A DNA stretch of 64,000 nucleotides from contig VXRL01000051.1 of the NCBI GenBank assembly GCA_009838515.1, positions 16,814 to 80,813 of the forward strand. The letters run 5' to 3'. A program made the translations under genes and the position numbers. Below, piece by piece: positions 1-64,000 of this stretch (the stretch's first letter is position 1; every line of letters begins with the position of its first letter). This stretch comes from Terriglobia bacterium (lineage in GTDB: Bacteria > Acidobacteriota > Terriglobia > Bryobacterales > UBA6623). Below the pieces are notes generated by a model that saw only the letters and a list, made by a program, of their open reading frames with translations, did not search any database and had not been told where the DNA came from.

Positions 1-453
1 GGAACACCTCCCACGAGGGCCAGTATTCGATTCCGATGGCCGCTCGCCTTGCGAGGGACGAGCTTGATCGAACGTATCTGGGTTCGCTCGATGAAAGTTT
101 CTGATCCTTTCCGTTTCAGCTTTAGTCCGGCGGTAGTTGTCCCGGACACAGTTCCCTTCATGTTCTTGCTTGATTTCAACTGAATCTGGAGGGAAGGACG
201 ATAGTCGGGCTGAGCGAGCAGAGCACTAGCTTCTTTCCAGCGTGCTCTCGCAACGACGGTCTTTGCATCAAGAGGGATTGGACCGCAGGAGGAAGCAATG
301 ATTGCAACAAGCAAAGGTATGGAGAACCGTTGCATGGACGCTAGTGATACTAGCATCGAGGGCCAACTTACCCTCTGTAGAAAAGTGTTGGCAATATAGC
401 GGCATGAGGCGATTATGTTTCGACTTAAATAGTTCAATTTCAATAGTTTGTTG

Positions 454-543
454 TGGCGGAGGAAGAGGGATTCGAACCCCCGAGACCCTTGCGAGCCTTG
501 CGGTTTTCAAGACCGCCGCCTTCAACCACTCGGCCATTCCTCC
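454..543 (-). tRNA. tRNA-Ser (anticodon UGA)
   Basis: Reverse complement reads GGAGGAATGGCCGAGTGGTTGAAGGCGGCGGTCTTGAAAACCGC...GGGGGTTCGAATCCCTCTTCCTCCGCCA. It has a 7-bp acceptor stem (GGAGGAA/TTCCTCC), a GTTCGAATC T-loop, a long variable arm, anticodon loop CTTGAAA (anticodon TGA) and an encoded CCA. Confidence 0.9.
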
Positions 544-861
544 GTCTGCCCTCAGCCTAGCAACATGTCGGTGGGTCTTCCAACCCTGTACCGGCCTTTC
601 GGTTGCACGCCGCCGAATCGCGATACGCAACGATGGACGCACAGACTCCGGCATCCGCTGACCGCGCCGTAACTGCCCGATGGCGAGGAACTGGTGTGCG
701 GATACTGCTGAACCAAGTTGGCGAGCGCATGCGTCAGCTCACGTCGCTCAGATCCCATTGCATGGACACGTGATCTTGCGTGCACGCCCTAGTCAAATGC
801 GGCACTCGTCCCTCGGTCTGTTCCGGTATCCACAGATTGAAGTGATATACCCTGCAACTAC

Positions 862-1638
862 ATGCAAAGCAGATTGCAAGGCAAGGTGGCCCTTGTCACA
901 GGTGCGTTTGGTGGAATCGGTTCAGCCATTGCAAGTCGATTCCTAGCCGAAGGCGCTGCCGTGATTGCCAATGATCTCCGTGGTGCGCCGCCGGCAGCTC
1001 TGCACGCCTCCGCACCTGACGGTCGAGACCACCTACTCGTGCACGTCGCGGATCACTCAAACGAGTCGGACGTTGTTGACATGATGCGGCGTGCGAGAGA
1101 AGTATTCGGTGGACTCGACATCTTGGTCAACAACGCCTTTGCTTCGTTCGAAGACACCGACATCGAGACTCTCCGCGAACAGGACTGGGATCGCACCCTC
1201 GACGCCTGCCTGAAGGGACCGTTCCTCTGCACGAAGCACGCGGTGCCGCTGATGAAGGAGCGCGGCGGCGGAAGCATTGTGTCGATCTCCAGCGTCAACG
1301 CGCTCCGCGCCGTGAGCGAAACCGCCTACACGGCTGCCAAGGGCGGTCTGATCTCCATGATGCGCCTGGTTGCGGCGGACTTCGCCGAGTGCAACATCCG
1401 CTCCAACGTGATCTGTCCCGGTACCGTTGCAACCTCAGCGTCGCTGGACTACTGGGAACAGTTCCCGGCCGGCTTCGCCGAACTGAAGCGCATGTATCCG
1501 TTGGGGCGGATTGGCGATCCTGTCGATATCGCCAATTACGTCCTCTTTCTCGCATCCGACGAATCCAGCTGGGTAACCGGAACCGTGCATGCGGTAGACG
1601 GCGGCCTCATGGCCGGAACCAAGCTCAGCGTGCGCTGA
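862..1638 (+). CDS. Short-chain dehydrogenase/reductase (SDR) family oxidoreductase
   Basis: 258 aa starting at ATG. N-terminal KVALVTGAFGGIGSAIA (TGxxxGxG Rossmann motif), NNAF, catalytic YTAAKGG (YxxxK), and a C-terminal GxxxxVDGG typical of classical SDRs. Confidence 0.85.
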   Translation: MQSRLQGKVALVTGAFGGIGSAIASRFLAEGAAVIANDLRGAPPAALHASAPDGRDHLLVHVADHSNESDVVDMMRRAREVFGGLDILVNNAFASFEDTDIETLREQDWDRTLDACLKGPFLCTKHAVPLMKERGGGSIVSISSVNALRAVSETAYTAAKGGLISMMRLVAADFAECNIRSNVICPGTVATSASLDYWEQFPAGFAELKRMYPLGRIGDPVDIANYVLFLASDESSWVTGTVHAVDGGLMAGTKLSVR

Positions 1639-1666
1639 GCGGTTCGTCTGGTAGACTCCGAAAACT

Positions 1667-2263
1667 GTGGCACACACCGCTAATCCGGTCTTCGTGATGG
1701 CATTGCTGCTGGTGTGCGGATCCTGCGGCTCAGATACGAACGAATCCACTATTCCGCCGGCAGCGGGAGGCGGCCGGTCGGGCTTTCTCAGCGAGCGGTT
1801 CGCCGACGCAGCCCTCCAAGGCAACGTCAAGGCTGTAGAAGAGATGCTTGAATTCGTGGATGTCGACGCTGTTGACGAGGGCGGACGCACGATGCTGATG
1901 TTCGCATCCTATGGCGGCCACTCGACGACCGTGCGATTGCTTTGCGAGAACGATGCCGATCCCAACCTCAAGGATACGAATCGCCGCACAGCGCTGATGT
2001 ACGCCGCGTCTGGCCCGAACGCACACACGGTTGAGATCCTGCTCGCCCACGGCGCAGAAGTGAACGTGACAGACGGGGACGAGGGCTATACGGCGCTAAT
2101 GTTTGCGGCGGCGGAAGGGCATGCCGACATCGTCCAGCTGCTGCTCGACAAGGGCGCGGATCCGGACCTGCGAGACATCGACGGCGAATCGGCTTTGAAG
2201 TTCGCCACCGACAAGAACCATCAAGACGTGATTACAGTGCTGCAGAAGGCGGCAAGGCCTTGA
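1667..2263 (+). CDS. Ankyrin-repeat protein with lipoprotein-type signal (LLLVCGSC)
   Basis: 198 aa. Hydrophobic N-terminus ending in Cys. At least four tandem 33-aa ankyrin units (GRTMLMFASYGGHSTTVRLLCENDADPN, RRTALMYAASGPNAHTVEILLAHGAEVN, GYTALMFAAAEGHADIVQLLLDKGADPD, GESALKFATDKNHQDVITVL). The GTG start at 1667 is uncertain; an ATG at about 1697 is possible. Confidence 0.8.
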   Translation: MAHTANPVFVMALLLVCGSCGSDTNESTIPPAAGGGRSGFLSERFADAALQGNVKAVEEMLEFVDVDAVDEGGRTMLMFASYGGHSTTVRLLCENDADPNLKDTNRRTALMYAASGPNAHTVEILLAHGAEVNVTDGDEGYTALMFAAAEGHADIVQLLLDKGADPDLRDIDGESALKFATDKNHQDVITVLQKAARP

Positions 2264-3441
2264 TGGCCACGGGTCTAGCCATCCTGAACTCGACCAGCCG
2301 CGCCGGTACGGGAACGTCGCGGGCTGCGGGCTACAGGCTAGTCTGGCTCGCCGGCTTGGCCCTGGCTGGCTCCACCTCAGCGTCCGCCCACGACTTCACC
2401 ATCACGCCGGTGACTATCGTTCTCACCGGCGATGGCGGATTCCAAGCCGAGATCGGCCTCGATGCTGACGCGCTAGCTCTCGGACTGCCCCTCGAGGCAG
2501 ATTCAGAAGAAGTGGCCAGGGGGATGGGCGAGCTCGGTGAAGGCCAGTTCGAGAGAGCAGTTCAACGCGCCCGCGATGCCGTGCGCGACGACATCCGTAT
2601 CGCCTTCGACTCCGTGCCCGCAGACTTTGAGGCTCGGTTTCCCCACCATGGAACTCCAGCCGCGGCCGAGGCTGACCCACCGACCGTGTTGGGAGCGCTG
2701 GCCAGGCTCACAGGCAGAGTCCCCGGCGGCTCTCGCGAGCTCACCATTCGGCTGCCAGCCAAGTACAAGACGGTCTCGCTCCAGATCCACTCACCAAGCT
2801 TGGAGACACCGTCTAACGTCTTGCTGGATCCCGGCCAAGCCAGTCCGCCCTTCCCGCTGGCTGACACCGGACTCGAGGTCCCGCGGCAGGGCGTGTTCAG
2901 CAGCTACCTCAAGTTGGGCTTCACCCATATCGTGCCCAAAGGCCTGGACCACATCCTGTTTGTACTGGGACTCTTTCTACTCAGCAAGCGGTGGCGGCCG
3001 CTGTTGTACCAAGTCACGGCATTTACCGTCGCGCATTCGGTGACCCTTGCGTTGTCTATGCAGGGCGTTGTGTCCCTGCCCGAGCGCTTCGTGGAGACCC
3101 TGATAGCGCTCTCGATCAGTTGGGTGGCAATCGAGAATATCGCCACATCTGAGCTGAAACCGTGGAGACTGGCCTTGGTGTTCTGTTTCGGCCTTCTCCA
3201 CGGACTGGGCTTCGCCGGCGTTCTGAGCGAGCTCGGGATGCCCGATGGTCAGTTTCTGACCGCGCTGCTGTCGTTCAATCTTGGCGTCGAACTCGGCCAA
3301 GTCAGCGTTGTCCTGATGGCGTTCGCAGTCTTGGGGAGGTTCCGGAACCTTGAGGGGTATCGTCGCTACGTGATCTTTCCGTGCTCGGCCGCCATTGCGG
3401 CAACCGGGTTGTGGTGGGCGGTCACACGGGCGCTTGGGTAG
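2263..3441 (+). CDS. HupE/UreJ-like (HupE_UreJ_2 type) membrane protein with N-terminal periplasmic domain
   Basis: The ATG at 2263 overlaps the ankyrin gene's TGA (TGATG). The C-terminal half has GLDHILFVLGLFLL, FTVAHSVTLALS, GLLHGLGFAGVL and FNLGVELGQ, the conserved His/Asp-rich helices of the HupE/UreJ_2 family. N-terminal signal-like segment LAGLALAGSTSASAHD. Confidence 0.7.
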   Translation: MATGLAILNSTSRAGTGTSRAAGYRLVWLAGLALAGSTSASAHDFTITPVTIVLTGDGGFQAEIGLDADALALGLPLEADSEEVARGMGELGEGQFERAVQRARDAVRDDIRIAFDSVPADFEARFPHHGTPAAAEADPPTVLGALARLTGRVPGGSRELTIRLPAKYKTVSLQIHSPSLETPSNVLLDPGQASPPFPLADTGLEVPRQGVFSSYLKLGFTHIVPKGLDHILFVLGLFLLSKRWRPLLYQVTAFTVAHSVTLALSMQGVVSLPERFVETLIALSISWVAIENIATSELKPWRLALVFCFGLLHGLGFAGVLSELGMPDGQFLTALLSFNLGVELGQVSVVLMAFAVLGRFRNLEGYRRYVIFPCSAAIAATGLWWAVTRALG

Positions 3442-3598
3442 CTGGGAGCGGGGAGCCGTCTCGCGTACCGCGCATTGCCAAACTCGTCCGTCCCTCATCC
3501 CTGTCCAACTGCATCTTGGTCTCACCCGTGGCGCGAGGCACTTGGGGCATCAGTCCGGCCCCTGCACGGATGGTCGACAGCACTATCATGGAGTCTCC

Positions 3599-3868
3599 GT
3601 GGCCACGGTCTTCATCCCTTCCATGCTGCGGCCTCTTGCGGGCGACCATGATGCGCTCGAAGTGGGCGGGGCGACGGTTCGCGAGGTCGTTGAGAACCTG
3701 ATCGAGCGCTACCCCGAGCTGAACGGGCGTCTGCTGGCGGACGGACAGCTGCCCGGCAACATCTCCGTAGCGATCGATGGCGAAGTCTCGACGCTTGGCC
3801 TGCTGGATCAAGTGGAACCGGACTCAGAAGTCCACTTCGTTCCAGCCATCTCTGGCGGGCGAGGATAG
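3599..3868 (+). CDS. MoaD/ThiS-family ubiquitin-like small protein (C-terminus ...AISGGRG)
   Basis: The long track ORF (3395..3868) is trimmed to the GTG at 3599, which has GGAG 5 nt upstream. The roughly 89-aa product, (M)ATVFIPSMLRPLAGDHDALEVGGATVREVVENL...VAIDGEV...DSEVHFVPAISGGRG, has the beta-grasp MoaD/ThiS layout, with Gly-Gly followed by two extra residues. Confidence 0.6.
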   Translation: MATVFIPSMLRPLAGDHDALEVGGATVREVVENLIERYPELNGRLLADGQLPGNISVAIDGEVSTLGLLDQVEPDSEVHFVPAISGGRG

Positions 3869-3872
3869 GTCA

Positions 3873-4802
3873 ATGCAAACCCCTTGGGGCGAGATCGAGG
3901 TTCAAGACGCGCACACGCACTTCTTCGGGCAGTCGTTCTTCAGTGCGCTAGCCCGTCAGAAGGGTGTCTCCGACAATGCAGCGATGGTCGCGGCTCTGGG
4001 CTGGGACTTGCCGCCGGACAACAATGAAGACCTAGCCCGCTGCTGGGCCCAGGAACTGGATCGGCATGGTGTCGCGAAGTCTGTCTTGATCGCCAGCGTC
4101 CCAGGCGACGAGGCCGCGGTTGGCGACGCCGTGCGAGCCTTCCCCGACCGTTTCTATGGCTACTTCATGCTCAACCCGCTCGCGGACGGCGCGCTAGAGC
4201 GGGCGAAGACAGCCTTTGAAGAGCTTGGCCTGCAGGGCTTGTGCCTGTTCCCAGCGATGCAAGGGTTCTCAGTGCAGGACGCGAGACTCGGCCCGGTGTA
4301 CGAACTTGCGTCCGAGGCCGACAACCGGGTTGTATTCGTCCACATGGGAGTGTTGACCGTGGGCGTTCGAGCCAAGCTCGGTCTGCCGTCCAAGTTCAAC
4401 ATGAGCTTCTCGAACCCTATCGACTTGCACGCCGTCGCAATGGATCACCCCTCCGCGAACTTTGTGCTGCCACACTTCGGGGCGGGCTACTTTCGGGAAG
4501 CGCTCATGCTTTCGTCCTTGTCACCAAACGTCTACCTGGACACCTCCAGCAGCAATAGTTGGAGGAAATACCTGACTCCGCGACCCGGCCTGCATGAGGT
4601 CTTCGCCCAGGCGCTGGATGTGGTCGGCCCCGAACGCCTCTTGTTCGGCTCGGACTCATCGTTTTTTCCTCGGGGCTGGAATCGTGAGGTGTTCGACGCT
4701 CAATGCGAGGCGCTTGAGCAGAATGGCATAACCGGAGTTGACGCCGAGGCCATATTTGGCCAGAACCTTGAGCGGCTCCTCAAACCGGCCCGCTGCCACT
4801 AG
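3873..4802 (+). CDS. Amidohydrolase_2-type (TIM-barrel metal-dependent) hydrolase
   Basis: The ATG at 3873 lies 4 nt after the upstream stop, and GAGGA sits inside the preceding gene's end. Motifs: VQDAHTHFF (metal-binding HxH), internal HMG and PHFG, and C-terminal LLFGSDSSFFP (FGSD) as in PF04909-like amidohydrolases. Confidence 0.8.
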   Translation: MQTPWGEIEVQDAHTHFFGQSFFSALARQKGVSDNAAMVAALGWDLPPDNNEDLARCWAQELDRHGVAKSVLIASVPGDEAAVGDAVRAFPDRFYGYFMLNPLADGALERAKTAFEELGLQGLCLFPAMQGFSVQDARLGPVYELASEADNRVVFVHMGVLTVGVRAKLGLPSKFNMSFSNPIDLHAVAMDHPSANFVLPHFGAGYFREALMLSSLSPNVYLDTSSSNSWRKYLTPRPGLHEVFAQALDVVGPERLLFGSDSSFFPRGWNREVFDAQCEALEQNGITGVDAEAIFGQNLERLLKPARCH

Positions 4803-5152
4803 CCCAAGGACATCCGCGGCCGAAGCAGACCGACGCCCTCGGGCCCGAGTCGGTGCAGTCTGGGCCAGGCAGTTACGGACTCGTTCTTCAACGTGCGCCC
4901 CGGCGCGAGCAATCCAGCAGCTTCGCAAGCCGGCCGCTTGCTGCGGGAGCAGACCATTTCGAAGAACCTTGCCTCCGCTCCAGCAGCGGAAGCGATCACG
5001 TCACTCAAGCGCCGCTTCGCGGCTAAGCCCTAAGGCGGCAGCCAGCTGCCCGCGCCGAGTTGCCAACTTCCCGGCCTGATCTGGTCGCCCGGCGCGTAGA
5101 ACCATCTTCAGCGAGCGACTCCGTCCGCCGACCGCTGCCGCCTAGCCTAGGG

Positions 5153-5551
5153 CTAAGACAGAGTGTCGACCAAGCCTGCTTCGATGATCCGGCGATCCTG
5201 CGTTAACAGCGTCGCCCCAAGAACTCGTGCGGTCGCCACCAAGATTCGATCTGCCGGGTCGCGGTGAAAGGAGTCGGGCAACATGGCAAGCTCCGCTGCG
5301 ATGGCTGGGGAAACGCTGCAGCGTCGCACTAGCGGCGGAGCCACCGCCATCTCGAGCCACACCCGAAGGGGAAGTTTTAACTGAAGGCGATCCAAATTGA
5401 AGAGTGTCGCCACTTCCCAGAGCGAAATGTCCGCTACCAACAACGGCGACTGCTCGCTGGCCGACGCAAGGACTTTCCGTTGGCTTACCGAAAGCTGAGG
5501 ATCCTCGCTTAGCCACCATACGAGGACGTGGGTGTCAAGCAGTGCCTTCAC
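5153..5551 (-). CDS. vapC: PIN-domain toxin, VapC family
   Basis: KALLDTHVLVWWLSEDPQLS (PIN N-terminal Asp), ...DRILVATA..., LLTQDRRI. The GTG at 5551 overlaps the antitoxin's TGA as GTGA. The track's TTG at 5569 is an alternative start. Confidence 0.8.
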   Translation of the reverse strand: MKALLDTHVLVWWLSEDPQLSVSQRKVLASASEQSPLLVADISLWEVATLFNLDRLQLKLPLRVWLEMAVAPPLVRRCSVSPAIAAELAMLPDSFHRDPADRILVATARVLGATLLTQDRRIIEAGLVDTLS

Positions 5552-5787
5552 CGCCGGAGACTCTCCCAATGCTCTTCTGGAACGGCCGGTCCTACGATGT
5601 CGCCGACTACTCGGACCGTGCCTTTGAGCTCAAACTGGGGGTACTTGGCTTGGGTTGGACTAGCGGGCATGAGTTCGGCGACGGGCCGGCCGCGCTTGAG
5701 GATGACTATCTTCTCTCCTGTGGCTTGCACTTGATCGAGTATGGCCAAGCACCGGGCTTTGAAGTCGGACGCGTTGATTGTCTCCAT
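5548..5787 (-). CDS. Phd/YefM-family antitoxin
   Basis: 79 aa. METINASDFKARCLAILDQVQATGEKIVILKRGRPVAELMP is the typical Phd/YefM N-terminal fold signature. It lies immediately upstream of the PIN gene and overlaps it. Confidence 0.8.
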   Translation of the reverse strand: METINASDFKARCLAILDQVQATGEKIVILKRGRPVAELMPASPTQAKYPQFELKGTVRVVGDIVGPAVPEEHWESLRR

Positions 5788-5793
5788 ATGACT

Positions 5794-5822
5794 AGTATTG
5801 GTGACCAGTCGTATCGTGTCAA
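5794..5822 (-). promoter_or_regulatory. Candidate sigma70-like promoter of the phd-vapC operon, predicting a leaderless or near-leaderless mRNA
   Basis: Minus strand reads TTGACA (5822..5817), a 17-nt spacer, AATACT (5799..5794), 6 nt, then ATG (5787). There is no Shine-Dalgarno sequence between the -10 element and the start codon. Confidence 0.3.
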
Positions 5823-6121
5823 GTCAATCAAGGCTGCTACGCGAGGGGACCAGCGACTTGGGCCTCGCGTAGTTCGCAATGGTACGCAAGGGCTGCAACC
5901 ATTGGCCGAGTCCGACACCACCGACTGATTCGGTCCGGACCGCGCCGAGAGAGTTCTAGTGGCCAAAGATGGCCGGCATCCATCGCTGAGAGCCAGAAGG
6001 CGCGAGAGTAGGCGATCCATGCGAGCCAAGTGGGGCCTAACCGCCAGATGGTCGAATCGCAAGACAGCAGGACGGCGCTCGTCTCTGAGAGCTAAACGGC
6101 AAGAGGGGGAGAGCTCGCCCG

Positions 6122-7618
6122 CTACTGGCCATCCAGATAGAAGGGACGCCGCTTGTCGCGCTGCATGCCCTCGTCGAACCGGCTGGCGATCCTGCCCAGC
6201 CGCTGGACGACTTCCGGACGGCTGGAAGCGAGATTGCGTGTTTCAGCCGGGTCGGCCGCGAGGTCGTATAGTTCCGGCTCTGCGCGCAGCCTGTGGTGGC
6301 GCTCATGGAGCTCGGGATTGTGCAGGTACCAGAGTGAGGAGGACCGTTCCGGGGGCTCGGCTTGACGCGGAAACAGCTTCCAGTTTCCAAGCCGGATAGC
6401 TTGCAGTTGGACGCCGAAGTAATAGAAAAAGGGTTCCTGCGGAAGCTCTGCCGTCTTGCCCGTGAGTAGGTCCACGATCGACCGCCCGTCGATCACCCTG
6501 TCGGCAGGGGCCTGAGCACCTCCCAGTTCGGCAAGGGTCGGCAGCAGGTCAAGAATGGAAGCCGGTTCGCTCGTCTCTACGCCAGCGGCGATCTTGCCGG
6601 GCCAGCGAAATATGCCTGGTTCCCGCATTCCCCCCTCGAACGTGTTTCCTTTGCGACCTCGGAGCCCGCCCGTGCTGCCGCCGCCGATGCGAGGCCCCCG
6701 GCGCGCGCCCGGACGTGCCGGGCCGTTGTCGGAGGTGAAGACGACTAAGGTCCGCTCGTCTAGCTCGAGATCCCGGAGCGTCCGCAGCACCTCTCCCACG
6801 CTCCAGTCCAGTTCCTCGACGGTGTCGGCGTAGAGCCCGTGAGGCGAGCGCCCCTCGAAGTCCTCCGAGGCGTAGTGCGGGTTGTGAGGGAACGTGTGAG
6901 GGAAATACAGGAAGAATGGCCGGCTTCGGTTCTCTTCAATGAAGCGCACGGCCCTTTCTGTGTAGCGCCGTGTCAGAGTGTGCTGGTTGACCGGAGCCTC
7001 CACGACTCGATCATTGTCGAGCAGCGGCAACTTCCAGAACGCGTGCTGCGGCCGGAGAACTTCGTCCGGCTCCCATTTGAGCATGTCGTTGGAATAGGGC
7101 AGCCCGAAAAAGAAGTCGAAGCCGTGGCGCTGGGCGCGGAACGGCTTGGGCCAGCCTAGATGCCACTTGCCGATCGCCGCGGTGGCGTAGCCTTCGTCTG
7201 ACAGGATCTCCGCGACGGTGATCTCGGCAGGCGCCAAGCCAGTCAATTCGGTCGGGAACAGGACATAAGGCACCCCCGCGCGGACCGGGTAGCGACCAGT
7301 CAGCAAAGACGCTCTCGACGGGCTGCAGAAGGGAGCCGTCGCGTAGAAGTCAGTGAACCGCATCCCCTCAGCCGCCATGCGGTCTAGGTTGGGGGTCCGG
7401 ATCGTGGTGGAACCGTAGGCTCCGAGATCGCCGTAGCCTAGGTCATCGGCGAAGATCACGATGAAGTTTGGCTGTTCGGCCATTGCGAAAAGTGCTGAAA
7501 GCGCTAGCAGGACTGTGAGCTGGACCAAAGCCAGGCCGGGCCGCTGCCGGCCCGCTATTCGTCGCGCAGAGGCAACTCTGGCCACAGTACTTTCCGAGTA
7601 CTGCATGGGAACCATCAT
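6122..7618 (-). CDS. Arylsulfatase-family (formylglycine-dependent) sulfatase, secreted
   Basis: NFIVIFADDLGYGDLGAYGS, then APFCSPSRASLLTGRYP (C-x-P-x-R FGly motif), GKWHLG, FTSDNGP. Hydrophobic signal LALVQLTVLLALSALFAMA. The start is uncertain (ATG 7618, 7615 or 7606, or a GTG further in); the track ORF extends to 7780. Confidence 0.85.
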   Translation of the reverse strand: MMVPMQYSESTVARVASARRIAGRQRPGLALVQLTVLLALSALFAMAEQPNFIVIFADDLGYGDLGAYGSTTIRTPNLDRMAAEGMRFTDFYATAPFCSPSRASLLTGRYPVRAGVPYVLFPTELTGLAPAEITVAEILSDEGYATAAIGKWHLGWPKPFRAQRHGFDFFFGLPYSNDMLKWEPDEVLRPQHAFWKLPLLDNDRVVEAPVNQHTLTRRYTERAVRFIEENRSRPFFLYFPHTFPHNPHYASEDFEGRSPHGLYADTVEELDWSVGEVLRTLRDLELDERTLVVFTSDNGPARPGARRGPRIGGGSTGGLRGRKGNTFEGGMREPGIFRWPGKIAAGVETSEPASILDLLPTLAELGGAQAPADRVIDGRSIVDLLTGKTAELPQEPFFYYFGVQLQAIRLGNWKLFPRQAEPPERSSSLWYLHNPELHERHHRLRAEPELYDLAADPAETRNLASSRPEVVQRLGRIASRFDEGMQRDKRRPFYLDGQ

Positions 7619-8015
7619 GCCAGACCCTGCGGCTGAGCTTCGCCACACCACCGAGCAAGGCCCCTCTCTGATCATTTCTGCATGGATTCGCACGGCCCAT
7701 AGAAGGGGCGAGCGCGAGCCGGAGACCGCCCACCTGCTAACTCGCCTGCCACCGGAGCAGTGCGCCGGCCCCCTCCACATGCCGCCCCGATTCGACTGCC
7801 TAGGTGCCCTTGCGCGAATCTCCCGAAAGCTATACCCAATGGCCTACCTTGTCCAATCATGGTCCTAAGATCCGGCCGCTCGCCTCCCGAGTTCGCTACG
7901 ATCCTGAAGACGATGATTCTCGATGACGATGCGCGCAGGGTGAACCGCGATCCAGCATTCGCCAACGCGCAGCGGCGAGCCGAATGAAGCGGGCGACGGC
8001 GGGAGGGACAGGGCA

Positions 8016-9590
8016 GTGACTGCGAGCGCCGAAGTAATTGCGAGTACCGTTGCATTGGGTCTGTTGGCAGGACCACTGGCAGCGGCCACACAACCGCTTC
8101 GGCCCCATGTGCTGCTGGTCTATACCGATGACCAAGGTTACGGAGACGTCAGCGCTCTCAACCCTGAGTCAAAATTCCAAACCCCGAGCCTAGACCGGCT
8201 GGTCCGCGAAGGCATGGCTTTCACCGACGCCCACTCCTCCGACACGGTATGCACGCCGTCGCGATACGGCCTCCTGACCGGTCGCTACAGCTGGCGGACC
8301 GGAATGAAGAGAGGCGTTATGGGAGCTGAAGGAAAGGGGCTCATCGCGGAGGGCAGAACTACGCTGGCTTCCTTGCTCCGGGACGCGGGCTACCGGACAG
8401 CGATGGTCGGCAAATGGCACTTGGGCATGACCTTCCACGGCAAGAAGGGGAGCCGCGACTGGTCTCGCCCCGTGCTCGATGGTCCCGTCGACAAGGGATT
8501 CGATTACTTCTATGGGATCCCGGCCTCGATGAACTACGGAGTGCTCACCTACATCGAAAACCGTCGCGTCCTCGATCCTCCCTCGCTATGGACCCGAAAG
8601 AAACCGAATCAGATCGCCATCGCTGACTACCGGATCACTCCTCCTTACGAACACTCCAGAGCCGGCGGAGAACTGGAGGTCGCTCCAAGCTTCGACGACC
8701 AACAGGTTCTGACCGTCTTTACCGAGCGGGCAGTCCAATGGATCGACGACTTCGCATCAGACAACTCTGACGAACCATTCTTCCTGTACTTGGCCTATAC
8801 GTCCCCGCACAAGCCCGTGATCCCGATCACAGAATTCCAAGGGAAATCGGAGGCCGGAGCTTATGGCGATTTCATGAGGGAAACGGACGCACACATCGGG
8901 AGCCTGCTCGATGCCCTGGACCGAAATGACCTGACGCGAGACACGCTCGTGCTGGTGACGAGCGATAACGGCCCTGAAACGACCTACCGAGAGCGATTGA
9001 AGCGATTTGGCCACGCGAGTGCTGGCAAGTTACGGGGCGGCAAGCGTGACCTGTACGAAGGCGGGCATCGGGTGCCATTCATCGTGCGCTGGCCGGCCGT
9101 CACGAAACCCGCGCAACGTTCCTCTGATCTCGTGTGCCAGACTGACGTGCTAGCAACCATTGCCGACGTAATAGGCCGAGAGCTCGGGCCAGATGAGGCT
9201 GAGGATAGCGTGAGCTTCCTACCGATCCTGCAGGGCGAGCAGCGTCCGCCTCGCCCGCCTGTCATTCACCACTCCGCAGCAGGCTACTTCGCCATTCGGC
9301 ACGGGCGCTGGAAGCTCAACATGATTCGGGGTTCAGGTGGAAGCCTAGCTCCCCGCTTTGTGGAGGCCAAGCCGGGCGAGCCGCAGTTCGAGCTGTACGA
9401 TCTCGCAGCCGACTTAGCCGAAACAAACGACATGACCGGTCGAGAACCGACCGTGGCCGCACGATTGCGTGAGGAAATCACCCGAATCGTCACCAGCGGC
9501 CGCAGCAATACAGGGCCAACCGTTGGCAACGATGGAGCGCAATGGTGGAAGGAGTTGACGTGGCTCGAATCGAACGCCAGCGAGCACTGA
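8016..9590 (+). CDS. Arylsulfatase-family sulfatase, secreted
   Basis: GTG start with GGGAGGG 8 nt upstream. Signal ALGLLAGPLAAA. HVLLVYTDDQGYGDVS, TVCTPSRYGLLTGRY (C-x-P-x-R), GKWHLG, VTSDNGPE, GGKRDLYEGGHRVPF. Confidence 0.9.
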   Translation: MTASAEVIASTVALGLLAGPLAAATQPLRPHVLLVYTDDQGYGDVSALNPESKFQTPSLDRLVREGMAFTDAHSSDTVCTPSRYGLLTGRYSWRTGMKRGVMGAEGKGLIAEGRTTLASLLRDAGYRTAMVGKWHLGMTFHGKKGSRDWSRPVLDGPVDKGFDYFYGIPASMNYGVLTYIENRRVLDPPSLWTRKKPNQIAIADYRITPPYEHSRAGGELEVAPSFDDQQVLTVFTERAVQWIDDFASDNSDEPFFLYLAYTSPHKPVIPITEFQGKSEAGAYGDFMRETDAHIGSLLDALDRNDLTRDTLVLVTSDNGPETTYRERLKRFGHASAGKLRGGKRDLYEGGHRVPFIVRWPAVTKPAQRSSDLVCQTDVLATIADVIGRELGPDEAEDSVSFLPILQGEQRPPRPPVIHHSAAGYFAIRHGRWKLNMIRGSGGSLAPRFVEAKPGEPQFELYDLAADLAETNDMTGREPTVAARLREEITRIVTSGRSNTGPTVGNDGAQWWKELTWLESNASEH

Positions 9591-9955
9591 GCTCACGGGC
9601 TGCCACACGATCACAGGAATGCAGGGAAGCTCCGATCGGTGTAATCCGATGTTCGCCGGCTCCGACATGGAGCGGATCTGCAATTCGGACCGCCGCCGCA
9701 GGTCACTATCTGAGCGATGAGAGACTCTGGTTCAGTCTCCCTCGCTAGCCTGCAAAGCCGCCTCGACCACCGCAGTCTGGATCCTCCCGCTTCGGGACAA
9801 GAACGACAGCTCTTGCGTGTTGTGGAGCGCCAACCGCTGATTTCCGCACCAAGGCTGAAACCTTGAGGAGACCTCGAGCCGTCAAACCGCTTGAGCGCAA
9901 ACGGCCAAGTGTCGATGCCCGCTTTTCGCGGAACTTCAGAAAGGAGAACTAAGCG

Positions 9956-10303
9956 ATGAGACGTTACATGCTGATCGCAGCGGTGGCGGGCATGACTGTC
10001 CAGCCATTGACGCCGCTGCCATTGCCGGTCAAGCAGACCGGACGCGACCGAGTTCTGGGTATGGTCGGGCGAACCGCTTCGACGGGTTGCGCGGTCGACG
10101 CCCCCTTCGCAAGTGTGGGTGTCTGGGACGCTCCAACTGTCGACAGCAGCAATCGGGCACCTCTTGCAGATGCCCGGCAGAGGACACGGGCATTGCACGA
10201 CCGCTGTGTTCCAAGGCGGGAGTGCTTCACTACCCGAAGCCCCGTCCGCACCAGCAGGGACCCAGACAGCCGTTTCCGGACGCCCACATTCTTGGGCAGG
10301 TGA
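9956..10303 (+). CDS. Hypothetical small protein (possibly a decayed gene remnant)
   Basis: ATG preceded by a strong AAAGGAGAA RBS (8-nt spacing). The N-terminus MRRYMLIAAVAGMTVQP is signal-like. The remainder is Arg/Pro-rich with poor coding character and no recognisable family. Confidence 0.25.
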   Translation: MRRYMLIAAVAGMTVQPLTPLPLPVKQTGRDRVLGMVGRTASTGCAVDAPFASVGVWDAPTVDSSNRAPLADARQRTRALHDRCVPRRECFTTRSPVRTSRDPDSRFRTPTFLGR

Positions 10304-10630
10304 CGCCCGGGGACGCAAGCGACTCAGTAGCGCCTACCAACGAGCGCCCTGTCTTCCGACGCGCACTCGCCGCAGAGCCCCGTTGCGTCGACTAGCTGCT
10401 GGGGGGGCATCCTAGGCCTTGCTGCTTCCACCGCCGGCGTTGCTTTTTGGGAGTCTTGGCGCTAGGGAGCCCGAACCCCTCTGGTAGGCATTCGCCGGCA
10501 CATAGAAGGCATGCAATATCATTGATGAACCATGCGACCAACTATGTCCTTGTCGCACCGCCGCCACCGATCGTTCCCCGTCGGCAGTGGGGGCTCTCAG
10601 CTCAAATCCAGCTTGTCAGATCGTCGCGAG

Positions 10631-12205
10631 ATGAGTTCAAAGCGACCCTGCGATGCCAGGAACTCGCTTCCTCGGACGGGCAACGCGTCGTTGTCGATCC
10701 TCCGGCAGTCCCCTGCTCCGCGATGGCTCGCGGTCTTGTTGGGCGTTGCTTCCATGGTTGGATGCACCCCACGAGAGGAACTCGCCCCGCCCAACTTCTT
10801 GATCCTCATGTCCGACAACCACTCTTGGAATCACCTCGGATGCTACGGCGACGCGACGGTCACGACACCGAATATCGACAAGCTGGCGGAAGAGGGCGTA
10901 CGCTTCGCGCACGCCTATTGTCCGTCCCCGTCATGCACTCCCGCTCGCGCGGCCATGCTGACCGGCCAAGACATCTGGCGGCTCGAAGAGGGCGCCAACC
11001 TTTGGGGAACGATGCCCAGTCATTTCGCGGTGTACACCGACCTGCTCGAGCAAGCCGGCTATCTCGTGGGCTACGAGGGCAAGGGCTGGGGGCCGGGAGA
11101 CCACGAGGCCGGAGGATGGACTCGGAATCCCGCCGGCCAGCGGTACGGATCATTCGAGGAGTTCTACAACGAGCGCGAGCGCGGCCAGCCCTTCTGCTAC
11201 TGGTTCAGTTCGCGGGACCCGCATCGGCCGTACCGCGCCGGCGGCGGCGAGAAAGCAGGCTACGATCTCGAATCGATCGCCGTCCCTCCCTATCTGCCAG
11301 ACGATCCCGCCGTGCGAGGCGACATCGCAGACTACTACGCCGAGATCGAGCATTTCGACGGCGAGGTTGGCGAACATCTCGGATTGCTGTCCGAGTACGG
11401 GGCTACGGAAGACACTGTTGTGATCGTCGTTAGCGACAACGGCTGGCAAATGCCCCGGGGGCTGGCAAACCTATACGATTCGGGCACGCGCCTGCCTCTG
11501 ATCGTGTCGATGCCGCAACGGTTTCCGGGCGGCCGCGTGGTGGAAGACTTTGTTAGCCTGACCGATTTCGCGCCGACGATCCTTGACTTGGCAGGCTTGC
11601 CCATTCCCGGCGATATGACTGCGAGCAGCTTTGGGCCGATCCTGGCTTCGAGCCAGCAAGGACTCGTCGATCCGCAGCGCTCGTTCGTCGTGACCGCCAG
11701 AGAACGGCATGCGTTCGTCAGACAGGGAGGCCCGGGATATCCAGCGAGGGCGCTGCGGACGCGCGACCACCTATACATCCGGAACTATGCGCCGGAGCTG
11801 TGGCCAGCGGGAGATCCGCCGCTGTACGGAGACGTGGACGCTCACATGCTCCAATTCCCCTCGCCGACGAAGATGTTCCTCTTGCAACGGCCCGACGACC
11901 CCGAGTATCGATCCCTGTTCGATCTCGCGTTCGCAAAGCGACCTGCCGAGGAGCTCTACGATCTCGCGACCGACCCATATCAGATGAATAACGTCGCTAA
12001 GGATCCTGTGTACGAATCGACCCGGGCAGAGCTGTCCGCCCGGTTGCAGGAATACCTTCGAAGCGCCGCAGATCCGCGAGAGGTCGGTGGCCCGATGAAA
12101 TGGGAACAGGCCCAATACTTCAAGGAGAGCGATTTGAGGCCTGAGCCAAGCCCAGAGGCAATCGATGCGCTCGGCCTCGACGACCGCTACAGCTATATCG
12201 ACTAG
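10631..12205 (+). CDS. Sulfatase-family protein, lipoprotein-type signal
   Basis: Trimmed to the ATG at 10631 (MSSKRP...WLAVLLGVASMVGC lipobox). NFLILMSDNHSWNHLGCYG, PSPSCTPARAAMLTGQ (C-x-P-x-R), VVSDNGW. Confidence 0.85.
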   Translation: MSSKRPCDARNSLPRTGNASLSILRQSPAPRWLAVLLGVASMVGCTPREELAPPNFLILMSDNHSWNHLGCYGDATVTTPNIDKLAEEGVRFAHAYCPSPSCTPARAAMLTGQDIWRLEEGANLWGTMPSHFAVYTDLLEQAGYLVGYEGKGWGPGDHEAGGWTRNPAGQRYGSFEEFYNERERGQPFCYWFSSRDPHRPYRAGGGEKAGYDLESIAVPPYLPDDPAVRGDIADYYAEIEHFDGEVGEHLGLLSEYGATEDTVVIVVSDNGWQMPRGLANLYDSGTRLPLIVSMPQRFPGGRVVEDFVSLTDFAPTILDLAGLPIPGDMTASSFGPILASSQQGLVDPQRSFVVTARERHAFVRQGGPGYPARALRTRDHLYIRNYAPELWPAGDPPLYGDVDAHMLQFPSPTKMFLLQRPDDPEYRSLFDLAFAKRPAEELYDLATDPYQMNNVAKDPVYESTRAELSARLQEYLRSAADPREVGGPMKWEQAQYFKESDLRPEPSPEAIDALGLDDRYSYID

Positions 12206-12311
12206 CAGGTCCCTCGAGATGCATCGTTCACGCGCCTACTGTCGCGCAGCCAGTTGCTCGGGAGAGCAATCTGCGTCATCACCCGGCGGCTCGCGGAAGT
12301 AGCACGTAAGC

Positions 12312-13859
12312 CTAGTTGCCGTTTCGGCGGCCAGCGGGGGCGTGCCCGCGGCCGCGCATCACCGAGAGCTCTGCCTGATCCAAGAGCCCGTCGCGGTTGG
12401 TGTCGAGTTGCCCGAAGCGCCGCTCAATTTGGGGCGGGACTTCCTCGATGCTGAGCTGGCCGTTTCCATCAGCGTCCCACCGTGCCAAGCCGCCAAGGCC
12501 CCGTGCGGGCCTGTTGCGCCCGACGTCCCGCTGCATCATGGCTTCGATCTCCGACGGTTCGAGATGGCCGTCTCCATCCCTGTCCATGCGGTCGAAATTC
12601 CGTCGCATTTGCTCGGGAAGTTCCTCGCGAGTCAACCGATTGTCTCCATCCGTATCCCTGGCCACGAGTCTCTCGACGGACCGCTGAGGGCCGAGTCCAC
12701 CGCCCGCCCCTCTTGGACCACCGCCCCGTCCGGGCCTGCCCCCTGGGCCTCGGCCTGGCCCGGTGCGGTTGAAATCCATCCGGCCTGACCTGACCCGCCC
12801 GGCATCGCGGTCTACCTCCCAGATAATCAAATACTCTTGAGTGACCGGCCTGCACCACGTATCCGTGCAAGCGAAGTAACGGAATCTCATTCCCAGCGGC
12901 TCTTGCGAATCCCCACGCTTCACGTGAACAAGGAATTCGCGCGGGTCCGCATCGGCATCTTCCTCGACCTTCGGCCCTTGCAACTTCGCCGGAGTGATCC
13001 TTACTCCCTCGGAGGCAGAGAGTTCTACGTCCATCGCCGGTGCCAAGTTGTTCCAATGCACCCCGTGAAGCGGGTCTAGAAGGAAGGCTAGATAGAGCTT
13101 CCCCTCGCCTGACCGGAGCAGGTCCTGGTCGGCCTCTGCGCGCAGCTTGGTATAGAACGGCTCGTCTGTCTTCGCAAGCTGAGGTCTTGATATCAGGGTG
13201 CGATAGGTGCCTGGCTTTTCGATGCGGGGAACCACGCCGGTCTTGGCATGCTCCGGCGCCGGCATGATTTGCATGTTTAGGTCCGATACCTCGGTTGGGT
13301 TTTCAACCGGCCCGACAAATTCTGCCAGATCCCTCCGTAACTGATCCGGGTCGCTCCAAGCGCGGGCCCGCAGAATCCGGCCCTCGGGATCGAGCACGTA
13401 TTCGGAGTTCTGGCGGTTGCCGAGCGCATGCTTCAACTCATTCGCCATGTTGTCGGCAATCCAAGCGATCTCCGACCCCAAGACTCGCCTGGCCTCCTCG
13501 ACGTGCATCAGGCGTTCCTCGAGAGTGATCGGGTTGACGTAGCCGTTCAGTTCGGGGTGCGCCAGCGCCTTGTAGAGGTAAAGGAACCGGACACCCTTGG
13601 GCGCGTAGTCGCGATAGACAGTCTCCAACCTGGGGACGTTACGAATGAAGGGCGGTCACGTCAAGCACCCGTTGACGAGGACCGTATACTGCCCTGTCAG
13701 GCTCTTCGTGTTGAATGGCTTGCCGATCGCATCGTAGACCTCAAGCGCCGGGAACGGATCTCCCGGTCCGAGCGGCATCGGCCTCTGCGACTGGGCCATG
13801 CCGACCGCTGTCGAAACTGCTAGTGCCAATACCAGAACGGCAACGCGCGAACGGTTCAT
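12312..13859 (-). CDS. Secreted deiodinase-like thioredoxin-fold protein with in-frame TGA (candidate selenocysteine, codon 68), a DsbD-N-like middle region and four C-terminal EF-hands
   Basis: ATG at 13859 with AAGGAGG upstream and signal peptide MNRSRVAVLVLALAVSTAVGMAQ. Track ORFs 13656..14114 and 12312..13628 are in the same frame, separated by one TGA (13658..13656). The read-through sequence is VLVNGCLT-U-PPFIRN...FLYLYKALAHPE. C-terminal EF-hand loops: DTDGDNRLTREE, DRDGDGHLEPSE, DADGNGQLSIEE, DTNRDGLLDQAE. 515 codons if read through. Confidence 0.65.
13621..13637 (-). promoter_or_regulatory. Candidate bacterial SECIS hairpin downstream of the in-frame TGA
   Basis: The mRNA segment GUCCCCAGGUUGGAGAC begins 18 nt after the UGA. 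GUC/GAC and CC/GG pair around a C.A mismatch and close an AGGUU loop. AC/GU can extend the stem across a bulged U. Judged by hand only. Confidence 0.35.
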
Positions 13860-14111
13860 TGCAAGCGATCCCTCCTTGCAGTTAACACCAACCCGGCCGT
13901 CGGCTTCGTGAAGAGCCGGTAAAACCTTGCCGCTGCGTATACCAATCCCAAGGGATCTGGCATGAAATGCATGATGCACCGCCCCCAGCTCCTGAATGTC
14001 AGCCGGAGCCGGGCACGTATGCCCGCGGCCCTGGGCCGGGTTGCGGACGCGCGAGGAAACAGCCTTGGCAGCAAAGAGAGCCCTCCCCGCATAGCGATTT
14101 TCCACCTCGAG

Positions 14112-14398
14112 CACGTGAGGCCGGAGGATGGACTCGCGATCCCGCCAGCTAGCGATGCGGATCGTTCGAGCAATTCTACGACCGGCGCGAGTGCGGCCAG
14201 CCCCTCTGCTACTGGTTCAGTTCGCCGGACCCGCGCCTCCTGCGGCGAGCGAGCAGGTGGCAATCCCGAATCGATCGCCGTCCCTCCGTACCTGTCAAAC
14301 GACCCCGCCGTGCAGGGTGACATCGCAGGCTACTACGCCGAGATCGAGCACTTCGATGGCGAGGTTGGTGAACATCTCGGACAGCTGGACGCAGGGCG
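14112..14398 (+). pseudogene. Decayed internal fragment of a sulfatase gene (paralogous to 11102..11392)
   Basis: About 290 nt align by eye to the interior of the sulfatase at 10631..12205. Example: GAGGCCGGAGGATGGACTCG...CAGCCC(C/T)TCTGCTACTGGTTCAGTTCGC...GAATCGATCGCCGTCCCTCC...TACTACGCCGAGATCGAGCA(C/T)TTCGA(T/C)GGCGAGGTTGG. The peptide ESIAVPPYLSNDPAVQGDIAGYYAEIEHFDGEVGEHLGQL compares with ESIAVPPYLPDDPAVRGDIADYYAEIEHFDGEVGEHLGLL. The copy carries indels and an in-frame TAG, and lacks both gene ends. Confidence 0.7.
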
Positions 14399-14459
14399 TG
14401 TTCGACGGAAACGCGGCGCTCTTGCATGCAATTCCGCATTCCCACTGACACTGTAGAAG

Positions 14460-14487
14460 AGCCCCGCCGACTCTCGTCGGCGGGGCT
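14460..14487 (-). terminator. Hairpin terminator downstream of the TonB-dependent receptor gene
   Basis: Perfect 11-bp GC-rich stem AGCCCCGCCGA / TCGGCGGGGCT with a 6-nt loop, 33 nt beyond the stop of the minus-strand gene ending at 14520. On the minus strand it is followed by CTTCT, a weak U-tract. Confidence 0.55.
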
Positions 14488-14519
14488 CGTGATTGATCTC
14501 GCTCTACGGCGCTACGTTC

Positions 14520-17500
14520 CTAGAACTCGTAGCGCAAGGCGAACTGGATCTGTCGCGGCTCCAGCTGTAGCCTGAAGATCCGGGCTACGGAGCCTGACGC
14601 CAGCGTGTCGTTTCTGTTGCTGCCGGGCTTGCGGAAGTGAGTCTTGTTGAACATGTTGAAGAACTCGCCCCGCAAGATCAGCCTGTGCCCTTCGGCCACT
14701 TGGAACTGCTTCGCGATCGAGACGTCCCAAGAATTGATACCTTGCGCCTCGACGATGTTAGCCCCCGAATTGCCGTAGTTAAACTGCTGCGGAAACTGGA
14801 AGCAGTCCACCTTGTACCACTGCTCGGCGGTCTTGGGTCCGTTGTTCGGATCGCACGTCACATCGGGCCTCTGGTAAGACCGCCCGACATTGGCGATATC
14901 CCTGCCCGACAGCACGCCCACCGGCGGCCCGGTGTTGAACCGAGTGAACCCCTCGATCGCCCAGCCGCCCAGGAACGCGTCAGCGGCGGCGTTCAAGTCT
15001 CCGCCCCAGCGACGGCCCCGTCCGAACGGCAGGTCCCACTGGTAGGCGATCTGGAACACGTGCTGCAGGTCCCAGCTCGACCTTGACCAATCGTTCCGGA
15101 TGTTGAACGGATCCTGCGTCTTCCATTCGGCGAGCGAGGACTGCTCGTCCATGGCCTTGGACCAGGTGTAGTTCATTCGAAATCCGAATCCGCTCCCGAA
15201 GCGCTTGTTCATCTCGACCTGGAGGGCGTTGTACAGGCCTCCGAAACGATTGAACCCGCCGTCAACATTGCCGAAGTCCGGCATCAACCGACGAGGCTGA
15301 ATCGGGCCCGGCCCCGGGGTGAGGGGCGTGTTGACCGCCGTGTAACCGATCTGCTTCCGGCTGGAGGAGCCTACATAGCCGACATTCAGCGAAAGTTGAT
15401 CGACCAACTCGCGCTGGATGAAGAAGTTCCACTGGGCCGAGTAAGGCGAGCGATTGGTCGGCTGCTGCGGCCAGCCGCCGATGGCCGCGGTGGAGGAGTA
15501 CGGCGGTCCCGGATTGTCCGCAAAGAAGGTCGGCACGGGATTCTCTGGATTTACGGCGTTAACCGTGGCGACCTGCTGCGGAGTGTAGGGCCAGAACTTG
15601 CGCAAGTCCTGCAATTCCTGAACGAACGTCGAGTTGTAGAACACGCCCACACCAGTGCGCACCACTGTCTTGTCGTCGACCTGGTAGGCGATTCCCGCGC
15701 GCGGGCCGATGTTGTTGCGGTCCGGGAACATCAGCGCCCGCGTAGTTCCCAGCCTCTTCGCCGGCTGGTTCCGCTCGCCGGTCTCCGGCTCGATCTCAGG
15801 GTTGACGGTGGACCACATCAGCCGCCCGAGATTCCCGGTCGCCGGGTTAGGAGTAATCCAGAGATTGCCCAGCTGGTCTGTGGTGTCGTAGGGAGGGTTG
15901 TTGTACTCGTACCGCATCCCTATGTTCACGGTTAGCTTGGAGGTGACCCGCCAGTCGTCTTGGAAGAAAAACTGCCAAGCATTGATTCGACCATTCGTGA
16001 TGGTCTCGCCAGTCGAGCGCCGGAACTGCCTAGGGGTGCCGAGCAGCATCGACGCTGTGCTGAACCCGGAACCCGGATCGTTGTAGAGCGAGGTGAGGTC
16101 GCCGTTGAACCACAGGTTCCCGTTCATCGGGTTGGACGTGTTTGTGTAAAAGTGCCGACGGCTGTAATTGACCCCGAACTTGATCGAGTGATTGCCGGCA
16201 TTCGTCGCATAGTTGGAAATGAACTGCCAGACCTTGTCCCCTGTGTTCGTTCCACCGCCGCCCGCGCTGAACTCGCCGTCAGAACTCATGTTCGGAATCG
16301 GCTCGCACAGCACCTCCCGTTGGAACATCTGAATTCCGGTTTGGTCAAGAAAGTCGCCCCGGTTGATCTTGGAATTCAACGTGCAGTTCGGATTCCACGG
16401 AGCGTTGTAGCCAAACCGGACCTCCAAGATCGAGGACGGATTGACTAGGCGCGTCCACTGGGCGGACAAGTTGCGCACGTCGAAGTCGTTCTCGCGAGAG
16501 AGGTACGGGTTGGAACTCGGGGAGAAGGTGGAAACGTTCTGGTGCAGATAGCGCACGTTGAACGAGTCCTTGCCCCCGGTATTGTGGTCCCCGCGCATCA
16601 CGACGAAATCCCGGTCATTCGACGCCTTGGTGGTGTTGCTGTAGTTCTGAGTCAGCTTGCCCGGGATATTCGGAAGCGGGATCATGATGTCCAAGTACGT
16701 CGTGATCGCCGGGTGATGCATCGACTGTGGAATCGCATTGTTCTGGAATTGCTCACGGACAATGTTTCCGTCGGCGTCCGCCGTGCCGGTAAACGGATCG
16801 TAGATCCTCTGGGCCAGCTCGGAGAAGTCTCCCCTGCGCTGGAGGTCGGTGGGGAAGTTCGCGAGCGCGTTGTTGCCGCGCCGGCGCGCGAAGCCCTCGT
16901 AATTCACGAACCAGAAGGTGCTGTCCCGGAGGCCAGGAACCGGGCCGCCGAAAGCCGCGCCGTACTGATTCTGTGCGAATGCGACCTTGCCTGTGCCGGA
17001 GCGGTTGGCGAAGAAGTCATTGGCATCGAAATTATCGTTGCGCACGTACCAGTAGGCCGAACCGTGCAGATCCCGGGAACCGGACTTGATCGCGATGTTG
17101 ACGTTAGCTCCCATGGAACGCCCGAACTCCGCGTTGTTGTTGGTGGCGACGCGGAACTCTTGGATGGCGTCCATCGGCGGAGAGCCGCCGGGAGAGTTCA
17201 TCATCATCATGTTGTTGTCAACGCCGTCCATCGTGAAGTTGTTGTCTTGCGGACGGGCACCGTTGACCGAAATCAGGAACGTCCCAGACTGCGTGCCTCT
17301 CGACTGGCTGTAGGTCATGCCGCTGGTTCCGGGCATCATCAGAATCAGGCGTGTGTAGTTGCGCCCGTTCACCGGGATGCGCTCGATCTCAGTGGTCGTG
17401 ACGGTGCCACCCACCGAGGCGTCCTGTGTCTGTAGCACCGGGATCTGGCCGGTGACCTCAACCGTCTCGGTCACTTGGCCGAGTTCGAGAGATAGATCGA

Positions 17501-17819
17501 CCTTGACCGTCGCTGCGACCTCCACGACGATTCCAGTACGCAATCGCGTCTTGAACCCTTCGCTCGAGGCAGCAACATCGTATGTGCCCGGCTGCACCGG
17601 ATACGCACGATAGGCTCCGCGTTCGTTGGTCGATATCTCCCTCTGCACGCCAGTGCTGAGGTTCGTGACCGTCACGTTGGCTCCAGGCACCAAGGCGCCG
17701 CTCTCATCGGTGACATCTCCAACGATCGTGGCGTTGGTTGTCTGCGCATCAGCGCCTGTCGGGGCCAGCATCAAGACCAGCGCCGCCAGGACGAGCGCGC
17801 CCTGCTTCCAAACTTTCAT
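14520..17819 (-). CDS. TonB-dependent outer-membrane receptor with N-terminal carboxypeptidase-regulatory-like (CarboxypepD_reg) domain
   Basis: 1099 aa, AAGGAG RBS. Signal MKVWKQGALVLAALVLMLAPTGADA. TIVGDVTDESGALVPGANVTVTNLSTGVQREISTNERGAYRAYPVQPGTYDV is the CarboxypepD_reg beta-sandwich, followed by plug-like and long beta-barrel regions. The C-terminal ...FALRYEF ends in the aromatic residue typical of OMPs. Confidence 0.9.
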   Translation of the reverse strand: MKVWKQGALVLAALVLMLAPTGADAQTTNATIVGDVTDESGALVPGANVTVTNLSTGVQREISTNERGAYRAYPVQPGTYDVAASSEGFKTRLRTGIVVEVAATVKVDLSLELGQVTETVEVTGQIPVLQTQDASVGGTVTTTEIERIPVNGRNYTRLILMMPGTSGMTYSQSRGTQSGTFLISVNGARPQDNNFTMDGVDNNMMMMNSPGGSPPMDAIQEFRVATNNNAEFGRSMGANVNIAIKSGSRDLHGSAYWYVRNDNFDANDFFANRSGTGKVAFAQNQYGAAFGGPVPGLRDSTFWFVNYEGFARRRGNNALANFPTDLQRRGDFSELAQRIYDPFTGTADADGNIVREQFQNNAIPQSMHHPAITTYLDIMIPLPNIPGKLTQNYSNTTKASNDRDFVVMRGDHNTGGKDSFNVRYLHQNVSTFSPSSNPYLSRENDFDVRNLSAQWTRLVNPSSILEVRFGYNAPWNPNCTLNSKINRGDFLDQTGIQMFQREVLCEPIPNMSSDGEFSAGGGGTNTGDKVWQFISNYATNAGNHSIKFGVNYSRRHFYTNTSNPMNGNLWFNGDLTSLYNDPGSGFSTASMLLGTPRQFRRSTGETITNGRINAWQFFFQDDWRVTSKLTVNIGMRYEYNNPPYDTTDQLGNLWITPNPATGNLGRLMWSTVNPEIEPETGERNQPAKRLGTTRALMFPDRNNIGPRAGIAYQVDDKTVVRTGVGVFYNSTFVQELQDLRKFWPYTPQQVATVNAVNPENPVPTFFADNPGPPYSSTAAIGGWPQQPTNRSPYSAQWNFFIQRELVDQLSLNVGYVGSSSRKQIGYTAVNTPLTPGPGPIQPRRLMPDFGNVDGGFNRFGGLYNALQVEMNKRFGSGFGFRMNYTWSKAMDEQSSLAEWKTQDPFNIRNDWSRSSWDLQHVFQIAYQWDLPFGRGRRWGGDLNAAADAFLGGWAIEGFTRFNTGPPVGVLSGRDIANVGRSYQRPDVTCDPNNGPKTAEQWYKVDCFQFPQQFNYGNSGANIVEAQGINSWDVSIAKQFQVAEGHRLILRGEFFNMFNKTHFRKPGSNRNDTLASGSVARIFRLQLEPRQIQFALRYEF

Positions 17820-18115
17820 GTTTGCTCCTTGGAGCTACGCCAGCCACTCGGGACGAACACGGACTTCGTGCGCCGGCGTAACTCTGACAATCCCTTCGTA
17901 CTCCAGCTGGAATACCCCACCAGCTGCACTGTAAGAGTTTACCACGCCATCCAGCGGCTGTATCAAGAAAAGTAAGGAATCGCGTAGGCGCAGCCCAAGT
18001 CCCTGCTTCCAGAGGTGTGGTCAGCCGCCGGGAAATTCCTCATGGAATCAGCCATACGCGGCCGGCCGCTGTGCGGCCCTAATTCCGGCGCGACAGAGCC
18101 GCGCGATCTCGAAGC

Positions 18116-19447
18116 TCAGACCTCGAGTTTCCAAGGCTTGCGATACGGGCGTTTGTACATGATCGCTTCGGCCTCGGGATCGTCGACGACCCGCTCGTTC
18201 TCGACGTCCCAGTAGACGCGCCGCCCCGTTCTCACCGCAGCGTTTCCAAGGTGGCAGCCGATCATCGAGTCGTGGCTGATCTCGACGTCGGAGCGCGGCC
18301 GCTCGCGCGTCCGCATGCATTCGAGGAAGTCCTTGACATGGTCGAGATGCATGTCTTCTCGATCAGGGCGATAGGCCTGCCACGGCAGTCCTGAAGCCTT
18401 GTACTCGCGCACCGGCTTGTCGATGCGGTCCGTCTCCGGCAAGACCTCCCAGCCTTGGCGGTCAACGATCAGAATGCCCTTCTCGCCGTGCAGCATGACG
18501 CCGTGCTCGCGATCCGCCGGGCCGCGCCCCACGCCCAAGGCGTGTTCCCAAACCATCGAGAACTCGGGGAACTCGTACAGCACCTGCTGGGTGTCCGGAG
18601 TTTCCATCGCGTCCTTGGGATAGGCAAACTTGCCGCCTACCGACATGGCGGATGTCGGCGACTTGATGCCCATGTACCAGTTGGCGATGTCGATCATGTG
18701 CGCTCCCCAGTCGGTCATCAGACCGCCCGAGTAGGCCCAGTACCAGCGGAAGCTGAAGTGGAAGCGGTTGGCGTTGAAGGGACGGGACTCGGTCGGTCCG
18801 AGCCACATGTCGTAGTCCACGCCGCTCGGGGCCGGGCCGTCCGGCTGGTGCGGGGTCTCGCCCTTCCAGTCCAAGTAGACCCAGCAGCGCACCAAGCGGA
18901 CCCGGCCCAACTTGCCGCTATCGATGTATTCCTTTGCGGCTAGGTACTGCGCTCCTGAGCGTTGCTGCGTGCCCATTTGCACCACGCGGTCATGTTTGCG
19001 AGCCGCCTTGACCATCTGCCGTCCCTCCCAGACGGTGATCGCCAAGGGCTTCTCGACGTATACGTCCTTGCCGGCCTTGCATGCTTCCACGCTTGGCAGG
19101 GCGTGCCAATGGTCCGGCGTGGCGACGATCACCGCGTCGATGTCATCGCGATCCAGCACCCGCCGGAAATCGCCGGTGCGCAGTTCCGCTTCCTGCTCAT
19201 AGTCCGCGACGACGCTCTCTTGCGTCTTGGCGATCTGGGACTCGTCGACGTCGCAGAGCGCGACAGCCTGTGTCTTGCCCGCCTTGAGCATGTCGTTCAG
19301 GTCGAAGCGGCCCATGGTTCCACAACCGATCAGGCCTACACGAATGCGATCATTGGCACCAAGGATGCGGCTGGCGGAGGCTGCGGTCATCGGCGCTGCG
19401 CTCCCGGCAGCAGCCGTAGCCAGGAAAGAACGGCGCGAAGTGGTCAT
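18116..19447 (-). CDS. Gfo/Idh/MocA-family oxidoreductase with twin-arginine (Tat) signal
   Basis: Trimmed to the ATG at 19447 (AAAGGAG upstream). MTTSRRSFLATAAAGSAAPMTAASA is a Tat-type signal. IRVGLIGCGTMGR is the Rossmann motif, followed by ...ATPDHWHA...EKP, characteristic of the family. Confidence 0.85.
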   Translation of the reverse strand: MTTSRRSFLATAAAGSAAPMTAASASRILGANDRIRVGLIGCGTMGRFDLNDMLKAGKTQAVALCDVDESQIAKTQESVVADYEQEAELRTGDFRRVLDRDDIDAVIVATPDHWHALPSVEACKAGKDVYVEKPLAITVWEGRQMVKAARKHDRVVQMGTQQRSGAQYLAAKEYIDSGKLGRVRLVRCWVYLDWKGETPHQPDGPAPSGVDYDMWLGPTESRPFNANRFHFSFRWYWAYSGGLMTDWGAHMIDIANWYMGIKSPTSAMSVGGKFAYPKDAMETPDTQQVLYEFPEFSMVWEHALGVGRGPADREHGVMLHGEKGILIVDRQGWEVLPETDRIDKPVREYKASGLPWQAYRPDREDMHLDHVKDFLECMRTRERPRSDVEISHDSMIGCHLGNAAVRTGRRVYWDVENERVVDDPEAEAIMYKRPYRKPWKLEV

Positions 19448-19668
19448 TGGGGTGCGAGGCTCCTTTCGGCGCGAAGCGCGATCAGGTAACAGCTTATCGC
19501 GGATCGAGCGCCGTGGCGGAGGCGCGCTCTGGGGCGGGCCGCTCTGCGACAACCGTCCGGACGGGCAACACACCGCGGCACAAAATTCCCATAAAGTATT
19601 AGGGTCGGCGGCCACGCTTGCCGGCCGCCGGCATGGTCCGTGGGCACGACCAGAACACAGGAGGCCCA

Positions 19669-22600
19669 GTGCGAACCCCGCGAGACACGGCAACGATTCT
19701 GCGCGATCCGCGATTCTCCCGCGGAACGTTGAGGGGAGCGATCATTGGGCTCGCTCTGGCAGGGGTGCCGGCATCGCTCGGCGCCGCGTCGGCCGAGCAG
19801 ATTGAGTTCTTCGAGAGCAAGGTGCGGCCGCTCTTGGCAGAGCACTGCTACGCCTGCCACAGCGCCAAGATCGAGACGCCCTTCGCCGGCCTGCGGCTTG
19901 ACAGCCGCGAGGCGATCCTCGCGGGCGGCGACTCCGGGCCGGCCATCGTGGCCGGTAATCCCACCCAAAGCCTTCTCATCAAGGCTCTCAAGGGCGAGCC
20001 CGTGCTCATGCCGCCGGGCGGCGGGCTGCCGAACGCAGCGACGAAGACTCTGGCGGAATGGATCCGGATGGGCGCTCCATGGCCCGAGGAACGCATGTCC
20101 AACGAGGCGGAACCAGGTGCCTTCGATCTGGCGCAACGCAAGCGAGCCCACTGGGCGTGGCAGCCTGTCCAACAGGCCGACCCCCCGCAAGTCAGGAAGC
20201 GCCGCTGGCCAGTAAACCCGGTGGATAGCTTTGTGTTGGCCGGGCTCGAGCAGCACGGCATGTCGCCGGCCGAGCCTGCCGACCGCCGCACATTGATCCG
20301 GCGGCTTTCCTACGACTTGACAGGCATGCCTCCAACGCCCGACGAGACGGCTCACTTCACACAGGACGATGATCCCGATGCCTACCAGAAGCTGGTGCGG
20401 CGGCTGCTGGATTCTGAGCGCTTCGGAGAGCACTGGGCGCGGCACTGGATGGACTTGGTTCGCTATGCCGACTCGCACGGCAGCGAAGGCGATCCCGCCA
20501 TACCGAAAGCCTGGCACTACCGCGACTACCTCGTTCGCGCCCTGAATGCCGACGTGCCGTATGACCAACTCGTCCGGGAGCACCTCGCCGGCGACCTACT
20601 CGATGAGCCACGGATTTCCCCGGGACGCGGAATCAACGAATCGATCCTAGGCACGGCGCACCTACGACTGGTCGAACTCGGGTACCAGCCCGTCGACCCA
20701 TGGGAAGAGCGCGTCAAGTGGACCGACAACCAGATCGACGTCTTCTCCAAGGCCTTCCTAGGACTCACCGTTGCCTGCGCTCGATGCCACGACCACAAGT
20801 TCGACGCGATCAGCCAGCAGGACTACTACTCGCTCTTCGGCGCTCTTTACGGCGCCCGGCCGACCATGCGGGCCGTCGACTCTCCGGTCGCGTTGCAACT
20901 GCACTCGAACCGTCTGCGGAAACTCAAGGATCAGATCCGCGAGAGGGTCGCCGGCCAGTGGATCGCAGATGCGGCCTCACTCCCGACCCGCCTAGAGCGC
21001 GCTGACGGAAACGCTGTTCGCACCGCTCTGGAGGAAGCTGCCTGCGACGACGCGAGCCCCCTGCACGCCTTTTTACAGCTTGGCGACCTGCGAGGTGATC
21101 GCTTGTGGGAAGCGGTGGGGGATCTGAGAGCGGACTGGCACAGTCGTATGGCAGCCCGCAAAGCGTCTAACAAGCAGAACTTCCAAGAAATCTGGGACTT
21201 GTCCGGCGCAGACTACGACGAATGGGTCAGCCACGGCGCAGGCGTCGGAGACACGCCATCGGCTCCGGGGGAGTTTCGCGTGGCCCTGGAAGGAAATACA
21301 GTCCTGCACGGCATCTATCCGGGCGGGGTCTACACGCACCTGCTGTCGAGCAAGCATGCCGGCGTCATGCAGTCGCCCCGCTTCACGATCGACACCGACT
21401 ATGTCAGCGTTCGCACGATGGGACACGACTTTAGCTTCGCTCGACTCATCGTGGAGAACTATTCCCTGCCCCTGGGCGGCATCTACGACCAGCGCTACAG
21501 CCCGAGGGCCGACACGATGCGGTGGTGGCAGTTCAAGACCGAGTTTTGGAAAGGGTTCACCGGGTATATCGAGTTCGCGACCCGCGAAGACGCCACCAAC
21601 TTCGTCCTAGACTCGATCGACCGTGCCAAAGACCCTCGGCCCGAGCGACCGACTCACGGCAGGTCTGGAATCGGCGCGGCCGCGGCAGCCTTCCACAACG
21701 GCAAGCGCCAGCCGAAATCGACGACCGAGCCCATTCTCTACCTCTTGGCGGCGGAACCTTCGGGGTCTGCAAACAGTTTCGGGAACATCGTGGCCGAACG
21801 GCTGACCGCTGCCGCGACCGCATGGCGGGGCGGCACCGCTGACCAGCAGCAGGCAAGCTTCTTGGACTATTTCGCCAGACGCGGGCTCGTGGCTACGTCG
21901 ATTGACGAGATCGAGGGCGTCGACGAGCTAGTCGCGGAATACAGGCGGCTCGAGAGCGAGATCGCAGTGCCGCAGAGATTCCCCGGCGTCGTCGAAGAGA
22001 GCGCGCCCGACCATCCCCTGCTGGTCCGCGGCGACCCCCGCAAGCCCGCAGACCCGGTCCAGCGGAGATTCCTCGCAGCCATCGGGGGTGACCGCTATGC
22101 CGATCCGGCGGCGGTCCGCCGCCGCCTGGCGGAAGACGTCACGAGAACGGACAACCCCCTCACGGCCAGGGTCATGGCAAACCGCGTCTGGCAACGTGTC
22201 TTCGGACGCGGCATCGTGGCGACACCGGATAACTTCGGCGTCCTTGGCGATGCGCCGTCGCACCCCGAGCTGCTGGACTATGTCGCGACTCGCTTCGTGG
22301 CGGATGGTTGGTCTATCAAGCGCCTCGTGGAGCTGCTGGTCACATCGCGCACCTACCGGATGAGCAGTACAGCCTCGGGGAGGGCGCTGGAGCGCGATCC
22401 CTCAAACTCCTTACTGCAACACATGCCCGTGCGCAGGCTCGAGGCGGAGGCTATCCGGGACACGCTGCTGGCCGTGTCCGGCCAGCTGGACAGCTCGATG
22501 TACGGCCCCCCTCCACCGTCGCGCAACCGCTACGACGAGTACGAAGGCCCCGGATCATCCATCTATGGCGATGACCGCCGGAGCGTATACCAGGAAATTC

Positions 22601-22983
22601 GTCGCAACCGCACGAACCCCTTCCTCGAAGTGTTCGATCAGCCGACGCCGTCCACCACGCGGGGTCGGCGCGATGTCACCAACGTGCCAGCCCAGTCGCT
22701 GGCGCTGATGAACAGTCCGTTCGTGTTGGGCAGCGCCTATGCGTGGGGGCGGCGGCTGGCGGATGGCGAGGGCCACTCTATCGGCAGCCGCGTGGAATAC
22801 ATGTACCGCAAGGCCTTGGGACGCCCGCCGTCTCAAGACGAACGGCGGGATGCCGTGGCCTTCGTGGCGGGCCTAGCCGAAGAAGAAGGCGCCAGCGAGC
22901 GCGACATTCTGGCCAGCTCCGACACTTGGGGCCGGTTCGCGCACACGCTATTCAATTTCAAGGAGTTTCTGTATGTCCGGTAG
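19669..22983 (+). CDS. PSCyt (CxxCH) / DUF1549 / DUF1553 domain protein (planctomycete-type cytochrome-domain protein)
   Basis: GTG at 19669 with GGAGG 4 nt upstream; the track ORF starts at TTG 19618. Signal GAIIGLALAGVPASLGAASA. FFESKVRPLLAEHCYACHS is the heme-binding CxxCH of the PSCyt domain. Also ...RRLSYDLTGMPPTPDE (DUF1549) and ...CARCHDHKFD, ...NRVWQRVFGRGIV, ...FDQPTP (DUF1553). Confidence 0.85.
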   Translation: MRTPRDTATILRDPRFSRGTLRGAIIGLALAGVPASLGAASAEQIEFFESKVRPLLAEHCYACHSAKIETPFAGLRLDSREAILAGGDSGPAIVAGNPTQSLLIKALKGEPVLMPPGGGLPNAATKTLAEWIRMGAPWPEERMSNEAEPGAFDLAQRKRAHWAWQPVQQADPPQVRKRRWPVNPVDSFVLAGLEQHGMSPAEPADRRTLIRRLSYDLTGMPPTPDETAHFTQDDDPDAYQKLVRRLLDSERFGEHWARHWMDLVRYADSHGSEGDPAIPKAWHYRDYLVRALNADVPYDQLVREHLAGDLLDEPRISPGRGINESILGTAHLRLVELGYQPVDPWEERVKWTDNQIDVFSKAFLGLTVACARCHDHKFDAISQQDYYSLFGALYGARPTMRAVDSPVALQLHSNRLRKLKDQIRERVAGQWIADAASLPTRLERADGNAVRTALEEAACDDASPLHAFLQLGDLRGDRLWEAVGDLRADWHSRMAARKASNKQNFQEIWDLSGADYDEWVSHGAGVGDTPSAPGEFRVALEGNTVLHGIYPGGVYTHLLSSKHAGVMQSPRFTIDTDYVSVRTMGHDFSFARLIVENYSLPLGGIYDQRYSPRADTMRWWQFKTEFWKGFTGYIEFATREDATNFVLDSIDRAKDPRPERPTHGRSGIGAAAAAFHNGKRQPKSTTEPILYLLAAEPSGSANSFGNIVAERLTAAATAWRGGTADQQQASFLDYFARRGLVATSIDEIEGVDELVAEYRRLESEIAVPQRFPGVVEESAPDHPLLVRGDPRKPADPVQRRFLAAIGGDRYADPAAVRRRLAEDVTRTDNPLTARVMANRVWQRVFGRGIVATPDNFGVLGDAPSHPELLDYVATRFVADGWSIKRLVELLVTSRTYRMSSTASGRALERDPSNSLLQHMPVRRLEAEAIRDTLLAVSGQLDSSMYGPPPPSRNRYDEYEGPGSSIYGDDRRSVYQEIRRNRTNPFLEVFDQPTPSTTRGRRDVTNVPAQSLALMNSPFVLGSAYAWGRRLADGEGHSIGSRVEYMYRKALGRPPSQDERRDAVAFVAGLAEEEGASERDILASSDTWGRFAHTLFNFKEFLYVR

Positions 22984-24418
22984 GGCCGCGTTCCGAGTGC
23001 AGCGAAGCCAGAGCCGTATCAGTCGGCGACGCATGCTGCAGACCACCTCGACCGGGTTCGGGATGCTCGCAGCTGCCGCGCTGCTTGCCGACGAGGCCAC
23101 CGCGACGAACCCGCAAGCCGCCCGCGCTCCGCACTTCGCTCCCCGGGTGAGGAACGTGATCTTCTGCTACATGTCGGGCGGCATGTCGCAAGTCGACTCG
23201 TTCGATCCCAAGCCCAAGTTGACGCAGATGGCGGGCGAGCCGGTGCCCTTCAAGGCGGAGCGGACGATGTTCAACAACAACGGCAACATCTTCCCTAGCC
23301 CGTGGGAGTTCAAGCGCTACGGCGAGAGCGGCATCCCGGTCAGCGGCATGTTCCCCCACATAGGGAAAATGGCCGACGAGATCTGCGTGATTCGGTCTAT
23401 GACCGGCAAGTTCATGGAGCACGCGCAAGGGAATTACTACTTCCACTGCGGACTGCCGTTCGCCGGCTTCCCCAGCATGGGATCTTGGGTCACGTACGGC
23501 CTTGGGAGCGAAAACGACAACTTGCCCGGCTTCGTGGTCACCGGGGGCGGCGGCATCCCCCACGGCGGCATCAACATGATGGGCAACGGATTCCTGCCCT
23601 CGGTACACCAAGCCTCGGTGATCCATCCAGGACGCAGCGATCCGATGCGAAACATCACGTCCTCGACAACAGGCGCGAGGCAGCGTCGGCAACTCGATTT
23701 CGTTCGCCGCATGGACCTGGGCTTCTTGGCCGACATCGGCAGCCACGAGCCCGTCGAGGCCGCGATCTCGAACTACGAGACGGCCTATCGGATGCAGAGC
23801 GCGGTGCCGGAACTGGTGGACCTTGGCAGCGAATCAGAGGCCACGCGTAAGCTCTACGGCGTCGATTCCAGCAACCCCTCGACGGCCGCCTACGCCAAGC
23901 AGTGCCTGCTGGCTCGCCGCTTGGTTGAGCGGGGCGTCCGTTTCGTCGAACTGACCATGGTCAACACGCCCGGCAAGACCGATGGCATGGGCAACCCGTG
24001 GGACCAGCACGACAAGCTAGAGCTGGGCCATGGAGCGAACGCCCTCACGGTCGACCAGCCGGTAGCGGCGCTGCTCAAGGATCTCAAGGCGCGCGGCCTG
24101 CTAGACGAGACGCTGGTCCTGTTCTCGGGCGAGTTCGGCCGAACGCCGTTCGCGCAAGGCACGATTGGCCGGGACCACAACCCGTTCGGTTTCAGCCTTT
24201 GGCTGGCTGGCGGCGGCCTCAAGAAGGGGTTCGTTTACGGCCAGACCGACGAATTCGGCTACCGCGTGGTGGAGAACCAGTGCAGCGTGCACGACCTGCA
24301 CGCAACCATGCTGCACTTGCTCGGACTGGACCACGAGAAACTGAGCTATCGTTTCGGCGGGCGGGACTACACCCTTACGGATGTGCACGGACACGTGCTT
24401 CGCGGGATCTTGGCGTGA
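22973..24418 (+). CDS. DUF1501 domain protein (sulfatase-fold), Tat signal
   Basis: AAGGAG RBS, and an 11-nt overlap with the upstream gene. SRRRMLQTTSTGFGMLAAAALLA is a Tat-type signal. FCYMSGGMSQVDSFDPKP, ...GRDHNPFGFSLWLAGGG and ...HDLHATMLHLLGLDHEKL are typical DUF1501 blocks. Confidence 0.85.
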   Translation: MSGRAAFRVQRSQSRISRRRMLQTTSTGFGMLAAAALLADEATATNPQAARAPHFAPRVRNVIFCYMSGGMSQVDSFDPKPKLTQMAGEPVPFKAERTMFNNNGNIFPSPWEFKRYGESGIPVSGMFPHIGKMADEICVIRSMTGKFMEHAQGNYYFHCGLPFAGFPSMGSWVTYGLGSENDNLPGFVVTGGGGIPHGGINMMGNGFLPSVHQASVIHPGRSDPMRNITSSTTGARQRRQLDFVRRMDLGFLADIGSHEPVEAAISNYETAYRMQSAVPELVDLGSESEATRKLYGVDSSNPSTAAYAKQCLLARRLVERGVRFVELTMVNTPGKTDGMGNPWDQHDKLELGHGANALTVDQPVAALLKDLKARGLLDETLVLFSGEFGRTPFAQGTIGRDHNPFGFSLWLAGGGLKKGFVYGQTDEFGYRVVENQCSVHDLHATMLHLLGLDHEKLSYRFGGRDYTLTDVHGHVLRGILA

Positions 24419-24483
24419 GGCCGTCCGGCAGTTAGCAATCGGATCTTGCCGCTCCTAGCCGCTTAGGTCGGAATCGCACGCAG

Positions 24484-25713
24484 CTAGCTCCTGCGCTCGA
24501 GGATGGCTACAGTCTCTATGTGGTACGTCTGGGGGAACAGGTCGACAATCTGCAGCTCCAGCAAAGCGAAGCCAGCGGCGAGCAGGAGCTTCAAGTCGCG
24601 GGCCAACGTAGCAGGGTCACACGAGACCAGATGCAGCCGCGGAGGGGCCAGACGCACGATCTGGCGTACGACCGGAGCACCGAGGCCGGTGCGCGGCGGG
24701 TCGGCCACGATCAGGTCCGGCTGGCCTGAGAACCCATCCAGAAACACGTCCACATCCAAGTGGACTGCCCGCACCGAGCACCCTGCCCGGCGAGCGTTGA
24801 AACGCAGGTCGCGCATCGCCGAGGGAGCCGAGTCGACCGCGACGACCTCCCGGAATCGACGGGCGAGGGGCAACGCGAACAGACCCACGCCGGCGTAAAG
24901 GTCGATCGCAAGACGACCCTCCGCCGTTCCAATTGCCAGCGCTGCCAGACGATGGGCGAGAAACCGGTTGACTTGGAAAAACGAGCGGCCGCTGACTTGA
25001 AAGACCTCCTCGCCACAGCGATAGTCCAGCGGCCTGCCCGGCTCGTCCACACCGAGCGCCGAGGCGGACTTGGCCCAGAACCGCTTCGGCAACGGGCCGG
25101 CTCGACGCGGAAGATTCACCTGTACCTGGTCCTCGTCCGTGAAGAACTCAATCGTCTTGAGACTGGAGGGAAACCTGCGATCGGCCGCCATCCGCTCCAC
25201 GGCGCGGTAAAGTGCGTTTAGCTTGGGCGAGTTGATGTCGCAATTGTGCGTCGCGACGAGGCGATGCGAACGAGCCGCTAGGAACCCAGCTTGGCTAGTC
25301 CTGCCCTGGCGCGCGAAGTGAATCTGTGTCCGGTTGCGATAGCCGAGCGGTTCAGACCGTACAGTCGGTATGTCGGCATCCCAGCCAATTCCGCCGATCC
25401 GGCTCAACGTCTCGCGCAAGATTTCGACCTTGAAGGAGCATTCGAGGTCGTGCGGCATGTGCTGGTAGTGGCAGCCGCCACACTTCCCAAACACCGGGCA
25501 CGGCGGATCGGTGCGCTGGTCGGAGCGCGAGATCCATTCGGTGTCAACGCCTCGGCGGACCCCTGCCGACTTCGTCGACAGTTCCGCGTCCACCGTCTCG
25601 CCGGGAAGCACGAACGGCACGAACACCGCTCCGTCCTCGTGCCGCGCCAGCCCGTCCCCGCCGTAGACGAGCTTGTCGATTTCCAGCCTCGCGCGCATCT
25701 GGTTGATTCTCAC
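24484..25713 (-). CDS. RlmD/TrmA-family SAM-dependent RNA (uracil-5)-methyltransferase
   Basis: N-terminal TRAM-like segment (IDKLVYGGDGLARHEDGAVFVPFVLPGETV). 4-Cys cluster CPVFGKCGGCHYQH. FFQVN. SAM motif DLYAGVGLFALPLA. ...DPPRTG, ...VSCDPATLARD. Confidence 0.8.
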   Translation of the reverse strand: MRINQMRARLEIDKLVYGGDGLARHEDGAVFVPFVLPGETVDAELSTKSAGVRRGVDTEWISRSDQRTDPPCPVFGKCGGCHYQHMPHDLECSFKVEILRETLSRIGGIGWDADIPTVRSEPLGYRNRTQIHFARQGRTSQAGFLAARSHRLVATHNCDINSPKLNALYRAVERMAADRRFPSSLKTIEFFTDEDQVQVNLPRRAGPLPKRFWAKSASALGVDEPGRPLDYRCGEEVFQVSGRSFFQVNRFLAHRLAALAIGTAEGRLAIDLYAGVGLFALPLARRFREVVAVDSAPSAMRDLRFNARRAGCSVRAVHLDVDVFLDGFSGQPDLIVADPPRTGLGAPVVRQIVRLAPPRLHLVSCDPATLARDLKLLLAAGFALLELQIVDLFPQTYHIETVAILERRS

Positions 25714-25943
25714 ACTGCCCGGCGCTGCGGGCTAGCTGCCCCGCTGCGCGCCTAGAGACGCGGTGGGCAACCGAGTCCAGCATGCCAGTACCCCAGCGGG
25801 GCGGCGCGGCCCGCCTGACGCCGCCCTCGGACCCGGTCCGGGGCCGCTCCGACTGACCGGGAAAACCCGCCCCGCGCCTCCGCTAGTGGCGCTCAATGCG
25901 GGATTCAGCGGTGTTGGTAAACTCACAGTCTGGCGGCCTGCAG

Positions 25944-26870
25944 ATGCCTTCGACCGCTTTCCTGTTCCCCGGGCAAGGCTCACAGGCGCCCGGCATGGGC
26001 CTCGAAATCGCCGAGCGATATCCCTCGGCACGGGCCGTCTTCGATGCAGCCGACGATGCATTGGGATTTGCGCTTTCCCGAATTTGCTTCGAAGGGCCGG
26101 CGGAAGAGTTGAAGCGAACGGAGATCACTCAGCCCGCGGTTCTGACGGTTTCGACTGCGACCCTCGCAGCGGTTCGGGAACGCGGCATCGAACCGGCATT
26201 CGTCGCCGGGCACAGCTTGGGCGAGTACTCCGCACTGGTAGCCGCCGGGGCAATGAAGTTCCAAGAGGCCGTTCAGCTCGTGCATGAGCGCGGGCGCTGC
26301 ATGCAGGAAGCCGTGCCACAGGGCGTCGGCGCAATGGCGGCGTTGCTGGGTATCGACTCAGACATGGCCGCCGACGTGTGCCGGCAGGCAGCCGACGGTC
26401 AGGTCGTCTCGCCCGCGAACGTCAACTCCCCCGGACAGGTCGTCATCGCGGGCCACGCCGAGGCCGTCTCGCGAGCGGTCGAACTGGCCAAGCAATCCGG
26501 CGCGAGGCGGGCGGTGATGCTGGAAGTCAGCGCACCGTTCCACTGCGCGCTAATGACGCCAGCTCGGGTGGCCATGGAGCCCCGCTTGGACTCCACCGCA
26601 TTCGCCGACCTGCAGGTGCCGCTGGTCAACAACTGGCAGGCCCGCGAGGTTAGTACCGGCACCGAAGCTCGCGAGGGCCTCAAGCAGCAGATTCCAAACC
26701 CCGTACTGTGGGAACAGACGATCCGCCACCTCGTCGGTCAGGGCGTGGACCGCTACTTGGAAGTCGGCCCGGGCCGAGTGCTTACGGGCCTGATGCGCAC
26801 CATCGACCGCAAGCTGTCCGCGCACAGCACGCACGACCTAGCCAGCTTGGAGGGCATCCCAGCAGAATGA
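25944..26870 (+). CDS. fabD: Malonyl-CoA:ACP transacylase
   Basis: Trimmed to the ATG at 25944. AFLFPGQGSQAPGMG, TEITQPAVLTVS, active-site GHSLGEYSALV, ...SAPFHCALM. Confidence 0.9.
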   Translation: MPSTAFLFPGQGSQAPGMGLEIAERYPSARAVFDAADDALGFALSRICFEGPAEELKRTEITQPAVLTVSTATLAAVRERGIEPAFVAGHSLGEYSALVAAGAMKFQEAVQLVHERGRCMQEAVPQGVGAMAALLGIDSDMAADVCRQAADGQVVSPANVNSPGQVVIAGHAEAVSRAVELAKQSGARRAVMLEVSAPFHCALMTPARVAMEPRLDSTAFADLQVPLVNNWQAREVSTGTEAREGLKQQIPNPVLWEQTIRHLVGQGVDRYLEVGPGRVLTGLMRTIDRKLSAHSTHDLASLEGIPAE

Positions 26871-27592
26871 CGCACCACACGGCACTCGTCACGGGAGCGA
26901 GCCAAGGTATCGGCCGAGCATGCGCCAAGGCGCTAGCAGCGAATGAGGTGAGCGTGATCGCGGGCGCGCGCCAAACGGACAAGCTGGCAGCGCTGGTCGA
27001 GGAAATCCGGGCGGCCGGCGGCACCGCCGAGGCGGTCGAGCTAGACGTGACGGATCAAGCATCGGTCGACGCGATGGCAAAGTCTCACGGCAGGGACATT
27101 GACATCTTGGTCAACAACGCCGGTATCACGGCTGACAACTTGGGATTGCGCCTGAGGGATACCGACTGGCAGAGTGTCCTTGACACGAACCTAACCGGGG
27201 CCTTCCGATGCTCGCGCGCATTGATGCGCGGCATGATGAAGAAGCGCTGGGGACGCATCGTCAACGTGTCTTCTGTCGTGGCGCTGTCGGGCAACGCCGG
27301 GCAAGCGAACTACTCCGCATCCAAGGCGGGACTGATCGGGCTGACCAAGTCCTTGGCGCAAGAGCTGGCCAGCCGCAAAATTACTGTGAACGCCGTCGCG
27401 CCTGGATTCTTCGCGACCGATATGACCGCACGCCTCGACGAAGCGCAGCAGGCCGACATCTTGACCAGCATCCCGATGGGCCGCATGGGAGAGCTTGACG
27501 AGCTAGCGGCCGCCATCTGCTTTCTGGCGAGCGAGGAAGCCGGATACATCACCGGCCACGTGCTGAACGTCAGCGGCGGGCTCTACATGTGA
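26867..27592 (+). CDS. fabG: 3-oxoacyl-ACP reductase
   Basis: ATGA overlap with fabD. ALVTGASQGIGRA, LVNNAGIT, NVSSVV, YSASKAGLIGLTKSLAQELASRKITVNAVAPGF, ...GHVLNVSGGLYM. Confidence 0.85.
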   Translation: MTHHTALVTGASQGIGRACAKALAANEVSVIAGARQTDKLAALVEEIRAAGGTAEAVELDVTDQASVDAMAKSHGRDIDILVNNAGITADNLGLRLRDTDWQSVLDTNLTGAFRCSRALMRGMMKKRWGRIVNVSSVVALSGNAGQANYSASKAGLIGLTKSLAQELASRKITVNAVAPGFFATDMTARLDEAQQADILTSIPMGRMGELDELAAAICFLASEEAGYITGHVLNVSGGLYM

Positions 27593-28392
27593 TGCCAACC
27601 CCGCATCCCCAAGATGTGACGATCTTGGATCGGATCATCGAACACAAGCGAAACGAACTCGCGGCCGAGCGGTCGGCCACCTCCGAAGCCGAGCTGGAGG
27701 CTCGGCCGGTACCGTCGCGGCGCGGCTTCCGCGCCGCACTCGCATCGAGGCATCCAGCGATTATCGCGGAGATCAAGCGGGCGTCGCCTTCCGCGGGGTT
27801 GATCGCGGCGGACTTTAATCCCGCCACGATCGCCCACAACTACCAACTCGCCGGAGCGGCAGCTCTATCGGTGCTTACGGATGCGCGCTTCTTCCAAGGC
27901 TCGCTGGACGATCTTGCAGCCGCGCGGGCGGCGACCTCGCTGCCCGTGCTGCGCAAGGATTTCACGCTCGATCGCTATCACGTGCTGCAAGCATCGGCCT
28001 GCGGTTCGGACTGCATCTTGCTGATCGCAGCCGCGCTCGAGGACACGGAACTGCGGGAGCTGCACGCCGCCGCGGCGGAGCTGAGTCTCGACGTACTGGT
28101 CGAAGTCCACGACGGATCTGAGCTCGAACGCGCACTCGCTATGGGCGCGAACCTGATCGGCGTGAACAACCGCAACCTCAAGACGATGGAAGTCTCGCTA
28201 CAGACATCGATCGACCTTGCCGAACGATTCCCGGAGCACGTTCTGCGCATTAGCGAGAGCGGCATACGCACTGCCACTGACCTGCGCCGCCTCGAGGACG
28301 CCGGCTACCAAGGATTCCTGGTGGGCGAAGGCCTGATGAGGCATCCGGACCAAGGCCAAGCGCTGGCGGATCTGATGGGCCGGCCGACATGA
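27592..28392 (+). CDS. trpC: Indole-3-glycerol-phosphate synthase
   Basis: The start overlaps the fabG stop (TGATG, or GTGA if it starts at 27589). ILDRIIEHKRNE, AIIAEIKRASPSAG, LSVLTDARFFQGS, LPVLRKDF, ...GVNNRNL, ...ISESGI. Confidence 0.9.
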   Translation: MPTPHPQDVTILDRIIEHKRNELAAERSATSEAELEARPVPSRRGFRAALASRHPAIIAEIKRASPSAGLIAADFNPATIAHNYQLAGAAALSVLTDARFFQGSLDDLAAARAATSLPVLRKDFTLDRYHVLQASACGSDCILLIAAALEDTELRELHAAAAELSLDVLVEVHDGSELERALAMGANLIGVNNRNLKTMEVSLQTSIDLAERFPEHVLRISESGIRTATDLRRLEDAGYQGFLVGEGLMRHPDQGQALADLMGRPT

Positions 28393-29282
28393 GCGGATTC
28401 CTGCACAAGATCGCGGAGCTGCTAGAGGCGATCAAGTTCCAGCATTCAGTCTTTGCCCTGCCTTTTGCCCTCACCGCAACCCTGCTGGCGCTGCGAGAAA
28501 CCGCCATGTCAGGGCCTGATCTGGCTTGGAAGCTGGTCTGGATCATCATCGCCATGGTGGCCGCACGCTCAGCCGCCATGGCGTTCAATCGCCTGGTTGA
28601 CGCACGGACGGACGCGCTGAATCCTCGGACTGCCGGCCGGGCGCTTCCGGCGGGACGACTCTCGAAGCAGTTCGCGGCAGTCTTCGTCTCGATTTCGGCT
28701 GCCGTGCTGGTTCTCGCCGCTTGGCAACTCAACCCGCTCTGCTTCAAGCTCAGCCCGCTCGCCCTGGCACTAGCATTCGGCTACTCGTACACGAAGCGCT
28801 TCACCGCCCTGTCGCACATCGTGCTCGGCGCCGTGCTTGGGGTCGCTCCTGCAGCGGCGTGGATCGCCGTTCGAGGGACGCTAGATCCCGCGATTCTGTT
28901 GCTGGCACTGGCCGTAACGCTCTGGACAGCGGGCTTCGACATCATCTATTCCTGCCAAGATGTCGCATTCGACCGCAGCGCCGGCCTGCATTCCATCCCT
29001 GCCCGTTTCGGTGTCGCGACAGCGTTGCTAGTCTCGCGGCTGCTACATGTCGGCATGGTGGTCTGCCTGCTTGGCATGTGGCTCAACATGGGACTGGGCC
29101 TCATAGCGCTGCTCGGTGTCGCCGCAACGGCCGGACTGCTGGTCTACGAGCAATCCTTGGTGAGCGCCGACGACCTATCACGCGTAGACGCGGCCTTCTT
29201 CACCGTGAACGGTTGGGCCAGCGTTCTGTTCTTCGCGTTCTGGGCCGTAGATCTGTGGCTGCCGCTCCGGCTCCCTGCGTAG
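28389..29282 (+). CDS. UbiA-family aromatic polyprenyltransferase (4-hydroxybenzoate/menaquinone-type)
   Basis: ATGA overlap with trpC. Multiple TM helices. MAFNRLVDARTDALNPRTAGRALPAG is the first Asp-rich NxxxDxxxD motif, and YSCQDVAFD is the second Asp-rich motif. Confidence 0.8.
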   Translation: MSGFLHKIAELLEAIKFQHSVFALPFALTATLLALRETAMSGPDLAWKLVWIIIAMVAARSAAMAFNRLVDARTDALNPRTAGRALPAGRLSKQFAAVFVSISAAVLVLAAWQLNPLCFKLSPLALALAFGYSYTKRFTALSHIVLGAVLGVAPAAAWIAVRGTLDPAILLLALAVTLWTAGFDIIYSCQDVAFDRSAGLHSIPARFGVATALLVSRLLHVGMVVCLLGMWLNMGLGLIALLGVAATAGLLVYEQSLVSADDLSRVDAAFFTVNGWASVLFFAFWAVDLWLPLRLPA

Positions 29283-29367
29283 AGCGGCTGGGCCCCACTC
29301 GGATTGCACGCCGCGGGTCGAGCGACCCCTGCGCGGGGAGCCCGGCAAGTCTGCCAGGCGCAGTCGC

Positions 29368-30129
29368 TCAGTCCATCAGCATCCCGCCGTTGACCTCAAC
29401 CGATTCCCCGACGATGTGCGAAGCGGCGTCGCTGGCAAGGAACGCGATCACGCTGGCAACTTCCTCGGATTCTCCCGCCCGTCCCTGCGGAATCTGCGAC
29501 ACCATATCGCGCATCCGCTCCTCGCTCGAGAAGCGCTCGTGGAATGGCGTGAGGATCACGCCAGGGTTGACGGCGTTGACCCGGATGCCTTGGACGATGA
29601 GTTCCTTGGCCAAGGCCTTCGTCATGCCCGTGACCGCCGCCTTAGCCGTGGCATAGAGGATCGCGCCGGGCCCGCCGCCATTGTGGCCCGCGATGGAGCC
29701 GAGATTCACGACGGCTCCCGTACCGCGCTTCCGCATGTGGTCGGCCGCGGCCTGCGTCACCCACAGCACGCTCGCCAGATTCAGGTCCATCACGCTATTC
29801 CAGAACTCCTCGTCAATTTCGGCGAGGAGCCGGCGCCCGATGAGGGACCCCGCGTTGTTGACCAGCACGTCGATGCGGCCGAAACGCTCGACGACGCTCG
29901 AGACGAGGTGCTGGCACTGCCTGGCATCGGAAAGGTCCGCTTGGAAGCTGGCCGCGGTACCGCCACTGCCCTCAATGGCGGCCACGAGTTCCCGGGCCTC
30001 TCCCTCGCTGGCGTTAAAGTGCACGGCAACGGCATAGCCATCCTTGGCGAATTCGCGAGCCGTGGCCGCCCCGATCCCCAAGGATGCGCCGGTGACGAGC
30101 GCGACAGGCGGTAGGAATTGCTGGGACAT
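29368..30129 (-). CDS. SDR-family oxidoreductase
   Basis: Trimmed to the ATG at 30129. VALVTGASLGIGAATA, LVNNAGS, YATAKAAVTGMTKALAKE (YxxxK), ...GESVEVNGGM. Confidence 0.85.
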   Translation of the reverse strand: MSQQFLPPVALVTGASLGIGAATAREFAKDGYAVAVHFNASEGEARELVAAIEGSGGTAASFQADLSDARQCQHLVSSVVERFGRIDVLVNNAGSLIGRRLLAEIDEEFWNSVMDLNLASVLWVTQAAADHMRKRGTGAVVNLGSIAGHNGGGPGAILYATAKAAVTGMTKALAKELIVQGIRVNAVNPGVILTPFHERFSSEERMRDMVSQIPQGRAGESEEVASVIAFLASDAASHIVGESVEVNGGMLMD

Positions 30130-30241
30130 CGAGGACCAGTGTAACGACGAGCACCCCCTCTGCTCGAGCAGCCAGCGCCGCCGTCTTGAGGGCGACCGCG
30201 CCCTCTTTCGGCGGCCAAGCCTACCTGCCATACTGGCAAGC

Positions 30242-31084
30242 ATGCGCAGTCTTGGCCTCGCCGCCCTGCTCGTGCTCTTTGCATCGCTCTGCCCGGCCCA
30301 GCCGGAGGGCTGGTCGCGACCGTTTCCGGGCCACCGCGTGATCGGCAACCTTTACGCAGTCGGGACCTATGACCTAGGGGTGTTCCTGATCACTTCGGAC
30401 GAGGGCCACATCCTCGTCAACACCGCCCTTGAAGACTCGGTCCCATTGATCCGGCGGAATGTCGAGTCGCTCGGCTTCCGCTTGGAGGACATCAAGATCT
30501 TGCTGCAGATGCAGGCTCACTGGGACCACACTGCGGCCCTGGCTGAGATCAAGCAGCTCACGGGCGCGCAGATGTGGGCAACCGAGGACGATGCGCCGGT
30601 GCTGGAAGACGGCGGCTTCAGCGACCCGCACTTCGGCGGCCGGGTCTCCTTCAAGCCTGTCAAGGTGGACAAAATCATCGAGGACGGCGAGATGATCGAG
30701 CTCGGGGCCATAAGACTCACGGTGATTGACACTCCGGGGCACACGGCGGGCAGTTCCAGCTACCGCATGTCGGTTCGCGAGAACGGCCGCGAATATGAAG
30801 TCGTCATCGCCAACATGGGCACGATCAACCAAGGCAAGAAACTCGTCGTCGACCCTACCTACCCGGGCGTTGCCGAGGATTTCGCCAAGACCTTCGAGCG
30901 CCAGAAGGCCATGCAGGTTGACGTCTGGGTCGCGGCCCACGGATCGCAATACGGGTTGCACAGCAAGTACCGCCCCGGACAGACATACAGTCCTGACGCG
31001 TTCGTGGATCCGGAGGGATTCCTGGCCGCTGTGGAACGCCTCGAAAACCTATACTTGAAGCAGTTGGAGGCCGAGCGGCGCTAA
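30242..31084 (+). CDS. Subclass B3-like metallo-beta-lactamase-fold hydrolase, secreted
   Basis: Trimmed to the ATG at 30242, signal MRSLGLAALLVLFASLCPAQ. IGNLYAVGT...VFLITSDEGHILVNTAL, ...ILLQMQAHWDHTAA (QxHxDH zinc motif), ...TPGHTAGS, ...AAHG. Confidence 0.75.
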   Translation: MRSLGLAALLVLFASLCPAQPEGWSRPFPGHRVIGNLYAVGTYDLGVFLITSDEGHILVNTALEDSVPLIRRNVESLGFRLEDIKILLQMQAHWDHTAALAEIKQLTGAQMWATEDDAPVLEDGGFSDPHFGGRVSFKPVKVDKIIEDGEMIELGAIRLTVIDTPGHTAGSSSYRMSVRENGREYEVVIANMGTINQGKKLVVDPTYPGVAEDFAKTFERQKAMQVDVWVAAHGSQYGLHSKYRPGQTYSPDAFVDPEGFLAAVERLENLYLKQLEAERR

Positions 31085-31137
31085 GCGGCGACGGCCGCAA
31101 GCGCCTTGCCCCCTCACGGTCACAGTGGTACCGTGAC

Positions 31138-32271
31138 GTGAAGAGAAGCCTAGTGCTACCTCGCATCTCCGATCCCCGCCTGAGGCCAATCGCCGACAAG
31201 GTAGCGAACGGCGCGCGCCTGTCTTTCGAGGACGGCGTGAACCTGTACAGGTCGCCAGATCTGCTGGCGGTGGGCTATTTGGCCAACGAGGTTCGCGAGC
31301 GGCTGAACGGGAACCGGACCTATTTCAACGTCAACCGCCACATCAACCCGACCGACGTGTGCGTGGCAGCCTGCAAGCTGTGCGCGTTCGGCAAGCAGAA
31401 GCGCAACCCGACCGCCTACACCATGTCGCTGGAGCAGGTCTGGCACACCGCCGGAATCGGCTACAGCGAGGAAATCTCAGAGTTCCACGTCGTCGGCGGC
31501 CTGCATCCAGAGCTTGGCCTGGATTGGTTTTCCAAGATGTTCGGGGGGCTTAAGCAGCGCTTCCCAAGGGTCCACCTTAAGGCCCTGACCATGGTCGAGA
31601 TCGGCTATCTGGCACGTCGCGAGGGCATCTCCATCCAAGAAACCCTGGAGCGGCTCCGCGACTCCGGCGTCGACTCTCTGCCAGGCGGCGGCGCGGAGAT
31701 CTTTACCGAGCGCGTCCGCCGCATCATCTGCGACCACAAGATCGATGGCGACGAATGGATCGAGACAGCCCGGACGGCGCACAACCTAGGCCTGAAGTCC
31801 AACGCCACCATGCTTTACGGTCACATCGAAACCGACGAGGACCGCGTTGACCACCTGCTGCGGCTGCGGTCGCTGCAGGACGACACCGGCGGTTTCCAGA
31901 CGTTCATCCCGCTGGCGTTCCATCCCCAGAACACCCCGATGCACCACCTGCCGATGACGTCAGGCTTTCAAGACATCAGGGCCATCGCCGTGGCCCGGCT
32001 CCTGCTGGACAACTTCCCGCACATCAAGGCCTACTGGATCATGATGACCCCGAAGATCGCGCAGATCGCGCAGCGCTTCGGTGCGGACGACATCGACGGG
32101 ACTGTGGTGGAAGAGAAGATCTACCACGACGCCGGCGCAAAGACTCCGCAAGTGCTGCGACGAGAGCAGCTGCTGCGCCTGATCCGCAGCTCCGGCCGCG
32201 AACCCACCGAGCGCGACACGCTCTACCGGGAAGTGCGGCGCGACGAGGCGACCTTGGCGCTGGCCGTCTGA
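31138..32271 (+). CDS. mqnE: Radical-SAM enzyme of the MqnE/MqnC family (probably aminofutalosine synthase)
   Basis: NVNRHINPTDVCVAACKLCAFGK carries the CxxxCxxC radical-SAM cluster in the MqnE/MqnC/CofH-like context. HVVGGLHP, ...LPGGGAEIF, ...SNATMLYGHIET. The assignment between MqnE and MqnC is tentative. Confidence 0.65.
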   Translation: MKRSLVLPRISDPRLRPIADKVANGARLSFEDGVNLYRSPDLLAVGYLANEVRERLNGNRTYFNVNRHINPTDVCVAACKLCAFGKQKRNPTAYTMSLEQVWHTAGIGYSEEISEFHVVGGLHPELGLDWFSKMFGGLKQRFPRVHLKALTMVEIGYLARREGISIQETLERLRDSGVDSLPGGGAEIFTERVRRIICDHKIDGDEWIETARTAHNLGLKSNATMLYGHIETDEDRVDHLLRLRSLQDDTGGFQTFIPLAFHPQNTPMHHLPMTSGFQDIRAIAVARLLLDNFPHIKAYWIMMTPKIAQIAQRFGADDIDGTVVEEKIYHDAGAKTPQVLRREQLLRLIRSSGREPTERDTLYREVRRDEATLALAV

Positions 32272-32293
32272 CGGCCCGGTCGCGACTCTGCGC

Positions 32294-32722
32294 TCACGGC
32301 TCGAGCAGTTTCAGGATCTGCTCCAAGCCGCTGCGAATCTCCGCAAGGCCCTCGCGCGGGACCTTCCCGCCATCCCGCGGCGACAGCGGCGGCCCGGCTT
32401 CTGCGGGGGCAGTCGCGGCTGGCTCGGGCGCGTGCCCTTGCGCGGCCGCGCTATTGGTGCGCAAGGCCCGCCGCGCACCCGCGATGGTGTACTTGTCCCT
32501 GTACAGGAGCTGCTTGATGGCAAGGATCGTCTCAAGATCCTTGCGGCGGTACTGCCGCTGCCCCTTGGGGGTCTTGCGGGGAGCCAGCATCGGAAACTCC
32601 GACTCCCAGAAGCGCAGAACATGCGCTTCCACTCCCGCGATCTTCGTAACCTCGCCGATCCGAAAGAACAATCTATTCGGAATCTCCGGCTGGCTACCGC
32701 CTGCGCCCTGGTCTTCCACCAT
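32294..32722 (-). CDS. MerR-family transcriptional regulator
   Basis: Trimmed to the ATG at 32722. LFFRIGEVTKIAGVEAHVLRFWESEFPMLAPRKTPKGQRQYRRKDLETILAIKQLLY is the MerR winged-HTH signature. Confidence 0.8.
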   Translation of the reverse strand: MVEDQGAGGSQPEIPNRLFFRIGEVTKIAGVEAHVLRFWESEFPMLAPRKTPKGQRQYRRKDLETILAIKQLLYRDKYTIAGARRALRTNSAAAQGHAPEPAATAPAEAGPPLSPRDGGKVPREGLAEIRSGLEQILKLLEP

Positions 32723-32831
32723 CGGCGAAACATTATACTTGGCCCGAAAGCCTCGCGGCTGCCGGCAGCGCGTCGGCAGACCCGCGCGAGTCTCTCGCCC
32801 TCGTCCGCTCGAGACTGCCAACCCTTGCGTA

Positions 32832-34292
32832 ATGAAGCTGATCCGAATCGCCGCGATCCTAGCCCTGTTCGCCAACAGCTCGGCCGCAGGAGCAACAACC
32901 AACGTCCTGCTGATCCTCGCCGATGACCTCAATGACTGGGTCGGGGCGCTGACTTCCCACCCCAACGCGCGTACTCCCAACATCGACCGGCTGGCGGCAG
33001 GCGGAATGCTGTTTCGCCAAGCCTATGCCGCCTCTCCGAAGTGCAATCCCTCGCGCACGGCGCTGCTGCTCGGCCTGGCCCCGTCTACGACCGGCATCTA
33101 CGACAACGGCCATTGGTGGAGGCCTCACATGCCAGAGGCCATCACGCTGCCGGAGGCATTCCGGCGAGCTGGCTACCATGTCGCCGGCGGCGGCAAGATC
33201 TTCCACCACACGGCAGGTTTCAATCCTCCCGACCTGTGGGACGCGTACTTCGACCTTCGGTTCGACGACCCGTGGGACCGGGCCGGGCCAGCCTACCCCG
33301 GACTCGGCCCGGCCCGGCCGCCGCCCGGACACCCGCTGGCCGGCATGACTCCGTTTCGCCACGAGCTGGACTGGGGCTCGCTGCCGATCCGCGAGGCGGA
33401 CTACGGCGACGCACGCACGGTGGCCTGGGCTGGCGACTTTCTCCGGCAGGAACGAGCGCAGCCGTTCTTGCTCGCCGTCGGCCTCTTCCATCCCCACCTT
33501 CCCTGGTATGCGCCGCAGCGATTCTTCGCGGCCTTCGAAGCAGGCCAAACCGCACTCCCACACGCTCCCGCCGACGACCTCGCGGACGTCCCGGCCGAGG
33601 GACGGCGCCTAGCTGCTCGCGGGGCCGACGTCTTCGCAGCCATCCGCGCGGCCGGAAAATGGGCGGAAGCAGTCAGCGCCTATGCCGCCAACATCGCTTT
33701 CGCCGATGCCCTGGTGGGGCAGCTGCTCGCAGCACTGGAGGACAGCCCGCATTCCGAGAACACGGTTGTCGTCTTCGCATCGGACCACGGCTTCCACCTT
33801 GGAGAAAAACAGCACTGGCACAAATCCACGCTCTGGGAGCGGGCCACTCACGTGCCCCTTGTGATTCGCGGACCGGGCGTGGCGGCCGGTAGCATCTGCG
33901 ACAGCCCCGTCAGCCTGCTCGACATCTATCCGACACTGCTCGAGCTGGCCGGCGTTCCCGCTGGCTCCAAGCTCGACGGCCACAGCCTGGCCGGTCTGTT
34001 GGCAGATCCGGATTCGGAGCCTGACCGGCACGCTGGCATCACCTACCTCCACGGCAATCACGCGGTGCGCCAAGGCCGCTGGCTCTACATCCGCTACCGC
34101 GACGGCGGTGAGGAGCTGTATGACCGCGCCGCCGACCCTCACGAGCTGACCAATCTGGCCGACGACGAAGAACTGCTTGCGGTAAAGCGGGCGCTGGCTG
34201 AACTACTTCCGCGCGGAAACGCCGCTGCAGCGCCGCTCAAGAGCGCGTACGTCTTCGATTCCGGCGAGTACTCGTGGGTACCGAAGCCGTGA
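32832..34292 (+). CDS. Sulfatase-family protein, secreted
   Basis: Trimmed to the ATG at 32832, signal [51 protein letters not shown] (C-x-P-x-R), ...[17 protein letters not shown]. Confidence 0.85.
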
Positions 34293-34342
34293 AAGGAAGG
34301 GACCGGGCGCTTCCTATAATGGAGTATCGGCTCCGGCAGACG

Positions 34343-34888
34343 ATGGCCCTGCACCCCCGCATCCGCTCCACCACGGTGCTCTGCGTCCGCCGTGACGGCA
34401 AGGTTGCCCTCGCCGGCGACGGCCAGGTCACCATGGGCGCCGAGGTCATGAAGTCCTCGGCCAAGAAGATCCGGCGCCTCCACAACGAGCAAGTCCTGGC
34501 CGGATTCGCCGGCTCCACGGCCGATGCGATTTCTCTTTTCACGCGCTTTGAGGAGAAGCTCCAAGCCTTCGGCGGCAATCTGAGCCGGGCAGCGGTCGAG
34601 CTGTCCAAGGAGTGGCGCATGGACAAGACGCTGCGCCACTTGGAAGCGCTGCTGCTGGTGGCCGACGCGAAGTCGACCCTGCTGCTGAGCGGGACCGGTG
34701 ATGTCATCGAACCTGACGACCGCGTGGCCGCTGTCGGATCGGGCGGCTCCTATGCGGTCGCCGCGGCCAACGCCCTGCTCGAGCACACGGACCTGAGCGC
34801 GCGAGAAGTCGCCGAGGCAGCGATGAAGATCGCGGCGGACATCTGCATCTATACCAACTCAAACATCGCGTTCGAGGAATTGAGCTAG
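34343..34888 (+). CDS. hslV: ATP-dependent protease subunit HslV
   Basis: [24 protein letters not shown]... KKIRRL... GFAGSTADA ... AVGSGGSYA ... ICIYTN is collinear with E. coli HslV (TTIVSVRR...GDGQ). The start is uncertain: ATG 34343 gives a 9-aa propeptide; ATG 34319 is the alternative. Confidence 0.9.
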
Positions 34889-34892
34889 CGCA

Positions 34893-36263
34893 ATGGTCAT
34901 CTTCCTTCCCGGCGACTCCGGGTCTAGCTCGACGGCTCTCGACGAGCTGACTCCGCGGGAGATCGTCGAAGAACTCGACAAGCACGTGGTCGGCCAGGCC
35001 GAGGCCAAGCGGGCCGTGGCCGTGGCCCTGCGCAACCGCATCCGGCGCCAGCGGCTGGACCCTGAAATGGCCGAAGAGGTGATGCCCAAGAACATCCTCA
35101 TGATGGGCCCGACCGGCGTCGGCAAGACCGAGGTCGCGCGTCGCCTGGCGCGGCTGTCGAACTCGCCGTTCGTGAAGGTCGAAGCGACCAAGTTCACCGA
35201 GGTCGGCTACGTGGGCCGCGACGTCGACTCGATGATCCGGGACCTCGTCGAAATGGCGATCGACATGATCCGCGAGCAGAAGATCGACCTCGTCGCGGAT
35301 CGGGCCGAGAAGAACGCCGAAGAACGCCTGCTGCAGATTCTGATGCCGCCCCAGAAGAGCGAGGACAAGGACGAGACTGACAGCACAGCGGCAACGCGCG
35401 AGAAGCTGCGCAAGAAGTTGCGCGAAGGCAAGCTAGACGACCGCATGGTCGAGATCGATATCCAGAACCGGAACAACCCGATCGAGGTCGTCACCAACCA
35501 AGGCGTCGAGGAGATGGACATCAATATCCGGGAGTTGGTCCCCGGGTTGTTCGGCGGGCAGACCCGCCGCCGCAAGATGACCGTACTGGACGCTTTGGAC
35601 ACGCTGACCCAAGAAGAGGAGCAGAAGCTGATCGACATGGAACAGATCACGCGCATGGCAGTTGAGCGCACCGAGCAGGCCGGGATCGTGTTTCTTGACG
35701 AAATGGACAAGATCGCCGGACGCGAAGGCGGGCGCGGCCCGGAGGTGAGCCGCGAAGGCGTCCAGCGCGACCTGCTGCCGATCGTGGAAGGCACCACGGT
35801 CAACACCCGCTACGGGATGATCCGCACCGACCACATCCTGTTCATCGCCGCCGGCGCATTCCACGTGGCCAAGCCCAGCGACATGATTCCCGAGATGCAG
35901 GGGCGCTTCCCGATCCGAGTCGAACTCAAGCCGCTGACGAAGGATGATTTCATCCGGATCCTGACCGAGCCCAAGAACGCACTGACCAAGCAGTACATCG
36001 CGCTGCTGGAGACCGAGGGCTTGAAGCTGGAATTCACCGAGGGCTCGATCGAGGAAATCGCGCGCACTGCGATGATCGTCAACGAGCAAACCGAGGACAT
36101 CGGGGCGCGGCGGCTCCACACGATCATGGAGAAGTTGCTGGACAAGATCTCGTTCGAAGCTCCTGACATGCGGGAGAGCAGCGCCAAGATCGACGTGGCG
36201 TACGTGAACGCGCAACTCGCCTCGATCGTGAAGGATCAAGATCTGAGCCGCTATATCCTCTGA
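34893..36263 (+). CDS. hslU: ATP-dependent protease ATPase subunit HslU
   Basis: [31 protein letters not shown], Walker [47 protein letters not shown], ...[11 protein letters not shown], ...GRFPIRVEL. Confidence 0.95.
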
Positions 36264-36266
36264 CAG

Positions 36267-37304
36267 ATGGCCCGAAGGCAGCGGAGCCGGTTGCAACACG
36301 CCGCACGGTGCGGCGCGTTGGCTGTGATCACGACCTCGTGCGGTTCGGTAGGCGACCCGCTGCCGCCGCTTGTGGACCTGCCACAACCGGTTGGGGACCT
36401 CGCGGCGCACCAAGTCGCGCATGAGGTCCGGATCGAGTGGAGTTGGCCGCTTGTCACCACCGAGGGCATGGCCGCTCGCAACGTCAGCGGCTTCACGCTG
36501 TGGGCCGTGGACGTGCCGGGCTTTGGCAATGCGCTCGCGGCACAGACGATCGACGTGTACCGTCGCGAGATGCTGACTGTCGGTGGTTCCGAGCTGGCCG
36601 ACCTCGGGCCCGGCGACCGGGTTGACGCGCGCCTTCCCCTAGGCGACTGGCCGCTCGGCCAGGAAGCGGTCTTGGTCGTGACGGCCGCAAACCGCGCCGG
36701 ACGGCACGCGGGATACTCGAACCAAGTCCAACTCCAGCCGCTGGACCCTCCCGAACGCGCGAGTTGGGCGTCGAACTCAGTCCAGGCCGAAGGCGTGGCA
36801 CTGGCGTGGCTGCCAGCCGCACGCGCTGAGGAGTACGCCGTCGACAGAGCCGCAGGCGATGACGGAGAGTACCGGCCGCTCGGGCGTCTGGCTGCGACGG
36901 CGTTCCTCGACCGCACCGTGGGCTGGGGCCGAACCTACCGGTATCGAGTTCGCCCGCTCCGCAGATCAGAGGCTGGATGGATCGAGGGCTCAGCTTCCGA
37001 AGCTGTCAGCGTGACCCCGCAGGACACCTTCCCGCCGACACCGCCAACGGGCCTGCGAGCGGTGCGAACCGAGGAGGCGGTGGAGTTGTCGTGGCTGTCC
37101 AGCCCGGAACAAGACGTCGCCGGCTATCGCGTCTATCGGGACGGCACGGCGATTTCCGAGGTCTCGGCAGACACCACCTATAGCGATGGCGAAGCCGAAC
37201 GCAAGGCGCACGAGTTTTCGGTGTCCGCACTCGACACGAGCGGCAACGAGAGCCTTCCGGGTCCTTCGATCACGGTCTCCGCGCCCGCCTCGCCGATAGA
37301 CTAG
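36267..37304 (+). CDS. Fibronectin-type-III domain lipoprotein (unknown function)
   Basis: The ATG lies 3 nt after the hslU stop. LAVITTSCGS is a lipobox-like signal. The C-terminal PPTPPTGLRAVRTEEAVELSWLSSPEQDVAGYRVYRDG...SDGEAERKAHEFSVSALDTSGNES is an FN3 repeat, and an earlier EGVALAWLPAARAEEYAVDR...YRYRVRP is a second FN3-like unit. Confidence 0.6.
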   Translation: MARRQRSRLQHAARCGALAVITTSCGSVGDPLPPLVDLPQPVGDLAAHQVAHEVRIEWSWPLVTTEGMAARNVSGFTLWAVDVPGFGNALAAQTIDVYRREMLTVGGSELADLGPGDRVDARLPLGDWPLGQEAVLVVTAANRAGRHAGYSNQVQLQPLDPPERASWASNSVQAEGVALAWLPAARAEEYAVDRAAGDDGEYRPLGRLAATAFLDRTVGWGRTYRYRVRPLRRSEAGWIEGSASEAVSVTPQDTFPPTPPTGLRAVRTEEAVELSWLSSPEQDVAGYRVYRDGTAISEVSADTTYSDGEAERKAHEFSVSALDTSGNESLPGPSITVSAPASPID

Positions 37305-37308
37305 TGAA

Positions 37309-38409
37309 ATGCTCGCTCGGATCGCGCTGGCGGCTGCCCTGCTAGGCGAGTTGCTGCTGGTCTCGTGCGCGACCCGAATGGGGCCGCGTACTATACCAGC
37401 CGCGCGATTTGACTACAACGAGCGCATCGCCCGCTCCCAGAACGACCAGCTCCTGCTCAATCTCGTGCGGCTGCGCTACCGCGACACTCCTGTCTTTCTC
37501 GATGTCGGCACGGTGATCGCGCAATACACGCTGGACGCAAGGGTCGGGTCGCTGCCTAGATTCGGCGTGGACGGCTCTGGCCGGACGGAGTTGGGAGTTG
37601 ACCTGGGCGCGCGCTACAGCGAACAGCCGACCATCACCTACGAGCCGATCTCGGGGGCAGAGTTCACCCGGCGGCTGCTCACCCCAATTTCTCCGCAGAC
37701 CATCATCTTGCTGTCCCAGTCCGGCTGGAGCGTAGAGCGCCTGCTGATGTGCTGCGTTGACAGCATCAATGGCATCGCCAATGCGCCGGTGGCGAGCGGC
37801 CCGACCCCGTCGTTGATCCCCGACAACAGCCACTTTCGCGGCGTGGCCCGGGCGCTGCGGTCGCTACAGCTGGCGGGTTCGCTGGAGTTCGTCCTCGAGC
37901 AGGACGAGGCGTCGGGCAACGCGCTGTTGCGCGTTGGCAAGCCCGCCGGGAACGGCGACCGCTCTCAGGCGCTGCGCGAATTGCGCGACACGCTGGACCT
38001 CGATCCCGATACCGAGCTCTTCCGCATCACCGCTCGCAGCGCGGTACGCGGCCGAGACGAGATCATCCTCACGGGCAGGTCAGTCTTGGGAGCGCTGTTC
38101 TTCCTCTCCCACAGCGTCGATCCGCCAGCAGAGCACGAAGCCCGCGGTCTGGTTACGGTGGCCGAGCAAGCGGGCGGCACCGCGGCGAGTTGGGAGGAGG
38201 TCTCCGGCGGTCTGATTCGCGTGTCCTCCTCGAGTGCTGAACCTCCTGGCGCCTTCGTGCGCATCCGCTATCGCGACCACTGGTTCTACATCGGCGACGC
38301 GGATCTGAACTCCAAGGCGACGTTCAGCCTGCTGACCTACCTCCTGTCGCTGCAGTCCGCCGGCAACCAGGGCATGAGCGCCCTGCTGAGCGTTCCGGTG
38401 GGCAACTAG
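37309..38409 (+). CDS. Hypothetical lipoprotein
   Basis: The ATG lies 4 nt after the upstream stop. MLARIALAAALLGELLLVSC is a good lipobox (L-V-S-C). 366 aa with good GC3 coding bias. I do not recognise a family. Confidence 0.6.
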   Translation: MLARIALAAALLGELLLVSCATRMGPRTIPAARFDYNERIARSQNDQLLLNLVRLRYRDTPVFLDVGTVIAQYTLDARVGSLPRFGVDGSGRTELGVDLGARYSEQPTITYEPISGAEFTRRLLTPISPQTIILLSQSGWSVERLLMCCVDSINGIANAPVASGPTPSLIPDNSHFRGVARALRSLQLAGSLEFVLEQDEASGNALLRVGKPAGNGDRSQALRELRDTLDLDPDTELFRITARSAVRGRDEIILTGRSVLGALFFLSHSVDPPAEHEARGLVTVAEQAGGTAASWEEVSGGLIRVSSSSAEPPGAFVRIRYRDHWFYIGDADLNSKATFSLLTYLLSLQSAGNQGMSALLSVPVGN

Positions 38410-38420
38410 CCGCGCAACGG

Positions 38421-40064
38421 TCATTCCGCTCCAGGCACGGCGTCCGGAGCGCTCAGGTAAGGATTAAATACGTAGCGGATCGAGACCGGCCCGGGCAAGG
38501 TCAGGTTGCGCGTGATCGCATAGGCGGGATCCAGCCCCCACTGTCCCTTGGCCAGCAGTTTCCGCTTCAGCGTGTCGTTGTCGTGCCAACCCCAGAAGGG
38601 CTTGGCCATGTCAGCAGCATGCTTGCGGCTGAGAAACGCCCCGGCAATGAACGGGTGACTGGCCTGCGGGCGCCCCCCTTGTGGCTGGTAGCGATAGTAC
38701 CCGCTGAAGGCCGCGCCCCCCGCGCCTCGCTCTTGCTGAGACCGGACCCACCAGTGGTCGTAGATCGGCAGGAGATCGTACCCCACGTTGCGGTCCGCAG
38801 GGTGCCGGGGCCTTTCCGCGACGCCCTTGTAGACATATGTCACGCCGGTGCCCGCTTCGAAATGGTCCGCGGAAAGAGAGTACCCGGAGTGTTGGCCGGA
38901 TCCGTAGACACCGTGCCCGCCAGAATGAACGAACACGACCGGGTGCGTGCCGCCAACGAATTCGACCTCCCCGTCCAAGTTGTGAAAACTGCCTCGCACG
39001 CGTGGATCGGCGCGATAGGAATAGATCTTGTTGTGCGCCAAGGTCTCCATGGCGACCGGATGCCCCCAAGGCGTGCCGTCCTTGGCGATCGTGAGGATCA
39101 TGCCCTCGTTGTCATTCTCGTGGCAGGTTCCCGCAATGCACTTGTCGGAGTAGTCCCGCGGATGGAAGAAGTTGTAGATCAAGAACCAGTGCGTCTGGGT
39201 TTCCATGGCCGCGTAGTAGACGAAGGCCTGCGAACTGCTTTCCGGCGTGTTGTCCCAGTTGTTGTCACCGCGCCAATCGCCATCGGCGTCGAACCGCGCC
39301 AGATAGTCGGCCTTGGGCTGGAACCACGTCTCCTGAGCCACGAACGGAGCGTACCGCTCGGCCAGCGGACGGTAAGGGTCGGGCGCGGCCGGCTGGGCTC
39401 CGAACGTCACGCGCTCGCCAGCCACCGTGGGCTCGGCGGCGGCATCGACGCGGATCGTCAACGTCGCCGAGACGCCTTCCAGCGTAGCGGTCAGGAGTGC
39501 TTCGCCTTCTCGGCCGGGCGCAGTGTACAGGACCGAGTCCGACAAGTCCGACTGCCTGTCGGACATCATTAGCAGCCTCCCATCAGCGCTATCCGATCCG
39601 TCGTGGCGCGCTCGGATCTCCACGCTCCCGCGGTGACTGAACGGCTTCGAGACCCAACCTCCGTCGCCGCTGTGGACGTGAAAGGCCGCCGGACCACGCT
39701 TGAGCGGCACCGGAGCCGCGGAACCGGTGAGCCTGGCGCCCTCGCCGACGGCCCTGACCTGCACCACCAAGGCTCCGAACGGGCGCACCCGGGCGTCCGC
39801 CGGCACGGTCCGAAACTCGATCCCGCGCACAGGCCCGGGCACCTGTGCACCAAGCGCCGCGACGCACAGCGCCAGGGCCAGCCCGCGGTAGACACTCCGG
39901 CCGACGAATCGTGCCGCGGCTGGTAACGAGGTGCAAGTCAACGGGGCTCGTCCGCCGAGGGCCCGCGGCGCGGGCCACCAATGGGCCTGGCTCCCGCGGG
40001 TCCCATGTCCATGATGGCGCATGTGCTGCAACAGCTCCATTCCAAGTGTCCGGACATCCGGCAT
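38421..40064 (-). CDS. Hypothetical secreted protein (N-terminal beta-rich region plus C-terminal domain with YNFFHPRDY...CHENDNEG block)
   Basis: Long ORF with strong coding bias, convergent on the preceding lipoprotein gene. Internal signal-like RSVYRGLALALCVAALGAQ. The true start is probably downstream of 40064, for example TTG 39941 or ATG 40022. Confidence 0.6.
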   Translation of the reverse strand: MPDVRTLGMELLQHMRHHGHGTRGSQAHWWPAPRALGGRAPLTCTSLPAAARFVGRSVYRGLALALCVAALGAQVPGPVRGIEFRTVPADARVRPFGALVVQVRAVGEGARLTGSAAPVPLKRGPAAFHVHSGDGGWVSKPFSHRGSVEIRARHDGSDSADGRLLMMSDRQSDLSDSVLYTAPGREGEALLTATLEGVSATLTIRVDAAAEPTVAGERVTFGAQPAAPDPYRPLAERYAPFVAQETWFQPKADYLARFDADGDWRGDNNWDNTPESSSQAFVYYAAMETQTHWFLIYNFFHPRDYSDKCIAGTCHENDNEGMILTIAKDGTPWGHPVAMETLAHNKIYSYRADPRVRGSFHNLDGEVEFVGGTHPVVFVHSGGHGVYGSGQHSGYSLSADHFEAGTGVTYVYKGVAERPRHPADRNVGYDLLPIYDHWWVRSQQERGAGGAAFSGYYRYQPQGGRPQASHPFIAGAFLSRKHAADMAKPFWGWHDNDTLKRKLLAKGQWGLDPAYAITRNLTLPGPVSIRYVFNPYLSAPDAVPGAE

Positions 40065-40172
40065 CCGCTAGACTACTCCCAAGCGACGCGAACCGGCTCG
40101 GACAGTTGCGACGAGCGCGGCTGGAGGACCTGACGCGGCCGGAAATGGCACGCTTGCTTTGCCGGAGCGCTG

Positions 40173-42434
40173 GTGGTCAGACCGAGAAACCGACTGGTCA
40201 GGGCGGCCAGCGCCGCACCGCATGCCGGACACGGCTTCGGCACTGCACCGGTATTCCTAGCCTCGATCAGCACGATCCTTGGCGCGGTGCTGTTCCTGCG
40301 CTTCGCCTACGCGGTCGCGCACGTGGGGCTGTGGGGCAGCTTCGGCATTATCGCGCTCGGCCACCTGGTGACCATTCCCACGGTCTTGGCGGTTTCCGAG
40401 ATCGCCACGAACCGGCGCGTCGCCGGCGGCGGCGCGTATTACATCATCAGCCGTTCGTTCGGCACCAGTATCGGCGGCTCGATCGGCATTGCGCTCTATC
40501 TCTCGCAGGTAATCTCGGTGGCCTTCTACCTCGTCGCCTTCGCCGAAGCGTTCGAACCGCTCTACGCCTGGGTGGCTTCCACTCACGGCATAGAGGCCGA
40601 CCCGCGCTGGGTCAGCCTGCCGTCCACCGCCTTGCTGGCGGCAATCGTGCTGACTAAAGGCGCCCGGTCGGGCGTCCGCGCACTGTGGCTTGTCAGTGCC
40701 GCCCTGTTCGCTTCGATCCTGCTCTTCCTGCTGGGCACGGGACCGGAGTCAGTGCGGCCCGACGGGCTCAACCTTACCTCGCGCATCCAAGATCCCGACC
40801 CGTTCGGCACGGTCTTCGCGACCTGCTTTCCGGCATTCACGGGCATGATCGCCGGCCTCGGCCTGTCGGGGGACTTGAAGCGCCCCGAGAAGAGCATTCC
40901 TCTGGGCACCATCAGCGCCACCATTGCCGGGATGGTGGTCTACGCCTTGGTGGCGATCAAGCTCGCGAGCAGCGCCACGCCGGAGGCGCTGGCCGGCGAC
41001 CAGTTCATCATGGCAGAAGTCGCCATTTGGGGACCGGCCATCTACATTGGCCTCGGCGCCGCAGCGTTCTCCTCGGCGCTGGGCTCGATTCTGGTAGCGC
41101 CCCGCACGCTGCAAGCGCTGGGCCGCGACCGGGTGCTGCCCGTCCCAAGCCTGAACCGCATGTTGGCGGCGGGTTCGGGAGACGAGCGCGAGCCGACTTT
41201 CGCCACGCTCGTTTCCAGCCTGATCGCGGTTGTTTTCGTACTGGCGGGGACCATGGACGGCATCGCCCAGATCCTGACCATGTTCTTCATGGTTACCTAC
41301 GGCGCGCTGTGTTCGGTTTCGTTCCTGGAATACTTCGCGGGTAACCCTTCCTACCGCCCGACGTTCCACTCGCGCTGGTACGTTTCACTGCTGGGCGCCT
41401 TCATGTGCGCCTTGATCATGCTCCAGATCAGCCCGTTCTACGCGCTGCTCGCAGTCCTGCTGATGGTGCTGGCATATTTCGGCCTGCGTCGCACCCGCAA
41501 GGGCGAGCGCGACCTGACTGCAATCTTCCAAGGCACGATGTTCCAACTCACGCGCCGATTGCAGATCATGCTGCAGACGAGCCGCCCTGAAGGCGCCAAG
41601 GGAGGCTGGCGACCTTCCATCGTGGCGGTTACACGGTTCGGAGACGAGCGCTTGGGCCATTTCGACCTGCTGCGCTGGATCTGCCACCGGCACGGATTCG
41701 GCCACTTCCTACAGTTCATCGACGGCGAGTACTCCTTCCGGGGAGAGATCGAGGCACGAACCCAGGTCGGCAAGCTCATCGAGCGCAGCGAGATGACGAA
41801 CGCGGGCATCCTCGTCGATTCGCTCATCTGCCCGTCCTTCCGGGGTGCGGTGGCCCATACGCTGCAAATGCCGGGGGTGTCGGGCCTGCCCAACAATTGC
41901 GTGCTATTCGAGTTCGACAAGCAGCATCCTAAGGAAATCGCCGAAATCGCCCAAGGAGCCGTCCTGGCCACCGAGTCCGTCTTCAATGTGCTGATACTGC
42001 GTTCCACGCCATACCGGTTCGGCTACCGCTCCTCGATCCACCTGTGGGTCACCGAGGAAACGCTTGACTGCGCTCCAATGATGCTCTTGCTCGCATTCAT
42101 CATCGTGGGGCACCCCGAGTGGCGCCGCGCGGAGATTCAGCTCTATGCATGTTTCGACTCGCTCGAGGCTGATCAGGAAAAAGACCGGCTCTCAGGCCTT
42201 CTGTCCGATGGGCGCCTACCCATCTCCAGCCAGAACATCACCGCCGTGCAGTGTGCCGACAGCGCGGCGCTCGACGTGGAGGTCGGCCGCCGCTCAGCAG
42301 AGGCCGACTTGACGATTACCGGCTTGTTGGGAGCCGACATAGAACCCGACCGCGCCAGCGAAGCGCTGATGCGCCTCGACAAAGCAAATGACGTGCTGTT
42401 CGTGCTTTCAAGCGAGCGCGTGTCGATCGACTAG
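40173..42434 (+). CDS. APC-superfamily transporter of the cation-chloride cotransporter (SLC12-like) type with a large cytoplasmic C-terminal domain
   Basis: GTAPVFLASISTILGAVLFLRFAYAVAHVGLWG, EIATNRRVAGGGAYYIISRSFG, GIALYLSQ, FPAFTGMIAGLGLSGDLK(R)P, and about 12 TM segments. These are followed by a roughly 300-aa soluble tail, as in bacterial SLC12 homologues. Confidence 0.8.
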   Translation: MVRPRNRLVRAASAAPHAGHGFGTAPVFLASISTILGAVLFLRFAYAVAHVGLWGSFGIIALGHLVTIPTVLAVSEIATNRRVAGGGAYYIISRSFGTSIGGSIGIALYLSQVISVAFYLVAFAEAFEPLYAWVASTHGIEADPRWVSLPSTALLAAIVLTKGARSGVRALWLVSAALFASILLFLLGTGPESVRPDGLNLTSRIQDPDPFGTVFATCFPAFTGMIAGLGLSGDLKRPEKSIPLGTISATIAGMVVYALVAIKLASSATPEALAGDQFIMAEVAIWGPAIYIGLGAAAFSSALGSILVAPRTLQALGRDRVLPVPSLNRMLAAGSGDEREPTFATLVSSLIAVVFVLAGTMDGIAQILTMFFMVTYGALCSVSFLEYFAGNPSYRPTFHSRWYVSLLGAFMCALIMLQISPFYALLAVLLMVLAYFGLRRTRKGERDLTAIFQGTMFQLTRRLQIMLQTSRPEGAKGGWRPSIVAVTRFGDERLGHFDLLRWICHRHGFGHFLQFIDGEYSFRGEIEARTQVGKLIERSEMTNAGILVDSLICPSFRGAVAHTLQMPGVSGLPNNCVLFEFDKQHPKEIAEIAQGAVLATESVFNVLILRSTPYRFGYRSSIHLWVTEETLDCAPMMLLLAFIIVGHPEWRRAEIQLYACFDSLEADQEKDRLSGLLSDGRLPISSQNITAVQCADSAALDVEVGRRSAEADLTITGLLGADIEPDRASEALMRLDKANDVLFVLSSERVSID

Positions 42435-42792
42435 CGGGGGCCCGCGCGGCGGCCGATCTCGCCAGTGAATTACTTGGCCATCTGCTCCTTGCCGGGGACG
42501 ACCCCGGGGCCAAGGTCGGACGGGTGCTGGCGGATTTCGTCACAGCCAGCGACATCGCAGCGTTCGCGCCGGGCATAAGAGCCGGTATCCGCACGAACCC
42601 ACTCGCGTCCGGAGGGGCGGTGCTGCGCGACCAATACGCCGCCTCGCAAGCAGACTTCCAAGCGTACTTCCCGTCGCTGGCAGAGCATGCTCGGCCGCTT
42701 GCTGCGGCAGGGTGAGAGTGACGCGTCGCCAGAGCGGCCGGGCTCAAATTGAACTGAAGAAAGTCGCGCGCTAGCGCTACAATCCTAAGGGT

Positions 42793-44217
42793 ATGCTCTC
42801 GCTCTGGAATCAGCCCCGGCAAAGCATCTTAGCAGTCGTGGCGGCCGGGATTGTAGCATTCATCTGCACCCACCCGACGGCGTCGGAAGTCGTCCAGGCA
42901 CAGCATCCGCACGTCGTGCTGATCACGGTGGACACCCTTCGCGCTGACCACCTCTCTTCTTACGGCTATCACCTGCGCACCAGCCCGGCCATGGACAAGC
43001 TAGCCGAGGACGGCGTTCGCTTCGAGCGGGCCTACACCCCGATCCCGATGACCGGGCCATCGCACTTCTCGATGTTCACCGGTCGCTACCCGCAAGAGCA
43101 CGGCGCGCGCATCAACGGCGTATCGCTGCCGGACAACAGCAAGTGGCTGACGATCCCGCAAGTGCTCAGGCGCTTCGGCTACACGTCCGGCGCGTTCGTC
43201 AGCGCCTGGCCACTGGTCGGGCGACTGACCCAACTGCACAGAAGCTTCGACCACTACGACGAGGAACTGGAGCGCCAGTACCAAGTCTTTCACTCCATGC
43301 GCTGGGCCGAAGATGTCACGCGACCGGCGCTGCGCTGGCTCGACGACAACAAGGACAAGGACAAGTTGTTCATGTGGGTGCACTATTTCGACCCGCACGA
43401 GCCCTACAATCTCCGCGAGGAATTCGCCGACCCAGAGCAGATCCGCGATCCGGCACCCGCCACCGCCGAGTACTCCGAAGAGGTCAACAGCCGAATCCGC
43501 CGCTATGACTCCGAGATCGGCTACGCCGACAGCCACATTAAGCGGCTGCTGGACCGCATCGATCAGCTCGGAATGCGTGACCACACGCTCGTCGCGCTGC
43601 TTTCCGACCACGGAGAGGGACTTGGCGAGCACGGTTTCGTCGGGCACGGCCGCTGGCTGTTCGAGAGCACGGTACACGTGCCCTGGATCATGCGCCTCCC
43701 CGGCACGATCAAGCCTGGCAGCGTCGTTGCCGAGACCGTCTCCCTCCTAGACCTCGCTCCGACACTGTTGGACCTGGCCGTCCCGGAGTTCCGCGACGAG
43801 ACGCAGGTGTCCATTTCCTACGCCGGCCGCAGCCAAGTCGCGGCCATTGCGCAGCAATCTTCGCCCGAATCGCGCCAGATACGATTCGTGTCGTTCGAGG
43901 GCAAGAAGGGTTTCATCCCGAAATGGATTTCGTGGGCGTGGAAGCCAAACTCGGGACTGCCGTTTCGCATCGGCAAGCTCGAAGGAAGCATGAAGGCAGT
44001 CTGGACGCCCGACGAGAAGCGCTTTGAGCTTTTCGACCTCTCTCAGGATCCGCACGAACTACGACCGCAATCGCTGACCGACGCAGACCGGCGCTATTCG
44101 TTCGAACGCGACGCGTTCCAACGCTGGTTCGATACCACCAATCTCGCCGAGAGCGAATCCCGCTTGACCGAGCGGGACGCGAAGATCCTCGAAAGCCTCG
44201 GCTACATTACCAAGTAG
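42793..44217 (+). CDS. Alkaline-phosphatase-superfamily hydrolase (sulfatase/NPP-like) with a Thr in the nucleophile position
   Basis: PHVVLITVDTLRADHLSSYG, then PMTGPSHFSMFTGRYPQEHG (T-x-P-x-H instead of C/S-x-P-x-R), ...LLSDHGEGLGEHG. One N-terminal hydrophobic segment. Confidence 0.8.
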   Translation: MLSLWNQPRQSILAVVAAGIVAFICTHPTASEVVQAQHPHVVLITVDTLRADHLSSYGYHLRTSPAMDKLAEDGVRFERAYTPIPMTGPSHFSMFTGRYPQEHGARINGVSLPDNSKWLTIPQVLRRFGYTSGAFVSAWPLVGRLTQLHRSFDHYDEELERQYQVFHSMRWAEDVTRPALRWLDDNKDKDKLFMWVHYFDPHEPYNLREEFADPEQIRDPAPATAEYSEEVNSRIRRYDSEIGYADSHIKRLLDRIDQLGMRDHTLVALLSDHGEGLGEHGFVGHGRWLFESTVHVPWIMRLPGTIKPGSVVAETVSLLDLAPTLLDLAVPEFRDETQVSISYAGRSQVAAIAQQSSPESRQIRFVSFEGKKGFIPKWISWAWKPNSGLPFRIGKLEGSMKAVWTPDEKRFELFDLSQDPHELRPQSLTDADRRYSFERDAFQRWFDTTNLAESESRLTERDAKILESLGYITK

Positions 44218-44236
44218 CGGCACCGCAGCCGGCGCC

Positions 44237-44578
44237 CTACTCGTGCTGGGGCGACGGCTCTTGGGCCCGCAACGCAGCCACCTCCGCCTCGATGCCGTCG
44301 ACGGCAGACTCGAGCTCATCCAGCAGCTTCCGGGACGCGGCGCCAATCTCCAAGCGGTAGCGCTGGTGCTCGTCGCGAGCAGCCGCTAGTTCGTCGGCAA
44401 TCTGCAAGGCTGCCAAGATCGCGAGCTGGTAGCTGTCCGTTCCAGCACCAAGCGTGTCCACGAAGCGATTGATGGCGTCGTCGACCTTCCGGGCAAGCGC
44501 GCGCGTGCGCTCTGGATCGGCTCCGCCCAAATGGTACGCACGGCCGCCGATCTCGACTCTGACGCGTTGATTTCCCAC
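44237..44578 (-). CDS. zapA: Cell-division protein ZapA
   Basis: 113 aa. VRVEIGGRAYHLGGADPERTRALARKVDDAINRF......SYQLAILAALQIADEL is the ZapA fold signature, followed by a C-terminal coiled coil. Confidence 0.8.
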   Translation of the reverse strand: MGNQRVRVEIGGRAYHLGGADPERTRALARKVDDAINRFVDTLGAGTDSYQLAILAALQIADELAAARDEHQRYRLEIGAASRKLLDELESAVDGIEAEVAALRAQEPSPQHE

Positions 44579-44583
44579 GGCGC

Positions 44584-44877
44584 TCAGCCTTCGCGCTCCA
44601 ACTCAGTGACTTTCTGCAGCAGGGCCTCGACGCGCCGCTTCACCGCGTCGCGAGTGCTATCGCTGCGCAACTCGTCTCTCAGGACAATGATCTGGGTATC
44701 CCGGTCGCGCAATTCGTCGCGGAGCCGCTCAACCTCGAGCTCGGCCTGAACGCGCTGCGTGCGAGCCTCGCGCAGTTGCTCGACCAAGCCCAGCACGCGC
44801 CGCTCCAGCTCGCCGAGCGGGCCGATGTCGTCGGCCTGCGAAGGCGGGAATTCCAGCTTGGGGCGGTCATCGTCCAT
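44584..44877 (-). CDS. Coiled-coil protein, ZapB-like, co-oriented with zapA
   Basis: 97 aa. The heptad-rich LERRVLGLVEQLREARTQRVQAELEVERLRDELRDRDTQIIVLRDEL lies 5 nt upstream of zapA. The assignment rests on context and coiled-coil character only. Confidence 0.55.
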   Translation of the reverse strand: MDDDRPKLEFPPSQADDIGPLGELERRVLGLVEQLREARTQRVQAELEVERLRDELRDRDTQIIVLRDELRSDSTRDAVKRRVEALLQKVTELEREG

Positions 44878-44980
44878 GGCGCAAGTCCCAGATGCTCACA
44901 ATGATAGACGACTCGCGGCTGCGATCAAATGTATGGCCGCAAAAGGCCAGCTCGGCGCGGGGAACGAACCGCCCGCGAAA

Positions 44981-45069
44981 TGGTGCGCAAGAGAGGACTT
45001 GAACCTCCACGGGATTTAACTCCCACTAGGACCTGAACCTAGCGCGTCTGCCAATTCCGCCACTTGCGC
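44981..45069 (-). tRNA. tRNA-Leu (anticodon CAG)
   Basis: Reverse complement GCGCAAGTGGCGGAATTGGCAGACGCGCTAGGTTCAGGTCCTAGTGGGAGTTAAATCCCGTGGAGGTTCAAGTCCTCTCTTGCGCACCA. It has a 7-bp acceptor stem, anticodon stem CTAGG/CCTAG with loop TTCAGGT (CAG), a long variable arm, a GGTTCAAGTCC T-arm and an encoded CCA. Confidence 0.9.
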
Positions 45070-45192
45070 ACAGGCTGGCGGCTACCTCGAAGCACCGTAC
45101 GGCGACCGGTGCTGCCACCGCTCCCATTGTAGGACATCGGCTGGCGGCGACCGTTCGCGTCGGGGCTGCCTCCGGGACTGCCGCCCCCTGGC

Positions 45193-47478
45193 CTACCAGA
45201 TTGTGGTGAAACCGACTGTGACCGCCCGGCCGATCTCGGGAATCCGCTGGCCGGTGAACGGATTCAGGGAATTGAGGTGCTCGTAGTAGTACTTGTCGCC
45301 GGCATTCTCGATTCCGAGATGAAGAGTCGATCCTTCCCTCAAGTCGGCGCCGAACCGGAAGCCGTGCAGGGTGAACCCGGGCGACGGGGACTCCAGGCGG
45401 GCGGCGGAAACCCTCCGCTGGTCCCACACGTTCCGCATGCCGTATTCCGCCCAAACGCGCCGTCCGGGAGCCACGAACCGCACCGCCGAAGCGACCTCCA
45501 TCGGCGCGATCCCCAGGACCGGCTGCATCAGTTCCCGATCGTCCGCGATGGTCTTGGACGCCTGCAAGCGGAACTCGAACCGATCAGACGTCCTCCGCAC
45601 GCCGAGATTCCAGCCGCGGAAGAACGCGCTTTCGCCGTTGACATAGCGGAAGACCACCGGCGGGCTCAGCGGCAGCCGCCTATTCAGCCCGCGCACCGGA
45701 GTGACCGTGATGTAGTCCCGGAGGCTACGGACGTACCCGCCGGCAGTGATGCGGAACTTGCCGGCCTGCCACTCCATATTGAGGTCGCCCTGCAAGCTGG
45801 ACTCCGGCCTGATCGCCGGGTCTCCCATGAACTCCGCCGCTACTTGGAAGCGCGTGCTCGGAAATCGGTCGGAATACCGCTCCAAGGCATTGGCCGTTCG
45901 CGCGACGCGCCCGGCGCCGCCCGCGATCGTAAACCCGCGGCCTAGGTCATAGCGTCCCGCCAGGCTGAAGTTCGCGTTGGTCTCGCTGCGCCTGACCTCT
46001 GCGCCCGTATTGGCGAGAAAGAACTCGCTCGGCCGCCCGGCGTCGCTGGTGACGAAGTCCAGACGCACGGCCGCGCGGACCTCGCCCCGATCGAAACTAC
46101 GCCCGGCGTGGAAGTACGTCCCGATATCGGCCAGCGAGACCCCCGCCCACACTGCGTCGCTGAAGATGAGCCTGCGGTTGCTGGCGCGGGCGATAAATCG
46201 CTGGGCATCCTGCTCGAGGCGGAAGAAATCGAACCCTGCCTGCAGCTGCCACTGCTCGCCTGGCGAGAACTCGACCCGCCCATTCCCGCCGACCGTGTCG
46301 GACTCCGCCGGGAGCGAGACATCCAAGGCGAACGGCGGCTTCCGTCCGGGCATGTCCATCGCGGTGGGCTTGCCGCGGTTGCTCATTCGATGGCCTTTCT
46401 TGTTGACGTAGGCGCCCAGCTTTACGGACGAGATAGCCCCTTCGGGATTCGTCGCGCGGTAGCTCGCCTGCCAGGACCGGAGCAAGAAGTGCTCGGCCGT
46501 CAGAAGCCTGCCCGGATAGTCGACGCCAGTTTGCTCGTCGTACAAGCCGCCGACCTGCAATTCCTGCTGTGGGGTGGGATTGAAACGGAGCTTGGTGCCG
46601 AACTGGTGGGAGGCCGCATCGCCCGGCACGAGCGCGCCAGCCGCTCTCGCCCTGGCTCCCGCTTCGTAGTCGCCGAGCAGATCGCCCGTCCCGCGCAAGC
46701 TGAATCCGAATTTGGAATTGCCCGCGTCGACCCGCGCGTTGGCCATGCGCCCGGCTCCGTTGCTTCTCCAGCCGATCCCGCCCCTGCCCCCGACGCGCCA
46801 GCTCTGGCGAGTCGGAACGGGTTCCGAATTGACGAGAATCGCAGCCATCGCCCCCGCGCCTTCGGTCAGCGCATAGGGACCCGTGACGACTTCAACACCC
46901 GCAACCGAACTGGGATCGACGTGACTCAGCTCTGAATCCATGCGCGCAGGCCCTGCGGCGAACGTCCGCGTGCCATCGACAACCATTGCGAGCTGAGTCT
47001 CCCGGAGCCCTTGCACGACCGGCTCGAAGTTCGTGCCGCCCCTCCGAAGGACATGCACGTGCGGAGTCGCGCGAAGACTCTCGACCAAGCCAGCTCTCGC
47101 GAGACGATCAGGCTTGGCGGAGGCGGACGCGACCGGAGCTACCGGATCGAATTCGTCGACGACGTCCAAGGCGCCCGCGACCGGCACGAGCTGGAGGCGG
47201 ACCGTCACTTCGTGCTGTCCGGCCGTCGATACGGTCTCCTCTCGAAAGCCGTCTGCCGCGACGTCCACGGCAGCCGCGTGTCTTGGGAACTCCGCCACCC
47301 CGGAGGCGGCGGTCGCACCCCGGGCCACCTCCGACCCGGAGTTGTCCCGCAGGACCACGACGGCATTCTGCACGACGGCTCCTGACGGATCGACCACTTG
47401 AACCGCCAAATCCGCCCAGGCCACCGTCGCGGCCCACGCCAAACTCAGTAATCTAGCTGCTTTTCTCAGATTCCCCAT
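45193..47478 (-). CDS. TonB-dependent receptor (CarboxypepD_reg N-domain; plug resembles the OprC/NosA copper-receptor type)
   Basis: Trimmed to the ATG at 47478, signal MGNLRKAARLLSLAWAATVAWA. LAVQVVDPSGAVVQNAVVVLRDNSGSEV. Plug region: VLRRGGTNFEPVVQGLRETQLAMVVDGTRTFAAGPARMDSELSHVDPSSVAGVEVVTGPYAL. Long barrel with C-terminal ...VGFTTIW. Confidence 0.85.
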   Translation of the reverse strand: MGNLRKAARLLSLAWAATVAWADLAVQVVDPSGAVVQNAVVVLRDNSGSEVARGATAASGVAEFPRHAAAVDVAADGFREETVSTAGQHEVTVRLQLVPVAGALDVVDEFDPVAPVASASAKPDRLARAGLVESLRATPHVHVLRRGGTNFEPVVQGLRETQLAMVVDGTRTFAAGPARMDSELSHVDPSSVAGVEVVTGPYALTEGAGAMAAILVNSEPVPTRQSWRVGGRGGIGWRSNGAGRMANARVDAGNSKFGFSLRGTGDLLGDYEAGARARAAGALVPGDAASHQFGTKLRFNPTPQQELQVGGLYDEQTGVDYPGRLLTAEHFLLRSWQASYRATNPEGAISSVKLGAYVNKKGHRMSNRGKPTAMDMPGRKPPFALDVSLPAESDTVGGNGRVEFSPGEQWQLQAGFDFFRLEQDAQRFIARASNRRLIFSDAVWAGVSLADIGTYFHAGRSFDRGEVRAAVRLDFVTSDAGRPSEFFLANTGAEVRRSETNANFSLAGRYDLGRGFTIAGGAGRVARTANALERYSDRFPSTRFQVAAEFMGDPAIRPESSLQGDLNMEWQAGKFRITAGGYVRSLRDYITVTPVRGLNRRLPLSPPVVFRYVNGESAFFRGWNLGVRRTSDRFEFRLQASKTIADDRELMQPVLGIAPMEVASAVRFVAPGRRVWAEYGMRNVWDQRRVSAARLESPSPGFTLHGFRFGADLREGSTLHLGIENAGDKYYYEHLNSLNPFTGQRIPEIGRAVTVGFTTIW

Positions 47479-47609
47479 TCGACTTCCCCCGCAGACCTGA
47501 ACCGGGTCGCCGCAATGCGACGGCGACGCCGACAAGGGGCCGAGCCGCACTCCGGCGCAAGGCCCGTGCGGACGGACCAGGCGCCAGGAGTGCCGAAAAC
47601 TCAGCCAGC

Positions 47610-48062
47610 CTATGCGGGTTGCGGAGGAGGGGCAGGAGGGGCAAGGGCCCGGGACGACCATTCCGCAGTCAGCGGGGTCGCCTGAAGCGACAGCCTTGCC
47701 GGCAAGGGCAACTGTTCGGCGAACTCAGGCAGACACGGCGGCTCAGAATTCCACGCGGGCTTGGCGTGGTCGTTACTGCAGCGGCTCTTGATGCGGCACT
47801 TCGCCTCGGTCGAGCGCGCGCCGCTCGATCGATGGCACGCCATGGAGGGCCCCGCGGTCTTCGCTTCGCTCTCCAGCGACGCCTTCGTCGGGCACTGCCT
47901 ACGGCATTGCCCGGCCTCCACGCTAAGCCTACAGCACGCCGGCCGTGGCGAGAGGGTAGCCCACACTGCCTGCCATGGCAGCAACGCGACCGAAAGAATC
48001 AGCGCCGCAGATCGGAACAAGCGAAGGTTACGCACCCTGCAGTGTCGAGCCCCTAGTCCCAT
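47610..48062 (-). CDS. Hypothetical Cys-rich secreted protein upstream of the TonB receptor
   Basis: ATG at 48062. LFRSAALILSVALLPWQAVWA is signal-like, followed by PACCRLSVEAGQCRRQCP...SMACHRSS...KCRIKSRCSNDH...PPCLPEF and a Pro-rich tail. GC3 is high (about 75% by hand count), which supports coding. No clear RBS and no recognised family. Confidence 0.4.
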   Translation of the reverse strand: MGLGARHCRVRNLRLFRSAALILSVALLPWQAVWATLSPRPACCRLSVEAGQCRRQCPTKASLESEAKTAGPSMACHRSSGARSTEAKCRIKSRCSNDHAKPAWNSEPPCLPEFAEQLPLPARLSLQATPLTAEWSSRALAPPAPPPQPA

Positions 48063-48240
48063 CCTAGCCGACAGCCGCGGAAGCGGTGAAGGCGAGTCCT
48101 GAATCCTCTGAGCGGCAGGTTTCCGGGCGCCGAATGCAGGATTCTCACCAACTGCCGCGGTGGAGTTCGGCAGCAGACTGCCAGCCAGCCACGACGCCCA
48201 TGTCATGGAGGCGTCTGTCGGCGTTTGGTCGAAACCCGCC

Positions 48241-49329
48241 TCAGTTCCCGCCGCTGGCGTATCGCCCCAACTCATCTAGGCCGAGTCCCGAGCCGAACCC
48301 TCGGATCTGGTCGGCACGAGCGCGAGCCATGAACAGCGCGTAGTCCACCCGCACCGAAGATCTGGCCGGAACCCAGCCGATCGTCTTCTCATCGAACAAT
48401 CGGCCGCGCTGCATTGCTTCCCGTCGCGTCTCGGGAAACGGCGAAGCTCCGAACTCCATCCCGCACGTGAGGGTGCGCCCGTTCCAGGGCTTGTGCCCAC
48501 GCGAGAAATTCTCCTCCCAAATACCCAGCCACGGGAAGTCGCTCCGCTTCCACACATAGCCGAAGAGCGTCGCGGAACCAGGATGGTAGGCGGCGAAGAA
48601 CGCCTCTTCCTGCTCAGGGTCCATCAGGTGCGCCGTGTAGGCGCCGGATACTTCGTTCTCCACCGCGCGGCGCATGTCGCCCAAGCCGCCCGCCGCAAGC
48701 GGCGCCAACGGCCAGTCAAACTCCGCGCCTGCCACGAATCGATCCGCCCCTGGGGCGAACTCTCCCTCCAGCACCTTCGACCGAGTGGCAGACATCTCGA
48801 ACAGCGTCTTGCCCTTTTCCAAGAACGGCGGTCCCAGCGTCGCGTGCTGCGTCCAGCCCACCGGTCGGTCGATGCCGGCCAAGTTGGTGGCCGTCTCGGA
48901 TATGTCCACGCGGCCGCTTCCGGCCGCGACTCTCAGCTGCCGTTCGAAGCGCATCCCCGCCAGCGGGAACTCGGCGCCGAGCTTAACCCAGCCTTCGCCG
49001 GATGCAACCTCCCAGTCCACCGATGAGCCCTCGCCGTGCACGCCCAGCCCGGCGGCAGCCTCTTCGGCAGACGGCACTCCGAAGATATCGAAGCAGAGAT
49101 TGTGCCCGGCAATGCCAGAAAGCAGGCGCGCCTCAAAGCCCTCGCCGTACTGCGGGTGGGCGTCCGGGTCGTAAGCCGACGGGTCGATCGTCTCCCACGG
49201 AGGATCCCAGAGCGGATTGACCCCGGTCTCCTTCAACTCGACGGCGGCGATGTGGCCTCCGCCCGGCAGCAGCGTGACGCGCAGACGGTCGTTCTCGAGA
49301 TGGACCTGACGGCGATTCGCGATTCCCAT
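48241..49329 (-). CDS. Galactose-mutarotase-like (aldose-1-epimerase superfamily) protein
   Basis: Trimmed to the ATG at 49329. VHLENDRLRVTLLPGGGHIAAVELKETGVNPLW... GHNLCFDIFG ... VHGEG ... resembles the N-terminal strand pattern and His/Glu blocks of mutarotase-fold proteins. The assignment is tentative. Confidence 0.5.
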   Translation of the reverse strand: MGIANRRQVHLENDRLRVTLLPGGGHIAAVELKETGVNPLWDPPWETIDPSAYDPDAHPQYGEGFEARLLSGIAGHNLCFDIFGVPSAEEAAAGLGVHGEGSSVDWEVASGEGWVKLGAEFPLAGMRFERQLRVAAGSGRVDISETATNLAGIDRPVGWTQHATLGPPFLEKGKTLFEMSATRSKVLEGEFAPGADRFVAGAEFDWPLAPLAAGGLGDMRRAVENEVSGAYTAHLMDPEQEEAFFAAYHPGSATLFGYVWKRSDFPWLGIWEENFSRGHKPWNGRTLTCGMEFGASPFPETRREAMQRGRLFDEKTIGWVPARSSVRVDYALFMARARADQIRGFGSGLGLDELGRYASGGN

Positions 49330-49508
49330 AGTGCAGTGCCGAAGCGCCCAAGAATACCACGCGCCGCACGATTGGTATGATATGGAGCGCGGCCCCGTTG
49401 CCATCCCCAAGGCCAGGGCTGCGCTTGCGTCTCATCTCCGATCTTCGACCGCGGCACCCATGGCGCCTAGGGATGGCTCGGAGCCACCGGGGCGCTAGGG
49501 AAATTGTC

Positions 49509-54029
<4,521 letters not shown>

Positions 54030-54045
54030 CAGCGCGCGCGGAAGC

Positions 54046-55446
54046 TCAGAAGTCCGCGCTTCCGGGCGTGCGCGGGAACGGTATCACATCACGGACGTTG
54101 GCCATGCCGGACACGTAGCTGATGGTGCGCTCCAAGCCTAGGCCGAAGCCGGCATGCGGTACCGTGCCGTAGCGCCGCAGGTCCCGGTACCATCCGTAGG
54201 GCGCCGGGTCGATCCCGCACTCGACGAGCCGGCTGTCGAGAACGTCGAGTCGTTCCTCCCGCTGGCTGCCGCCGACGATCTCCCCGATCCCGGGAGCAAG
54301 CACGTCCATCGCCGCAACCGTTTCTCCGCCATCGTCCAGACGCATGTAGAAAGGCTTGATTCCCTTCGGATAGTTGGTGACGACGACTGGGCGTCGCACG
54401 TACTCTTCGGTCAGGTAGCGCTCGTGCTCTGACTGTAGGTCGGCGCCCCACGAGACCTCGAAGGCGAACTTTTTCTTGGCATCCTGCAAGGCGCGCACTG
54501 CCTCGGCATACGTCATCCGCTCGAACGGTTGGTCAACTACCGCCTGCAAGCGGCTGATCGCGTCGGGATGAATTCGCTGCGCGAAGAATTCCATGTCATC
54601 GGCGCGCTCTTCCAACACCGTTCGAAACAGATGCTTGAGCAGCGCCTCGGCCAAGTCGGCGTTGTCGCTGAGGTCCGCAAATGCAGTCTCCGGCTCGATC
54701 ATCCAGAACTCCGCCAAGTGTCGGCTGGTATTGGAGTTCTCCGCTCTGAACGTCGGTCCGAACGTGTAGACCTTGCTCAGTGCCAAGCAGTAGGCCTCCA
54801 CGTTGAGTTGGCCAGACACGGTCAGGAACGCTTCGCGGCCAAAGAAGTCGCGCGAAAAGTCGGGGGCACCATCGGCATCGCGCGGCAGGTGCGCCAGATC
54901 GAGAGTGCTCACGCGGAACAGCTCGCCGGCACCCTCCGTGTCAGAGGCCGTGATGATCGGCGTGTGGATCCACAGGTAGCCGCTGGCGTCGAAGAACCGG
55001 TGGACCGCCTGCGCCAAGCAGTTCCTGACTCGCGCGACCGCCCCGAAGGTATTGGTGCGGGGCCTCAAATGGGCAACCTCGCGGAGGAACTCAAAGCTGT
55101 GGCGCTTCGGCGAGATCGGATAGGTGTCGGCATCGTCCACCCAGCCTTCGACTGCGATCTCCGTCGCGCGAATCTCGACGCTCTGGCCGCGCCCCATCGA
55201 TTCGACCAGTTCGCCCCGGACCGTCACTGCACACCCGCTGCCGAGGTGCTGGATTTCCTGTGCGTAGTTCGGAAGGGTTCCGTCAGCCACCACCTGCAGG
55301 CTCGCGAAGCACGAACCATCGTTGATCTGGAGGAACGACAGCCCCGCCTTGGAGTCTCGACGGGTTCGCACCCAGCCTCGGACAGCCACGTCCGTCCCGA
55401 CACCAACCGACCCTCTCAGGAGTTCGGCGATCTCTCGCTTCGGCAT
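54046..55446 (-). CDS. asnS: Asparagine--tRNA ligase
   Basis: 466 aa. OB-fold N-domain [26 protein letters not shown]. Class II motifs ...[21 protein letters not shown]..., ...[12 protein letters not shown], ...[11 protein letters not shown]. Confidence 0.95.
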
Positions 55447-55865
55447 ACTGACTAGTTTGCAGGATCGCGCCCAGCCCTAGCGTGCTGTGGGGCTAGAACG
55501 CCGAGCTAGGGGCCCCGCTCCTCCCAGTGAAGCATCGACGCGGCCGGCCGATCACTCCGCGCCGGACAGGGCACGACGCGGCCGGATATCGCGAGGCCAT
55601 TCCTCGGACGGACCTTGCTGCGGGGATCGCAGGTCCCGAAGGCGACTTGCGGGCCGGTCTGGGAATCGCCACACCCCGAGCCCGGGCCTGGACGGCCGGA
55701 AGCCTTTCGACGCCGAGATCTCCAGCGAGGCGGCGATCGCCTATTTCGCCATACTGTAAGTTGATCGGGTCCTGATCGGTCGGGCTGGCCTGAAGGGATG
55801 CCGAGGACGGCATTGCAGCTCCTTCTAGGTCGGCAGCCGTATTGCCACACGGGCCTCCAGTGCAG

Positions 55866-56927
55866 ATGGCTTCGCAAACAATCCGCGTGCTCGTGCTGTT
55901 CGGCGGCCGGTCGAGCGAGCACGAGGTTTCGGTCCTATCCGCGTCGTCGATCATCTCGGCATTGGACTCTGCGCGCTACGAGGCGATTCCGGTGGCGATC
56001 GAGCGCTCGGGCAGGTGGTTGGATCCAGCAGCATCGGCGAGCCTGCTGCCACAAGAGACGGCGAACAAGTGTTCCTTGACTCAGGTGGAGGTCTCTCACC
56101 AGCCGGGCTGCTCGAGGGGCTTCGATGTGGTGTTCCCGGTCCTGCACGGGCCGTACGGAGAGGACGGCCGGATTCAAGGCCTGTTGGACATGGCCGGCTT
56201 GCCCTACGTAGGCTCGGGCGTGCTCGGTTCGGCCTGCGGCATGGACAAGGACGTCATGAAGCGGCTGCTGAACGAGAGCGAGATCCCCACCCTACCCCAC
56301 GAGATCGTATGGCGAGGCGACGCAGGGGAGAGTGTCTCCCGAATCGAGCGCAATACGGGCTACCCGGCATTCGTCAAGCCGGCAAACCTCGGTTCGTCTG
56401 TCGGCATTCGCAGGGTGGAGAACCGGGAGGCCCTGATCGATGCGCTGGACTATGCGCATGAGTTCGACACGAAGGTGATCGTGGAACCCGGCATCGAAGC
56501 TCGCGAGATCGAGTGCGCGGTGATCGGCAATCGATCTCCAGAGGCTTCCCTGCCGGGAGAAATCGTAACTCGCGGCGGGTTCTACGACTACGAGACCAAG
56601 TACGTCACTGACTCGGCCGAGTTAATCGCGCCCGCCAAGCTCGGCATCGAACAGGTCGAAGCGGTTCGCAACCTTGCGGTGAAGGCATTCCGCGCGCTGG
56701 ATTGCTCCGGATTGGCGCGGGTGGACTTCTTCATCGCAGACGACCCGCGCCGGCCAAGCATCTTGCTCAATGAAGTCAACACGATGCCGGGCTTCACTTC
56801 GATCAGCATGTTCCCGCGCATGTGGGCGGTGTCGGGATTTCCGTATGAGCGCTTGATCGAGCGATTGCTGGGGCTGGCGCTCGAACGGCACGCAGAGGCA
56901 AGCTCCCTGCGGTTCGACATCGCATAG
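55866..56927 (+). CDS. ddl: D-alanine--D-alanine ligase
   Basis: Trimmed to the ATG at 55866. IRVLVLFGGRSSEHEVSVLSA, FPVLHGPYGEDGRIQGLLD, PYVGSGVL, FVKPANLGSSVGI, ...LNEVNTMPGFTSISMFP. Confidence 0.9.
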   Translation: MASQTIRVLVLFGGRSSEHEVSVLSASSIISALDSARYEAIPVAIERSGRWLDPAASASLLPQETANKCSLTQVEVSHQPGCSRGFDVVFPVLHGPYGEDGRIQGLLDMAGLPYVGSGVLGSACGMDKDVMKRLLNESEIPTLPHEIVWRGDAGESVSRIERNTGYPAFVKPANLGSSVGIRRVENREALIDALDYAHEFDTKVIVEPGIEAREIECAVIGNRSPEASLPGEIVTRGGFYDYETKYVTDSAELIAPAKLGIEQVEAVRNLAVKAFRALDCSGLARVDFFIADDPRRPSILLNEVNTMPGFTSISMFPRMWAVSGFPYERLIERLLGLALERHAEASSLRFDIA

Positions 56928-56940
56928 CGAACCGCCCCTT

Positions 56941-57417
56941 CTAGGCTTCCTGTTCGCTCGCCGCGCTCGTGAGCCTCACGAGCAGGCTGCGGACCGTGAC
57001 GTTAAACGACGGGTGCACCACATACGGCGCAATCTCCGCCAGCGGTTCAAGGACGAATGCTCGCTCGTGCATGCGTGGGTGCGGAATCTGCAGGGCCTGC
57101 TCGCACAGTACGAGATCGTCATACAGCAATATGTCGATATCGAGCACGCGCGGTTCATTGCGCGTCGTTCGGCTCCTGCCCCGCTGTCGTTCGATCTGCG
57201 TCGCCGCCGACAGCAACTCAGGCGGCCCTAAAGCCGTCTCGAGGCAGACGCAGGTGTTGAGAAACATGCCGCCGCCGGGGCAATCGACGGGATCGGTCTC
57301 GATCACCGGCGCGCGCGCGACCACGGTCCCAACCTGGCTCAGGCGAGCCAGTGCGAATCCCAGGTGCCCGTCCCGGTCGCCGAGATTCGAGCCCAGTCCG
57401 AGATACGCCCTAGCCAC
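56941..57417 (-). CDS. folK: 2-amino-4-hydroxy-6-hydroxymethyldihydropteridine diphosphokinase
   Basis: AYLGLGSNLGDR, ...FLNTCV, ...PRVLDIDILLY, ...IPHPRMHERAFVLEPL. Confidence 0.9.
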   Translation of the reverse strand: MARAYLGLGSNLGDRDGHLGFALARLSQVGTVVARAPVIETDPVDCPGGGMFLNTCVCLETALGPPELLSAATQIERQRGRSRTTRNEPRVLDIDILLYDDLVLCEQALQIPHPRMHERAFVLEPLAEIAPYVVHPSFNVTVRSLLVRLTSAASEQEA

Positions 57418-57775
57418 GCCGGCTCCGGATCACTTCAACACCGGCCCATGGGACGCCAAACTCGGCGAGTGCGGTGGGCTTGCGCACTCGCACGAGCACC
57501 TCTTCCGCGGCGAACCGCTGCAGCAAGGATGCCGCGATCCCCTCCGCTATCGTCTCGATCAGCGCATACGGCCGGATACCAGCCACCCGTTCGGCCTCGG
57601 CGCGCACATCCACATAGTTGATCGCTGCCTCGATTGAATCCTCCCTTGCGGCCTGGCTCAGATCGCAGCGCAGCTCGATGTCGATCAACAGCATCTGGGA
57701 CTCCTCGCGTTCCTGCTCGGAGCAACCCACGCGCGCCTGCACCGGTATCTCGGGCAGCATGATCCTATCCCGCAT
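57410..57775 (-). CDS. folB: Dihydroneopterin aldolase
   Basis: 121 aa. VQARVGCSEQEREESQMLLIDIEL...DSIEAAINYVDV...LIETIAEGIA matches the FolB layout. It overlaps folK by 8 nt and folP by 11 nt. Confidence 0.85.
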   Translation of the reverse strand: MRDRIMLPEIPVQARVGCSEQEREESQMLLIDIELRCDLSQAAREDSIEAAINYVDVRAEAERVAGIRPYALIETIAEGIAASLLQRFAAEEVLVRVRKPTALAEFGVPWAGVEVIRSRRG

Positions 57776-58589
57776 CTCCTGCCTCCCTAATGGCGTCGGT
57801 CACGTCTACCACGCGCCGACACTGCTTGACATCGTGCACTCGCACCACCGCCGCCCCGTTGATCACCGCCGTCGCGACAGCCGCCAAAGTGCCCTCTAAC
57901 CGCTCATTGACGGGCAGGCGGCTGGGCAGGCTGCCCAAGAACGACTTGCGCGAAGGCCCTACCAAGACGGGACAGCCGAGCGCACGAAACTCACCCAACC
58001 GCGCCAAGAGCTCGAAGTTCTGTCCCGCCGACTTGCCAAAGCCCAGGCCCGGGTCAACAGCGATCTCCCGGATTCCCGCCTGTCTGGCGCGTTCGGACTG
58101 AGCCTTCAAGAACGAGCAAACTTCAGCAACGACATCGCCATAGGCTGTGTCCAGTTGCATCGTGGCGGGTTCGCCGCGCATGTGCATGATCACCACGCTG
58201 GCTCGGGCCGCGGCCGCGACCGAGAGCATCTGCGGATCGCGCAGCCCCCGAATATCGTTGACGATGCTTGCGCCCGACTCCAGACAGCGCCTCGCAACAG
58301 CCGGCTTGAGAGTATCGATCGAGATCGGCACGCTGACTCTCGCAGCCAGAGCCTCCAGTACTGGTAGCACTCGTCGAAGTTCGTCATCCTCGCTGATGCG
58401 GTCTGAACCGGGGCGCGAGCTCTCCCCGCCCACATCAATGATGTCCGCGCCTTCCTCGACCATCCGGACGCCCCGCCCGGTCGCCGACCCAACATCCAAG
58501 TAGAGCCCGCCGTCCGAGAACGAGTCCGGCGTCACGTTTAGGACGCCCATAACCAGTGTCCTGGGGGAGTTGAAGTGCGGGCCGAGCAC
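57765..58589 (-). CDS. folP: Dihydropteroate synthase
   Basis: LVMGVLNVTPDSFSDGG, GADIIDVGGESSRPG, ISIDT, IVNDI, ...DPGLGFGK, ...PVLVGPSRKSF. Confidence 0.9.
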   Translation of the reverse strand: MLGPHFNSPRTLVMGVLNVTPDSFSDGGLYLDVGSATGRGVRMVEEGADIIDVGGESSRPGSDRISEDDELRRVLPVLEALAARVSVPISIDTLKPAVARRCLESGASIVNDIRGLRDPQMLSVAAAARASVVIMHMRGEPATMQLDTAYGDVVAEVCSFLKAQSERARQAGIREIAVDPGLGFGKSAGQNFELLARLGEFRALGCPVLVGPSRKSFLGSLPSRLPVNERLEGTLAAVATAVINGAAVVRVHDVKQCRRVVDVTDAIREAGDAG

Positions 58590-58663
58590 TGCCAGTCCTC
58601 CATTGTCACCCTCGTAAACCCCGAGATCCGATTCCCAATGGGCTCTGCTATGCTTGCCCTGCG

Positions 58664-60082
58664 ATGCGACAAACCCGACGCGAGCTTCTCGGGACGCTAG
58701 GCGGCGCGGCCGCCATCGGGCTGGGCTGCGGGCCGCGCCCCAGCGCGGATCGCCCCCCCAATATCCTGTTCCTGCTCACGGACGACCAGCGCTACGACAT
58801 GTTCGGGGCCGGCGGGAATCCGATCATTCGGACGCCGAACATGGACCGGCTCGCGAACGAGGGCGTGATGTTCACGCACAACTACGTGACCACCGCCATC
58901 TGCGCCACCTCCAGAGCTTCGTTCTTCACGGGCTTGTACGCGCGCTGTCACGGCATTCACGGTTTCCGGACGCGGTTGAGCGAGGAGCAGCACCAGCTCA
59001 GCTATCCGGTGCGCCTGCGCGAGGCGGGATATCGGACAGGCTTTATCGGGAAATACGGCGTCGGCGGAGCCGACGATATCGACGATGCCGCGTCCCGCTA
59101 CGACTACTTCGAAGGCTGGCCGGGACAGGGCCAGTATCTGGTGCCGGGGCGGGCACACATGACGGAGCATTTGGGAAACCAAGCATTGGAGTTCCTCGGC
59201 GGGTCGGATTCGGGCCAGCCCTGGAACCTCTCGGTGAGTTTCAAGGCTCCGCACGTGCAAGACCGCGTCGACCCCTACTTCATCAACGACCCGCGCCTGG
59301 ACGACATGTACGACGGGCTGCGCTTGCAGCCGTTCCCCCACATGGATGGCTCGTACTATGACTCGCTGCCCGAATTTCTCAAGGACGACACCGAAAGCCG
59401 CATCCGCTGGGTGCGGCGCTTCGGCACGCCGGAGAAATGGGAGGAATCCGTCAAGCGCTACTACGCCTTGATTCATGGGGTCGACATCCAGATCGGCCGC
59501 ATGCTCGCACGGCTGGAGGAGCTGGGCCAACTCGACAACACGGTGGTGATCTTCACCGGGGACAACGGATTCTTCCTGGGCGAGCGCGGCTGGGCTGGCA
59601 AGTGGTATATGCACGAGGAATCGATCCGCACGCCGATGGTCATCCGAGATCCGCGCTTGCGCGAGCGCGCGGGGACGCGCCGCAGCGAGATGACGCTCAA
59701 TATCGACGCCTGTCCCACCATTTTGGAAGCAGCCGGCTTGGACCGTCCCGAATCCCTGAATGGACGGAGCCTGATGCCGCTCGCGAGGGGCGAATCACCA
59801 CAGTGGCGGCAAGAGTGGTTCTACGAGCATCTCTTCGAAAATCCGCGAGTCCCCATGAGTGAGGGCGTGCATGCTGGTGACTGGAAATATTTCGTCTTCC
59901 ACCAAGCAGATCCCCCGCACGAGGAGATGTACCACTTAGCGGTGGACCCCCAGGAGACTGTCAATCTGGCGAGTTCGCCAGACCATGCCGCGACACTGGC
60001 CCGCCTGCGGCAGCGCCGCCAGGCTTGGACGGAGAATCTTGAGAGCTGGCGGATCGACCAGCCATGGACTGAGCCAGCGTAG
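58664..60082 (+). CDS. Sulfatase-family protein with Tat-type signal
   Basis: MRQTRRELLGTLGGAAAIGLG. PNILFLLTDDQRYD, TTAICATSRASFFTGLY (C-A-T-S-R variant of the FGly motif), ...FTGDNGFFLGERGWAGK. Confidence 0.85.
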   Translation: MRQTRRELLGTLGGAAAIGLGCGPRPSADRPPNILFLLTDDQRYDMFGAGGNPIIRTPNMDRLANEGVMFTHNYVTTAICATSRASFFTGLYARCHGIHGFRTRLSEEQHQLSYPVRLREAGYRTGFIGKYGVGGADDIDDAASRYDYFEGWPGQGQYLVPGRAHMTEHLGNQALEFLGGSDSGQPWNLSVSFKAPHVQDRVDPYFINDPRLDDMYDGLRLQPFPHMDGSYYDSLPEFLKDDTESRIRWVRRFGTPEKWEESVKRYYALIHGVDIQIGRMLARLEELGQLDNTVVIFTGDNGFFLGERGWAGKWYMHEESIRTPMVIRDPRLRERAGTRRSEMTLNIDACPTILEAAGLDRPESLNGRSLMPLARGESPQWRQEWFYEHLFENPRVPMSEGVHAGDWKYFVFHQADPPHEEMYHLAVDPQETVNLASSPDHAATLARLRQRRQAWTENLESWRIDQPWTEPA

Positions 60083-60160
60083 GGACTGGCGACCCCGCTC
60101 CTTGCCCGAGATCCATGAGAACGCGACCAAACGTGCCTCGAATCACAGCGGCCTGATGGA

Positions 60161-61228
60161 ATGAAGCACCGAGCTCTGAGCCTGTTTGCCGGAGCCGGCG
60201 GCTTGGACATCGGCGTGGACCAGTGCGGCTTCAAGACTTGCTGCGCTGTCGAACTAGACCCGCACTGTGCCTCGACATTGCGGCGGAATGCTGCGGGCAA
60301 GAAGGTGTGGAGCGTCGACACCCGTGCGTTGGATCCTCGCCGCGTCACTGACAGCCTGGACCTGCAGCCCGGGGACGTGACCCTTCTATGCGGCGGTCCG
60401 CCCTGCCCGCCGTCCAGCCAGGCCGGCAAGCAGGGCGGCGCCAGCGACCTGAGTGGCGGACCAGTGTTCGAGATGGTGCGTTTCGCAACAGCTTTGCGTC
60501 CGAGTGCCGTCGTGATTGAGCAGCCTCCACGCTTCCTGGACACGCCGTTCTCGCCGTCCGCGAGCATGCGCGATGTATTGGCCGAGCGGTTTGACGCTAT
60601 CGGGTACGACACCCACACAGCCGTGCTTGACGCCGTTCACTTTGGCGTGCCGCAGCGCCGGCGGCAAGCATTCGTTGTCTGCGTGCCGCGGGGTCAACCT
60701 TACGAATTCCCTGTCCCAGCACTAATGTCGACAATGACCGTCGGAGATGCGATATGCGATCTTCCGGCTGCGACCCTTGCCGGCGGACAGCCTGCCGTGC
60801 CGAATCACATTGACGTAACGCCCGAGCGGGACCGGCAGAGGATTTGCTACGTGCCAGAGGGCGCGTGGCTGTCACGAGCCGACGTCCAAGCACCGCCGGA
60901 AATCGTCCGACGCCTGACCCGCAAGGACACCACGAAGTATCGGCGGGTACACCGGAACCAAGCGTCGATCGCCTTGCGGTGCGGCGAGGTGCCCTATCAT
61001 CCGACCGAAGACCGCTATCTCACGCCACGCGAAGCGGCTCGAATCCAAGGATTTCCAGACCGTCACGTATTCGTCGGGCCGATCCGCAGGCGAACCGTGA
61101 CAGTCAGGGACCTAGACCAGCACCGGCAAGTTGCGGATGCCGTGCCCCCTCCGCTCGCCGCCGCCGTGGCGTCAAGCGTCCGAGACGCGCTACGCCTGTT
61201 GCGACGGAGCCTTCGGTCGAGATCCTAG
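60161..61228 (+). CDS. DNA (cytosine-5)-methyltransferase family protein (solitary)
   Basis: Motif I LSLFAGAGGLDIG, motif II AVELD, motif IV GGPPCPPSSQAG (catalytic Cys present but atypical context), motif VI position IEQP, motif VIII PQRRRQAFVV, LTPREAARIQGFPD, motif X ADAVPPPLA. Confidence 0.8.
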   Translation: MKHRALSLFAGAGGLDIGVDQCGFKTCCAVELDPHCASTLRRNAAGKKVWSVDTRALDPRRVTDSLDLQPGDVTLLCGGPPCPPSSQAGKQGGASDLSGGPVFEMVRFATALRPSAVVIEQPPRFLDTPFSPSASMRDVLAERFDAIGYDTHTAVLDAVHFGVPQRRRQAFVVCVPRGQPYEFPVPALMSTMTVGDAICDLPAATLAGGQPAVPNHIDVTPERDRQRICYVPEGAWLSRADVQAPPEIVRRLTRKDTTKYRRVHRNQASIALRCGEVPYHPTEDRYLTPREAARIQGFPDRHVFVGPIRRRTVTVRDLDQHRQVADAVPPPLAAAVASSVRDALRLLRRSLRSRS

Positions 61229-61256
61229 CGGCTGCGTCCAGGGCGCAGCCCCGCGA

Positions 61257-62027
61257 CTAGGCGACCAAGCCTTGCAAGGGCGAGCTAGCGGACGCGTACA
61301 GCCTCCTCTGCATTCGCCCCGCCTCATGCGCCAGCCGTCCGGCCCGGACGGCGAGCCGCATGGCCTCGGCCATTTTCGCCGCATCGTCGGCGAGCGCGAT
61401 TGCCGTGTTCATCAAGACGCCATCGGCGCCCAGTTCCATCGCGAGCGCTGCGTCGGAGGCAGTCCCGACGCCGGCATCGACGATCAGCGGCACCGCGGTG
61501 ATCTTCTCGCGCAATATGCGCAGCGCCGCGGGGTTCTGCACGCCTAGGCCCGAGCCGATCGGCGCGGCAAGCGGCATCACGGCCGCAGCGCCGGCGTCGA
61601 CCAACCGACGCGCCACGATCAGGTCGTCGCTGGTGTACGGCAGCACCACGAAATCCTCCTTGACTAGCTGGCGCGTGGCTTCCAGCAGGCCCTCGGTGTC
61701 GGGGTACAGCGTGTCCTGATCGCCGATGACCTCCAACTTGACCCAGTTCGACAGACCGACTTCGCGCGCCAGGCGCGCCGTTCGCACCGCCTCGTCGGCG
61801 GTATAGCAGCCGGCGGTGTTGGGCAGTATGAACATCGCGTCTCGGTCGATGTAGTCGATCAGCGACTCTTTCGACTTGTCGTGCAGGTTCACCCGCCGCA
61901 CGGCGACAGTGACCATCGAGGCGCCGGAGATCTCGTGGCACCGCCGCATTTCCTCGAAGCTGCGGTACTTTCCCGTTCCGACGATAAGGCGCGAATCGAA
62001 CTCCCTGCCAGCGATGCGTAGACCCAT
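61257..62027 (-). CDS. thiG: Thiazole synthase
   Basis: [19 protein letters not shown], ...VTVAVRR, ...LPNTAGC, ...VKLEVIGD, ...[13 protein letters not shown], ...[12 protein letters not shown]. Confidence 0.95.
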
Positions 62028-62092
62028 GCTTCGATGTTAGCCTGTGCGGATGCGCCGGTTCAGCCTCAAGCTGGCAAGATAGCAAGAGTTTA

Positions 62093-63172
62093 ATGTTCGT
62101 CGACGAAGCACAGATCAAGGTCCGCGCTGGCAAGGGCGGAAACGGCTGCGTCGCGTTCCGCCGCGAGAAGTTCGTCCCCAAGGGCGGTCCCGCTGGCGGT
62201 GACGGCGGCGACGGCGGCAGTGTAGTGCTGGAGTCCACCAGCCGCATGAACACCCTGATCCATTTCCGCTTCCAGCCGGAGCAAAGCGCCGAGAACGGGC
62301 GGCAAGGCGAGGGCAGCAAGTGCACGGGCCGGACTGGCAAGGACCTCGTCTTGCAAGTCCCGGCCGGCACGCTGGTCTACGATGCCGAGTCGAACGAACT
62401 GCTTCACGACTTCGACGCCGCCGGCCAACGGTTCGTCGTCGCGCGCGGCGGACACGGCGGCAGAGGCAACGTGCACTTCAAGTCTTCCACCAACCGCGCA
62501 CCGCGGTATGCCGAGGACGGCACCGAAGGCCAGGCCCTAACCCTGCGCCTGCGCCTGAAGCTGTTGGCCGATGTGGGCTTGGTCGGGTTCCCTAACGCCG
62601 GCAAGTCGACCTTGATCTCCAAGGTTTCCGCAGCCAGGCCCAAGATCGCCGACTACCCGTTCACCACCTTGCAGCCCCATCTCGGCGTCGTCAGCTTGGG
62701 GGAGTTCGATAGCTTTGTGATGGCCGACATCCCCGGACTGATCAAGGGCGCCCACGACGGTCACGGCCTGGGGGACCGGTTCCTGCGCCATATCGAGCGC
62801 ACCAAGATCCTGCTGCACTTGGTCGATCTCAGTGACGCGACCGGGCGCGACTGCGCGCAGGACTATGAGATTGTCGCAAACGAGATTGCGAGCTTTTCCC
62901 CCAAGCTTGCGAACAAACCGTGCATTGTCGCGGGAACGAAGCTGGACGCAATGCAGTCGCCCGAGCGAATCCAAAAGCTCCGGGATCACTGCGAATCCTT
63001 GGGATTGCGGTTCCAAGCGATTTCTTCGGTAACGGGCGAGGGCATTGACGGCCTGCTGCGAATCGTGGGCGCGCAGGTTCGCGAACTGCGCGACGCCGCG
63101 GAGGACTCCGCTCATGCGCCGCAACAGCACGCGGCTTATCCTCCAGTTTCGGGCGCAGGGGCTTCGAAATGA
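62093..63172 (+). CDS. obg: GTPase Obg/CgtA
   Basis: [44 protein letters not shown] is the Obg fold. G-domain motifs: [23 protein letters not shown]. Confidence 0.95.
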
Positions 63173-63744
63173 GACTCGCGCTCTTCGGCGGCACCTTCGA
63201 TCCGATCCATAGCGGCCATGTCGAGGCCGCTCAGAAAGCTGCGGACGCATGTGCGCTCGACCGAGTCTTGGTCGTTCCCAGCGGCGTTCCGCCCCACAAG
63301 CAGGAAGCCTGCCACGCAGACTACGCACACCGCTATCGGATGGTGGATCTGGCGTGCCGCGCCGACCCGAGGCTGGAAGCGAGCCGACTGGAGCAGCCAC
63401 GGACCGATGGCGAGCCCCACTATTCCGTCCACACCATCGATCGCATACGCGCGACCATGCAGTTCGACGGTGCGCTGCGGTTGGTCCTCGGGGCAGACGC
63501 GTTCTCAGAGATTGACCTGTGGCGCGACATCGACCGGATCGCGAAGGGGGTGGAATTCATCGTCGTGGAGCGGCCAGGATTCAAAGCCGACAGCGCGATA
63601 CAGCCATCGCACATCGTGAGCTGCTCGCATCCAGCCTCGTCGCGAACCGTCCGGCATCGCGCCAAGATCGGTGGGTCGCTGGCGGATCTGGCACCGGCGG
63701 CGGTGTGTGAGTACCTCTGGCAGCACTCGCTGTACCGCTCCTAG
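63169..63744 (+). CDS. nadD: Nicotinate-nucleotide adenylyltransferase
   Basis: ATGA overlap with obg. [15 protein letters not shown] is the (T/H)xGH motif. ...PSGVPPHK, ...SSRTVR near the C-terminus. Confidence 0.9.
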
Positions 63745-63798
63745 GCAGCACGCACCCGGGCCGCTACCCAAGCCCAGCACGCACCCTACAATGGGGGC

Positions 63799-64000
63799 AT
63801 GAGCTCCCGACGCCAATTCCTATCGCTGCTAGCCGCAGGCCCGCTAGCCGCGGCATCGCCAAGGCACTGGCCCCAGTTCCGCGGGTCAGAGTCACTCGGC
63901 ACGTCGCCCGACGATTCGCGCCTGCCGGAATCTTGGAGCGCCACCGAGAACGTTCGCTGGAAGACACCAATGCCCGGGATGGCTTGGGCCTCTCCGGTGA
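63799..64000 (+). CDS. Partial (5' end only) secreted protein, PQQ-like beta-propeller (BamB-like) type
   Basis: ATG at 63799. MSSRRQFLSLLAAGPLAAASPRHWPQFRGSESLGTSPDDSRLPESWSATENVRWKTPMPGMAWASPV has a Tat-like signal, then the W-P-x-F-R-G ... W-K-x-x-x-P-G-x-x-x-S-S-P opening common to this family. The gene runs off the window end. Confidence 0.5.
   Translation, partial: MSSRRQFLSLLAAGPLAAASPRHWPQFRGSESLGTSPDDSRLPESWSATENVRWKTPMPGMAWASPV

What the first reader, a model, noticed from the sequence alone, without database searches (positions are those of the whole stretch)
12312..13859. In-frame TGA at the redox position of a deiodinase-like thioredoxin-fold protein: candidate secreted selenoprotein
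On the minus strand, ORFs 14114..13656 and 13628..12312 share one reading frame. Only a single TGA (13658..13656) and nine sense codons separate them. Read-through gives MNRSRVAVLVLALAVSTAVGMAQ...TGQYTVLVNGCLT-[TGA]-PPFIRNVPRLETVYRDYAPKGVRFLYLYKALAHPELNGY.

The stop falls exactly on the second position of a C-x-x-[U] redox motif. The pattern T-U-P-P-F, followed about 30 residues later by FL..Y...AHP, is the active-site signature of iodothyronine deiodinases (FGS[AC]TUPPF ... AHPSDGW).

If the TGA were a true stop, two things would follow. A 67-aa signal-peptide fragment would end one residue before its catalytic centre. The large downstream ORF would have no ATG, RBS or export signal, because it opens at an internal TTG. 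Bacterial deiodinase-like proteins are, to my knowledge, mostly Cys forms without an assigned function.
Basis: partly seen in the sequence, partly recalled or inferred. Interest (0 to 1): 0.85.

Follow-up and report, generated by a model that had tools for sequence, protein, structure and literature searches.

The report
Exported deiodinase-like selenoprotein gene
The in-frame TGA almost certainly encodes selenocysteine in the active site of an exported enzyme related to thyroid-hormone deiodinases; the family is widespread in Acidobacteriota, Planctomycetota and Verrucomicrobiota, but public annotation cuts it off at the TGA.

Summary
On the minus strand one frame runs from ATG 13859 to TAG 12312 and is broken only by TGA 13658..13656, inside G-C65-L-T-[TGA68]-P-P-F.

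The TGA very probably encodes selenocysteine:
- 78 of 79 related genomes from three phyla have TGA at this codon; one has TGT.
- Full-length homologues carry Cys there.
- The frame is under protein-level selection on both sides of the TGA.
- A hairpin 17 nt downstream (13638..13620) shows covariation and a collapse of synonymous variation, and it is absent from the Cys form.

The thioredoxin-fold domain is closest to mouse deiodinases Dio3 and Dio2, and it shares their TUPPF, Y...AHP, LE[ED]R and DxMxN motifs. It falls below the Pfam and NCBIfam family cut-offs and lacks part of the deiodinase proton relay.

After the thioredoxin fold come an Ig-like domain with an invariant CxxxxC hairpin and four EF hands. 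The Ig-like domain looks like the DsbD N-terminal domain, but only weakly.

Bacterial "deiodinase-like" selenoproteins have been known since 2005. This fused, exported form has no specific model in the libraries searched, so I rate it a new variant of a known kind. The substrate is unknown. The selenocysteine machinery could not be checked, because none of it lies in the window.

The parts
12312..13859 (-). Complete coding sequence of the selenoprotein (515 aa with Sec at residue 68)
   Evidence: tblastn runs across the TGA in 79 loci.
13871..13877 (-). Shine-Dalgarno-like AAGGAGG, 11 nt upstream of the ATG
   Evidence: Read directly from the sequence.
13791..13859 (-). Predicted Sec-type signal peptide, MNRSRVAVLVLALAVSTAVGMAQ (residues 1-23)
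   Evidence: Read from the sequence: basic n-region, hydrophobic core, G-M-A-Q c-region. No predictor was available, so this is inferred.
13290..13772 (-). Thioredoxin-fold, deiodinase-like catalytic domain (about residues 30-190)
   Evidence: NCBIfam NF038285 E 3.8e-13. Profile versus PDB: Dio3 E 2.7e-9 and Dio2 E 3.6e-6. AF2 model of Cys homologue P0090, pLDDT 83. Foldseek matches ResA, Dio and Prx folds.
13665..13667 (-). Cys65 codon, three residues before Sec (C-x-x-U); candidate resolving cysteine
   Evidence: Conserved in all 79 distinct TGA-bearing sequences. Conserved in at least 90% of alignment A5.
13656..13658 (-). In-frame TGA = selenocysteine codon 68
   Evidence: TGA in 78 of 79 loci and TGT in L080. 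Cys in full-length homologues.
13620..13638 (-). SECIS-like hairpin C-GUCCCCA-GGU-UGGAGAC-U. Loop GGU at 13630..13628. The stem starts 17 nt after the UGA
   Evidence: RNAalifold predicts it independently. 89% of cells are paired against 30-56% when the partners are slid. Pair 21-39 covaries (C-G, G-C, U-A). Synonymous entropy collapses at codons +7 to +11. Absent from the Cys form L080.
13554..13565 (-). L-A-H101-P motif, equivalent to deiodinase A-H202-P
   Evidence: L, H and P are invariant in family alignment A5. Aligned to Dio3 EEAHP.
12780..13247 (-). Ig-like beta-sandwich domain, possibly related to the DsbD N-terminal domain (about residues 205-360)
   Evidence: AF2 model of the window's own sequence, pLDDT 89. 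Pfam DsbD_N is sub-threshold in 13 of 53 homologues, best 22.5 bits against a cut-off of 25. Foldseek to nDsbD gives TM 0.52-0.54 at E about 0.02.
12852..12869 (-). C331-T-D-T-W-C336: invariant cysteine pair on a beta-hairpin
   Evidence: Invariant in A3, A6 and A7. The strands flank the pair in the model. hhalign places it on nDsbD C103/C109 at low probability.
12669..12779 (-). Gly/Arg/Pro-rich linker, predicted disordered
   Evidence: Sequence. pLDDT below 50 in the equivalent stretch of the P0090 model.
12345..12668 (-). Four EF-hand calcium-binding loops (residues 402-413, 426-437, 462-473, 486-497)
   Evidence: Pfam EF-hand_6 8.5e-15, EF-hand_7 9.1e-13, EF-hand_1 and EF-hand_5, all above cut-off. 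Loop positions.
12312..12314 (-). True stop codon, TAG

Best explanation
This is one gene for a 515-residue exported selenoprotein.

SHOWN:
- The TGA at 13658..13656 sits where homologues have a redox cysteine.
- That TGA is conserved in 78 of 79 related genomes from three phyla.
- It is followed by a conserved, covarying hairpin that fits the loop and spacing rules of the bacterial SECIS model.
- The catalytic domain is a thioredoxin fold whose nearest solved relatives are the iodothyronine deiodinases.

INFERRED, recoding: SelB-tRNA(Sec) binds the hairpin and inserts selenocysteine at codon 68.

INFERRED, location: the signal peptide sends the protein to the periplasm.

INFERRED, chemistry:
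1. The Sec68 selenolate lies at the N-terminus of the first helix, the position of the nucleophilic Cys in CxxC proteins and of Sec in deiodinases. It attacks an oxidised or electrophilic substrate, which could be a peroxide, an organohalogen or a disulfide.
2. The resulting Se-OH, Se-X or Se-S species is resolved by Cys65 into a selenenylsulfide.
3. That bond is reduced by the C331/C336 dithiol of the fused Ig-like domain, which resembles the DsbD N-terminal domain.
4. The Ig-like domain is recharged by an envelope DsbD/CcdA-type reducing pathway.

The four EF hands bind Ca2+ and are accessory; 17 of 53 homologues lack them. The protein has exactly three Cys and one Sec; the Sec-site TGA, Cys331 and Cys336 are invariant and Cys65 is conserved in all Sec forms (at least 90% of the wider family alignment A5), which fits such a relay. 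The substrate is not known.
For: Frame and motif.

Cys/Sec alignment: GCLTCPPF or GCLTCPVF in P0081, P0090 and P0103. At least 25 further Cys-form clusters.

Truncated calls: 116 of the 120 best database hits start just after the TGA.

Codon census: 78 loci with TGA, 1 with TGT, spanning Bryobacterales, Thermoanaerobaculia, Marinacidobacterales, Pirellulaceae, Fuerstiella, Roseibacillus and Akkermansiaceae.

Purifying selection upstream of the TGA: V(-8) is 99% conserved with synonymous entropy 1.83; L(-2) is 100% conserved with 6 codons in use.

SECIS:
- RNAalifold finds the hairpin on its own.
- Pair 21-39 is C-G 44, G-C 7, U-A 4. Pair 23-37 is U-A, U-G or C-G. Pair 24-36 is C-G or U-A.
- G29 is invariant as the first loop base.
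- 25 nt separate the UGA from the loop. The loop and spacing meet the published model (PMC13188914).
- Synonymous entropy falls at the stem codons: GTC 74 of 76 (0.18), CCC 55 of 55 (0), GAG 78 of 79 (0.10); Leu TTG/CTG 0.67. Four-fold sites elsewhere give about 1.1-1.9.
- The Cys form L080 has no hairpin (-2.2 kcal/mol). Cys forms vary in the residues the stem encodes.

Deiodinase relation.

Domain models. DsbD_N hints. EF hands.

TGA is a normal stop elsewhere in the window.
Against: - No selA, selB, selD or tRNA-Sec lies in the 64-kb window or in the 80 fetched flanks. The Sec machinery of this genome is therefore unverified.
- The window's own hairpin is weak: -5.2 kcal/mol, pair probabilities about 0.3, and not part of the MFE of the 48-nt segment. 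It carries a C.A mismatch and misses the model's -7.5 kcal/mol criterion. An 81-nt fold is no more stable than shuffles (z 0.40).
- Only two stem pairs show single double-change events in the strict count. The region is coding, so part of the conservation is protein constraint.
- No Rfam family matches.
- Pfam T4_deiodinase, AhpC-TSA and Redoxin, and NCBIfam NF038285, are all below their cut-offs.
- The DsbD_N assignment is weak: there is no PDB sequence hit with the domain profile, and hhalign probability is 7.8%.
- The electron relay and the substrate are inference only.
- No gene neighbour is conserved across phyla that could point to a pathway.
Confidence: 0.82

Rival explanations
1. The TGA is a true stop. 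The locus is a pseudogene, or a split gene that makes a 67-residue exported peptide plus a separate cytoplasmic protein starting at TTG 13628.
For: Public gene callers annotate it this way: 116 of the 120 best hits start at M/L-ETVYRDY. TGA is the usual stop in this genome. The window's hairpin is thermodynamically weak. Same-frame ORF pairs split by one TGA are common by chance here, with 50 in the window.
Against: TGA is kept at exactly this codon in 78 of 79 genomes down to about 50% protein identity. The upstream 67 codons remain under protein-level selection in the same frame. Cys occupies the site in full-length homologues. A split would cut a thioredoxin fold one residue before its active-site helix. 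The downstream piece would have no signal peptide.
Confidence: 0.03
2. The UGA is read through by a near-cognate or suppressor tRNA, which inserts Trp, Cys or Arg. Selenocysteine is not involved, and the hairpin only slows termination.
For: The Sec machinery was not found in the window. The hairpin does not meet the energy criterion in this copy.
Against: The site is a catalytic Cys position in homologues. The hairpin has the G[G/U] apical loop and the 16-37 nt spacing of SelB-dependent elements. Acidobacteria are recorded as having selenoproteins, and planctomycetes related to the other carriers have full Sec-insertion gene sets (PMC1794560; PMC4807772). Conservation of TGA over TGC/TGT in 78 genomes is hard to explain if the product were simply Cys.
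Confidence: 0.04
3. Function rival A: the enzyme is a periplasmic selenoperoxidase working like a peroxiredoxin or GPx. It reduces H2O2 or organic hydroperoxides.
For: Weak AhpC-TSA and Redoxin matches (E 2.9e-4 and 6.3e-4; up to 1.3e-6 in Cys forms). Foldseek matches many Prx and ResA structures. [quoted passage not shown]
Against: The Prx PxxxTxxC signature is absent: Cys replaces the Thr and there is no Pro at -7 (sequence). By profile, deiodinases outrank every Prx.
Confidence: 0.3
4. Function rival B: the enzyme is a reductive dehalogenase acting on iodinated or brominated phenolic compounds, using the deiodinase half-reaction in which the selenolate abstracts the halogen as X+.
For: Nearest solved relatives are Dio3 and Dio2. 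Shared motifs are T-U-P-P-F, Y...A-H-P, L-E-[ED]-R and D-x-M-x-N. Thr169, Tyr197 and His202 of Dio3 have equivalents here.
Against: Glu200 is Leu here. His219 falls in a segment this family lacks. The distal Cys239 is not conserved (alignments; residue roles from PMC11592359). No bacterial deiodinase-like protein has a demonstrated activity (PMC1088965). The family also occurs in groundwater and pelagic lineages.
Confidence: 0.15

Closest known systems
Vertebrate iodothyronine deiodinases Dio1-3 (Pfam PF00837; structures 4TR3, 9H48)
   Same: Both have a thioredoxin fold with selenocysteine in T-U-P-P-F at the start of helix alpha1. The motifs Y-x-x-x-A-H-P, L-E-[ED]-R and D-x-M-x-N lie in the same order. 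Dio3 and Dio2 are the best PDB hits of the family profile (E 2.7e-9 and 3.6e-6). Foldseek gives TM 0.69-0.75 over about 176 columns.
   Different: The match is below the Pfam cut-off. The Dio insertion loop is shorter, Glu200 is Leu, His219 is absent and the distal Cys239 is absent. Cys lies at U-3, not U-2. A cleavable signal peptide replaces the N-terminal membrane anchor. The SECIS is bacterial and inside the coding sequence, not in a 3'-UTR. The Ig-like domain and EF-hand tail are extra.
Bacterial 'deiodinase-like protein' selenoprotein family (Sargasso Sea 2005, GOS 2008; listed in the 2026 inventory) and NCBIfam NF038285 'deiodinase family protein'
   Same: All are bacterial, deiodinase-related, have both Sec and Cys forms, and have no known function (PMC1088965; PMC2398784). 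NF038285 matches at E 3.8e-13.
   Different: The NF038285 score is 49.6 bits against a cut-off of 250, and only profile positions 201-320 of 347 are matched. The inventory lists its representative with the motif UxxC, whereas this family is C-x-x-U-P-P-F. None of the papers read here mentions a DsbD-like or EF-hand fusion (term searches). I could not obtain the published sequences to compare them directly.
DsbD N-terminal (alpha) domain and its thioredoxin-fold partners; DipZ C-terminal region (2HYX)
   Same: An Ig-like beta-sandwich carries a Cys pair on a beta-hairpin next to a thioredoxin-fold redox domain in the cell envelope. The two-domain DipZ fragment is the top Foldseek hit of the whole model (E 2.5e-10). 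nDsbD structures are among the best hits of the isolated domain.
   Different: There is no membrane electron-transport domain in this protein. The domain order is thioredoxin fold then sandwich. The cysteine spacing is CxxxxC, against CxxxxxC in nDsbD. All sequence evidence is sub-threshold. The overall superposition on DipZ is poor (rmsd 12-14 Å), so the domain arrangement differs.
TlpA/ResA-type and peroxiredoxin-type periplasmic thiol oxidoreductases, including their known Sec-containing relatives
   Same: They share the fold class and an exported location. Sec aligns with the first Cys of ResA's CxxC. Foldseek gives TM 0.8 to ResA.
   Different: The second CxxC cysteine is Phe here, and the partner Cys is upstream at -3. 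The Prx Thr/Pro/Arg signature is absent. Profile similarity is weaker than to deiodinases.

Membership tests
Bacterial selenoprotein gene (UGA recoded as Sec) | The in-frame TGA aligns with Cys in homologues | tested here: met
   L080 has TGT.
Bacterial selenoprotein gene (UGA recoded as Sec) | The TGA and the coding frame are conserved on both sides in orthologues of other species | tested here: met
   78 of 79 loci. Codon statistics.
Bacterial selenoprotein gene (UGA recoded as Sec) | bSECIS geometry: 3-9 nt apical loop, G in the first two loop positions, 16-37 nt between UGA and loop, stem of at least 4 bp (model quoted in PMC13188914) | tested here: met
   Loop G-[G/U]-[U/C] with an invariant first G. 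25 nt spacing. 7-8 bp stem with one C.A mismatch.
Bacterial selenoprotein gene (UGA recoded as Sec) | bSECIS folding energy of -7.5 kcal/mol or lower | tested here: not met
   The window copy gives -5.2 kcal/mol. 42 of 70 family members meet the criterion.
Bacterial selenoprotein gene (UGA recoded as Sec) | selA, selB, selC (tRNA-Sec) and selD are present in the genome | not testable with these tools
   None found in the 64-kb window or in the 80 flanks.
Bacterial selenoprotein gene (UGA recoded as Sec) | Selenium is incorporated into the protein | not testable with these tools
   Needs 75Se labelling or mass spectrometry.
Iodothyronine deiodinase family (Pfam PF00837) | Score above the Pfam gathering threshold | tested here: not met
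   14.4 bits against 27, E 0.024. Best homologue E 1.3e-4.
Iodothyronine deiodinase family (Pfam PF00837) | Sec in the T-U-P-P-F motif at the N-terminus of helix alpha1 of a thioredoxin fold | tested here: met
   Alignment to 4TR3 FGSCTCPPF. The helix starts right after the equivalent Cys88 in the P0090 model.
Iodothyronine deiodinase family (Pfam PF00837) | Dio insertion loop with the proton relay Tyr197, Glu200, His202 and His219 (Dio3 numbering; PMC11592359) | tested here: not met
   Tyr and His202 equivalents are conserved. Glu200 is Leu. His219 lies in a segment absent here, and the loop is about 6-8 residues shorter.
Iodothyronine deiodinase family (Pfam PF00837) | N-terminal transmembrane anchor | tested here: not met
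   The N-terminus looks like a cleavable signal peptide (sequence).
Iodothyronine deiodinase family (Pfam PF00837) | Homodimer | not tested
   Dimerisation was not examined here.
Iodothyronine deiodinase family (Pfam PF00837) | Reductive dehalogenation activity | not testable with these tools
   Needs an enzyme assay.
NCBIfam NF038285 deiodinase_rel (hypothetical equivalog) | Whole-protein score of at least 250 bits | tested here: not met
   49.6 bits, E 3.8e-13, covering only the thioredoxin-fold part of the profile.
DsbD N-terminal domain (Pfam PF11412) | Score above the gathering threshold (25 bits) | tested here: not met
   The window domain has no hit. 13 of 53 homologues match at E of 1 or below, best 22.5 bits, covering profile positions 16-113 of 119.
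DsbD N-terminal domain (Pfam PF11412) | Ig-like beta-sandwich with the redox Cys pair on a beta-hairpin | tested here: inconclusive
   The sandwich and the hairpin position are seen in the model. Foldseek to nDsbD gives E 0.016-0.07 and TM 0.52-0.54, similar to NEAT and adaptin-ear domains. The profile finds nothing in the PDB.
EF-hand calcium-binding domain | Canonical 12-residue loops; Pfam score above cut-off | tested here: met
   EF-hand_6 53.5 bits, EF-hand_7 48.8 bits. Four DxDxDG-type loops.
Peroxiredoxin (AhpC/TSA, PF00578) | Gathering threshold and the PxxxTxxC active-site signature | tested here: not met
   21.2 bits against 26. The motif here is V-N-G-C-L-T-U, with no Pro at -7 and Cys in place of Thr at -3.

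The most novel reading that the evidence does not exclude
This would be the founding example of an unrecognised, widespread family of periplasmic selenoenzymes. In it, a deiodinase-type Sec active site is wired within one polypeptide to a DsbD-alpha-like electron-relay domain and a calcium-binding tail. Its natural reaction would be reductive dehalogenation of iodinated or brominated phenolic metabolites, for example halotyrosine derivatives in marine host-associated habitats. That would make it a bacterial functional counterpart, and perhaps an evolutionary source, of the chemistry of thyroid-hormone deiodinases.
Probability: 0.12. Interest if true: 0.8.

Novelty: new variant of a known kind. 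Interest (0 to 1): 0.55.

Why it matters
1. Annotation. Hundreds of database entries for this family are N-terminally truncated 'hypothetical' or 'EF-hand domain' proteins. They lack their signal peptide and their catalytic residue. No NCBIfam or Pfam model captures the family. A model with a Sec rule would correct annotation in Bryobacterales, Pirellulaceae, Verrucomicrobiota and related lineages.

2. Biology. The function of bacterial deiodinase-like proteins has been open since 2005. This subfamily offers a tractable case:
- it has exactly three Cys and one Sec;
- natural Cys, Ser and non-redox variants exist for comparison;
- the fused putative electron-relay domain suggests where the reducing equivalents come from.

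3. Recoding. The hairpin is encoded by residues V-P/S-x-L-E-T, so it visibly constrains the protein sequence of Sec forms relative to Cys forms. The conserved C.A mismatch in most copies is a testable feature of SelB recognition outside the Proteobacteria.

Tried and rejected
- Folding 81 nt downstream of the TGA as a single sequence gave no signal (z 0.40). Only the comparative analysis revealed the hairpin.
- Rfam gave nothing, at gathering thresholds over the window and at E of 10 or below over 13540..13700.
Nothing was found. This is uninformative, because so little of each genome was covered.
- I looked for other selenoprotein genes in the window. Of the 50 mechanical candidates, none except this one was seen to combine a redox motif at the TGA with a frame supported as a gene (motif and ORF-length scan only).
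- Gene neighbourhood: nothing is conserved across phyla. Sulfatases lie nearby in 23 of 81 neighbourhoods compared (80 loci plus the window), which I attribute to how many sulfatase genes these genomes carry (my own estimate, not measured). The upstream outer-membrane-barrel gene is shared only with 9 other loci (10 neighbourhoods including the window).
- I recalled that the Dictyostelium DIF dechlorinase was a deiodinase homologue. The paper shows it is a GST and that the deiodinase homologue is not the dechlorinase (PMC3205185). I dropped this lead.
- A profile of the middle domain against PDB sequences gave no hit.
I therefore modelled the natural Cys homologue P0090 (52% identical) and the window's own middle domain.
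- Lanmodulin-like lanthanide binding by the EF hands: the NCBIfam LanM match is far below cut-off (36.5 against 135 bits). The loops also lack the Pro at position 2 that I recall as characteristic of LanM (from memory).
Full report
**1. The observation**

On the minus strand a single reading frame starts at ATG 13859, preceded by AAGGAGG at 13877..13871, and ends at TAG 12314..12312. One in-frame TGA at 13658..13656 (codon 68) interrupts it. Read through, it gives 515 residues:
- a typical signal peptide (MNRSRVAVLVLALAVSTAVGMAQ);
- ...VNG-C65-L-T-U68-P-P-F-I-R-N-V-P-R-L-E-T-V-Y-R-D-Y...F-L-Y-L-Y-K-A-L-A-H101-P;
- a middle region with C331-T-D-T-W-C336;
- a Gly/Arg-rich linker;
- four EF-hand loops.

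The bare pattern is not remarkable. The window is 64% G+C and holds 50 same-frame ORF pairs split by one TGA at comparable length thresholds. TGA is a normal stop here: 22 of the 51 largest ORFs end in it, including Pfam-verified genes. So there is no genome-wide reassignment of TGA.

**2. Is the TGA a selenocysteine codon?**

Database proteins. A search of the protein collection with the read-through sequence found 886 relatives. Of the best 120, 116 are gene calls that begin just after the TGA position, typically at M/L-ETVYRDY or MRNVPSLETVYRDY. Three are full length with Cys at the site (GCLTCPPF or GCLTCPVF) and one has Ser.

Genomes. A scan of one genome per species returned 158 confirmed loci, of which 80 were kept. 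In these, tblastn with the read-through protein runs straight across the stop. The codon at the site is TGA in 78 loci and TGT in one (L080). L023 is partial and does not cover the site. Carriers include:
- Acidobacteriota: Bryobacterales, Solibacteraceae, Thermoanaerobaculia, Marinacidobacterales;
- Planctomycetota: Pirellulaceae, Rubripirellula, Rhodopirellula, Fuerstiella;
- Verrucomicrobiota: Roseibacillus, Akkermansiaceae.

Protein identity falls to about 50% across this set. That excludes an assembly error and a lineage-specific pseudogene.

Selection. Upstream of the TGA the frame is under protein-level selection. Val at -8 is 99% conserved using four codons, Gly at -4 is 100% conserved using four codons, and Leu at -2 is 100% conserved using six codons.

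**3. The recoding signal**

Seventy sequences from the TGA to +54 align without gaps.

RNAalifold predicts, without guidance, a hairpin at alignment columns 21-39. This is window 13638..13620, C-GUCCCCA-GGU-UGGAGAC-U. On the named structure 89% of cells are paired, against 30-56% when the 3' partners are slid by 1-3 columns.

Variation in the stem pairs:

| Pair | Observed pairs |
|---|---|
| 21-39 (two wobble positions) | C-G 44, G-C 7, U-A 4, in several unrelated lineages; broken in 15 sequences, including the window |
| 23-37 | U-A 61, U-G 8, C-G 1 |
| 24-36 | C-G 68, U-G 1, U-A 1 |
| 25-35 | C.A mismatch in 49 distinct sequences, U-A in 20 |

The one U-A at pair 24-36 arises from a pair of synonymous changes, GUC to GUU and GAG to GAA.

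The first loop base, G29, is invariant and is followed by G or U. Twenty-five nucleotides separate the UGA from the loop.

These features meet the loop, guanosine and spacing rules of the published bacterial SECIS model (PMC13188914).

The strongest single result is the collapse of synonymous variation exactly over the stem:

| Codon in the stem | Usage | Synonymous entropy |
|---|---|---|
| Val | GTC 74 of 76 | 0.18 |
| Pro | CCC 55 of 55 | 0 |
| Ser | AGT 38 of 38 | 0 |
| Leu | TTG 62, CTG 13 | 0.67 |
| Glu | GAG 78 of 79 | 0.10 |
| Four-fold sites elsewhere in the gene | - | about 1.1-1.9 |
| Other Glu codons | - | about 1.0 |

The Cys form L080 has no such hairpin (-2.2 kcal/mol). Cys-form proteins also vary freely in the residues that the stem encodes.

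Caveats:
- The window's own hairpin is weak. It folds at -5.2 kcal/mol, has pair probabilities of about 0.3 and is not in the MFE of the 48-nt segment. It therefore misses the model's -7.5 kcal/mol criterion, which 42 of 70 relatives meet.
- A single-sequence fold of 81 nt is no better than shuffles.
- Rfam has no matching family.

**4. Selenocysteine machinery**

No tRNA-Sec, selA, selB or selD is present in the window or in the 80 flanks. Only 64 kb of this genome is available, so this test remains open.

Published surveys record selenoproteins in Acidobacteria (PMC1794560). They also record complete Sec-insertion gene sets in some planctomycetes, including a Rhodopirellula (PMC4807772).

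**5. What the protein is**

Catalytic domain, sequence evidence:
- Pfam gives only sub-threshold matches: AhpC-TSA 2.9e-4, Redoxin 6.3e-4 and T4_deiodinase 0.024.
- NCBIfam's 'deiodinase family protein' model NF038285 matches at E 3.8e-13. The score is 49.6 bits against a cut-off of 250, and the match covers only the thioredoxin-fold part of the profile.
- A profile of 35 family members (Sec and Cys forms, A5) finds mouse Dio3 (4TR3, E 2.7e-9) and Dio2 (9H48, E 3.6e-6) as its best solved relatives. These are ahead of every peroxiredoxin and every ResA/TlpA protein.
- The alignment matches G-C-L-T-U-P-P-F to F-G-S-C-T-U-P-P-F, F-x-Y-L-Y-x-x-L-A-H-P to F-L-I-I-Y-I-E-E-A-H-P, T-L-E-E-R to S-L-E-D-R, and A-D-x-M-x-N to L-D-T-M-A-N.

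Catalytic domain, deiodinase catalytic residues (roles from PMC11592359):
- Conserved here: Thr169, Tyr197 and His202.
- Not conserved: Glu200 is Leu, His219 falls in a loop segment this family lacks, and the distal Cys239 is absent.
- Ser167 is replaced by the conserved Cys65.

Catalytic domain, structure:
- An AlphaFold model of the natural Cys homologue P0090 (52% identical; mean pLDDT 83, pTM 0.72) shows a thioredoxin fold. The Sec-equivalent residue lies at the N-cap of the first long helix.
- HMMER alignments to ResA-type proteins place Sec on the first, nucleophilic Cys of CxxC and Phe on the second.
- Foldseek matches ResA (TM about 0.8) and Dio2/Dio3 (TM 0.69-0.75 over about 176 columns). 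Its top hit is the two-domain C-terminal fragment of M. tuberculosis DipZ, a thioredoxin-like domain plus a beta-sandwich, but with a poor overall superposition.

Middle domain:
- A model of the window's own residues 185-365 (pLDDT 89) is an Ig-like beta-sandwich. The invariant Cys pair lies at the turn between the last two strands.
- Pfam DsbD_N matches 13 of 53 homologues over almost its full length. All matches are below the cut-off; the best is 22.5 bits against 25.
- Foldseek lists DsbD-alpha structures (TM 0.52-0.54) among weak hits that also include NEAT and adaptin-ear domains.
- The domain profile finds nothing in the PDB by sequence.
- I treat 'DsbD-alpha-like' as suggestive, not established.

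Tail. The four EF hands are solid. They are present in 36 of 53 homologues.

Wider family. The superfamily is large: 836 clusters at 50% identity. It contains Sec forms, many Cys forms (GCLTCPxF) and non-redox variants (GDLTNPDF, GELTDPDF) embedded in proteins of 700-830 residues.

**6. How it most likely works**

Shown: the gene structure, the Cys/Sec equivalence, the conserved recoding hairpin, the deiodinase-like thioredoxin fold and the domain architecture.

Inferred:
1. SelB-dependent insertion of Sec at codon 68.
2. Export by the signal peptide.
3. Nucleophilic attack by the Sec68 selenolate on an oxidised or electrophilic substrate.
4. Resolution by Cys65 to a selenenylsulfide.
5. Re-reduction by the C331/C336 pair of the fused Ig-like domain.
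6. Recharging of that domain by an envelope DsbD/CcdA-type pathway.

The whole protein has exactly three Cys and one Sec; the Sec-site TGA, Cys331 and Cys336 are invariant and Cys65 is conserved in all Sec forms (at least 90% of alignment A5), which fits such a relay.

The substrate is open. I rate a peroxidase-type reaction at about 0.3 and a deiodinase-type dehalogenation at about 0.15. The remainder is disulfide or other reductase chemistry.

No conserved neighbour helps. The gene stands alone across phyla.

**7. Comparison with what is known, and novelty**

Bacterial 'deiodinase-like' selenoproteins were reported from the Sargasso Sea in 2005 (4 Sec and 6 Cys sequences, function unknown; PMC1088965). 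They were reported again from GOS (22 sequences; PMC2398784). They appear in the 2026 inventory of 119 prokaryotic selenoprotein families, with the motif UxxC (PMC13188914).

The present family is related to these but differs in four ways:
- it fails the PF00837 and NF038285 cut-offs;
- its motif is C-x-x-U-P-P-F;
- it has its own architecture;
- no NCBIfam model in the library searched names it, and the source names given for homologues are 'hypothetical protein' or 'EF-hand domain-containing protein' on truncated calls.

I could not obtain the published representative sequences, so I cannot exclude that some of them belong to this subfamily.

Verdict: a real selenoprotein gene, and a new variant of a known kind.

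**8. Scores**

- Confidence that this is a genuine Sec-decoding gene of a deiodinase-like family: about 0.9 or higher.
- Confidence in the full statement, including the inferred relay: 0.82.
- Interest: 0.55. It is a solid, widespread and mis-annotated selenoprotein family with a suggestive built-in redox partner. It is not a new principle.

Noticed in passing
L004:1280-2055 and L007:1260-2056: Two closed Bryobacterales genomes carry a second, frameshifted partial copy of the gene about 4.7 kb upstream of the intact one. The copy still has the TGA and the hairpin sequence. It looks like a decaying tandem duplicate. The window has only one copy.
   Followed up: partly
L040:6001-7091: In this MAG the orthologue has an extra in-frame stop or frameshift after ...AHPELNG, and tblastn splits it into two pieces. 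It is either a pseudogene or an assembly error.
   Followed up: no
P0113; P0217, P0220, P0227, P0228 (protein ids): Natural variants exist at the catalytic site. One has Ser in place of Sec (GCLTSPPF). Others have non-redox pairs (GDLTNPDF, GELTDPDF, GDLTDPGF); those at or near full length are 681-794 residues and carry the module in their C-terminal half (P0227 is 550 residues). These point to a non-catalytic or binding use of the same fold.
   Followed up: no
window 13620-13638 (and alignment A2, columns 25/35): The hairpin keeps a C.A mismatch in 49 of 69 distinct sequences and has a U-A pair in the other 20. The weaker form is the majority. It may be a recognition feature, not a defect.
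   Followed up: partly
window 6122-7780(-), 8016-9590(+), 10532-12205(+), 32454-34292(+), 42793-44217(+), 58664-60082(+): There are six sulfatase genes in 64 kb, three of them next to the selenoprotein gene. Sulfatases also lie near the gene in 23 of 81 neighbourhoods compared (80 loci plus the window). I read this as the high sulfatase content of these lineages and not as a functional link.
   Followed up: partly
window 19618-24418 (+): A gene pair of the type named in Pfam after planctomycetes (PSCyt1/PSCyt2/PSD1 followed by DUF1501) sits in a genome whose nearest relatives are Bryobacterales.
   Followed up: no
window 14520-17819 (-): A 1099-residue outer-membrane beta-barrel protein (CarboxypepD_reg plus OMP_b-brl_4) lies directly upstream on the same strand, 660 nt away. 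This arrangement is shared with only 9 other loci (10 neighbourhoods including the window).
   Followed up: partly
window 1667-2263 (+): An ankyrin-repeat protein (Ank_2 2.4e-33). From memory, such eukaryote-like proteins are common in host-associated bacteria. Several related MAG names (APA_bin, RHO3_bin, SB0661_bin) look like sponge-microbiome bins. Neither point was verified.
   Followed up: no
window 60161-61228 (+): A C-5 cytosine DNA methyltransferase gene (DNA_methylase 8.5e-47). The Pfam scans of the neighbouring ORFs showed no restriction enzyme.
   Followed up: no
window 454-543 (-) and 44981-45069 (-): tRNA-Ser(TGA) and tRNA-Leu(CAG) are the only tRNA genes in the window. There is no tRNA-Sec.
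   Followed up: yes
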